Shown here piece after piece: positions 1-46,506 of a stretch of DNA of 46,506 nt. Numbering within the stretch: the first letter of the stretch is position 1; each line of letters starts with the position of its first letter. The notes beneath the pieces are model-generated. The model made no database searches and was not told where the DNA came from. It saw only the letters and a list, made by a program, of their open reading frames with translations. Origin of the DNA: an uncultured Clostridia bacterium. GTDB taxonomy: Bacteria; Bacillota; Clostridia; Christensenellales; Borkfalkiaceae. The translations under genes were made by a program, and so were the position numbers. The stretch is from positions 1 to 46,506 of the forward strand of contig CAZRJY010000001.1 of the NCBI GenBank assembly GCA_964600525.1, written 5' to 3'.

Positions 1-679
1 CCGCCGCGCCCTCCAAGTCGGCGGGAGTGCCCCACCTGCCCGCGGGTATGCGCGCCAAAATATCCGCGCTGCGCTCCTCGTCCTGACGAAGCTGCTGGGT
101 GTTGTTGGTTGCCATATAGCCGGGGGCAATAGCGTTCACGTTTATGCCGTGGCTTGCCCACTCGTTGGAAAGGGTCATTGTTATGCCCTTGATTGCCGAC
201 TTGGACGCCGTGTACGAAGGCACGCGTATGCCGCCCTGATAGGAAAGCATAGAGGCGATATTTATGATTTTTCCGCCACCGCCCTGCTTAATAAACTGCC
301 TGGCAACCGCCTGCGTTAAGAAAAACACCGTCTTTAAATTTACGTTTAAAACGCTGTCCCAGTTCTCTTCGGAAAATTCCAGACTGTCCTGACGCTTGAT
401 AATGCCCGCGTTATTGACGAGAATGTCTATGCGTCCGTAGCGCGCAAGCGTCTTCTCGATGACCTCGGGTATAACTTCGCACGAGGAAAGGTCGGCGATT
501 ACGTTATAAAAATTTTCACTGCCGATAAGCTGTTCGGTTTCGGTAGACGGTCTGCGCGACACGCCCACAACCTTTGCTCCCGCCTCGGCGTACGCTCTGC
601 ATATGCCCTGCCCGAGCCCCGTGTTAGAGCCCGTAACGATTGCCACTTTGCCTTTTAAAGAAAATAAATCTAATATCAT
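1..679 (-). CDS. kduD: SDR-family oxidoreductase, KduD-like (2-dehydro-3-deoxy-D-gluconate 5-dehydrogenase type); C-terminal end cut by window edge
   Basis: It runs off the window, so it is absent from the ORF track. My reverse-strand translation from the ATG at complement(677..679) reads MILDLFSLKGKVAIVTGSNTGLGQG...ILVNNAGII...VPSYTASKSAIKG. This shows the Rossmann TGxxxGxG, NNAG and catalytic YxxxK motifs of classical SDRs. The N-terminus closely parallels E. coli KduD. A GGGGGAA RBS lies at complement(682..688). The start is 16 nt downstream of the deacetylase stop, which suggests an operon. Confidence 0.75.
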   Translation of the reverse strand, partial: MILDLFSLKGKVAIVTGSNTGLGQGICRAYAEAGAKVVGVSRRPSTETEQLIGSENFYNVIADLSSCEVIPEVIEKTLARYGRIDILVNNAGIIKRQDSLEFSEENWDSVLNVNLKTVFFLTQAVARQFIKQGGGGKIINIASMLSYQGGIRVPSYTASKSAIKGITMTLSNEWASHGINVNAIAPGYMATNNTQQLRQDEERSADILARIPAGRWGTPADLEGAA

Positions 680-695
680 AATTCCCCCGGAATAT

Positions 696-1550
696 TTATT
701 TGTCGAACGTTACCGTTTCACCCGCGCCGACTTTGTAAGTCTTGCCGCGAAGTTCGAGCCAAACTTCAAGCGCCGAGGGGTTGCACACCCTTTCGCCGTC
801 CAGCGAAAACACAAGGCGGTTGTATGCCTGCACGTAGTCGTAAATTTCGATATTGGTCGCAAACCATATATCGTCCTTATTCTCGGAAGCGCGCCTGCAC
901 AGGCTTTCGATTACCTCCCAGTTGTTGTCGTCGTCGAACTCGTAGGAGTGCCCCCAAACGTAGAACAGCCACGGCTCGCGGTGCTTGAATTCTTTAAGCG
1001 GCGAACCGCCGAAAAATTTGTCGGCAAGGGGCGCAAGTTCCTTTTCGGTATGGTGGCAGGTAGGGTTGAGTTCCAGCCAGTCGGTCGGAATTTCAAAGCC
1101 GTAAGTGGACTTGGTAGTCCGCGCATACGCCACGCCTAAATCGGCAAGCACGCGCTTTATATTATCGTTGTAACCGCCGTACGCGTAAGCCATTCCGCGC
1201 ACGATTTTTCCGAATTTGTTTTCAAGATAATCACGGTTGTCCAAGACTTCCTTTACAGCCTCGCAAAGGGGCACTTTGTCCATGAATATGTGCCGCGCAC
1301 CGTGCAGAGCAATCTCTTGTCCGCAGTCGCAAAAGGCGGCGTAAGTCCCCTCTTCGTCCATTCTGTCGTGCCAGCACCGGCAGTCGAAAAGCCTGGAATT
1401 CAGGTTGAACGTGCCCTTTAAATTATACTTTGCAAGTACCTGCAAAAGCCGCTTGTCCGCCTTAACACCGTCGTCGTACGAAAAAGTGAGCGCCTTACAC
1501 TTTCCGTCGGGAAAACGCATATATTTTTCCTCAAACATCTGTCTGAACAT
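696..1550 (-). CDS. polysaccharide deacetylase family protein (NodB-homology / CE4-like)
   Basis: 284-aa ORF. The segment KALTFSYDDGVKADKRLLQVLAKYNLKGTFNLN resembles NodB motif 1 (TFDDG-like). Conserved His-containing segments are present (LHGARH, WGHSYEF). A GGGGG RBS lies upstream. The start is 21 nt downstream of the MATE stop. Confidence 0.7.
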   Translation of the reverse strand: MFRQMFEEKYMRFPDGKCKALTFSYDDGVKADKRLLQVLAKYNLKGTFNLNSRLFDCRCWHDRMDEEGTYAAFCDCGQEIALHGARHIFMDKVPLCEAVKEVLDNRDYLENKFGKIVRGMAYAYGGYNDNIKRVLADLGVAYARTTKSTYGFEIPTDWLELNPTCHHTEKELAPLADKFFGGSPLKEFKHREPWLFYVWGHSYEFDDDNNWEVIESLCRRASENKDDIWFATNIEIYDYVQAYNRLVFSLDGERVCNPSALEVWLELRGKTYKVGAGETVTFDK

Positions 1551-1571
1551 AAATTGACCCCCTGATATGCC

Positions 1572-3179
1572 TTAATTAACGGTGTTTTCGTCAGTTTCGG
1601 GCGAATTTTCGGTTTGTTCGGTTATAACTTCATTTCCCAAACTTTCCCCGACCGTTACGGAAATGCCCTCCGCCGCCGCAACGACCTCTGCGGGCTCTTT
1701 AAACAGCCCCGACGACTTTTTCCACTTGCCCGTCAAAAGCCTGGATAAGAACAGTACCGAACGCAGTACCCAGTCCGAGCACATACCTATCCAGTAGCCG
1801 AACGCACCCAGCTGCGGCAAGCCGGCAATCTTGTCGGTGGTAAGTATGAACGCCAGTCCCACGCGCATTACGAACATCGAAATGACCGCGCTGAACATAA
1901 CGTATTTCACGTCGCTTGTAGCCTTTAAAATAGCGGGCGTCGTGAACGATAACGGATAAGTTACAATCTGCATAGCCAGACAAAAATAAAGGCACTTTAA
2001 AGCTATTTGTCTTATTACACCCAACTGTTCCGCAGTTACGTCTTTAAAGTTCCAGATAAGCACGATATACTGCGACAGCCCCAAAAACATCGCAACGCAG
2101 ATTGTATTTGCAATATACGAGAGAAGAAACATCTTTTTCATATAGTGCTTGCACTGGTCAACGTCGCCCGTCCCCACGGACTGACCTATGACCGTAAGGC
2201 ACGCAGTACCAACGCCGCCGCCCACCATCGAGGCGTAGTTGTTTACGTGGTTTGCAATCGAGTTGCCTAAGGCCTGTACGTTAATAGTTTTATTTACGCC
2301 GTCTTTGATTACCTGCATTCCGTTTTCGTCGAGAACAGGACTGATATAGCAACCCACGTTTACGAACGTAGAAGTCATCAGCTTTCCGAGCTGGAACAGC
2401 GCGCTCTCTATGCCGGCGGGTATCGCAAGGCGGAGTATCTTTTTTATCATCTGCTTATTAAAGCGGAACTTTTCGAAAATTCTAACGCAGACGGCGTTCT
2501 TTTTATTGCCTAAAACGACGAGCATATAGATTGCGGGAATGGCTCTGCACACGAGCGTAGCAAGCGCCGCGCCCAAAACGCCCAGTTTAAAGACGTATAA
2601 AAACAGCGCGTCCATCGCCGCGTTGAGTCCGCAGGATAACGCCGCGGACGACATGGTTATCATGCTCTTCCTCTGCACCCTTAAAAGCGCGGCGCAGGCG
2701 TTGAAAAGACCTATAAACGGAAACGATGCCGCCGTTATGTAAAAGTAAATGCTCTGGAATTTGAACGTCTGGCTCGAAGGAGAGATATCGCTGTACAAAA
2801 GTCTTAAAAGCGGCCAGTTCAGCGCAACGCTTAAACCGCCTATCACAAGCGAGGCTATGATAACGATTATAAGCATGTGCTTTGCGCTGGATTTTGCCGC
2901 TTCGCCGTCCTTTGCACCCAGAGCCTGGGAGGTTATGATTGCGCCGCCCGTGGCGAATGCCGAAAACAACTGAATAATAAGATTATTCATGTAGTCGATA
3001 TTAGTTACCGCAAGGCTTGCGCTGGTGCTGTCGCCCGGCATATTCGAAACCATTATCGAATCGATAAACCCCAGCGACGACGAAAAAATCTGCTCGATTA
3101 TAATGGGCAAAATCAGCCATAAAAGCTGTTTGCCCGTGAAAAGCGTGTATTTTCTTTTTTGTCTTGCCGCTTTCTCCAT
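1572..3179 (-). CDS. MATE family efflux transporter with ~55-aa acidic C-terminal tail
   Basis: 535-aa polytopic ORF. The N-terminus (QLLWLILPIIIEQIFSSSLGFIDSIMVS) and two-lobed hydrophobic pattern are typical of MATE/NorM-like proteins. A GGAG RBS lies 10 nt upstream of the ATG. The tail ...EVITEQTENSPETDENTVN is low complexity. Confidence 0.85.
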   Translation of the reverse strand: MEKAARQKRKYTLFTGKQLLWLILPIIIEQIFSSSLGFIDSIMVSNMPGDSTSASLAVTNIDYMNNLIIQLFSAFATGGAIITSQALGAKDGEAAKSSAKHMLIIVIIASLVIGGLSVALNWPLLRLLYSDISPSSQTFKFQSIYFYITAASFPFIGLFNACAALLRVQRKSMITMSSAALSCGLNAAMDALFLYVFKLGVLGAALATLVCRAIPAIYMLVVLGNKKNAVCVRIFEKFRFNKQMIKKILRLAIPAGIESALFQLGKLMTSTFVNVGCYISPVLDENGMQVIKDGVNKTINVQALGNSIANHVNNYASMVGGGVGTACLTVIGQSVGTGDVDQCKHYMKKMFLLSYIANTICVAMFLGLSQYIVLIWNFKDVTAEQLGVIRQIALKCLYFCLAMQIVTYPLSFTTPAILKATSDVKYVMFSAVISMFVMRVGLAFILTTDKIAGLPQLGAFGYWIGMCSDWVLRSVLFLSRLLTGKWKKSSGLFKEPAEVVAAAEGISVTVGESLGNEVITEQTENSPETDENTVN

Positions 3180-3203
3180 TTATGCCGCTCCGTATTACTG
3201 CCC

Positions 3204-3232
3204 ATTATATTACTTTATAATTAAAAAGTAAA
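3204..3232 (-). promoter_or_regulatory. candidate sigma-70-type promoter of the MATE/deacetylase/kduD operon
   Basis: On the minus strand: TTTACT-17 nt-TATAAT, about 25 nt upstream of the ATG, with GGAG in between. Confidence 0.45.
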
Positions 3233-3250
3233 GAAAACCGCGGTCGATAG

Positions 3251-3279
3251 TTGACACGGACGGCGATAATTTTTATAAT
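3251..3279 (+). promoter_or_regulatory. candidate consensus promoter of yitT
   Basis: TTGACA (3251-3256)-17 nt-TATAAT (3274-3279). This is a perfect consensus, ending 7 nt before the in-frame GTG at 3287. Confidence 0.5.
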
Positions 3280-3286
3280 ATGGTAT

Positions 3287-4183
3287 GTGGAAGCAAAAAA
3301 GAAAACAGTATTAAGAATTTTAAAGCAGTACGCCGTAATTACACTGGGCTGTATTTTATACGCTACGGGCATATCCCTTTTCGTAGAGCCCGCAAACCTC
3401 GCATCGGGCGGAATGACGGGTATTTCGCTTATAATCAACGCCGTTTCGGGATTTCCGACCGGCTACCTTTACATAATACTCAACGTTCCCATGTTCATAC
3501 TGGGACTGATTTTCTTCGGCTGGAAGTTCCTTGTTTCTACGGGATATGCAACCGTCGTTTCGGGTCTTTTAATGCGGTTCGGCAAGTATGCGCTTTACCA
3601 CTGGATAAAACACCCCTTTACCGACCAGGTTCTGGTAAACGCCGTCGTGGGCGCGGTGCTGTTCGGCATCGGTATGGGGCTCATATTCCGTATGGGCGCG
3701 ACGACCGCGGGTACCGACGTCATAGTAAAAATTCTGCGCAAACGCTTCCGCCATATCAAGACGGGTATGATTTCACTCGTTACCGACATGATAGTCGTTG
3801 GCTGTTCGTTTTTCGTGCACTACGACGTAAATAAACTTTTTTACACCGCATTGCACGTAGTCGTGTTTACGCTCATGTTCGACTGGGTTTTATACGGCGG
3901 AAACTCCGCAAAGACGGTATTTATTATCACCGCAAAAGAAAATTGCGAGAACGTGATAAAACGCATTTTAAAGGAAATAGACACGGGCGCGACCATCGTC
4001 GACGCGAAGGGCGCGTATACCAACGACGATAAGGTTATGATTATGTGCGTAGTAAAACCCTTCCTCTACCCGCGCCTCCGCGACGTGGTGCACCAGGAGG
4101 ACAAAAAGGCGTTTATGATTATTTCCTCCGCCAAGGAAATTTACGGCGAGGGTTACCAGAACCCCGAAGACGCCGAGTTGTAA
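3287..4183 (+). CDS. YitT-family membrane protein (C-terminal DUF2179-type domain)
   Basis: The ORF-track frame is 3251..4183. It has a hydrophobic N-terminal half and a C-terminal soluble domain (DTGATIVDAKGAYTNDDKVMIMCVVKPFLYPRLRDVVHQEDKKAFMIISSAKEIYGEGY) typical of YitT/DUF2179. The TTG at 3251 coincides with a consensus -35 box, so I prefer the in-frame GTG at 3287. The start remains uncertain. Confidence 0.85.
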   Translation: MEAKKKTVLRILKQYAVITLGCILYATGISLFVEPANLASGGMTGISLIINAVSGFPTGYLYIILNVPMFILGLIFFGWKFLVSTGYATVVSGLLMRFGKYALYHWIKHPFTDQVLVNAVVGAVLFGIGMGLIFRMGATTAGTDVIVKILRKRFRHIKTGMISLVTDMIVVGCSFFVHYDVNKLFYTALHVVVFTLMFDWVLYGGNSAKTVFIITAKENCENVIKRILKEIDTGATIVDAKGAYTNDDKVMIMCVVKPFLYPRLRDVVHQEDKKAFMIISSAKEIYGEGYQNPEDAEL

Positions 4184-4188
4184 AAGTT

Positions 4189-4226
4189 AAAAGCCCCGCG
4201 GCGACAGCCGCGGGGCTTTTTTTATT
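4189..4226. terminator. bidirectional rho-independent terminator between convergent yitT and mmcQ-like genes
   Basis: The sequence is aaaaGCCCCGCGGCgacaGCCGCGGGGCttttttt. It forms a 10-bp GC stem extended by A/T pairs, with a T-run on both strands. Confidence 0.8.
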
Positions 4227-4893
4227 TTTTACCTTTTGCCAGCTCGAAGCTCATATCCACGAGGGCGCAAATCACTTCGGCGTTCACCCTGCCGTCCAGC
4301 GGAACGGTTATCCAGCTCTTTTTGTTCATATGGTACGCAGGCAGATAGTTCACACCGTCCACAAGCCTTGCAATCCCGGTTGCGGGCGCGCGCAAATCGA
4401 TAACCTCGATAAGTCCCTCGCCGTCCAGTCCCAACCTTTCGCGCTTGACCTGCATAACTAAAAAATACCACTTGCGGTTGTCCCTGCGGCGCATAACCGC
4501 GTTTTCGTCGCCCCATAAAAATTCGAGCGGCGTGCGGTATTTTCCCTTGGCGTACTTTATAACCGCCTTCGCCGTACTTTCGCGGTAGACCTCCGCGTCC
4601 GAATAGCATTTGTCCGAAATCGAGTTTATAACCCTTTCGTACTCCGAGCGCACCTCTCCGACGAACGCGCCTTCCGCGCCCTCCACGGCGAACAGATAAT
4701 ATCTGTCTTTGGTTTCGCCGTCGAAAACCGCCGCTTCGGGTATATCGTCCTTGACTGTAACTTCAATAAAAAACTGACCGTCTAAAATATCCTCGGTATA
4801 TAAATACCTGTCGCCCGATTTTTCAAAGCCGTATTCCGTAAGGGCTTTTTTTATTGCCTTTCTGCCGTAAAACAGCCCTTTAATATCCAACAT
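4222..4893 (-). CDS. MmcQ/YjbR-family protein with ~100-aa N-terminal extension
   Basis: 223-aa ORF. The C-terminal half (PLEFLWGDENAVMRRRDNRKWYFLVM...LPAYHMNKKSWITVPLDG) matches the MmcQ/YjbR pattern as I recall it. A GGGGG RBS lies upstream. The start is 42 nt downstream of the ADH gene. Confidence 0.6.
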   Translation of the reverse strand: MLDIKGLFYGRKAIKKALTEYGFEKSGDRYLYTEDILDGQFFIEVTVKDDIPEAAVFDGETKDRYYLFAVEGAEGAFVGEVRSEYERVINSISDKCYSDAEVYRESTAKAVIKYAKGKYRTPLEFLWGDENAVMRRRDNRKWYFLVMQVKRERLGLDGEGLIEVIDLRAPATGIARLVDGVNYLPAYHMNKKSWITVPLDGRVNAEVICALVDMSFELAKGKK

Positions 4894-4935
4894 TTCAGCA
4901 ATTACCCCCGTAATATGCCTTAACTAACCGTATTT

Positions 4936-6114
4936 TTACAGCGCCGCGGTGTAAATTGCAAGCGCGTCGCTCTCCTTGATTTTTTTGCAGCTGCCTTTCT
5001 CTGCGCCGTTGTTTTCCACCCACTTTGCCGCCATTTCCTTCAAATCGTCCTGCGTGGGATTGACGCCCAGCGCCCTGATAGAAGTCGGCATACCCAGCTT
5101 CTGGAACCACTCCTCCGCCGCCTCGATACCCTTTAACGCAAGCTCGGCGCGCGTGCCGTTGGGGCGCACGCCCATAACCTGCACGGCGAATTTATGAAAG
5201 CGGTTAAGACAGTTTTTATATACGTACCTCGCCCAGCTTCCCCATACGGCCGTAAGGGAAGCGCCGTGCGCTACGTCGTACTTTGCCGACAGCTCGTGCC
5301 CCAGAGAGTGCGTGCACCAGTCGCCGCCGTCGTTGCCGCAACCCGTCATTCCGTTGTGCGAAAGACTGCCCGCCCACATCAAATCCGAGCGCGCTTCCAG
5401 ATTAGTCAAATCGCGCATAATAACTTTCGACGCGGATATTACGGTGGTCATAAGCGCCTCCGCCATACTGTCGGTAAGCTTCAATGTTTCGCCGCTCACA
5501 AGATAGCGTTCGAGCGTGTGCATGAATATGTCCACGCAGCCGCACGCCGTGGGATATGCGGGCACGGTTGCCGTAAGCTCGGGATTTAAAATTGCGAACA
5601 CGGGGCGCGACAGCTCTGCGTTGCGACCGCGCTTTATCTGCAAATAATCGTTGGTTATTACCGACGACTTGCTCATTTCGCTGCCCGCCGCCGCAACGGT
5701 TAAAATTACGCCCACGGGCAAAGTCTTGTCGGGAGTGCGCTTTTCCGTGTAGTAGTCCCAGACGTCGCCGCCGCCCGCCGCGCCCATTCCTATCGCCTTG
5801 GCACTGTCGATAACGCTGCCGCCGCCGACCGCCAAAATAAAGTCGACGCCGCTCTTTTTACACAGCTCTATCCCCTCGTAGACAAGCGATAAACGCGGAT
5901 TGGGTTTAACTCCGCCCAGCTCTACAACATTTACTTTCGCACTCTCCAACGCCCACTTCACGCGCTTGATAAGTCCGCTCTTGACCGCACTGCCGCCGCC
6001 GTAATGCAAAAGCACGCACTTACAGCCGTGTTCGGTCATAATCCCGGTAAGCTTTTCGTCGCTTTTAATTCCGAAGTAAACCTTTGTGGGTGCGTTGTAA
6101 ATAAAATCGTTCAT
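4936..6114 (-). CDS. iron-containing (group III) alcohol dehydrogenase, butanol dehydrogenase/YqhD-like
   Basis: 392-aa ORF. It shows the N-terminal FIYNAPTKVYFG segment, the GGGSVIDSAKAIG dinucleotide-binding motif and a metal-binding His cluster (THSLGHELSAKYDVAHGASL). A GGGGGAA RBS lies 7 nt upstream. Confidence 0.9.
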   Translation of the reverse strand: MNDFIYNAPTKVYFGIKSDEKLTGIMTEHGCKCVLLHYGGGSAVKSGLIKRVKWALESAKVNVVELGGVKPNPRLSLVYEGIELCKKSGVDFILAVGGGSVIDSAKAIGMGAAGGGDVWDYYTEKRTPDKTLPVGVILTVAAAGSEMSKSSVITNDYLQIKRGRNAELSRPVFAILNPELTATVPAYPTACGCVDIFMHTLERYLVSGETLKLTDSMAEALMTTVISASKVIMRDLTNLEARSDLMWAGSLSHNGMTGCGNDGGDWCTHSLGHELSAKYDVAHGASLTAVWGSWARYVYKNCLNRFHKFAVQVMGVRPNGTRAELALKGIEAAEEWFQKLGMPTSIRALGVNPTQDDLKEMAAKWVENNGAEKGSCKKIKESDALAIYTAAL

Positions 6115-6144
6115 TAAAAATTCCCCCGTGATATTCGTAATTAC

Positions 6145-6173
6145 ATAATAGCATAAACCCGAAGTATAATCAA
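6145..6173 (-). promoter_or_regulatory. candidate promoter of the Fe-ADH gene
   Basis: On the minus strand: TTGATT-17 nt-TATTAT, followed by GGGGGAA and the ATG. Confidence 0.45.
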
Positions 6174-6185
6174 TAGCCGCGCGGC

Positions 6186-6234
6186 ATTTACACGTTGACT
6201 TTTTTTTGCGTTAAGGGTATAATTTACACGTTGA
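6186..6234 (+). repeat. perfect 13-bp direct repeat ATTTACACGTTGA x2 bracketing the asparaginase promoter
   Basis: The copies lie at 6186-6198 (overlapping the -35) and 6222-6234 (overlapping the -10 end and expected TSS), 36 bp apart. Confidence 0.85.
6195..6223 (+). promoter_or_regulatory. candidate promoter of the asparaginase gene
   Basis: TTGACT (6195-6200)-17 nt-TATAAT (6218-6223), followed by AAGAGG and the ATG at 6249. Confidence 0.55.
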
Positions 6235-6248
6235 AAGAGGTATGACAT

Positions 6249-7277
6249 ATGTTAAACAGAATTTGCGTGATTTTTACGGGCGGCACCATAGGGAGCGACT
6301 CGGACGGAAAAAACGTGGCTTTAAGCGGCGCGAGCAAAAAAATGCTGATTGAAAAGTACCGCGAAACCGCGGACGGCGATATACGCTTCGACGTGCTTTC
6401 GCCCATAAACATATTGAGCGAAAACGTGCAAAAGAGCGACCTTGAAAAGCTGTACAACTGCATCAAGGGCGTAAACTGTTCCGATTACGACGGCATAATA
6501 GTAACCCACGGCACGGACACGCTGTGCTTTACCGTCAACTGGCTGAGCCTTGTTCTCTGCGATATTTCCCTGCCCCTCGTCGTGGTTTCGGCGCTGTACC
6601 CTTTGACCGACCCGCGCACGAACGGCGTCAAAAATTTTGCGGGCGCGGTGGACTTTATAGAAAAGTCGGGCTTGCGCGGGGTTTACTGCGCGTTTGCCAA
6701 CGACAACGAAAACTGCAAAATCCACTTGGGCAGCCGCCTTACCTACCCCGACGAAATTAACGGCTTTTACCACAGCTCGCTGGGAGTGCACTTCGCCGAA
6801 ATAGAAAACGGCGACGTAGTATACAACTCCTCACGCGTGTTGCCTTCTTTAAAGGAAGTCAACGCCGAACGCATACCTCCCGTGCCGAGCTCTCTCTGCG
6901 ACGAAATAATGCTGATTACCATGCGCTCGCTTTTAAACTACACGGTGTACGATTTTTCGCGCACCATGCCCAAGGCGGTAATTATCGAGCTTTCGCACAG
7001 CGGCACTGTCTGCACCGTGGGCGAGGAGCTCAACTTTAAAAATTTCGCCGCATACTGTAAGGAGTGCGGCGTGCCCGTAATCCTCGCCCCCGTTATGAGC
7101 AGGGCGCGCGTTTACGCAAGCATGATAGGCATACCCGAATACGCAATTTTAGTATACGACATGACCATAGAAATGACAATCGTAAAGGTTATGAGCGCAC
7201 TCGGCGACAATCTTTCCGCCGACGCGTACTTTAACGCCGATTTCGCGTTCGAGAAAATCGACTTCCCCGCCGTCTGA
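6249..7277 (+). CDS. asparaginase/glutaminase family protein (type I L-asparaginase-like)
   Basis: 342-aa ORF. It shows the catalytic-Thr motif VIFTGGTIGS and the second signature IIVTHGTDTL, and is co-linear with E. coli AnsA. An AAGAGG RBS lies 8 nt upstream. Confidence 0.8.
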   Translation: MLNRICVIFTGGTIGSDSDGKNVALSGASKKMLIEKYRETADGDIRFDVLSPINILSENVQKSDLEKLYNCIKGVNCSDYDGIIVTHGTDTLCFTVNWLSLVLCDISLPLVVVSALYPLTDPRTNGVKNFAGAVDFIEKSGLRGVYCAFANDNENCKIHLGSRLTYPDEINGFYHSSLGVHFAEIENGDVVYNSSRVLPSLKEVNAERIPPVPSSLCDEIMLITMRSLLNYTVYDFSRTMPKAVIIELSHSGTVCTVGEELNFKNFAAYCKECGVPVILAPVMSRARVYASMIGIPEYAILVYDMTIEMTIVKVMSALGDNLSADAYFNADFAFEKIDFPAV

Positions 7278-7379
7278 AAACGATATTCATTTATGCGTAT
7301 ATTTTATGAATAAACACGGCTTTAAGGGCTTATAAAATTTATTTATACCTTTAAATTGTACGCCCGCGCGTATAAATTA

Positions 7380-7408
7380 TTGACTTTTATATAACCATAT
7401 TATAAAAT
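7380..7408 (+). promoter_or_regulatory. candidate promoter of the TlpA-lipoprotein operon
   Basis: TTGACT (7380-7385)-17 nt-TAAAAT (7403-7408) in an AT-rich intergenic region, 26 nt before the ATG at 7435. Confidence 0.45.
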
Positions 7409-7434
7409 AGAGATAATTGAGGAATAAGGTTATT

Positions 7435-10422
7435 ATGAAAAAATTCACGAAATTGATAGCGGCGGCGACCGCGGTAATACTGACGCTCGGCATTGCAGGT
7501 TGCAATACCTCCGATTCGGGCAATAAGAAACCGCCCATCAATCCCTTAGATTACCCCGGCTTTATCAATCCCGAAAATTCCGGCGAAAATATCGCCCCCA
7601 GCGAAAAGTACGTCGTAAACGTGCGCTCAGAGGGCGGTATGCCTCTTGACGGCGTTAAAATCGCCGCAAAAAGAAACGGTCAGGTTATTAAGCGCGGTAT
7701 TTCCAAGGCGGGCAAAATCGAGTTTGCCGTATCATTAGGCGAGTACGACCTCGAAATCGACGAGGAATCCCTTCCCGCGGGCTATCACCTCGACGAGGGC
7801 GCAACCTATAAAACCAACGCGAACAAACGCGAAGATATAACCGTAAAACTTTCCTCGCGCCTTTTAAGCGCTTCGGCTATTATGACTTCGTACGCGCCGG
7901 GCAACATTATGCGCGACTTTACGTTCACCGACTGCGGCGACGGCAATAACGCCGGTCCCAGCTACACTCTTTCCAAACTGTTGGAGACCAAAAAGGCGGT
8001 CGTACTCAACTTCTTCTATACCACCTGCGGTCCCTGCCAGGCGGAGTTCCCCTACTTACAGAACGCATACGACAACCGTACGGCGGACGATATAGAAGTG
8101 CTGGCAATCTGCACGACGTCGATGGGCGACTCCGCACAGTCGGTTGCCAATTTCAGAACTCAGCGCAACCTCAACCTGCCTATGGGCATAGACAGAATAG
8201 GTATATGCTCGGCGTTCGGCGTTTCGGCTTATCCCACCACCGTCGTTATCGACAGATACGGCATGATAGCGTTCAGGACCAACGGCAGCGAGGTTACAAC
8301 CTCGTTCTGGACGGGGCTTTTCAACAGATTTACTTCCCCCGACTACAAGCAGGACCCTTACGGTAACGGCAGCGAGGAAAATCCCGGCACACCCGTAATC
8401 GGCGAGCTCGAAAAACCCGACGTCGAGATGCCCTCCTCCGCAGTTCTGGAACAGGCGGCGCTTGCCGAGCACGTAAACGCGGTATTCAAAGCGTATGACG
8501 ACGAATATTCATGGCCCTGGCTTGCAGGCTCCGACGCCGAGGGCAGCTATATATATTCCTCCAACAAAGGAAAGGGCAATTCGTACGCGATAGTCAACGC
8601 CGAGATAGATATGAAGGAAGGCGAGGTTCTTTCCTTCCAGTACAACGTTTCGACGGAAGCCAACGCCGACTATCTGTACGTCTTACTTGACGGCGACCAG
8701 ATGAACACGGGCTACTCGGGCGAGAGCAACGGCTGGCAGACGGTAGATTTGTACGTTGCCGACCGCGATAAGACCGTAACTCTTTCGTTTGCATACCGCA
8801 AAGACCCGCAGGACCCCGATTCGGGCGTGGGCGACGACGTTGTAAAAATAAGAAACATCAGCCTTGCCGACGCGGCGCAGGGCGGCGTTGTGAAATCGCT
8901 CGACGTTATGCGCGCCTGCGCTTCGGGCGAAATCGAGAACTTTAAGTACGGCTACTACGTAGACTACGAGCTTGCAAGCGACGGCTTCTATCACAAGGTA
9001 CTCTACAACGAGGACGGCACCAAGTCGGATAAGCTCGGTCCCATAATCTATATGACCATCAACCAGCTCTCACCTTGGAGCAATTTGCACGGCAAAAATA
9101 TGACGGCGGCGGACGGCACGACCTACGCGAGCACGATTTTCAGTATGACCGCGCAGAAATACGTCGAAACAAAGGAAACGGACGACGGTAACACTACCTT
9201 TAAGGTAAACATAGGCGGCAAGGACGTTACCGAGGCATACACGGTTTACGTACTCATTATGAACTATATGCCCGCGCCCTTCTACCTTATCCCCGTAACC
9301 GAACAGCTTAAAGGCTGGGCGGACGCGCTTATCAACGACTTTGAAAAGGGCAACGCGCACGACAACGAGTGGCTTGAATTCTGCTATTACTTCGACCACT
9401 ACGGCGCCGAGCACGACGACGCGGCCAACGGCGACGGCGACACCTGCAAGGTTGACGTGGACTACACCAGAGGTCTTACGAAATACAACGCGTACGAGGC
9501 TTTCGAAAAGAACGACGCCGAGCTTGCAAATTCGGAAATGTACAACCAAACCACGCAGAGAAACAAGGCGGTTATCGACTTCCCCCTGCAACTTGCACAT
9601 AACGGCACGTACTATAAATTCAAAGCCGGGGAAGCGGGCGTTTACCAGATACGTTCGTATACCAAGGGTTGCTCGCCCTCGGCAAACGCTACCGCGGACA
9701 ACACGGATTCGTACGTAGTGCCCGACCCCAAGATACTTGTTTACAATAAGGAAGGCGATTTAATCTCGCTGACAAGCGAAGCGCTCGACCACGACGCATA
9801 TAAGGGCGTGGAATACGAGGGTTTCAGCGATTATATAGCTCTGGACGAGAACGAGGAAGTTTACCTCTACCTCTGCACGACGTCGGGAACCAAGTCTTAC
9901 TACGACTTCGAAATATCCTATCTCGGCGAATCGTTCAACAAGATGCTTATATGCTCTACTGGCGGCGGCGTATGGACGTATATCGACAACGTGGAACCGA
10001 TTGTCTGGACGTATATCGGCATCGACGTTATGTACGACGATTTGACTAACTGCTACTACGCTGTCGGCAAAGACGGTAAGATTGACAAGAACCAGCCCGT
10101 ATATATCGATATGCTTTACAGCAGCTTTTTCAGATGCAATATCGAAAAGTATATTCTCGCAACGCTTAAATATATGATTGAGGATTACGCGTTCGAGGAA
10201 TATATCCACCACGGCGAGGACTACCAGCCTATTATGGAGGAAGCTTTGGGCAAATCGACCGAGGGCAAGCAGGAAGGCGACGACCTGTACGGACTTGTTC
10301 CCGCCACGCGCGAAATCGTAGACATTCTGAACATGTTTATCAATCAGAACGTGGACGGCGGCATGGGCGAAGGTAACGGCTGGCTTGCGTTTGCCGTGTA
10401 CGACGCCAAGATGGGCAAATAA
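7435..10422 (+). CDS. large secreted lipoprotein with TlpA/redoxin-type thioredoxin domain (CGPC) and long uncharacterised C-terminal region
   Basis: The ORF-track frame is 7417..10422. The ATG at 7435 is preceded by GAGGAATAAGG. Signal peptide plus lipobox: MKKFTKLIAAATAVILTLGIAGC. Thioredoxin fold: KKAVVLNFFYTTCGPCQAEFPYLQ...YPTTVVIDRYG, with the CxxC at 8026..8037. A tentative jelly-roll/MAM-like segment lies at about 8480-8870 and a tentative PPC-like segment at about 9575-9935. Confidence 0.9.
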   Translation: MKKFTKLIAAATAVILTLGIAGCNTSDSGNKKPPINPLDYPGFINPENSGENIAPSEKYVVNVRSEGGMPLDGVKIAAKRNGQVIKRGISKAGKIEFAVSLGEYDLEIDEESLPAGYHLDEGATYKTNANKREDITVKLSSRLLSASAIMTSYAPGNIMRDFTFTDCGDGNNAGPSYTLSKLLETKKAVVLNFFYTTCGPCQAEFPYLQNAYDNRTADDIEVLAICTTSMGDSAQSVANFRTQRNLNLPMGIDRIGICSAFGVSAYPTTVVIDRYGMIAFRTNGSEVTTSFWTGLFNRFTSPDYKQDPYGNGSEENPGTPVIGELEKPDVEMPSSAVLEQAALAEHVNAVFKAYDDEYSWPWLAGSDAEGSYIYSSNKGKGNSYAIVNAEIDMKEGEVLSFQYNVSTEANADYLYVLLDGDQMNTGYSGESNGWQTVDLYVADRDKTVTLSFAYRKDPQDPDSGVGDDVVKIRNISLADAAQGGVVKSLDVMRACASGEIENFKYGYYVDYELASDGFYHKVLYNEDGTKSDKLGPIIYMTINQLSPWSNLHGKNMTAADGTTYASTIFSMTAQKYVETKETDDGNTTFKVNIGGKDVTEAYTVYVLIMNYMPAPFYLIPVTEQLKGWADALINDFEKGNAHDNEWLEFCYYFDHYGAEHDDAANGDGDTCKVDVDYTRGLTKYNAYEAFEKNDAELANSEMYNQTTQRNKAVIDFPLQLAHNGTYYKFKAGEAGVYQIRSYTKGCSPSANATADNTDSYVVPDPKILVYNKEGDLISLTSEALDHDAYKGVEYEGFSDYIALDENEEVYLYLCTTSGTKSYYDFEISYLGESFNKMLICSTGGGVWTYIDNVEPIVWTYIGIDVMYDDLTNCYYAVGKDGKIDKNQPVYIDMLYSSFFRCNIEKYILATLKYMIEDYAFEEYIHHGEDYQPIMEEALGKSTEGKQEGDDLYGLVPATREIVDILNMFINQNVDGGMGEGNGWLAFAVYDAKMGK

Positions 10423-10457
10423 TTAAACTTTGAAATAAAATTTTAAGGAGCAAAAAA

Positions 10458-10883
10458 ATGAAAAGGTTTTTAAAGATTTTTGCAATTGCGGTTATCGCCG
10501 TGGCTGCGGCTGTTGCCTGTGTGTTTGTCGGCTGTAAAAAGAACGGCGGCGAAACCAAGTCGGACTACAACTTCACCATCGTATACGAGGGCGGAACTAA
10601 GGACGGTCAGGCCGTAAACGGTAAGACCGACGGAACTATCGAAGGCAAAGTAGCAACCCAGATTTGCACGGACGTATGTATCGGTCTCCCTCTGGCAAAC
10701 ATTTTCCCCGACGAAAACGGTAAGCTTTCACTTTCGCAGGCAAAGGTAAACGAACTGTTCTCATCGGAAACGGACGTCACCGTATTCGTGTTCCACGCTA
10801 TCGGCGTCAACGGTTACAAAAACGACTGCGCGGTTGACGTTAACGGCAAAGGCGATTATACTCTTAAAATTACGGTTGATTGA
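10458..10883 (+). CDS. small lipoprotein, function unknown (three mature-chain Cys)
   Basis: 141-aa ORF. Signal peptide plus lipobox: MKRFLKIFAIAVIAVAAAVACVFVGC. An AAGGAG RBS is present. The start is 35 nt downstream of the TlpA-lipoprotein gene. The mature chain contains ICTDVC and NDC. Confidence 0.8.
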   Translation: MKRFLKIFAIAVIAVAAAVACVFVGCKKNGGETKSDYNFTIVYEGGTKDGQAVNGKTDGTIEGKVATQICTDVCIGLPLANIFPDENGKLSLSQAKVNELFSSETDVTVFVFHAIGVNGYKNDCAVDVNGKGDYTLKITVD

Positions 10884-10898
10884 TTAAAATAAAATTAA

Positions 10899-10938
10899 AC
10901 GCCCCGCGGCATTTGCCGCGGGGCGTTATTTTGTTTTT
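10899..10938. terminator. bidirectional rho-independent terminator shared by the two convergent thioredoxin-encoding operons
   Basis: The sequence is ACGCCCCGCGGCatttGCCGCGGGGCGT followed by tattttgttttt, with an A-rich run upstream for the opposite strand. Confidence 0.8.
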
Positions 10939-10939
10939 A

Positions 10940-12583
10940 TTATCCCAGAGCTTTAATTATTTCGCTTCTTAACAACGCTTCCGAGCAACTGCCTTGCTTT
11001 GCGAAAGTTATTCTGCCCGACGAGTTGAGTATAACCGTCATAGGGTATGCGTACTTGCCGCCGAGCTGAGCGTAGGTATTGAGCTCTTTTGTGTCCTGCG
11101 CGAACACCAGCTTGTAGCTGTTCCACGCCCTTCCGTTCTTGTCCGTTTGGGTATCGAGGAAAACCTGAACGCCCGTCGAAGGGATTGCCGAATAGCTGTG
11201 TATAACGAACATATCTATTTGGTCTATATATTCTTCGTAAACCGCTTCGAACTCGGGCAATTCAGCCTTGCAGGGGTCGCAGTCGGTATACCAGTAATTT
11301 AAAACCGTAACTTTGCTTATGCCGTAAGTGCTTACGCTTTCCGCGTCGTTGTCCGACTTGTAGGTGGAAAGAATAAACTCGGGGCACTTATCGCCGACGG
11401 AATACACAAGTGTGCTTTTATTTTTCATTAGCCCGTAGCCGAGCAACGCGCCTATAAGCACCAGGGTTGCAAGCACCCACGCTACGAACTCGACGACAAA
11501 CCTCGGCTTTTTAAACGCCGCTTTGACCGCCTGCAACTTTTGTCTCTCAGGCTTGTCAGATGCCGCTACCGCCGTTTCCTCAACGGTTACCGTCGGGGAC
11601 GATACGGTTAAATCCGCGTTCGACTTGGCAATTTCCAAAAGCTGTATCTTTTCGCCCTCGACGACAGCAGGTTGTCCGACGGGCGTCGTATTCTTCAAGA
11701 AAATCTTACTGCCCTTCCAGCTTATCGCCTGCACGGGGCAAACGGAGATACATTCGCCGCACTGGATACATTCGTGGTCGCCCACGTGCTTTATATCCAT
11801 TTTACAGCCCTGAACGCACAGTCCGCAGTCGATACACTTGTCTTTGTCCAGCTTGACGCCTAAAAGCGAAATTTTGCAGAACAGCGAGTATATGGCGCCG
11901 AGCGGACAGATAAAGCGGCAGAAAAAGCGGTATATGAAAATGCTCGCAACCACCACTACCACCAGCACGCAGAACTTCCACGTGAACAGGTAACCCAGCA
12001 TTCCGAAAAAGTCGGTGTTGTTGGGATTGGACAACAGCGATATCGCTCCGCCGAACGTGCCTGCGGGGCAGACGTACTTGCAGAACGACGGTATGCCCGC
12101 GTAAATTACGGGTATTGCTATCACTATCGCAAGCAATACGTACTTAAAATAGGACAGCACGCGTGTAAAACGGTTCTTTCTCAATTTGGGAGTGCGGATT
12201 TTGTACAGCAGTTCCTGAATAAGTCCGAAGGGGCACAGAAAGCCGCATATCAGTCTTCCGAGCAGTAACCCGAACAACAGCAGTATGCCGAGTATGTACG
12301 ACGGAGCGGACCTGCCGCTCTGCGCAAGGCTGTCCTGCAACGCACCCAGAGGGCACGCTCCGACGGCGCCGGGGCACGAATAGCAGTTGAGCCCGGGCAC
12401 GCACATCTTTTTGGTGTCGCCCGTATAAATTTTACCCGTGGCAAAGCCCTTCAAATTGGCGTTGGTAAGCAGTGCGGCGTAAAGCTGAATAATTCTGCGC
12501 TTTGTGGGCTTGTGGGCGATGAACCAATTTTTTGGATTGTGGGCGATAAACCAATTTTTAACCTTTGCAAAAAACTTTTTCAT
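10940..12583 (-). CDS. NapH/MauN-type membrane polyferredoxin (2x[4Fe-4S]) fused to a C-terminal TlpA-like thioredoxin domain
   Basis: 547-aa ORF. It has a Cys-rich N-terminus (CVPGLNCYSCPGAVGACPLG) and membrane-proximal CxxCP motifs (CGFLCPFG, CKYVCPAG, CRFICPLG). Two ferredoxin motifs are present: CIDCGLCVQGC and CIQCGECISVCP (about 11714-11851). An extra TM helix (aa 362-386) is followed by the thioredoxin domain VTVLNYWYTDCDPCKAELPEF...YPMTVILN (10943-11407). Confidence 0.9.
   Translation of the reverse strand: MKKFFAKVKNWFIAHNPKNWFIAHKPTKRRIIQLYAALLTNANLKGFATGKIYTGDTKKMCVPGLNCYSCPGAVGACPLGALQDSLAQSGRSAPSYILGILLLFGLLLGRLICGFLCPFGLIQELLYKIRTPKLRKNRFTRVLSYFKYVLLAIVIAIPVIYAGIPSFCKYVCPAGTFGGAISLLSNPNNTDFFGMLGYLFTWKFCVLVVVVVASIFIYRFFCRFICPLGAIYSLFCKISLLGVKLDKDKCIDCGLCVQGCKMDIKHVGDHECIQCGECISVCPVQAISWKGSKIFLKNTTPVGQPAVVEGEKIQLLEIAKSNADLTVSSPTVTVEETAVAASDKPERQKLQAVKAAFKKPRFVVEFVAWVLATLVLIGALLGYGLMKNKSTLVYSVGDKCPEFILSTYKSDNDAESVSTYGISKVTVLNYWYTDCDPCKAELPEFEAVYEEYIDQIDMFVIHSYSAIPSTGVQVFLDTQTDKNGRAWNSYKLVFAQDTKELNTYAQLGGKYAYPMTVILNSSGRITFAKQGSCSEALLRSEIIKALG
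12510..12563 (-). repeat. 27-nt in-frame tandem duplication at the 5' end of the polyferredoxin-thioredoxin gene
   Basis: The two copies are ttgtgggcgatgaaccaattttttgga and ttgtgggcgataaaccaatttttaacc, with a partial third ttgtgggc at 12502-12509. They encode KNWFIAHNP-KNWFIAHKP. Confidence 0.85.
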
Positions 12584-12584
12584 A

Positions 12585-13397
12585 TCAACCCAGCCCTATA
12601 CATTCGGTACAGATATTTATCGCCTTGATAAACACCGCGCGCGCGTTGCCGTTCAACGCGCCCCAGATTATAAACGCCACGGCAATCACCGCAACCGCTA
12701 TGCGTATGCCGAGTATTACCCACTTATTTTCAAATACTGCGCTTACCGTCTGCAAAAGGTTATTTTTGCTTTGCGGCTTCTGTCCCTTTGTCAACTTTTG
12801 AACGGCGGGCAAAACCGCTTTAACCGCAAACTTTTCGTAAACCGCCGCACCGCAGATTACAAGTAGCCCTGCGAACACGCACGGAAATACGTGCTTTACC
12901 ATATTCAGAATTTCGTGCGTTACGTTTTTGTTGGGGAAGTTCGACGGTATGCAAAGATATACCAAGCCGTACACGCACGCGAGCGCAAACAGCGCCCACG
13001 CCGCGCATTTCAGCGCGAATATTACCTTTTTGGACTGAGCTACCTGCGAAAACTCGGCTTCCAGTCCTTCGGGAGCGGCCACTGGCATACGTTTATCAAG
13101 CCGCGCAAGCTGTAAGTCGGGACATATTTTGCGCGCCTTTTCCTTTACGGGGAAAACCTCCCACAGCACAAAGCCGACCACTATTCCAGCAATCCACAGC
13201 CAGAAAAAGAGAGCTATTTTAGAGAGCGCGTTCACAACCCTTTCGCGCGTAAAAACGTCGCCCGAATACCCGGCCGCCGTACCCGAAAAATACAGCGACA
13301 GCACCTGCCATATGAACAGCGCGCCCACCACCGCGGTGAATACGCCGAATATTATTCCGTAGCTTAAACGCACGGATTTGCAAGTTTTTTCCTTCAT
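12585..13397 (-). CDS. polytopic membrane protein with C-terminal CxxC tail (…NICTECIGLG), function unknown
   Basis: The ORF-track frame is 12585..13460. The ATG at complement(13395..13397) is preceded by GAGGAAATT. Several hydrophobic helices are present. The protein ends in ICTECIGLG. Its stop is 1 nt from the polyferredoxin start, which suggests an operon. Confidence 0.8.
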   Translation of the reverse strand: MKEKTCKSVRLSYGIIFGVFTAVVGALFIWQVLSLYFSGTAAGYSGDVFTRERVVNALSKIALFFWLWIAGIVVGFVLWEVFPVKEKARKICPDLQLARLDKRMPVAAPEGLEAEFSQVAQSKKVIFALKCAAWALFALACVYGLVYLCIPSNFPNKNVTHEILNMVKHVFPCVFAGLLVICGAAVYEKFAVKAVLPAVQKLTKGQKPQSKNNLLQTVSAVFENKWVILGIRIAVAVIAVAFIIWGALNGNARAVFIKAINICTECIGLG

Positions 13398-13413
13398 AAT
13401 TTCCTCATAATTT

Positions 13414-13442
13414 ATTATAACAACGCGCGCGCGTAAAGTCAA
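13414..13442 (-). promoter_or_regulatory. candidate consensus promoter of the CxxC-membrane protein / polyferredoxin-thioredoxin operon
   Basis: On the minus strand: TTGACT-17 nt-TATAAT. The spacer contains the palindrome ACGCGCGCGCGT (13423-13434). GAGGAA and the ATG follow within 16 nt. Confidence 0.5.
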
Positions 13443-13453
13443 CATTTTCCCGC

Positions 13454-13483
13454 TTGACAAAGGTTGCCAAATACCTTTATAAT
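13454..13483 (+). promoter_or_regulatory. candidate promoter of the cyuA-like gene
   Basis: TTGACA (13454-13459)-18 nt-TATAAT (13478-13483). It lies back-to-back with the minus-strand promoter, with the two -35 boxes 11 bp apart. Confidence 0.5.
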
Positions 13484-13498
13484 CTATACGGTGCTACT

Positions 13499-14779
13499 AT
13501 GGATAAAGAACTTTACAAAGATTTCGTAAATATCTTAAACGAAGAGCTTTTGCCCGCTATGGGCTGTACCGAGCCAATAGCCATCGCGTACGCGGCGGCT
13601 CTTGCCAAAAACGCGCTGGGCGCTCTGCCCGAACGCGTTGAGATTACCGTTTCGGGCAACATCTTAAAGAACGTCAAAAGCGTTATCGTTCCGTCGACCG
13701 GCGGTCTTAAAGGCGTAACTTCCGCGGCGGCGGCAGGCATTGTCGCAGGCAGGCACGATAAAAAGCTGGAAGTGCTTACCGCTCTTACAGAAAGCGATAT
13801 TCAAGCTATTAAATCGTACATATCCGCCACCCAATTCACCGTAAAGCCTTCGGACAGCGGCTGCGTGTTCGATATAGGCATAGCCGTTTTCAAAGGCTCC
13901 GACCGCGCTTACGCGCGCATCGAGGGGCATCACACCAACGTTGTGGAAATTTCCAGAAACGGTGAAAAGCTTTTGGATAAACAGGTCGTTGAAGAGAACG
14001 CCAACGACGGTATGACCGACAGAGCTTGCCTTTCGGTCAAGCGCATAATCGAGTTTGCCGACAGCGTTGATATAAAGGACATAGAGGCGGTTATTTCGCG
14101 GCAGATAGAATATAACTCGGCAATTGCCGCGGAGGGCTTGAAAGGCGACTACGGCGCGCGCGTCGGCAAAGTGCTTTTAGACAGCTTCGGCGACGGAGTG
14201 CACAACCTTGCAAGGGCGACCGCGGCGGCGGGTTCGGACGCGCGCATGAACGGCTGTTCGTTGCCCGTAGTAATTGTTTCGGGCAGCGGCAACCAGGGTA
14301 TGACGGCCTCCCTTCCCATTGTTGTTTACGCTGAAAAATTGAACGCGCCGCGCGAAAAAATGCTGCGTGCGGTTGCGCTTTCGGATTTGATTACCATTCA
14401 TTTAAAGACGGGCATCGGCAGACTTTCGGCGTACTGCGGAGCGGTTTCGGCTGGCGCCGGTGCAGGCGCTGGCGTTGCCTACCTTTGCGGCGGCGGCTTC
14501 GAGGAGATTGCTCACACCATAGTCAACGCGCTTGCAATAACTTCGGGACTTATCTGCGACGGAGCCAAGTCAAGCTGTGCCGCCAAGATTGCCTCGGCGG
14601 TAGACGCGGGACTTTTGGGATACGAAATGTACAAGCGCGGCAGTCAGTTTTACGGCGGCGACGGCATTCTGTGCCACGGCGTTGAAAACACTATCGACAA
14701 CGTTTCCGACCTCGCGCGCGTGGGTATGCGCGAAACTGACGAGGAAATTATCCGCCTTATGATTAAGGATTTGGGGTAA
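13499..14779 (+). CDS. cyuA: L-cysteine desulfidase family protein (UPF0597 / YhaM-CyuA-like, serine dehydratase alpha fold)
   Basis: The ORF-track frame is 13454..14779, but the TTG at 13454 is the -35 box, so I use the ATG at 13499. The protein is co-linear with E. coli YhaM: LPAMGCTEPIAIAYAAA, GHHTNVV, GSDARMNGCSLPVVIVSGSGNQGMTASLPIVVYAE, GLICDGAKSSCAAKIAS. Confidence 0.85.
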   Translation: MDKELYKDFVNILNEELLPAMGCTEPIAIAYAAALAKNALGALPERVEITVSGNILKNVKSVIVPSTGGLKGVTSAAAAGIVAGRHDKKLEVLTALTESDIQAIKSYISATQFTVKPSDSGCVFDIGIAVFKGSDRAYARIEGHHTNVVEISRNGEKLLDKQVVEENANDGMTDRACLSVKRIIEFADSVDIKDIEAVISRQIEYNSAIAAEGLKGDYGARVGKVLLDSFGDGVHNLARATAAAGSDARMNGCSLPVVIVSGSGNQGMTASLPIVVYAEKLNAPREKMLRAVALSDLITIHLKTGIGRLSAYCGAVSAGAGAGAGVAYLCGGGFEEIAHTIVNALAITSGLICDGAKSSCAAKIASAVDAGLLGYEMYKRGSQFYGGDGILCHGVENTIDNVSDLARVGMRETDEEIIRLMIKDLG

Positions 14780-14809
14780 TTGCCCCCAGAATATGCTTTA
14801 ATGAAACAA

Positions 14810-14840
14810 AAAAGCTCTCCGAACAGGAGAGCTTTTAAAT
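14810..14840. terminator. bidirectional rho-independent terminator (cyuA-like gene / end of the opp operon)
   Basis: The sequence is aaaaGCTCTCCgaacaGGAGAGCtttt followed by aaatttt. It forms an 11-bp stem including the A/T extension, with T-runs on both strands. Confidence 0.75.
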
Positions 14841-14841
14841 T

Positions 14842-15102
14842 TTAACTTACCCAAAGCCAGGCGATTAATCCCATAATACCGAATACCAGAATTACAATTA
14901 AAAACACGGGCGCATAGGCGGCAAACGCCGCGCGCACAAGCTGTCTGTATTCCTTTCGGGACATTTTCTGCCTGTGCTTTTTCATTCCGCTTTGACTGCG
15001 TTTTTTTAAATTCGGGTCGTACCAACGGAACCCCTCCACGTTCATATCCGCAAAGGTGGTTTCCATATCCAAATCGTCTTGTTTTTTATTCTTTTTCGAC
15101 AT
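14842..15102 (-). CDS. small basic protein with C-terminal TM helix, function unknown
   Basis: 86-aa ORF. Its start overlaps the oppF stop by 17 nt. The C-terminal helix is APVFLIVILVFGIMGLIAWLWV. A terminator hairpin follows immediately. Only a weak RBS is present, so the start (M1 versus M13) is uncertain. Confidence 0.45.
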   Translation of the reverse strand: MSKKNKKQDDLDMETTFADMNVEGFRWYDPNLKKRSQSGMKKHRQKMSRKEYRQLVRAAFAAYAPVFLIVILVFGIMGLIAWLWVS

Positions 15103-16354
15103 TATCGGTTTTTACTTCTTCAACCTGAGGATTTTCTGCCGCGGTCACACCGTCTGTATCCGCTTCGGTCGCACCGTCTGTATCCGCCGCGGTCGCACCG
15201 CTCTTCTTTTTGAATATGTTCTTAACGGTTGTTACTATCTTGGTTTTAGCCACGTTCCAGGGCTTCTTCGCTTCCTTTTCGGCGCGCGCCCTCTCTTCCT
15301 CGTCGTTGATATCAGCCTGCGCAAGCAGTCTTTCGGTGTCCTCGGCGCTGTTGTAAAGATGGCACGAGCAGAAATGCCCTTCCTCGATTTCCCTGTACTC
15401 GGGTGCAATGCGGCCGCAGATTTCCATACAGTGCTCGCAGCGCGTGTGGAATTTACAGCCCTTGGGCGGATTGACGGGCGAAGGAATATCGCCCTTTAAC
15501 ATTATTCTGTTCATCTTCACGTGCGGATTGGGCACGGGAACCGCCGAGAAAAGCGCCTTGGTGTAAGGGTGCAGAGTATTATTGAATATCCTATCCTTAC
15601 TGCCGTACTCGACAATGTTGCCGAGATACATTACGCCTACGTCGTCGGATATGTGCTTGACAACCGACAAGTCGTGCGAAATGAATATGTATGTCAGACC
15701 GAGCTTCTCCCTCAGCTCGATAAGCATATTTATAACCTGCGCCTGTATGGATACGTCGAGCGCGGATACCGGCTCGTCGCATACGACAAGCTTGGGTTTA
15801 AGCGCCAAGGCGCGCGCGATACAGATACGCTGTCTTTGTCCGCCCGAGAACTCGTGCGGATAACGCTCGAAATAATGGGGCTGTAAGCCGCACATATTCA
15901 TAACGTTAAGAACGTAATCGTGGAAGCCCGCTCTGTCCACAAGCCCGTGCTGGCGCGCGGACTCGCCGATTATCTCGCCTACCGTAAGGCGGGGCGAAAG
16001 ACTCGCGTACGGGTCCTGGAATATCATCTGCATATTGGGGCGCAGTTTGTCGAACTCGCGGTTTTTGAGCTTAGCCACGTCCTGACCGTCGAATATAATC
16101 TCGCCCTCTACGCCGTCGTACAGTCTTAAAAGCGACCTGCCCATGGTAGATTTGCCGCAGCCCGACTCGCCGACTATGCCGAGGGTTTTGCCCTTGTACA
16201 GCGTGAACGATATGCCATCTACCGCCTTTAAAAACTTGGTCGGTTTGCCGAAAAGGTTGGTTTCGACGGGGAAATATTTCTTTAAATTCTTGACTTCGAG
16301 GAGCGGTTCGCCCGCAGCGGTATTTTCCAATACGACTTCTTCGTTATTGTCCAT
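15086..16354 (-). CDS. oppF: oligopeptide ABC transporter ATP-binding protein OppF-type, with ~90-aa charged/acidic C-terminal tail
   Basis: Walker [10 protein letters not shown], signature FSGGQRQR and Walker B LVVCDEPVSALD are present. The Opp C-terminal Cys motif is present: CKFHTRCEHCMEICG...HFCSCH. It is the second ATPase of an ABCDF-ordered cluster. Confidence 0.9.
   Translation of the reverse strand: MDNNEEVVLENTAAGEPLLEVKNLKKYFPVETNLFGKPTKFLKAVDGISFTLYKGKTLGIVGESGCGKSTMGRSLLRLYDGVEGEIIFDGQDVAKLKNREFDKLRPNMQMIFQDPYASLSPRLTVGEIIGESARQHGLVDRAGFHDYVLNVMNMCGLQPHYFERYPHEFSGGQRQRICIARALALKPKLVVCDEPVSALDVSIQAQVINMLIELREKLGLTYIFISHDLSVVKHISDDVGVMYLGNIVEYGSKDRIFNNTLHPYTKALFSAVPVPNPHVKMNRIMLKGDIPSPVNPPKGCKFHTRCEHCMEICGRIAPEYREIEEGHFCSCHLYNSAEDTERLLAQADINDEEERARAEKEAKKPWNVAKTKIVTTVKNIFKKKSGATAADTDGATEADTDGVTAAENPQVEEVKTDNVEKE
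15143..15200 (-). repeat. 24-nt in-frame tandem repeat (about 2.4 copies) in the oppF C-terminal tail
   Basis: The copies are ggtcacaccgtctgtatccgcttc, ggtcgcaccgtctgtatccgccgc and ggtcgcaccg. They encode ...ADTDGATEADTDGVT... Confidence 0.85.
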
Positions 16355-17645
16355 TGCCGTCCTCCTTCGTATCCTCGTACAGATAGCACGCCACCTTATG
16401 AGTAGGCGACACCTGCACGTAGTCGGGGTATTCGCCCGCGCACTTTTCCTTGCACATTTCGCATCTGTCGCGGAAATAGCAGTAATCGGGCATATTTATG
16501 GGGTTGGGAACAAAGCCCGGTATGCAGTAAAGTTTGTCCACTTCGGCGTCTACCGTCGGCTTGCTCTTTTGAAGTCCTATCGTGTAAGGGTGCATGGGGT
16601 GGTCGAAAATGTCCTCCGCCGTGCCCATTTCGATAACTCTGCCCGCGTACATTACAACAACAAAGTCAGCCATTTCGGCAACTACGCCCAAGTCGTGCGT
16701 AATCAGCATTATCGAACCGTTAATCTTGTGCTTGATGTCCCTTAAAAGGTCGAGTATCTGCGCCTGAATGGTAACGTCTAGCGCGGTCGTAGGCTCGTCG
16801 GCAATAATCAGCTTGGGGTTGCACAAAAGCGCGATTGCTATCATAACCCTCTGGCGCATACCGCCCGAAAGCTCGTGAGGGTATTTTTTGTAAACGCCCT
16901 CCGCATCGGCTATGCCGACCATTTTGAGCATGTTTATGCTGTGCGCCTTTACCTGCTTTTTGGATATGCCTTCTATGTGTAAAAGTCCGACCTCGTCAAG
17001 CTGGTTGCCTATGGTGAACACGGGGTTCAAGGAGGTCATAGGCTCCTGGAAAATCATTGCGATTTCTCTGCCGCGGATTGAGCGCATAGCCTCGGTAGGC
17101 ATCTTTGCGATGTCTACTACTCTGTCCTCCATCTCGTAAACGTTGCCGCCGAGTGAGTTCTTTTTTATTACGGGCTTGCCCTTTTCGTCGAGCTTGGTGC
17201 GCTCCTGTCCGTCTTCGCCGGTTTCGGTTTCGTACACGGGGATTTTCTTGCCGCGCGCGTCGCGCTTGAAAAGACTTGCCTTAAATCTTATTGAGCCGCT
17301 TACAATCTGTCCGCTGGGCGCCTGCACAAGCTGCATTAAGGAAAGCGAAGTTACGCTTTTGCCGCAGCCCGATTCGCCTACCACGCCCACGGTAGAGCCC
17401 GCGGGTATCGAGAAGGTTACGCCGTTTACCGCCTTGACCGTGCCTGCGTCCGAAAAGAAATAGGTGTGAAGGTCGTCGAACTCGATAATGTTGTTGTCGT
17501 CCTTCATTTCGGTCGTGTAGTCGTCGGGCTTGGCGCGGCGCTTCTTCTGCTTTTCGTAGTAGCGGATAGCCTTGGAATTTTCTTTGGCAATTGCGCGCGA
17601 TTCCGAGCGGGATATATAGTGCTTTTTATCCTTGTTTGTCGCCAT
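16344..17645 (-). CDS. oppD: oligopeptide ABC transporter ATP-binding protein OppD-type, with N-terminal extension and internal ~50-aa insert
   Basis: Walker [13 protein letters not shown]-loop AMIFQEP, signature LSGGMRQR and Walker [13 protein letters not shown] are present. The C-terminal Cys motif is [14 protein letters not shown]...KVACYL. There is an extra ~52 aa at the N-terminus and an insert at about 17124-17276. Confidence 0.9.
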
Positions 17646-17647
17646 AA

Positions 17648-18763
17648 TTACCTCTTCATCTTAGGGTCGAAGGCGTCGCGCAAGCCGTCCCCGACAAAGT
17701 TAAACGCCAGTATGGCAAGCGTTATGCACACGCCCGCGCCCACCCACAGATTGGGATAGTACTGCCTGTACGTGTTGTTGCTTGCAAGGTTTATAAGGTT
17801 GCCCCAGGTAGCCGTGCCGTAGGGCGCGCCGATGTTCAAGAAGCCCAGCGTCGCTTCGGTCAGAATTATACTGCCTAAGCCCAAAGTCATAGATACGATA
17901 AGCTGGGGTATTACGTTGGGCATAAGGTGCTTGAATATTTTCGAGAAGGTCGAAAGTCCCGAAGCCTTGGCGGCAAGCATGAACTCCTGCTCGCGCAAAG
18001 ACAAAATCTGTCCGCGCACAAGCCTTGCCGTTCCTACCCAGCCGATTAGACAGAGCACCATCATCATATAATACAGCTTTGCTATGCTGTCGCCCAAGCC
18101 GCATGCGGTGAAGATTACCGACAGAATAAGCATTATGGGAAGCGACGGTATACAGCTTAAAATATCGACTATACGCATTATAAGGTTGTCTACCCACTTG
18201 CCGAAATAGCCCGCAAGACCGCCCATTACAACGCCGATAAGCGTTTCGATTATAACGACTACGAAGCCGATTGTAAGCGAAACTCTGCCGCCGTACATAA
18301 GGCGCGTAAGCACGTCGTAGCCCATATCGTCGGTGCCCATCCAGTGCGCCGCGCTGATGTCGCCCATCTTAACCACCTGCGGAAGTCTTACCGACACCGC
18401 AAGCGCGTTGTGCGCCTCGTCGCCTATGTAGTATTTTATGGGCGACACCGAAATAAGTTCCTTTATGCGCGAAGGGTCGCTGTCCAGCTTGGTGCCGCCG
18501 TTAGCCGCCCAGGGCGAGAAAACCGGTCCCAAAAACGCGAACAGGAACAATAATACTATGGTCACAAGTCCGATAACGGACAGCTTGGAACGGAAAAATC
18601 TCTTTAAAACGGTCATCCAGGGCGAAAGCACCTTTGCCCTTTCGGTAAGGTTTTCGCCGTGCAAATCGTCGCCGCCGACCTGCGCGTCGTTCGCTACGGT
18701 CGTCTCGGTGATTGTTGCGTTCTCGTCCGCCAATACTTCGGCTTCGGTATTCTTATCTTCCAT
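17648..18763 (-). CDS. oppC: oligopeptide ABC transporter permease OppC-type with acidic N-terminal extension
   Basis: 371-aa polytopic ORF. It carries an EAA-type loop, QEFMLAAKASGLSTFSKIFKHLMPN, typical of OppC/DppC. An AAGGAGG RBS is present. Confidence 0.9.
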   Translation of the reverse strand: MEDKNTEAEVLADENATITETTVANDAQVGGDDLHGENLTERAKVLSPWMTVLKRFFRSKLSVIGLVTIVLLFLFAFLGPVFSPWAANGGTKLDSDPSRIKELISVSPIKYYIGDEAHNALAVSVRLPQVVKMGDISAAHWMGTDDMGYDVLTRLMYGGRVSLTIGFVVVIIETLIGVVMGGLAGYFGKWVDNLIMRIVDILSCIPSLPIMLILSVIFTACGLGDSIAKLYYMMMVLCLIGWVGTARLVRGQILSLREQEFMLAAKASGLSTFSKIFKHLMPNVIPQLIVSMTLGLGSIILTEATLGFLNIGAPYGTATWGNLINLASNNTYRQYYPNLWVGAGVCITLAILAFNFVGDGLRDAFDPKMKR

Positions 18764-18775
18764 ACGCTGCCTCCT

Positions 18776-19786
18776 TTACTTGCCGAGCTTGACCCTGGGG
18801 TCGACTACCGCGTACATAATATCGGCGAACAGAACGCCGATAACCGTGAGCACGGCAAGGAACATATTGTAGCCCATTGCAAGGAACACGTCGCCGCTCA
18901 AAAGCGCTTTGTATGCAATGTTGCCGATACCGGGCAGGTCGAACACCTGCTCGGTTATCATTGCGCCGCCGAACAGCGTCGGAAGCGTGAACGACAACTG
19001 GGTTACAAGGGGTATCATAGTGTTGCGGAAAACGTGCTTGTATACGACCTTTCCTTCCGAAAGACCTTTTGCGCGCGCCGTTCTTATGTAGTCGGCGTTG
19101 AGCACTTCGAGAGTGTTCGTACGCGTATAGCGCATAAGTCCGCCGATGCTTAAAAGCACCATAACCGTCATGGGAAGAATGAGGTGCCAGATTTTATCGA
19201 TGAAAATCTCGAACTCCGTTCCCATTACACCGCTGGTTAAGCCGTGCGTTTCGAACCAGCCCAAATCGACCGCAAACCATTTGATAAACAGGTTGCCGAG
19301 GAAGAAGGACGGGAATGCTATGCCGACCATGCAGAGTACGGTTGCCACGTAGTCGAGCTTGCCGTACTGGTTGACCGCGCACTTTACGCCGAGGGGAATT
19401 GCAATTGCCATTTCCAGAAGCAAAGCCACGAACGAAATGCCGAACGACAGCCACATATACTGTCCGATAACGTTCTGCACGGGTGCGCCCTGGTGCTGGA
19501 AGGATATGCCCATATCGCCCTGCAAGAACCTGCCGAGCCACATAAAGTAGCCCTTGAATATTCCCCAGGCGGAGTCGTCTTCCAACCCGTAGGGCGCAAG
19601 CTGTTCCCTAAGCAGTCTTTCCGCTTCCTCATCGCTGTCGATGGGGTCGTAGTTAGCTCGCAACGACACAAACTGGTCCTTCAAATAGTTGGCGGGCATA
19701 CACCTTATGAGAACATATAATATTACCGATACGCCGAACAGAATAAGAAGCGCCAGCAGTAATCTTTTGATTATATATTTAACCAT
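18776..19786 (-). CDS. oppB: oligopeptide ABC transporter permease OppB-type
   Basis: 336-aa ORF. The N-terminus MVKYIIKRLLLALLILFGVSVI and the EAA loop ADYIRTARAKGLSEGKVVYKHVFRN are typical of OppB/DppB. Confidence 0.9.
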   Translation of the reverse strand: MVKYIIKRLLLALLILFGVSVILYVLIRCMPANYLKDQFVSLRANYDPIDSDEEAERLLREQLAPYGLEDDSAWGIFKGYFMWLGRFLQGDMGISFQHQGAPVQNVIGQYMWLSFGISFVALLLEMAIAIPLGVKCAVNQYGKLDYVATVLCMVGIAFPSFFLGNLFIKWFAVDLGWFETHGLTSGVMGTEFEIFIDKIWHLILPMTVMVLLSIGGLMRYTRTNTLEVLNADYIRTARAKGLSEGKVVYKHVFRNTMIPLVTQLSFTLPTLFGGAMITEQVFDLPGIGNIAYKALLSGDVFLAMGYNMFLAVLTVIGVLFADIMYAVVDPRVKLGK

Positions 19787-19810
19787 CTTTTACTCCGAAG
19801 AGATTTTTAT

Positions 19811-22480
19811 TTATTTAACGTAGTTCAACTTCCAAAGTTCGCTGATAGGTCCCATATTGTAGGAGGGTTCCGCAGTCATAGTGCTTCTGTCGAGAACGCC
19901 CTTTCTGAATATGCACAAATCGTTACGCTGATAGGTGGGGAATTCAACCGCAAGCTCCATTATAAGGTCGAGTGCGCCGCCGTCGCCGCCGTATATGTTC
20001 GAACGCGTACGTTCGTTAAGCGTCTGTCTGCCTTCGATAATCTTCTGGTTTAAACGGGTTGCAATATCGTACTCCTTGGCAAACTTATCGGGGTTGTTGA
20101 TTATGCCGTCCTTGTTCCAGTTGTTGGTGCTCGACGCTCTGGAATTGATACTGTAAATCTGGTAAGGGTCGGGGTCGATACTCGACGACCAAGCCGCCGC
20201 CCATACTTGAAGTTTACCCGAAACAAGCTTTGTAAGCGCCTGAGGGTCGTTACCTACCGAAATGTTGAAGCCCGCTTCTTCCAGGAAGTTCTTGGCATAG
20301 GTGAACATTGCGTATGCGGGGTGGTCGGTAGATTCGCCCGCGATTACGAAGCTGTAACTGAGATTTTGTTTTGCGCCGTTCTTATACCAGCCGTCAGACC
20401 TCTTTTCCCATACGCCGTTGCTGTCCGACTCGATAAAGTCTATAAGCTCGTCGGCGGTTGCCGCAGGCTCGTAATAAGGAGTTTCCTGCTTGCTTCTGTG
20501 TCCGTAAGCCGGATTCCATACCCAGGACGTAAGCGTCATAGGTCTGTTGATTATGTTTACAAGCGAATCGCCGTAGTATTCCAAAAGCGCCGAGGTGTCG
20601 AAAGACTTCATTATAGCGCGCCTTATGGTTATATCCTCGATGTACCTGGGGTTGATACCGATATAGCCGTAGCCGCCCGTTTCGTAAGTGATATGCTCGA
20701 ACTTGTCGGGGCTGAACGCAGCCTGGTTATCCGACTTTGCGGTAGGCTCGCCGTAGTCGATTTCGCCCGTTTTAAGCGAGTTTACTATCTGGTCGTCGCT
20801 TGTTACCTTGTAGGTTACGTATTTGATTTTAGCGTTCTCTACCTGCTTGCCCATCGTCTCGAAATAGGGGTTCCTCTCGAAGAACGCCATATAGTTGTAC
20901 CAGAAATTGTCGTGGGTTACGCCCGTAGAGCTGTAATTGTAGGTGCAGCATCTGTAAGCACCGGCGCCCACGGGAACGCCGTTTTTGCTGCCCGCGGAAA
21001 GCACGGTGGACGAGAAGCCGCTGTCCCTGTACTTAACGCCGAAGTTTCTTGCGTCCGGGGTGTAAACAACGCCGCTTTCGTAGTCGTCCATAGCCAGCTT
21101 GACGTAGTCTACTCCGTCATAAGTGCCCGAATAATAGTGCATGGGCGCTACCGCGAAGCCGAAGTTCCACTTTGCCTTGGGGTCTACGCCGACGATTTCA
21201 ATCTTTAAAATGTCGTGTTCCTCGTCGTAGGTCTTGCCGTTGAACTCTTTGGAGTGCGAAACGGTTATACCCGAGATATTGTTTATACGCTGTGCGTCGG
21301 TTTCGTTTTCCTTTGTCTGCTCGTCCTTAATAAACTCGCTTAACGCGGTGCCCGACGTAGCGTTGTAGGTGAGAATGTTGTGGATATTCGAATCAATCGT
21401 ATTGCTGTTATACAGATACTTTACCGCATAATCCTTTGTAACGGCAAGCTTTGCATTCTCTCTGCTCGTGCCGGGGTTGTTTGCGATATATTCGTCAATC
21501 TTTGCGTCGGTAATATTCTCGGCAACGTCGTTGAGTATTCTCTGTCCGCGCTGAGTAACTACGCCCGTTTCGTAATTGGGGTCGATTTCGGTGGGATACT
21601 TGCCGTTGTCGTCCTTAAAGCGCACAGGTATGCCGTTGTCGTTGAGCTTGGTCTGCTCGCCGAAAACCTGCTCCATGAAATAGTACGCCTGCCAGACTTC
21701 GGTGAAATAATAGTCCTTATAGGTTTCCGCCCAGCTTGTCGCAATAGCGTTCCAGTCGGTGGTGAGCTCTTCTTCATAGAGCTTCTTTACCTTTGCAAGG
21801 TCCTCTTTCTGAGCGGCGGAAAGCTCGCCCTGCGTAGTGCCGTTAGACCAGCGTATAAGCGCGTCGATACGGCTCTTTGCCGCTGCGTAATACTTGGTCA
21901 TGGAAATGTCGGAATCCTCGCTTGCGCCCTCTTTATTCTGTCTGTACGACTGCAAGCCCTTTATTTTGGTCGAATAAATGGTACTCGAACCGCTGTAAAG
22001 AGGGTCGAGATATACGTAAAGGTTAAACAGTACGTCCATAACCGTGAGGTCTACGCCGTCGGAGAACTTCATACCTTTCTTTATTAAGAACTCGTATGTA
22101 GTACTGCCCTCGATGTCCACCGAGCTTTCGTTGAAATCGACGCTCGAACCGTCGCCCGTACCAAGCTTAACACCCGCCTTGTTGTAGTAGGTTTCCAGAT
22201 AATCGAGCGCAACCGTAGGCTGGTTTTCGCCGACTACAAGCTTACCGTCCTCGTTGGTGGTGATAAGCGATACCTGGGTAAGTCCCGCAATCGTACCGTC
22301 GTTCATCGAGGTGTAGAACAGGGGATTGAATTTTTCGTCGCACGCGCCTATCGAAAGCCTTAAAGGTGATTTCTCGGGGTCGCGGCCCGAATTCTTTTTA
22401 CACGCCGCCGCACAAAGCGTGCCCGCCGCGAGCGCGCCCGCAAGTCCCGTGCATAAAAGTGCTTTAAATATCTTTTTCAC
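19811..22480 (-). CDS. oppA: ABC transporter substrate-binding lipoprotein, family 5 (OppA/DppA-type), expanded to 889 aa
   Basis: GTG start with an AAGGAGGA RBS. Signal peptide plus lipobox: LAAGTLCAAAC. SBP_bac_5-like segments are present (KKGMKFSDGVDLTVMDVLFNLYVYLDP; ISGITV...ILKIEIVGVDPKAKWNFGFAVAPMHYY). A ~220-aa insert lies between them (about 21281-21943). Confidence 0.85.
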   Translation of the reverse strand: MKKIFKALLCTGLAGALAAGTLCAAACKKNSGRDPEKSPLRLSIGACDEKFNPLFYTSMNDGTIAGLTQVSLITTNEDGKLVVGENQPTVALDYLETYYNKAGVKLGTGDGSSVDFNESSVDIEGSTTYEFLIKKGMKFSDGVDLTVMDVLFNLYVYLDPLYSGSSTIYSTKIKGLQSYRQNKEGASEDSDISMTKYYAAAKSRIDALIRWSNGTTQGELSAAQKEDLAKVKKLYEEELTTDWNAIATSWAETYKDYYFTEVWQAYYFMEQVFGEQTKLNDNGIPVRFKDDNGKYPTEIDPNYETGVVTQRGQRILNDVAENITDAKIDEYIANNPGTSRENAKLAVTKDYAVKYLYNSNTIDSNIHNILTYNATSGTALSEFIKDEQTKENETDAQRINNISGITVSHSKEFNGKTYDEEHDILKIEIVGVDPKAKWNFGFAVAPMHYYSGTYDGVDYVKLAMDDYESGVVYTPDARNFGVKYRDSGFSSTVLSAGSKNGVPVGAGAYRCCTYNYSSTGVTHDNFWYNYMAFFERNPYFETMGKQVENAKIKYVTYKVTSDDQIVNSLKTGEIDYGEPTAKSDNQAAFSPDKFEHITYETGGYGYIGINPRYIEDITIRRAIMKSFDTSALLEYYGDSLVNIINRPMTLTSWVWNPAYGHRSKQETPYYEPAATADELIDFIESDSNGVWEKRSDGWYKNGAKQNLSYSFVIAGESTDHPAYAMFTYAKNFLEEAGFNISVGNDPQALTKLVSGKLQVWAAAWSSSIDPDPYQIYSINSRASSTNNWNKDGIINNPDKFAKEYDIATRLNQKIIEGRQTLNERTRSNIYGGDGGALDLIMELAVEFPTYQRNDLCIFRKGVLDRSTMTAEPSYNMGPISELWKLNYVK

Positions 22481-22515
22481 AATCGTCCTCCTTGAAAAAG
22501 TGTTTAGTCTTTATA

Positions 22516-24027
22516 TTAAGATTGCTCTTCCTGTAACTTGGTAAATGTGTTGGTTCCGCTCAGCTTAACGCCCGTAAACTGCGCAAGGAACGCCTCGTCG
22601 CTCGCCGCGCCGCCGAACAGCCAGTTGCTGCGGTCGTCGCCGATAGCGTTATGGATTGTGGGCGTGCCCTGATAGGTTGCGGTAACGTTTTCTATCTTCA
22701 AATCCAAATTTGCCGCCGCCGCTTTTACCTCGGCGCTGATTGCATAGAATTCGAACGAAGTATTACTGATAGGTATGGTGATTTTTATGTCTTTAAGCGT
22801 TAAGCCCGAAACGCTGAACTGCTCGCTTACCGTGCCGAGCATCGAATAGCACAGACCCTGCTTGGGCGTGGGCACGTTTACGGTAAGTCCGCTTATGGTG
22901 TGGGGCTTATCGCATACTATCGTCGCGTTTGCCGCCCTCGTCGTCTTTTCCTTTGCGTTGAGCGCGGCCGTCGTACCGTATTCTATATCGTTTATGACAA
23001 AGAATTTTTTCGGAGTGCGCGCGTTGAGCGAGCCGAACATGCTTTCCGCGTCCGCCGCCGTCCTTACCACCGTCCAGTCGCCCACGATATAGTGGCAGTA
23101 AACTCTGGGGTTTTCGGCGTCGGGGTCGGTGGGTCTGGGAATATAATTCAATCCCTCGCTTAAATCGGCGTTCAGCGTCTTTACGAAGGTCAGTCCGTTT
23201 ATCTTTACCTGCTCGTTACTCTGCGGAGTTTCACCGTCGTCGGCGATGGGGAAGGATACAAGCACACTGCCGTGTTTAAAGGTCGATTTACCGTCCTCCG
23301 AGGTATATTCAGTACCGTCGTCCAGAACGTTGCCCTTTTCGTCGGTTATTCTCAGATGGTATTCTATCTCCTTCTTGGGCAACCAGCGCGCACACACGAT
23401 AAGTCCGTGCGCGTCGTCGATATTTTTCTCGATTTTCGTGCCGCCGGTAACTCTTTTATCCGAACAGACTATCGTAACGTCCTTTTCGAGTATCTTTTCG
23501 TCTACAAGCTCGCCCTGCGCGTTTTCCCTTGCGAATACGGGGCGGTCGGTCTTGGAGTCGGTTACGGGGTAGCCGTTCGCTTTGAGAACGGGGAACACCC
23601 TGACGGTGATATTGTCGGGATTTTTTTCGTCGAACTTCTCCGCAGGCTTGGACGCATCGTTTTCGTCGGGCGTATAAGTGTACTCATACATGATTTCGCC
23701 CGCGTGGGCGCCGCCCTCGGGATAAGTTGCAGGCTCGTACCAGCCCTCAAAGTCCCACGAGCCGCGCTGCACCTTCATACCTCTGCTCTTTTCGGTAATT
23801 TCAAAGAAGGGCACGCCGCCGTCTTCGCTCTTAAAGTAAATTTCCCTTACTTTCAGCGAGGTGGAAGTGTCGAAATATCCGCCGTTCGAATAGTAAGTTA
23901 CGTGCGTGTCGTAACCCGCGAGCAATGAGCTGCGCCCCGGTCTGCCTATCTTACAGCCGACAAGAGTGCAGGCAAGACACGCCGCCGCAAATACTATTAG
24001 CAAGTAAACCTTTAATCTCTTAGTCAT
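22516..24027 (-). CDS. lipoprotein, function unknown (tentative Listeria-Bacteroides/InlB B-repeat-like segment)
   Basis: 503-aa ORF. Signal peptide plus lipobox: LIVFAAACLACTLVGC. The segment THVTYYSNGGYF...RGSWDFEGWYEP resembles the B-repeat pattern ending in GY.F.GWY. Its start overlaps the stop of the S8 giant gene (ATGACTAA). Confidence 0.85.
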   Translation of the reverse strand: MTKRLKVYLLIVFAAACLACTLVGCKIGRPGRSSLLAGYDTHVTYYSNGGYFDTSTSLKVREIYFKSEDGGVPFFEITEKSRGMKVQRGSWDFEGWYEPATYPEGGAHAGEIMYEYTYTPDENDASKPAEKFDEKNPDNITVRVFPVLKANGYPVTDSKTDRPVFARENAQGELVDEKILEKDVTIVCSDKRVTGGTKIEKNIDDAHGLIVCARWLPKKEIEYHLRITDEKGNVLDDGTEYTSEDGKSTFKHGSVLVSFPIADDGETPQSNEQVKINGLTFVKTLNADLSEGLNYIPRPTDPDAENPRVYCHYIVGDWTVVRTAADAESMFGSLNARTPKKFFVINDIEYGTTAALNAKEKTTRAANATIVCDKPHTISGLTVNVPTPKQGLCYSMLGTVSEQFSVSGLTLKDIKITIPISNTSFEFYAISAEVKAAAANLDLKIENVTATYQGTPTIHNAIGDDRSNWLFGGAASDEAFLAQFTGVKLSGTNTFTKLQEEQS

Positions 24028-34900: not shown

Positions 34901-36615
34901 ACCGCCGAAAGACTGTTGTCGGAAGGGCCTGCATAGTTTGCCGCGTAGCAGCCGGCAATTACCGTATTTTCCTCGGCGTAGCCGACGATGCCGCCCGCGT
35001 ACGCACCCTTATATTCTTCGGTAACGTTTACGCTGCCGAGCTGGTTGTTTGCGGAAATCTGCGCCGACGAATAGCTGTTGGATACGGACGAAAATCTGCC
35101 GAGCGAACCGACGATACCGCCCGAGTGCATAGCGCCGTTTACCGAGCCCTTGGAATAGCAGTTGATAACGTACGACGCCGCGTTTTCCTCGGGGGAAATC
35201 AGATAGCCGACAATGCCGCCTGCCGAGCGGGGGCAACCCGTACCGTCTATGGATACGACCGCCGAGCTCGAACGCACGAACGCGCCGTGAGCAACCTCGC
35301 CCTGCGCGGTGGTGCCGTACGCGCCTTGAAGTCTGCCTACGATACCGCCAACGTTTACAATCTGGTTGTTGTCGTTGTAAACTGTGATATTGCCCGAACC
35401 CGTTATGACTTTACAGCCCGAAATTTCAGCGCCTATGCCGTAGCCGAGTATAGAGCCCGCGAACGCGCCCTTGCCCGACGACGCCGTATGAACTTCAAGC
35501 GAATAATCTTCGAGGGTTAAATTTTTGATAACGGGTGCGCTGATGTTATTGTTAGCGTCGACCGTAGCCACCGCGTAACCGAACAGTCCGACGTTAGGCA
35601 GATACGCCTGCGCGTACGAACTCTGGTCGGTAACCTCGTCCGTTATATAGAAGTTGCTGATTTTGTGACCGTTGCCGTCGAACGTGCCGCAGAACGCGGA
35701 GACCGACGTTGAGCCGTCGCCGATTACGAACAGCTGCTCGCCGTCCATATCGATATCGTTCATAAGCTTATAGTTCAGTCCCGAGAAACTGCCGCCGTAA
35801 AAGCTGTCGTTGATGATTACAGCCATGTAATAGAGGTCGACGGGCGTTCTGATTTCGAAGGGGTGCTCTGCCGAGCCGTCGCCGTAGCGGCCGTCCCCGT
35901 AGTTGGCAAATGACTGTTCGAGCGTGAGACCCGTAATACTGACTTCGCCGCTTTCGCCCACTTCCTGAATGGTATAAACGCCTTTGTCGTCCTTGACAAG
36001 CTCCTCGAAGCCGCAGCTTACCGTAAATTCGTCGTTGTAATAGGGGCTGGTCCAAATTCTGAATTTGAAGTCGTCGCCGCCTGCTACCGTCACTTCCTCG
36101 TTAAGCTCTCTCTTGCCGCTCTCGTCTAAAAACTTAATTCTGCGTTCCTCGGCATACTCGACGCCGTCGGAGTTTGTAACCTTCTCGAAAGTGGAAAATT
36201 TGAGGGTGTGCAGCGCTTTGAGCCCCGTAACCGATATCTCGGAGTTCGCCTGCATTTTAAACGAATAAACTCTGTCCGAACCGGGCGTGAGCTGTTCGCC
36301 GTTTACGCTTACTACGGGAGTACCCGTGGTATTAGCGCCGGGCACAACCTTAAAGCGCACGTCAAGTCCCGCTCTGACCTTGCCGCCGAATTTGAAGCTT
36401 TCGCCGTCCGCGTCGGGTTCGGCAAGCTCGCCCTCGAACACGATGTCCACGCCGCTGCCTTTAAGGTCAAGCTGATAGTATTCGGGCGGGTCCGTTGTGA
36501 TTTCGCCCGGATTGCTCGGTCCGTTGTTCGAACTGTTGCACGCCACGGCGCCGCAAAGGCACGCCGCGCTCGCCGCAACCATTATTCCAATCAGAAATTT
36601 TTTGAATTTATTCAT
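31912..36615 (-). CDS. giant GLUG-motif surface lipoprotein with C-terminal array of degenerate repeat modules
   Basis: 1567-aa ORF with a GGAGA RBS. Signal peptide plus lipobox: MVAASAACLCGAVAC. GLUG-type region at about 34816-35868: FCGTFDGNGHKISNFYI, VGLFGYA, VGGIVGRL, AGGIVGYL, SGGIVGSL, AGGIVGYA. Six G-x-W...F-(D/N)-G modules lie at about 32296-33858. Confidence 0.9.
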   Translation of the reverse strand: MNKFKKFLIGIMVAASAACLCGAVACNSSNNGPSNPGEITTDPPEYYQLDLKGSGVDIVFEGELAEPDADGESFKFGGKVRAGLDVRFKVVPGANTTGTPVVSVNGEQLTPGSDRVYSFKMQANSEISVTGLKALHTLKFSTFEKVTNSDGVEYAEERRIKFLDESGKRELNEEVTVAGGDDFKFRIWTSPYYNDEFTVSCGFEELVKDDKGVYTIQEVGESGEVSITGLTLEQSFANYGDGRYGDGSAEHPFEIRTPVDLYYMAVIINDSFYGGSFSGLNYKLMNDIDMDGEQLFVIGDGSTSVSAFCGTFDGNGHKISNFYITDEVTDQSSYAQAYLPNVGLFGYAVATVDANNNISAPVIKNLTLEDYSLEVHTASSGKGAFAGSILGYGIGAEISGCKVITGSGNITVYNDNNQIVNVGGIVGRLQGAYGTTAQGEVAHGAFVRSSSAVVSIDGTGCPRSAGGIVGYLISPEENAASYVINCYSKGSVNGAMHSGGIVGSLGRFSSVSNSYSSAQISANNQLGSVNVTEEYKGAYAGGIVGYAEENTVIAGCYAANYAGPSDNSLSAVSVNGVNYMSTGAFAGAYAKPNPNSAEDTVKYSTDYAVLVEYNNATAVANHPTSAFTALGWLGTDWDFSGTLPEIIIAGAARTVTVKIEQYNNPSFTRSFSRTAVAPITDWYKQSGGLPEYHENAAGRSWGYYFDKAMTKKVPCGFIPVNAETKLYAGYADYTQVAGTYYVEEAGYTNGAYIILTADGKAQIRNGGLYYECTYSYNGSQIILYRSCLAALAYGEDQINGGYFAYGGTAANGVLNLVAYLNLVNPSGSLEEGTYYVTETTTLKAVKASANFVYGEYKDANGVVYLFRRNGTGVKTVENTTSAFTFTPAANSFNIMLDRAVAVTVNPDGTVDTVDNVSVSKLDEFKGSWKKTANGLTEFTFDGEGYVSMNGGEAVELTADNGFEIGGVEYKATFANGCLVINGENYYKNDGFTGEWFMLGAKEQILVTFDGIGTNCYGTATVSYTGGESLSLEAEYDVFETANGKYVRIYVGDRQYGELLYGQSSAAGSFYSLLYNRYDSFTFYLYDLFRGVWTAAGADFDTVTFNGRSASSDLCEVAVRTAGNVTLSGTYTLTDNTHGTMTVGGKTYTIAYDGATNLISFGYEAEGETSVSGQLGRRDGWYGAQLSDGTLTYTFDGKSNVGGTVKVSDGTELAYTIANGSVTMGGELLEPNASGFEWNGQTLSFNTGFAGEWLISGVDNVLTIYEVGGSLTANVTATGVSGTHNFVFDPAAKTLTLTEGETVTLIKLKGETEMSITITSRGGNKYYNCLKNGLEDSWKGVYSAVGGSQNWKFDGLGKCKYGGGTAIYTDASGNSVKYGYRINEIGVPYIKATENVVFIEKENGDYEHGGKLYGTVTVNSYYGRTVFTEGQDGRTNYYFDGVKTLWEKGADGEYTAAYEYGIVTAARAELIKDGVRYNGLMEEAGISIKLTVSEQIKATEAGVTYAFGVTTLWRINAEGGYEKAYTYTVTDAEKGEYELTDNDGNKFTAKLTGNTITIKAKEDATEQA

Positions 36616-36680
36616 AATTTATTCTCCGCACGGTAAACCGCCATAAAGCAGACTATAACCCTATTTTCTCATTCTCTTCT

Positions 36681-36709
36681 ATATTATCATAAACGTCAAC
36701 ATAATGCAA
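36681..36709 (-). promoter_or_regulatory. candidate promoter of the GLUG / S8-LRR / lipoprotein / opp operon
   Basis: On the minus strand: TTGCAT-17 nt-TAATAT, about 65 nt upstream of the ATG at 36615, with a GGAGA RBS. It lies in the only long (315-bp) intergenic gap of the block. Confidence 0.4.
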
Positions 36710-36788
36710 AGTAATATAGCCCCGTTACAACAATTATTTTCCATAAAAATTACTTATATCTGCGCCGTTTTTTGTTCACCTTAATATT

Positions 36789-36811
36789 TTATGCAAAATT
36801 TAAATGCATAA
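36789..36811. promoter_or_regulatory. 23-bp inverted repeat TTATGCA-N9-TGCATAA, candidate operator/activator site
   Basis: The 7-bp arms are perfect around an A/T-only 9-bp spacer. The site lies about 80 bp upstream of the candidate -35. Confidence 0.35.
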
Positions 36812-36875
36812 ACGTATAGCCGCGTGTCGTGGCAGCCGGGTCCTTTAATTGCCTTTGCGTGGCACAGACTAATCA

Positions 36876-36912
36876 CGGCAAAACAAAAGCCGGCGGTGAA
36901 CCACCGCCGGCT
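36876..36912 (-). terminator. rho-independent terminator after the 925-aa lipoprotein gene
   Basis: On the minus strand the sequence is AGCCGGCGGTGgttCACCGCCGGCT followed by TTTTGTTTTG. It is the only strong hairpin+T signal inside the 31.6-kb same-strand block. Confidence 0.8.
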
Positions 36913-36930
36913 GTACGTTTAGTAAAATAT

Positions 36931-39708
36931 TTAATTTTGGGGACGCGAAAGTATTATGGTTTCGCTTCTCGTAGGATAAGTTGCGTGCTTGATTGAAAGC
37001 TTGTAAACTTCGTTTAAAGCGAACTCGAATTGGAAGGTTTCGTCGTTCCTGCCCGAAACGTACTCGCTTGTCAATACGTGCGTTTCGGCGTTATAGGTGT
37101 AGTTGTATATGCACGTCAATGTGCTGGAACCGTCGGTAACTTCCACTTTGAAAGTGCCTGTGGTGCTGTCCGAAACGTCGGGATTAACCGTCACTTTTAC
37201 GTCCGCGGGTCTGAGAGCGCCGTTTTCGTTTATTTTTATATAATTGAACCTGCCATTATACTCGCCCGAGAACATACCCTCTACCGAAGGCGCCTCCACC
37301 ACCTTAATTCTTATGTCGGTGCTCGCCACGGGGGTTGAGCCGTTCATTATCGTCGAATCGATATAAACTTTGGCGCCGTTGCTGTTGGTGGTAACTTTAA
37401 GCGGAGTAATTTTGCTTACCGTAATCGGTTTGCCTGCATTGTCTACTCCGTCGATATTGTCTTCGAGTTTGAAGTACGAACTGTAAGTGTTGGAAACCGA
37501 GGTTACAAAGCTGTCGTCAACGTATTTCGCCTCCTCGGAGGTAGCCGTGGCACGCACGTACAGCGGCTGACCCACGTACAGCGTTACGGGTTCTTTACAC
37601 TCCGTCCAGACGTGCGTTTCCGTTCCGTTGGCGTCGGAATACGTATACACGTAAGGAATAAGATTTGTGGGGTTACCCTTCTTTATATCCATCTTGATTT
37701 CGCGTTCGCACTTGCCGCTCACCGTACGCAGTATAAGGGATAAATCGTCGCCCGCGTACTGCGCGTTGAAAAATACCGTATTGTTGCTGCGGTTGAAATT
37801 TCCCACTATATGGTACGCGTTCTGGTCGAAATCGGCTTCGCCCGTATAGCTCAGCTCTATCTCCGTCGTCTTGGTTTTAAGGAACACGCGCAGAGGGTCG
37901 AATTCCAGCTTTGCCGTTTCGGCGGGTTGAACGTTGGATATGTTGAATATAACGTTGGTGTTTGCCTTTACTTCGATTTTTTCGCCGTCCTCAATCTTCT
38001 TGCCGCCGTACGTTACGTCGAACGACTGAATATATACGCTTTCGGGGGGATAAGGGTTTGCTTCAACCTTCTCGCCCTCCGCTTTCAAGGTGTTGTTGAA
38101 CTCTACCACGCGGATTGCGATAAAGGAGTGGTCCGCTTCGTAAACGTCGTCGGTGCCGTCGTACTTTTTATCGCCCTTTTCGTAGTAGTACTTTCTTAAA
38201 TCGCCTTCCTTCCAGCCCTGCGGAACGGGTCTTCCGATTTCGTTGCCGAACCTGTCGATAAGGGTCGTGCCGTCGGGCTTCTGTTTTACGCCTTCCACAA
38301 GTATTGATTTTACGATAAGATGCTTTATTTCGTTGCCGTCCTCGTCGGTCGCAACTACTTTGTCGCCGTGTTCGTCGAGCACGAATTTGCCTTCCTCGTC
38401 GGTGAGATAGGTATACTCGTATTTGAGACTGCCGTCCTCGTTCCTCTCGTAGTCCGCCTCGTACAAATCCTCGCTCGTTTCGGGGTCGAGAGGATAAATT
38501 TCACCGAAAATCACGTCGCCGTCCGTATCGAAAATAAGCTCGCCGACGTTGGTGCCGTCAAACGAATTGGCAAGCATAAACGCACGGATAATCTTGGTCC
38601 TTACCGAAAGCGTTTTGATTGCACCCGATGCGTAAAGCGTGAAATTCACGGTGTAACGGCAGAAATGCGTCTGCTCTTTTCGGCTGAACGAGAAACTGCA
38701 TACGTACTCGTTATTGGACGTCTTTACGAAATTGTCCTCGTACTTGATAGCCGTGTCCGACTGCGACGCGTTGTAATAAGTCAAAAGCGTGTCCTCGGCG
38801 CCGTAAGTTCTGCGCATGCCGCCGCCCGACTCATATCCGTAACCGAGTAAATCCTGCTCGGAAACGCCCTCGTCGATGCGGGGGTCAATCTTGACTTCGC
38901 CGTATTCGGCTTTCCAGCCTTCGGGGGGATTATCGGGGTCTTCGGGCTCGTTGGTAATTACCGTCTGCACTTCTGCGGAAATTCCGAAAGGCTTGCCGTT
39001 TTCGTCGCGTGAATACCAGAAATCCCTTCTGTTGCCGTCGTCGTGAACGCGCACGTAATTGTCGCCGTAGTAATTGCTGAAATTGCTGGAAAACAGCTTT
39101 GCGGTAGGGTCGTATTTGTCGGAATTTTGGTCGTATACGGGGTCGTCGGGGTCGCCCGTGACGTATCTGCCGTTGCTCTCGCGTATCAAATCGTGCAGCG
39201 ACGAACCCAGAAGCGCCGCGTCCTCGACGGTCTCCACCGCCGTGCGTTTGGGCAACTGTATATCGAATTCCACGTTGCCCGCAGTGTGCGCATATACAAA
39301 GTGACGGCTGCCCGCCGAAATTATCGTGGGCTTTGCGGTCACGGGGCTCGAAACGTAGCCCGTACCAGCCTCGGTTACAACGGGCAAAGTAGCCTCGGCA
39401 ACGTGCGAAGCGTCGAGCTTGCAGGTTCTGGTCGCCTTGCCCTCTTTGCTTTCGGTGGGATATTCGTTGATTTCCCAGTCGTTATAGTCGTGGGCGTCGG
39501 GGTTTATAGGAATTACTTCCGCAATAACGTGGCCGCACACGCATTTACCCGTCCTCTGACCGGGGGCGACGCAGGTCGCCTCGTAGTCGGTTGTCCAGTT
39601 GGGCGCGTGCTGGTGTCCGCCCTTGTTGCAGCCCGCAAGAGCGGTTGCGCCGAGCGTTGCCGCCATTACGAGAGATGAGAACATTGTCAAAATCTTTTTG
39701 CTTTTCAT
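36931..39708 (-). CDS. large lipoprotein, function unknown (N-terminal His/Cys-rich modules)
   Basis: 925-aa ORF. Signal peptide plus lipobox: LVMAATLGATALAGC. The N-terminal region HAPNWTTDYEATCVAPGQRTGKCVCGH...HDYNDWEINEYPTESKEGKATRTCKLDASH looks like short Cys/His modules seen in Firmicute surface proteins. A rho-independent terminator follows. Confidence 0.88.
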   Translation of the reverse strand: MKSKKILTMFSSLVMAATLGATALAGCNKGGHQHAPNWTTDYEATCVAPGQRTGKCVCGHVIAEVIPINPDAHDYNDWEINEYPTESKEGKATRTCKLDASHVAEATLPVVTEAGTGYVSSPVTAKPTIISAGSRHFVYAHTAGNVEFDIQLPKRTAVETVEDAALLGSSLHDLIRESNGRYVTGDPDDPVYDQNSDKYDPTAKLFSSNFSNYYGDNYVRVHDDGNRRDFWYSRDENGKPFGISAEVQTVITNEPEDPDNPPEGWKAEYGEVKIDPRIDEGVSEQDLLGYGYESGGGMRRTYGAEDTLLTYYNASQSDTAIKYEDNFVKTSNNEYVCSFSFSRKEQTHFCRYTVNFTLYASGAIKTLSVRTKIIRAFMLANSFDGTNVGELIFDTDGDVIFGEIYPLDPETSEDLYEADYERNEDGSLKYEYTYLTDEEGKFVLDEHGDKVVATDEDGNEIKHLIVKSILVEGVKQKPDGTTLIDRFGNEIGRPVPQGWKEGDLRKYYYEKGDKKYDGTDDVYEADHSFIAIRVVEFNNTLKAEGEKVEANPYPPESVYIQSFDVTYGGKKIEDGEKIEVKANTNVIFNISNVQPAETAKLEFDPLRVFLKTKTTEIELSYTGEADFDQNAYHIVGNFNRSNNTVFFNAQYAGDDLSLILRTVSGKCEREIKMDIKKGNPTNLIPYVYTYSDANGTETHVWTECKEPVTLYVGQPLYVRATATSEEAKYVDDSFVTSVSNTYSSYFKLEDNIDGVDNAGKPITVSKITPLKVTTNSNGAKVYIDSTIMNGSTPVASTDIRIKVVEAPSVEGMFSGEYNGRFNYIKINENGALRPADVKVTVNPDVSDSTTGTFKVEVTDGSSTLTCIYNYTYNAETHVLTSEYVSGRNDETFQFEFALNEVYKLSIKHATYPTRSETIILSRPQN

Positions 39709-39725
39709 ATAAGTTTACTCCAAGT

Positions 39726-41240
39726 TTAAGAGTACAGTCCGCAGGCATACATCCACTGGCTGTCCTCGTCGCTGTTGTAGCCGGGACCTTCGGGCGCGGG
39801 CCATTCGGCAATTCCGTTGCCGTCGTTGAAATACCTCTGCGAAACCGCCCAGCGTTGCAGGAACGTCTTTAACTCCGCATTTACCGGATAAACGCCGTTG
39901 CCGTTGCAATGACCTGTGTAAGCGGTAACGAAAGCGGCGTAGTTGTAAGCGGGCTTGCCTGCCTTTTCGCTGACGTAATGTAACATCTTTGCCAGGTCGG
40001 GGTTGGTGAACTCGTCGTGCACTTCGTTGCGTCTTCTCAGCGCCGCGTACAGTCTGTACTGCGGATTGACCGTGCCGTCTTCATTCCTGTAAAAGTCGCC
40101 CGTGGCGGAATTGATGAAGTAATAGTAGCCGTCGCCGCCGTCCGCGGGGTTGTAGTACTTGACGTTTCTCTCGTCGAGTATGTGCCGCGTGTTGGTTTTC
40201 ATTCCGCCGCCGTCGGGAACGACCGCTCCCAGAAATCTGAAAGTACCGCCGGGCGTATTCGGGGTCTTTGAAAAATCCTCGGTTACGGAAACGGGCGTCG
40301 CGTCGGGATAGTCGTCCCTCTTGGTGAACTCGCCGTCGCGCTCGAATATAAAGTTTACGGTAAGCGGATACGTGTCGGGCTTTTCACTCTCGGAATGCAG
40401 GTTGAATATCATAACGTTTCCGACTTCGTCGGGAGTGAGCTGGTATTTAAGCCATACGTTTTTGGTGTAGCCGCCCTCGGCGCCGCCGTCGTCCTGAATT
40501 ACCGCGGGGTAATCGGATATATACTGGCTGGTGCCGTTATGCAAATCGACTATCGGATTTATCTCGTCCGCGGTCACGTCGATTAAAGTCATAAACGAAT
40601 ACTCGCCCGACAACTGCGGAAGATACATAAACATCTGCTTATCCTCTTCGCTTGTAAGAGTGCAGCTGTATGCGCCCGTCTGGCTCAGCAGATAGTAGGG
40701 CGCAGGCTTGCCGCCCATATTCATATACCTTTTATCGCCGAAACTTTTGAGCGCGTACATCGGAACGGTTACGTCCTGCTTGTCGCGGTAAGTGACAAGC
40801 TCGTCGCGGCGCTCGGGGCGCGCGGGATTGGGGTCGTAGGTATAAGTCTTGCTGAAAGCTTCGGTAGTAACAAGCGTCACTTTGAACTCGCTGTTGACGA
40901 AAGCTATTTTCGCAACGCCGTTTTTATCGAACGGCGCGCGGTATACCTGAGCCCTGTTGTTGCCGTCGACAACCTCCGTCCACTGCGCCTGCAATTCGGT
41001 TATCTCCGAATAGTCCGCCGACGTGAACGGCGAACCGTCGTAGTGAGTAAGAGTTACCGTAAAGTAATTCTCGTCGGGGTCGGTAGGGTTGACGGGCGGT
41101 TTGGGTTCCACGGGCGTTACGGGCTTGCCGCCCGTATTTTCGGGCGGCTTATACTCGCCGCACCCCGCAAAAAACACCGCGAGAAGCAACACAGCCAGCG
41201 CTATAAATAAAATTTTGATTAACCCTTTACGCCTCGTCAT
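39726..41240 (-). CDS. lipoprotein, function unknown; C-terminal module shared with the TlpA-lipoprotein at 7435-10422
   Basis: 504-aa ORF. Signal peptide plus lipobox: LLLAVFFAGC. Its start overlaps the vWA gene stop (ATGA). The C-terminal ~150 aa (39729-40178) share a motif series with two segments of the ~995-aa protein (see findings). Confidence 0.88.
   Translation of the reverse strand: MTRRKGLIKILFIALAVLLLAVFFAGCGEYKPPENTGGKPVTPVEPKPPVNPTDPDENYFTVTLTHYDGSPFTSADYSEITELQAQWTEVVDGNNRAQVYRAPFDKNGVAKIAFVNSEFKVTLVTTEAFSKTYTYDPNPARPERRDELVTYRDKQDVTVPMYALKSFGDKRYMNMGGKPAPYYLLSQTGAYSCTLTSEEDKQMFMYLPQLSGEYSFMTLIDVTADEINPIVDLHNGTSQYISDYPAVIQDDGGAEGGYTKNVWLKYQLTPDEVGNVMIFNLHSESEKPDTYPLTVNFIFERDGEFTKRDDYPDATPVSVTEDFSKTPNTPGGTFRFLGAVVPDGGGMKTNTRHILDERNVKYYNPADGGDGYYYFINSATGDFYRNEDGTVNPQYRLYAALRRRNEVHDEFTNPDLAKMLHYVSEKAGKPAYNYAAFVTAYTGHCNGNGVYPVNAELKTFLQRWAVSQRYFNDGNGIAEWPAPEGPGYNSDEDSQWMYACGLYS

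Positions 41241-46506: not shown

Follow-up and report, generated by a model that had tools for sequence, protein, structure and literature searches.

A polyferredoxin-thioredoxin fusion with a CxxC-tailed membrane partner in gut Clostridia, a candidate DsbD/CcdA-independent conduit for envelope thiol reduction

To our knowledge, every textbook route by which reductant reaches extracytoplasmic thioredoxin-like proteins belongs to the DsbD/CcdA superfamily and is fed by cytoplasmic thioredoxin. These routes serve cytochrome c maturation, disulfide isomerisation, the repair of methionine sulfoxide and sulfenates, and spore cortex synthesis, and the known proteins of the ResA/TlpA/CcmG type are recharged by CcdA or DsbD. 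Some TlpA-fold proteins, like SdbA of S. gordonii, are oxidases. Disulfides can also be reduced by Fe-S chemistry, as in FTR and heterodisulfide reductase, where a cluster beside a redox-active disulfide turns one-electron input into two-electron disulfide reduction. Ferredoxin-type clusters (about -400 mV) can reduce TlpA-like disulfides (about -200 to -270 mV), and the reverse does not occur.

In RnfA/RnfE and NqrD/NqrE, a redox-active iron centre of the Cys4 type is bound within the membrane by Cys pairs that two subunits contribute from their membrane helices. Through it, electrons received from a ferredoxin-like subunit in the cytoplasm reach a redox domain outside the cell (PMC9588780). 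For NapH-like modules joined to FMN-binding domains that face outward, a role as electron conduits across the membrane has been proposed (Meheust et al. 2021, PMC8238504). The membrane cysteines of NapH, NosR and RdhC may be Fe-S ligands or cycling disulfides (PMC5928378). Here, we describe a two-gene operon of an uncultured gut Clostridia bacterium, composed of a fusion gene and a gene for a small partner protein of the membrane that ends in a CxxC tail, found in a stretch of 46,506 nucleotides (the window). Judging from its sequence, this operon probably carries reducing power outward without the usual DsbD/CcdA transporter.

Architecture and predicted topology of the fusion and its partner

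The fusion gene (10940..12583, minus strand, as are all elements of the operon given below) codes for 547 aa in which a NapH-like polyferredoxin is followed by a transmembrane helix, TM4, and a ResA/TlpA-like domain. The original prediction that both parts are joined in one ORF was borne out by motifs and by Pfam, with Fer4_5 matching three stretches (E 8e-19), Fer4/Fer4_7 matching aa 243-292, and Redoxin and AhpC-TSA matching aa 396-532. A basic cytoplasmic N-terminus and a first helix (aa 28-49) that aligns with NapH TM1 are encoded at 12437..12583, a region that also holds a 27-nt tandem duplication (12506-12559). This helix is weakly hydrophobic (mean Kyte-Doolittle +0.39) and carries R29, which is invariant, R30, conserved in at least 90% of sequences, and Q33. 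The invariant motif C61-x5-C67-x2-C70-P-x6-C77-P (12350..12403), referred to here as the Cys4 motif, is an insertion in the loop that matches the first periplasmic loop of NapH. TM1 (12230..12304) ends on the cytoplasmic side in C113-x3-C117-P (CGFLCP), the equivalent of the first NapH Cx3CP, and TM3 (11903..11980) ends there in C222-x3-C226-P (CRFICP), the equivalent of the second. Between them, TM2 is followed on the outer loop by C168-x3-C172-P (CKYVCP; 12065..12154), at a place where NapH has a Cys-less WEWINP. All three motifs are of the type found in NapH, NosR and RdhC. They had been described as CxxCP and this has to be corrected to Cx3CP, but the Cys-rich N-terminus, two CxxCxxCxxxC clusters and the WYTDCDPC site of the same description are present.

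The two [4Fe-4S] motifs (C250/253/256/260 and C272/275/278/282-P) form a cytoplasmic ferredoxin-type domain (11708..11857; pLDDT ~80-89), which is continued by a poorly conserved, low-confidence cytoplasmic linker (11510..11707) with a basic stretch at its end. TM4 (aa 359-386; 11426..11509) comes next and is predicted to lead the polypeptide out of the cytoplasm to the outer side; it is strongly hydrophobic and is seen both by hydropathy (359-388) and as an AlphaFold helix (358-384), in agreement with the linking helix previously placed at aa 362-386. The C-terminal domain (10943..11398) scores above the cut-offs for Redoxin (PF08534, 36.0 bits, GA 26.6) and AhpC-TSA (PF00578, 31.4 bits, GA 26), and its active site, WYTDC435DPC438 (C435-C438 codons at 11270-11281), is followed by K-A-E441-L-P, with P514 in the cis-Pro position. 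It shows a thioredoxin fold with CxxC at the N-terminus of a helix and a cis-Pro loop, and the reductive ResA-type signature CxPCxxE(L/F)P. AlphaFold modelled this domain with pLDDT >90 and a TM-score of 0.83 to ResA (1su9). The other best structural matches, DsbE, StoA, Etrx1/2 and the DipZ C-terminus, are all extracytoplasmic reductases or isomerases, and SdbA (5um7) is also among the matches.

Topology prediction puts the thioredoxin domain outside the cytoplasm and the six family-specific cysteines on the outer face. In 109 homologues, segments predicted inside had K+R per residue of 0.27, 0.25 and 0.41, against 0.06, 0.03 and 0.07 for those predicted outside, with the last value of each series lying directly before and after the hydrophobic TM4. 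Profile alignment with E. coli NapH (hhalign probability 98.4%, E 4.7e-15) matched both Cx3CP and both ferredoxin motifs, and placed the Cys4 motif and C168/C172 in loops equivalent to NapH periplasmic loops. This charge pattern and alignment agree with the earlier proposal that thioredoxin and Fe-S domains lie on opposite sides of the membrane. AlphaFold confidence for the membrane module is low (pLDDT 45-65) and, since the first helix is weakly hydrophobic, the outer position of the Cys4 loop rests on the charge pattern and NapH homology.

The partner gene (12585..13397 from its ATG) codes for a 270-aa polytopic membrane protein of ~5 TM with the C-terminal end ...KAINICTECIGLG, closing in INICTECIGLG; a TTG at 13460 is also open and would give 291 aa. 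As had been noted before, the fusion starts exactly 1 nt after the partner stop (...GGT TGA T ATG...). The partner matched the NCBIfam model NF040920 (CD1871A family CXXC motif-containing protein) with 47.7 bits against a cut-off of 32, in an alignment that covers positions 2-38 of the 38 in the model and aa 255-291 of the partner, and it has the other attributes of that family, a TM helix with a C-terminal CxxC and a place immediately upstream of a Fer4_5-type '4Fe-4S binding protein'. Its conserved part is the last TM helix and an amphipathic tail (12588..12722; C-T-E-C codons 12600-12611): in 60 partners both tail cysteines were conserved in 100%, and conservation outside this part was poor. 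With K+R per residue of 0.21 ahead of the last TM and 0.08 in the tail, the CxxC tail is predicted on the outer face. Short partner forms have 1 or 3 TM. Upstream of the partner lies a promoter-like site, TTGACT-17-TATAAT with a TG (13414..13442), which is a consensus match only and stands back to back with a plus-strand site at 13454-13483. On the other side, a bidirectional terminator (10898..10927), a 13-bp GC-rich hairpin with T-runs on both strands, separates the operon from convergent lipoprotein genes.

With the curated models for NapH/MauN, the fusion scored 66.2 bits against a cut-off of 213 (TIGR02163) and 52.9 against 234 (NF007013). The four-TM core, the two Cx3CP and the two C-terminal [4Fe-4S] motifs are shared with NapH, a homology at the superfamily level only. 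The thioredoxin domain fell short of ResA proper (NF002854, 42.3 bits, cut-off 170), and neither Pfam nor NCBIfam gave a match to DsbD_TM (PF02683), the membrane domain in which two TM helices each have one conserved Cys; the fusion may work like DsbD, yet it is not a member of the DsbD/CcdA superfamily. No VKOR or DsbB Pfam match was found. PF12801, present in the flavinylation-associated NapH-like systems (PMC8238504), is found here too, but neither the two operon proteins nor the flanking ORFs gave a match to FMN_bind or ApbE.

Distribution, conservation and genomic context

Over 200 protein clusters have the fusion architecture, and it occurs in 80 or more GTDB species of Christensenellales and Oscillospirales, which excludes the assembly artefact that the original prediction had named as a way for it to fail. 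The hosts are strict gut anaerobes. It is shared by 119 of the best 120 single-sequence matches (the exception is a partial record), by all of the best 120 profile-search matches and by all 80 best GTDB species loci. When complete family representatives were clustered at 50% identity, 35 of 76 carried the thioredoxin domain and the remaining 41 lacked it, with every cysteine and the partner retained. Relatives with 2-3 tandem Redoxin domains also exist, and one representative (P0325) has a sub-threshold DsbD_N-like domain after the thioredoxin domain. The 18 polyferredoxin motif cysteines were invariant in alignments of 25, 72 and 109 sequences. In the last one, which takes in multi-Redoxin proteins that are hard to align, mean column identity is 30%, and invariance of 18 cysteines at this level is far beyond chance. 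C435, C438 and E441 were invariant in the 25- and 72-sequence alignments and at least 90% conserved in the 109-sequence one, and P514 was invariant. All 20 motif cysteines are therefore invariant or conserved in at least 90%.

A gene with a C..C[IV]G[LM]G tail lies directly upstream in 75 of 82 related loci. The NF040920 match bears out the earlier remark that small CxxC-tail proteins precede such polyferredoxins in Clostridia. Small partner forms abut or overlap the polyferredoxin gene in two loci (L085 and L087), and single-TM versions (42-79 aa, basic N-termini) sit upstream of cores without thioredoxin. The convergent neighbours on the plus strand are a 1001-aa lipoprotein (7417..10422) with a ResA-like domain (aa 162-293, CGPCQAEFP), a candidate downstream client or partner, and a 141-aa lipoprotein (10458..10883) with a Cys pair and no family match. 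The former type is a convergent neighbour in 27 of the 83 sequences examined and the latter co-occurs in 11 loci; Cys pairs are conserved in these neighbouring lipoproteins. Gene clustering showed that the partner, the lipoproteins, an ABC transporter and an SDH_alpha gene are the only recurrent neighbours in related loci. The window is syntenic with locus L001, in which the genes matching the ORFs at 15086-22480 have the Pfam families of an Opp-type ABC transporter, and these ORFs were given that assignment on this basis. The same locus has feoAB genes near the operon.

The proposed absence of a ccdA/dsbD-like gene from the window was confirmed for the ORFs scanned with Pfam and NCBIfam, which lie outside 15086-22480, and no CcdA-like gene was present within the ±10 kb flanks of 82 related loci; both negatives carry very little weight for independence from CcdA/DsbD. 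Genes for napG/napA, mau or nos were found neither in the window nor as recurrent neighbours in related loci, an rdh gene context is absent around the fusion, and no ccs or res genes were found near it.

Possible function and alternative explanations

With moderate confidence, we read the operon as a DsbD/DipZ-like transmembrane reductant conduit that would use Fe-S and cysteine chemistry to feed its own outer thioredoxin domain and probably also the 1001-aa lipoprotein. The fusion and the partner would make up a two-subunit conduit on a NapH-type scaffold. A low-potential cytoplasmic donor, most plausibly reduced ferredoxin, would load the two cytoplasmic [4Fe-4S] clusters, and the membrane would be crossed by way of the 12 additional conserved cysteines of both proteins: the two Cx3CP motifs as relay on the inner face, and the Cys4 motif, the third Cx3CP and the CxxC tail of the CD1871A-type partner as relay on the outer face. 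These membrane cysteines could ligate Fe-S or Fe centres, like those of RnfA/E and NqrD/E, or they could work as a cascade of dithiols. An FTR-like cluster-to-disulfide conversion would then deliver the electrons to the covalently tethered ResA-like domain outside the cell, which may in turn reduce disulfides or sulfenates of envelope proteins, the 1001-aa thioredoxin lipoprotein probably among them. Two points speak against this reading. About half of the family lacks the thioredoxin domain and keeps all cysteines, so that the core has another or a more general acceptor, and we know of no machinery that builds Fe-S clusters on the outside of membrane proteins inserted by Sec.

A stronger form of the conduit model, which we put forward only tentatively, is a third class of envelope thiol-reducing machinery, independent of DsbD/CcdA, in which a heterodimeric Fe-S 'wire' takes ferredoxin electrons to FTR-like reduction of the tethered outer thioredoxin. 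Electrons would pass from the two cytoplasmic [4Fe-4S] clusters to a cluster held by the two inner Cx3CP, and from there to one or two outer-leaflet clusters on eight cysteines (Cys4 loop, third Cx3CP and partner CxxC). A Gram-positive membrane would then have Fe-S cofactors on its outer side, and the twin arginine and weak hydrophobicity of the first helix hint at an unusual insertion route.

Other explanations have to be weighed against the conduit. The thioredoxin could serve in upkeep or assembly, keeping the eight outer cysteines of polyferredoxin and partner reduced or helping to load a metal or cluster; it might itself be recharged by a CcdA encoded elsewhere, and the true acceptor of the conduit would be something else. 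The 41 of 76 representatives that keep cysteines and partner without it imply that the core works without the thioredoxin domain, and ResA, TlpA and Sco-type domains classically ready the cysteines of other proteins for cofactor insertion. We regard this as unlikely, since the covalent link has been kept in 80 species or more, with one to three tandem Redoxin domains, and is more simply read as an acceptor series; the finding of a CcdA-like gene in none of 82 flanks weakly agrees. It is distinctly unlikely that electrons flow in the opposite direction, with the outer thioredoxin oxidising thiols of secreted proteins as in VKOR-Trx or SdbA and passing electrons inward to a cytoplasmic or membrane acceptor. 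Bacterial VKOR-Trx fusions do share the layout of membrane redox module, extra TM helix and outer thioredoxin, the oxidase SdbA is among the structural matches, and the conserved Cys pairs of the lipoprotein neighbours could be structural disulfides. However, the active site follows the reductive ResA pattern with its conserved Glu, the potential of ferredoxin-type clusters is too low to take dithiol electrons, the hosts are strict anaerobes, and the sub-threshold DsbD_N-like domain of P0325 follows the thioredoxin as in the reductive DsbD order.

A role in metal handling, resembling CcoG (Fer4_5 plus two [4Fe-4S], cupric reductase), would have the core reduce Cu(II), Fe(III) or another metal at the membrane and the Sco/TlpA-like domain bind or hand it over. 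The weak NCBIfam matches of relatives to CcoG, the SCO1-SenC match overlapping a Redoxin domain in one relative (P0123) and the feoAB genes in L001 would fit, but the CcoG and Sco matches are far below cut-offs, the thioredoxin domain is best matched by ResA and DsbE, and the Cu oxidases served by CcoG, Sco and TlpA are absent from strict anaerobes, which makes this role very improbable. Least probable of all is a wrong topology, with TM4 failing to cross the membrane or the protein inserted the other way round. The thioredoxin would then be cytoplasmic and simply trade electrons there with the Fe-S domain. The topology is a prediction and the AlphaFold confidence of the membrane module is low, but TM4 is a strongly hydrophobic and confident helix, the basic stretch N-terminal of it is found family-wide, and characterised members of the TlpA/ResA class are extracytoplasmic.

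If the conduit reading is true, many abundant uncultured gut Clostridia may wire low-potential Fe-S (ferredoxin) electrons straight to an outward thioredoxin instead of using DsbD/CcdA, as our analysis suggests. This would account for the protection of envelope proteins against oxidation in strict anaerobes, would suggest a function, open to test, for the Cx3CP motifs that have long been an enigma in NapH, NosR and RdhC, and would provide a role for two kinds of protein that now carry only generic annotations, the CD1871A small proteins and the '4Fe-4S binding proteins' encoded next to them. The thioredoxin fusion had been thought to be new. No literature on it or on its DsbD-like logic was found, but the architecture itself is already in public databases as '4Fe-4S binding protein' or 'redoxin family protein'; what is new here is the thioredoxin version of a NapH-like conduit and the DsbD-like logic proposed for it.

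Comparison with known systems

Like DsbD, DipZ, ScsB and CcdA, the operon would provide a membrane module through which reducing power from the cytoplasm reaches an extracytoplasmic thioredoxin fold, either tethered to the module or in a partner protein. DipZ and DsbD also have a C-terminal thioredoxin-like domain after the membrane part, and the domain order of P0325 is the gamma-to-alpha order of DsbD, given its sub-threshold DsbD_N match. Unlike DsbD, the fusion has a polyferredoxin of the NapH type as its membrane part, with two [4Fe-4S] clusters on the cytoplasmic side and ten further conserved cysteines, and it is joined by a separate CxxC-tail subunit. In place of cytoplasmic thioredoxin, a one-electron Fe-S carrier would serve as donor. 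With NapH, NosR, RdhC (PceC) and MauN it shares a homologous four-helix core, two Cx3CP on the cytoplasmic face and two C-terminal ferredoxin clusters, and with the NapH-like flavinylated systems (PMC8238504) a modular design in which an outward redox domain is fused to the core. It departs from NapH-type modules in the six extra invariant cysteines on its outer loops, in the C-terminal TM helix and thioredoxin domain, and in its obligatory CD1871A-type partner.

The thioredoxin domain resembles ResA, TlpA, CcmG, StoA and Etrx1-2 in fold, Redoxin score and CxPCxxE(L/F)P site, as well as in being membrane-tethered and, by prediction, outward-facing. Unlike ResA, TlpA and CcmG, it has neither a simple signal-anchor nor a lipid, but forms the C-terminus of a membrane protein of the Fe-S type. 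The fold of RnfA/E and NqrD/E is unrelated to that of the fusion, in which cluster binding by the Cx3CP, Cys4 and partner-tail cysteines is hypothetical. The likeness to FTR and heterodisulfide reductase, with which no sequence similarity was detected in the fusion, is an analogy in the chemistry needed at the last step.

The fusion protein and its CxxC-tailed partner

The ORF at 10940-12583(-) encodes a fusion protein of 547 aa in which Pfam identified three Fer4_5 stretches (E 8e-19), a ferredoxin-type Fer4/Fer4_7 region (aa 243-292) and, at aa 396-532, Redoxin and AhpC-TSA matches that each exceed the gathering threshold, while the NCBIfam matches to NapH/MauN, NosR and ResA were all sub-threshold. 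A strongly hydrophobic segment (aa 359-388, TM4) lies between the Fe-S part and the thioredoxin (Trx) part. The polyferredoxin carries a Cys4 motif (C61-x5-C67-x2-C70-P-x6-C77-P), three C-x3-C-P motifs (C113/C117, C168/C172 and C222/C226) and two CxxCxxCxxxC ferredoxin motifs, and the active site of the Trx fold is C435-D-P-C438. The original prediction had described this arrangement correctly except that it read the proline-bearing pairs as CxxCP; they are Cx3CP motifs, as in NapH, NosR and RdhC.

At the 5' end of the gene, a 27-nt near-perfect tandem duplication (12506-12559, -) gives rise to KNWFIAHNP/KNWFIAHKP. Every homologue inspected has a single copy, and the repeat could reflect variation between strains or have arisen locally, by duplication or in assembly; it sits in the basic cytoplasmic N-terminus and leaves the motifs unaffected. 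A twin-arginine sequence, K-R-R-[IL]-I-Q (aa 28-33; 12485-12502, -), in which R29 is invariant and R30 is conserved in at least 90% of sequences, begins the weakly hydrophobic first helix, with the Cys-rich loop next; the NapH equivalent is RRLCQ. It could be a mere positive-inside anchor or a hint of unusual (Tat-like) insertion of a cofactor-loaded loop.

The partner gene (12585-13397, -) lies directly upstream: after its TGA stop comes a single T, and the fusion begins at the ATG that follows. The two genes form an operon bounded by a promoter-like site (13414-13442, -) and a strong, bidirectional hairpin terminator (10898-10927). The partner is a polytopic membrane protein with the C-terminus ...KAINICTECIGLG, and its score against NCBIfam NF040920 ('CD1871A family CXXC motif-containing protein') exceeds the cut-off, which bears out the original statement that small CxxC-tail proteins are found 5' of such polyferredoxins. 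An ORF ending in C-x-x-C-[IV]-G-[LM]-G is located directly upstream in 75 of 82 related loci. Partner size varies, from about five TM helices down to three or one, and conservation among 60 partners is limited to the last TM helix and the tail, with both cysteines at 100%. Free-standing forms of 42-79 aa, basic at the N-terminus and with one TM helix only, are encoded directly 5' of polyferredoxins that are Trx-less (locus L087) or Trx-bearing (L085). Since the conserved part and the single-TM forms comprise just these elements, the functional unit of the partner is one TM helix plus the CxxC tail. The tail is predicted to lie outside, because K+R density is 0.21 over the 20 residues before the last helix versus 0.08 in the tail, and because the short forms combine an odd helix number with a basic N-terminus. 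A TlpA-like tail motif common to the partner (CTECIGLG) and the neighbouring 141-aa lipoprotein (CTDVCIGLP) is not kept in homologues and was dismissed as coincidence.

Distribution and conservation of the family

A database search with the fusion retrieved 7,858 relatives, and Fer4_5, Fer4 and Redoxin occur together in 119 of the best 120, with identity down to 49%; the odd one is a partial record. The hits stem from independent assemblies (NCBI, ENA, Logan and JGI), so the identical, widespread architecture rules out an assembly artefact as the origin of the fusion. Named records among the relatives are called just '4Fe-4S binding protein' or 'redoxin domain-containing protein'. In GTDB, with one genome per species, the best 80 loci (at least 80 species) match over nearly the full protein length and belong to uncultured Christensenellales (Coproplasma, Borkfalkiaceae, Christensenellaceae) and to Oscillospirales (Oscillospiraceae, Faecousia, Acutalibacteraceae, Ruminococcus).

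Exhaustive HMMER searching across 1.84 billion representatives yielded 441 clusters with E<=1e-30. The C-terminal Trx CxxC is present in 35 of 76 complete representatives and absent from 41, and the Trx-less relatives (~280-300 aa) retain every polyferredoxin motif (Cys4, all three Cx3CP and the ferredoxin pair). Across alignments of 25, 72 (built from GTDB loci) and 109 sequences, none of the 18 cysteines in the polyferredoxin motifs varies. C435 and C438 show no variation in the two smaller alignments and are conserved at 90% or more in the largest; overall column identity drops to 28-30%. Other relatives have Redoxin domains in tandem, two or three per protein, and are up to 1,242 aa long. 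Weak GSHPx and SCO1 Pfam matches in these multi-domain proteins overlap Redoxin, and we did not assign a peroxidase or copper role from them. In variants of 700-750 aa (L003, L005, L012 and related loci; protein P0020) TM4 is followed first by a degenerate Trx fold whose CxxC is gone (FWRTDLEES) and then by an intact second domain (WYTDCDPC).

Predicted topology and probable direction of electron flow

Profile alignment of the fusion family to E. coli NapH (probability 98.4%, E 4.7e-15) matched helix 28-49 to NapH TM1 and C113x3C117P and C222x3C226P to the two Cx3CP motifs of NapH. The Cys4 motif appears as an insertion in the NapH TM1-TM2 loop, and C168x3C172P corresponds to a Cys-less 'WEWINP' in the TM3-TM4 loop. 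Brondijk et al. 2004 (Biochem J) and Kern & Simon 2008 reportedly placed the termini, both Cx3CP motifs and the Fe-S domain of NapH in the cytoplasm. A positive-inside analysis of 109 homologues, independent of the NapH alignment, gave K+R per residue of 0.27 for the N-terminus, 0.25 for the TM1-TM2 loop and 0.41 for the segment before TM4, all predicted inside, and 0.06 for the Cys4 loop, 0.03 for the loop with C168/C172 and 0.07 for the segment after TM4, all predicted outside.

AlphaFold with 25 close homologues gave a mean pLDDT of 59 and an unusable membrane module; with 109 database homologues the mean was 71.6, with a confident TM4 helix, a Trx domain above 90 and a NapH-like TM region at 45-65. 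PDB sequence search returned no solved structure of a NapH-like membrane module, and in Foldseek the Trx domain was the sole part of the model with matches. The best of these, mainly extracytoplasmic TlpA-like proteins, were ResA (TM-score 0.83), DsbE/CcmG, StoA, Etrx1/2, DsbF and the C-terminal domain of DipZ. Taken together, the NapH alignment, the K+R pattern, the confident TM4 and the extracytoplasmic structural matches predict that the Trx domain lies outside. The six family-specific invariant cysteines and the two of the partner are likewise predicted on or in the outer leaflet.

A transmembrane reductant conduit supplying its own outer Trx domain is, in our view, the best explanation of these data, and we rate it slightly above even. 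Electrons would enter via the two cytoplasmic ferredoxin-type clusters, cross the cysteine-rich membrane core together with the partner tail, and end on the tethered ResA-like domain. The architecture, its conservation, the operon pairing and the consistency of the predicted topology are established. The relay originally proposed is supported in part, for the fusion, its conservation, its pairing and a predicted outer Trx domain, while the electron path itself is one that we infer. The core could work by either of two chemistries. The literature on NapH, NosR and RdhC leaves undecided whether their Cx3CP motifs act as disulfides or as cluster ligands (PMC5928378), and in RnfA/RnfE and NqrD/NqrE a membrane-embedded, cysteine-ligated Cys4 iron centre relays electrons outward, from a ferredoxin-like subunit in the cytoplasm to a redox domain on the extracellular side (PMC9588780). 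Four inner and eight outer cysteines would leave room for up to three extra clusters, and a disulfide cascade would fit equally.

This conduit has four main rivals. Flow could run in the opposite, oxidative direction; the reductive one is favoured because the active site, C-x-P-C-x-x-E-(L/F)-P, is of ResA type with its Glu conserved, because ferredoxin-type clusters have low potential, because the hosts are anaerobes, and because the family is modular and includes P0325, a 668-aa protein with the DsbD gamma-to-alpha order. P0325 consists of a polyferredoxin core, a TM helix, a Redoxin domain and a putative DsbD_N-like domain, the last suggested by a sub-threshold Pfam match (23 bits, GA 25) and by two motifs, HLYTKD and YQSCNESSCF, that resemble YYLYRKQ and YQGCADAGFCY of E. 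coli; a pairwise BLASTP comparison of its C-terminus with E. coli DsbD gave no significant match. Such an architecture mimics DsbD with the beta domain swapped for a polyferredoxin.

The Trx domain could also be a maintenance domain that is recharged elsewhere, or the system could serve a metal-handling role. A wrong topology is the remaining rival, and the topology model is weakest at helix 28-49, owing to its low hydrophobicity, and in the low-confidence membrane module.

Gene neighbourhood and relation to known systems

Pfam and NCBIfam found no DsbD/CcdA-like gene among the scanned ORFs of the window, and a motif scan of 82 flanks (+-10 kb) found no CcdA-type [SG][PA]C..P membrane ORFs. 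Since about one chance match was expected, the null scan has no bearing on CcdA independence, and the missing gene in window and flanks carries almost no weight as support for it.

Two lipoprotein genes converge on the operon. The 1001-aa product (7417-10422, +) has a ResA-like domain at aa 162-293 (CGPCQAEFP) and ~700 C-terminal residues that match nothing in Pfam, NCBIfam or PDB sequences; this type is the convergent neighbour in 27 of 83 sequences (82 loci and the window), distant clades included, and it is an obvious candidate client of the conduit. The 141-aa product (10458-10883, +) has no family match and carries a CTDVC pair. Small and large lipoproteins of a related kind, with a Cys-bearing beta-sandwich domain, are recurrent neighbours of the operon, and in protein P0296 a Trx-less polyferredoxin continues through a TM helix into a domain of this sort. 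Divergent from the operon is an SDH_alpha family gene (PF03313; 13454-14779, +), a family that resembles L-cysteine desulfidases; the gene may tie the operon to thiol metabolism. The neighbour is kept in 16 loci, counted regardless of clade; its promoter-like site (13454-13483, +) stands back-to-back with that of the operon (13414-13442, -), and its true start is probably the ATG at ~13499. Close relatives (L001) show synteny between the operon and an Opp-type ABC transporter (15086-22480, -), made up of two ATPases, two permeases and a substrate-binding protein of 889 aa; the transporter is probably unrelated to the redox system. Beyond it lie genes for two giant predicted surface proteins, one of 2622 aa (24020-31888, -) whose similarity to LPXTG-anchored serine peptidases and leucine-rich-repeat adhesins in NCBIfam is weak and far below threshold, and one of 1567 aa (31912-36615, -) without any family match.

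Our literature search returned nothing on CD1871A, on polyferredoxin-thioredoxin fusions or polyferredoxins with CcdA, or on Fe-S-dependent envelope thiol reduction. The fusion family is plentiful in databases under generic names, and its putative function is plausible and testable. Like DsbD and DipZ, the fusion would have a conduit in the membrane and, tethered to it, an outer Trx domain, but it fails the defining DsbD_TM test. Its homology to NapH is at the superfamily level, whereas it falls under the family cut-offs and lacks a nap-type gene context. 'NapH-like' modules have been proposed as modular conduits in flavinylated systems (PMC8238504), and although the fusion system has no FMN-binding domain or ApbE, it resembles them in being a modular conduit.

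Follow-up and report, generated by a model that had tools for sequence, protein, structure and literature searches.

The window, a stretch of 46,506 nucleotides of DNA from an uncultured Clostridia bacterium, encodes what is probably a membrane-anchored cell-envelope proteinase (CEP) that feeds a dedicated oligopeptide (Opp) importer, the two forming a self-contained protein utilization operon that serves nutrition. In this reading we infer the activity of the enzyme, the cotranscription of its operon, the flux of peptides, and the nutritional purpose. The 2622-residue protein is apparently an active S8 protease of the CEP/C5a-peptidase type, as read from its sequence, and most likely digests external protein for food, because its gene nearly always lies in one operon with an oligopeptide importer. 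It represents a conserved, previously unstudied protease family of uncultured gut Clostridia.

Catalytic head of the protease

The protease open reading frame (24020..31888, minus strand; 2622 aa) has an ATG start with an AAGGAA ribosome-binding site upstream and contains no internal stops. Its length and domain scores mean that it is not explicable by chance. The features assigned along the protein, from the N terminus to the C terminus, are listed below with the evidence for each.

31751..31888, minus strand: signal peptide, aa 1-46 (hydropathy scan and translation)
31277..31750, minus strand: pro-region, aa 47-204 (weak PDB match, family conservation)
29609..31276, minus strand: S8 subtilase catalytic domain, aa 205-760 (Pfam Peptidase_S8, SpyCEP alignment)
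30038..30250, minus strand: PA insert, aa 547-617 (Pfam PA; PF02225 precomputed on most homologues)
29168..29533, minus strand: Fn3_5 domain of the CEP/C5a-peptidase type, aa 786-907 (Pfam fn3_5)
28109..29116, minus strand: conserved region without a Pfam match, aa 925-1260 (AF2, Foldseek)
27482..28108, minus strand: two Big_2-type Ig-like domains, aa 1261-1469 (Pfam, AF2)
24884..27481, minus strand: BspA-type (LRR_5) solenoid and cap, aa 1470-2335 (Pfam, PDB, motif count, AF2/Foldseek)
24629..24877, minus strand: helical bundle, aa 2338-2420 (AF2, pLDDT >90, helices at model positions 199-280)
24365..24616, minus strand: Ig-like beta-sandwich, aa 2425-2508 (AF2, Foldseek)
24215..24364, minus strand: Gly/Pro/Ser-rich linker (aa 2509-2530) and single C-terminal TM helix (aa 2531-2558) (hydropathy scan)
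24023..24214, minus strand: cytoplasmic tail, aa 2559-2622 (composition)

The signal peptide, with a basic n-region and a hydrophobic core at aa 13-36 in the hydropathy scan, would likely be cleaved between A-N-A and D. The pro-region that follows is kept across the protease family and is probably a subtilisin-type propeptide: aa 137-230 match pro-subtilisin E (3whi) weakly in the PDB (E 3e-5), and a Pfam scan of the region detected neither an I9 propeptide nor any other match. The catalytic domain matches Peptidase_S8 (PF00082) in Pfam at 3e-34 (119.1 bits against a cutoff of 21.8). Here a preliminary description, made from the sequence alone, had read a full subtilase active site, and its residue numbers are exact. 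D220 (VAVLDTGLD), H305 (NHGTHVAG), N435 (VAASNS), and S682 (SGTSMACP) stand in the subtilisin order with the oxyanion-hole Asn, align with the catalytic motifs of SpyCEP and the C5a peptidases, and are invariant in all 116 full-length homologues. The same description had placed a PA insert and a CEP-type Fn3-like segment in the protein, and both are borne out. The PA insert lies between N435 and S682 and corresponds to the CEP "I domain"; for a cutoff of 23.9 bits, it reaches 26.9 in a scan restricted to aa 401-767 and 22.6, slightly short of the cutoff, in the whole-protein scan. The Fn3-like segment comes next after the catalytic domain and matches fn3_5 at 1.6e-9 (38.9 bits, cutoff 27.6), with the string LNLPFMGFYGDW at aa 902-913.

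The closest solved structures to the head by sequence are SpyCEP/ScpC and ScpA/ScpB (7edd, 5xyr, 1xf1, and 3eif; E 1e-44 to 1e-35 over aa 208-938), with SpyCEP (7edd/5xyr) reaching 1e-44 in the PDB sequence search and its alignment running through the Fn3_5 domain to aa 938. The best curated NCBIfam model, NF040553 (SGO_0316/SGO_0317), covers aa 113-925 at E 1.5e-59, its 201.8 bits falling well short of a family cutoff of 1400.

Stalk, membrane anchor, and tail

Behind the head, the region at aa 925-1260 has a mean identity to the family of 0.54, and AF2 models it as beta-sandwich domains after about aa 1025 (pLDDT 65.5). Foldseek on a model of aa 925-1480, itself of moderate quality, returned generic Ig-like, S-layer, and adhesin matches, none of them specific, and a profile search of the same residues against the PDB gave weak Ig-like matches only. 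Two Big_2-like segments had been described next, in agreement with the Pfam Big_2 match in two stretches (3.2e-9), where AF2 places beta-sandwiches (pLDDT 70-90). They are followed by the LRR array, which matches LRR_5 (PF13306) in six stretches at 8e-112 (368.8 bits against a cutoff of 27.7) and the PDB entries 4fs7, 4gt6, 4h09, and TpLRR 6mlx with E values down to 1e-31. At least 20 LRR units had been placed at 25169-27481 (aa 1470-2240); a relaxed core-motif count gives approximately 24 to 26 in aa 1491-2230, and in the AF2 model of the C-terminal end the solenoid continues to about aa 2335. The length of the array is constrained, at 737 to 880 aa in the 116 homologues.

Between the solenoid and the anchor, AF2 predicts first a helical bundle (aa 2338-2420), then an Ig-like domain, and lastly a short linker of Gly/Pro/Ser. 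The bundle occupies the position of the CEP H domain, and the likeness seen is one of position. The Ig-like segment, already recognized in the preliminary description, is present in an AF2 model with a pLDDT of 84.5 and matches 2l7y and LigA 8gyr in Foldseek; one homologue has a Big_3 match in the segment corresponding to aa 2425-2508. The hydropathy scan found just two hydrophobic segments in the protease, the N-terminal signal and the C-terminal TM helix, so that the anchor proposed at 24215-24298 (aa 2531-2558) is the sole such segment besides the signal peptide. The claim that a TM anchor stands in place of LPXTG also holds, since the motif is absent from the protease and from all 116 homologues; no LPXTG-type tail occurs among the 1201 open reading frames of the window and related loci, a local sample. 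The acidic cytoplasmic tail was described correctly as well: a KKRK stop-transfer sequence is followed by 60 aa with 21 D+E and 1 K+R, ending in QQENSGEDKTDD, a terminal motif kept in the long-tailed homologues. Profiles of known C-terminal sorting domains (MYXO-CTERM, Firmicu-CTERM, Synerg-CTERM, and others), run on the protease tail and on the Cys-motif tails of distant homologues, gave sub-threshold matches only (7 to 14 bits).

We also considered whether the module of LRR cap, helices, Ig-like domain, and TM helix is a widespread display cassette. This was rejected, as 135 of 1.84 billion representatives match it, mostly members of the protease family or their fragments.

A fixed architecture in uncultured gut Clostridia

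At least 116 full-length homologues (clusters at 90% identity) keep the entire architecture over 2355 to 2652 aa at 40 to 79% identity. The GTDB species representatives that carry the gene number at least 80, and every one is a gut MAG with a Christensenella, Borkfalkiaceae, Coproplasma, or Scatosoma label. The preliminary description had presented a chimeric protein; with the layout kept end to end across these clusters and species-level genomes, it is no singular case, and the joining of a CEP head to an LRR body is indeed an evolutionary fusion, old and fixed. That description had also allowed that the architecture might prove both common and already characterized. Because of the conservation just given, the first half of this applies, within one clade; the second does not, and a literature search on S8 plus BspA-LRR proteinases and on proteolysis in Coproplasma, Borkfalkiaceae, and Christensenellales turned up no account of the family.

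An assembly artefact, or a chimera of protease and LRR regions joined by a frameshift, is suggested by nothing other than the unusual size of the protein, has a negligible probability, and is ruled out by the family conservation together with independent contigs. Contigs of an independent run, from a strain approximately 91 to 93% identical, tile 24130-34000. One of them, of 3457 nt, covers 24930-28385, including the S8/LRR junction, with indels in frame-restoring pairs, which bears out the continuity of the reading frame that the preliminary description had wished to see checked. Among the sequencing runs, related sequence was found in one DNA run only, and four RNA runs that share its sample label yielded no reads.

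Two protease-less paralogues were found. The alignment of the protease-less LRR paralogue begins in the region aa 925-1260, and its gene context is different, without Opp and without the lipoprotein partners nearby. The Opp linkage thus goes with the protease head. Neither the paralogue nor the Opp operon context had been mentioned in the preliminary description.

The predicted protease operon and its conservation

Eight genes at 15086-36615 lie on one strand, overlapping or separated by no more than 35 nt, with terminator-like hairpins on both flanks. The unit spans approximately 21.9 kb in the order GLUG lipoprotein, protease, 503-aa lipoprotein, OppA-like lipoprotein, and OppBCDF. The features beside the protease are as follows.

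36671..36912, minus strand: likely upstream operon boundary, with the strong terminator of the preceding gene (36912-36888) and promoter-like hexamers (36710-36671), consensus matches only
31912..36615, minus strand: 1567-aa lipoprotein with GLUG motifs, upstream of the protease (lipobox, Pfam Glug)
22516..24027, minus strand: 503-aa lipoprotein with an LVGC lipobox, downstream of the protease (ORF translation)
19811..22480, minus strand: 889-aa family-5 solute-binding lipoprotein, OppA-like (Pfam SBP_bac_5 6.7e-26, lipobox)
18776-19786, minus strand: OppB (Pfam)
17648-18763, minus strand: OppC (Pfam)
16344-17645, minus strand: OppD (Pfam)
15086-16354, minus strand: OppF (Pfam)
14810..14836, minus strand: likely operon end, a terminator-like hairpin approximately 250 nt past the oppF stop, consensus match only

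All three accessory proteins carry lipoprotein signal peptides. The GLUG lipoprotein gene is separated from the protease start by a 23-nt gap, and the GLUG protein of a related locus (L039) has a Pfam Glug match at 2.3e-10. No other partner accompanies the protease as persistently: the GLUG gene sits immediately upstream of it in the same orientation in 46 of 64 loci, takes a different position within the locus in others, and co-occurs with the protease even at loci without adjacent Opp. The start of the 503-aa lipoprotein gene overlaps the protease stop by 8 nt, an overlap that is identical in another related locus (L001); the gene is fast-evolving and was detectable in 29 of 58 loci. Searches of the accessory lipoproteins in Pfam (E <= 1), NCBIfam, and PDB sequences returned GLUG motifs only, and the 503-aa protein had neither a Pfam nor a PDB match. 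The OppA-like protein is oversize, with an insertion of approximately 300 aa; it scores below the cutoff of NCBIfam Opp4A, and its PDB match to AppA (1xoc) is limited to aa 115-166. OppBCDF (15086..19786; gaps of at most 24 nt or overlaps) make up the importer's permeases and ATPases (Pfam BPD_transp_1, OppC_N, ABC_tran, and oligo_HPY), so that a surface proteinase, a binding protein, two permeases, and two ATPases all lie in one gene cluster. Genes for a serine dehydratase and an asparaginase adjoin the operon.

This linkage is conserved. Of the 58 related loci that offer 8 kb of flank or more, 50 have the solute-binding protein and OppBCD immediately downstream of the protease on the same strand, across 36 to 79% identity, and the gene order of the operon is retained in relatives at 73% and at 40% protein identity. 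The protease is not adjacent to Opp in approximately 8 of the 58, mostly from Ca. Scatosoma. Signals of nitrogen or peptide regulation were looked for without success: the CodY-box consensus gave two 3-mismatch matches only, both distant from the operon and at chance level, and an Rfam scan of the window had no match, so that neither a CodY box nor a riboswitch indicating nitrogen control was found at the operon promoter.

The pairing of an extracellular protease with an importer could also mean that a secreted pro-peptide is matured at the cell surface by the protease and that Opp then takes the pheromone back up. Opp reimports Phr, PrgQ, and XIP-type peptides in Firmicutes, and the importers of Bacilli are generally known to carry signaling peptides. 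However, neither a small pro-peptide gene nor an RRNPP-type regulator is evident in the operon, a 2622-aa PA-bearing protease with two giant lipoproteins is disproportionate for pheromone processing, and a CEP-type head is typical of broad-specificity enzymes. We therefore consider a role in signaling highly improbable.

Relation to known surface proteases and LRR proteins

The protease resembles PrtP/lactocepin, PrtB, PrtH, and PrtS in being a pre-pro S8 subtilase in which a PA ("I") domain interrupts the catalytic domain and an Fn3-like "A" region comes next, and it shares with lactococcal and lactobacillal CEPs surface display and a long C-terminal extension, its own containing, in the AF2 model, a helical segment before the anchor. 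The two body plans part beyond the head. Where PrtP-type CEPs have a "B domain," the protein described here has beta-sandwiches, two Big_2 domains, and an LRR_5 solenoid of approximately 860 aa, and since no sequence match to any solved CEP was found beyond aa 938, a "B domain" is not recognizable in it. Its TM helix, KKRK sequence, and acidic cytoplasmic tail contrast with their LPXTG or S-layer-type anchors, and it comes from an uncultured lineage of anaerobic gut clostridia, not from a lactic acid bacterium. A gene for a PrtM/PrsA-type maturase is also missing from the 46.5-kb window, in which no open reading frame of at least 150 aa has a rotamase or PrsA-like domain. Finally, the protease and opp genes share one operon here, together with two extra giant lipoproteins. 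To our knowledge, no characterized CEP combines an S8 head, a BspA-type LRR array, and a C-terminal TM anchor.

SpyCEP and the C5a peptidases have the same D-H-N-S order, PA insert, and first Fn3 domain, at an identity of only approximately 30%. These streptococcal proteases, in contrast to the one described here, are virulence factors anchored through LPXTG, act on a narrow set of host substrates (IL-8, C5a), and lack an LRR array or an Opp operon. The SGO_0316/SGO_0317 serine peptidases (NF040553) are likewise LPXTG-anchored, whereas the C-terminal 1700 residues of the present protein are unrelated to them and it has no LPXTG. The LRR_5 repeat type is that of Tannerella BspA, Treponema LrrA/TpLRR (6mlx), and the gut-bacterial proteins 4fs7, 4gt6, and 4h09. 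BspA-type proteins, however, are stand-alone LRR proteins or adhesins of 200 to 1100 aa without a protease, while here an array of constrained length is internal to a protease stalk. A working likeness, not homology, can be drawn to dentilisin (PrtP-PrcA-PrcB) of Treponema denticola, a surface subtilisin in an operon with accessory lipoproteins; dentilisin, however, is small and acylated, comes from a diderm spirochaete, and has neither PA, Fn3, or LRR in the same chain nor Opp genes in its operon.

These comparisons bear on whether the protein is instead a factor for colonization or immune modulation, in which the LRR array would bind a host protein or mucosa, the head would cleave a specific host target (a chemokine, complement fragment, immunoglobulin, or mucin) in the manner of SpyCEP, ScpA, and Lactobacillus lactocepin, and the neighboring Opp genes would be incidental. 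SpyCEP and C5a peptidase are the best structural relatives of the head, host binding has been proposed for BspA-type LRR proteins, including BspA and LrrA, every carrier is a gut-associated MAG, and some loci have no adjacent Opp. Lactocepin, moreover, degrades IP-10 (von Schillde 2012, as cited in PMC6693555). We nevertheless regard this as unlikely. Opp linkage is kept in 50 of the 58 loci across 36 to 79% identity, and the LRR array is moderately conserved and constrained in length, whereas an adhesin that interacts with a host would be expected to expand and contract. A single specific host target is further disfavored because the carriers come from mouse, rabbit, deer, sheep, and chicken. 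A nutritional and a host-directed role are in any case compatible, as in lactocepin, which does both.

A model for protein utilization

The preferred reading is that of a nutritional proteinase coupled to its importer. After Sec export, removal of the signal peptide and pro-region would yield the active head (S8 with its PA insert, and Fn3_5), held off the membrane by a stalk of more than 1500 residues (the beta-sandwiches, two Big_2 domains, the solenoid, the helical bundle, and the Ig-like domain) that terminates in the single TM helix and acidic cytoplasmic tail. The protease gene would be cotranscribed with those of the three surface lipoproteins and OppBCDF. Extracellular protein, whether dietary, host, or microbial, would be cut into oligopeptides at the cell surface, captured there by the adjacent OppA-type binding protein, and imported by Opp for amino-acid supply or fermentation. 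The ligand of the OppA-like protein is an assumption here, because this protein is very divergent from characterized OppA/AppA. In line with the model, lactic acid bacteria have as their established proteolytic system a pathway from CEP through Opp to peptidases, in which the CEP likewise stands upstream of the importer in function (PMC6199461). The serine dehydratase and asparaginase genes beside the operon and the genome size of related organisms (Ca. Coproplasma) were also counted in favor of the model.

The preliminary description had proposed targeted degradation of a host or dietary protein. Degradation of such a protein is compatible with the evidence, but the conserved Opp operon context points away from an activity that is specifically "targeted" or host-directed and toward nutritional proteolysis. 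Several observations were counted against the nutritional model: the closest solved relatives, SpyCEP and ScpA, are host-directed virulence proteases; Opp systems of Firmicutes import signaling peptides too; and there are the loci without adjacent Opp and the absence of a CodY box or riboswitch at the promoter.

Within the nutritional model, a rigid spacer that doubles as a binding platform, for substrates or for the operon lipoproteins, is the most plausible role of the LRR solenoid. A narrower version, in which the array is chiefly a docking scaffold that gathers the GLUG, 503-aa, and OppA-like lipoproteins around the protease (a "proteolysome") and is not a binder of substrate or host, seems to us somewhat unlikely. 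The constrained array length, the GLUG lipoprotein that accompanies the protease even where Opp is not adjacent, and the conserved translational coupling between the genes of the protease and the 503-aa lipoprotein argue for it; the protease-less LRR paralogue, which stands alone with no such partners nearby, argues against it.

Taken further, the eight genes may constitute a dedicated Gram-positive "protein utilization locus," a counterpart of the polysaccharide utilization loci of Bacteroidetes, in which the giant LRR-bearing proteinase, two giant lipoproteins, and the oversize OppA would come together on the membrane as a surface machine that would capture and cut protein and pass the peptides directly to OppBCDF, with the LRR array as an assembly and capture platform and the conserved acidic tail as a coupling or regulatory element. 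Such a locus might be a defining trait of the small-genome uncultured gut Christensenellales (Borkfalkiaceae and relatives). We put this forward tentatively, as an idea that is plausible while the balance leans against it. Genomes of the related Ca. Coproplasma measure 1.4 to 1.9 Mb (PMC8035907).

When gut anaerobes degrade protein, they affect the products of amino-acid fermentation as well as inflammation and the turnover of host protein, yet the enzymes are known for few of the uncultured Clostridia. The locus described here is a concrete candidate for the feeding mode of an entire lineage, the Christensenellales/Borkfalkiaceae-type MAGs from the guts of mouse, rabbit, ruminants, and birds, by a proposed route in which a surface proteinase would be coupled physically and genetically to its own peptide importer. 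To the CEP family, whose known members are mostly those of streptococcal pathogens and dairy lactic acid bacteria, the locus adds a new body plan with an LRR stalk and a membrane anchor, without a sortase signal and without a nearby PrtM gene. If the carrier organisms do feed in this way, protein or peptides may be of practical use as an enrichment substrate with which to isolate them.

Domain organization of the protease

The open reading frame at 24020-31888 on the reverse strand comprises 2,622 codons without interruption, beginning with ATG and preceded at 8-13 nt by the ribosome binding site AAGGAA. The four catalytic residues lie in the expected motifs, D220 in VAVLDTGLD, H305 in NHGTHVAG, N435 in VAASNS and S682 in SGTSMACP, confirming the preliminary description of a protease-LRR reading frame, whose residues and coordinates were all correct. 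The LRR span it had claimed (25169-27481) corresponds to aa 1470-2240 and its membrane anchor (24215-24298) to aa 2531-2558, the only hydrophobic segment besides the N-terminal signal sequence. The final 60 residues contain 21 Asp or Glu and a single Lys or Arg. Pfam searches returned Peptidase_S8 (3e-34), fn3_5 (aa 786-907), two stretches of Big_2 and six of LRR_5 (8e-112), and a separate scan of aa 401-767 returned PA at aa 547-617 (26.9 bits against a cutoff of 23.9). A relaxed motif count gave approximately 24-26 LRR units.

The head of the protein, residues 208-938, aligned with SpyCEP/ScpC, streptococcal cell-envelope proteinases of known structure (7edd and 5xyr; E 1e-44), and also with the C5a peptidases 1xf1 and 3eif, with all catalytic motifs in register. 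The top curated family was the SGO_0316/0317 LPXTG serine peptidase model, at a score well under its cutoff. Two further parts were modeled with AlphaFold2 from alignments of family members. The model of aa 925-1480 was of moderate quality (pLDDT 65.5) and consisted of beta-sandwich domains in series, with aa 925-1025 not resolved; Foldseek matched it to generic Ig-like, S-layer and adhesin folds and nothing else. The model of aa 2140-2522 was good (pLDDT 84.5) and placed the end of the LRR solenoid at about aa 2335, followed by a helical bundle (aa 2338-2420) and an Ig-like sandwich (aa 2425-2508). Pfam matches, SpyCEP alignment and models therefore give the following order: signal peptide, pro-region, S8 domain with PA insert, Fn3_5, beta-sandwiches, two Big_2, LRR solenoid of about 860 aa, helical bundle, Ig-like domain, short Gly/Pro/Ser linker, TM helix, KKRK and acidic tail. 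This bears out the domain reading made from the sequence alone.

The classical cell-envelope proteinase (CEP) plan is PP-PR(I)-A-B-H-W-AN (PMC6199461). The protein resembles it overall but differs at two points: Big_2 and LRR occupy the B position, and a membrane helix lacking LPXTG serves as the anchor. We classify it as a CEP variant deviating in B domain, wall anchor and PrtM; it very probably works like a CEP despite missing these membership features.

A conserved family in gut bacteria

At least 116 full-length homologues (2355-2652 aa, 40-79% identity, coverage 95-100%) were recovered from 5.8 billion protein clusters; they share the Pfam content of the window protein and are named, where names were given, "MAG: leucine-rich repeat protein" or "lactocepin". 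All four catalytic residues were invariant in 116/116. In a GTDB scan with one genome per species, 507 stretches encoded a relative. The best 80 of these were full length without exception, and all came from metagenome-assembled genomes of animal gut origin (mouse, rabbit, deer, sheep and chicken), labeled Clostridia bacterium, uncultured Christensenella/Christensenellaceae, Ca. Borkfalkiaceae, Ca. Coproplasma or Ca. Scatosoma. Ca. Coproplasma belongs to Christensenellales/Borkfalkiaceae, with genomes of 1.4-1.9 Mb and 50-56% GC (PMC8035907), a range that fits the window (about 52%).

In an independent public run, contigs of a strain approximately 91-93% identical tiled 24130-34000; a single 3457-nt contig crossed the Big_2/LRR junction, and its indels occurred in frame-restoring pairs. 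Together with the full-length homologues, this contig excludes misassembly of the reading frame. The idea of an unusual chimera was mistaken, as the whole layout is kept in the at least 116 homologues and in the best 80 of the 507 GTDB relatives. No description of this LRR-bearing CEP family was found in the literature searched.

C-terminal anchoring

LPXTG was found in 0/116 homologues. In 86/116, as in the window protein, the TM helix is followed by a basic stop-transfer sequence and then by a long tail that is mostly acidic. Many long tails, including those of the closest relatives, end in a conserved motif (...ENSGEDKTDD or ...TDEGKNDD); its versions in the window (24023-24298) and homologues include ...QQENSGEDKTDD, TDEGKNDD and EGTDND. 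The other 30 have a short basic end, and in 27 of these a Cys motif (GCGGCG-like or GCxS) stands no more than 30 residues ahead of the helix. By sequence, this layout of Cys motif, helix and basic end is reminiscent of a tripartite MYXO-CTERM-type sorting signal; curated CTERM models gave no match to these tails. Homologues exemplifying the anchor types include P0042, P0059, P0062, P0067, P0080, P0102, P0109 and P0114.

A predicted operon with an oligopeptide importer

From 36615 down to 15086 every gene lies on the reverse strand, spaced by at most 35 nt or overlapping:

31912-36615, reverse, 1567-aa lipoprotein with GLUG motifs, first gene
24020-31888, reverse, protease
directly after the protease, reverse, 503-aa lipoprotein, start overlapping the protease stop by 8 nt
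19811-22480, reverse, 889-aa family-5 solute-binding lipoprotein, OppA-like
last four genes, down to 15086, reverse, OppB, OppC, OppD and OppF of an oligopeptide ABC importer (Opp)

A strong terminator and promoter-like hexamers lie upstream of the GLUG lipoprotein gene, and a terminator-like hairpin lies 3' of oppF. The order GLUG protein, protease, lipoproteins, Opp recurred in the surroundings of homologues with 73% and with 40% identity. The neighbor proteins of the window were searched by tblastn in 83 related loci. Of 58 loci with 8 kb or more of flank, 50 had the oversize binding protein, OppB, OppC and OppD immediately downstream of the protease and on its strand; the GLUG lipoprotein lay directly upstream of the protease in 46/64. 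Loci without adjacent Opp were mostly from Ca. Scatosoma, where the protease is still paired, convergently, with the GLUG protein. This gene linkage, like the conservation, sequence features and topology signals of the locus, was observed directly.

The GLUG protein (also at 18558-23288 in L039, a related locus) accompanies the protease in most loci, generally upstream; its gene follows oppF in some (L033, L034, L047, L050, L051 and L073) and lies convergently downstream in the Ca. Scatosoma loci without adjacent Opp. Its C-terminal two thirds contain repeated xYTFDGxG segments and gave no database match. The OppA-like lipoprotein measures 889 aa against about 540 aa in typical OppA, a size of about 890 aa being common to related loci. 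Its SBP_bac_5 profile is split between aa 115-166 (N-terminal part) and aa 498-782 (profile positions 110-364), which implies an insertion of about 300 aa without an assigned fold. OppD (16344-17645) has 433 aa, as in L001 and L002, against about 330 aa in typical OppD ATPases, and its ABC_tran match falls in two stretches, which suggests an insertion.

Upstream of the operon lies a second tight reverse-strand cluster (36931-46498) encoding DUF58 (cut by the window end), BatA+VWA, a 920-aa VWA protein and proteins of 504 and 925 aa. It resembles Bat/aerotolerance-type operons, and the closest relatives (L001, L004-L006, L013-L015, L017, L027 and L031) have it beside the protease operon as well. 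Another gene pair is found near the protease locus both in the window (10940-13460) and in L039 (23517-25382), a distant relative with 39% identity. One member encodes a protein of about 280 aa without a match and the other a Fer4_5/Fer4 protein, which in the window carries a fused Redoxin/AhpC-TSA domain. A 1001-aa reading frame at 7417-10422 has a single AhpC-TSA/Redoxin domain (aa 162-293), the other approximately 870 aa having no Pfam match.

Origin and possible role of the LRR body

A search of the C-terminal module (aa 2241-2622) against 1.84 billion cluster representatives gave 135 matches in all, most of them the protease family or its fragments. Two of the matches differ: the paralogues P0167 (1515 aa) and P0160 (1444 aa) each carry a separate signal peptide and lack the S8 domain. 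The alignment of P0167 begins at aa 922 of the window protein and shows 34% identity. Both share the beta-sandwiches, Big_2, LRR, helix, Ig and TM segments. P0167 is a complete stand-alone gene (locus L084, 2572-7119) in an unrelated setting, beside a DeoR regulator and without Opp. Evolutionarily, the window protein is thus a fusion of a CEP head with an LRR body able to exist alone, and this fusion is ancient and fixed. Linkage to Opp is tied to the protease head. The LRR region varied only between 737 and 880 aa among homologues, and so narrow a range favors a structural spacer or platform over an adhesin that diversifies rapidly. The solenoid may bind substrates, the operon lipoproteins or host molecules.

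Proposed function

The reading best supported is that of a surface-anchored CEP that would release oligopeptides from protein, to be taken up by the dedicated Opp importer of the same operon. The logic is that of lactococcal PrtP/Opp (PMC6199461), here with protease and importer hard-wired in one operon. We infer proteolytic activity, co-transcription, peptide hand-over and a nutritional purpose. The Opp operon thus sharpens the earlier guess of targeted degradation of a host or dietary protein. Circumstantial support comes from the small genomes of related organisms (PMC8035907) and from the serine dehydratase and asparaginase genes beside the operon. Counting against the peptide-use model, no CodY box or riboswitch was found at the operon promoter, the binding protein has diverged far from characterized OppA/AppA, and the closest solved relatives are host-directed virulence enzymes. 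The asparaginase-family and L-serine dehydratase alpha-chain genes flank the operon (6249-7277 and 13454-14779), the latter transcribed divergently from the oppF end; such amino-acid catabolic genes are consistent with an amino-acid-using lifestyle. The protease-Opp locus offers a clear, testable model of protein use for a whole uncultured gut lineage.
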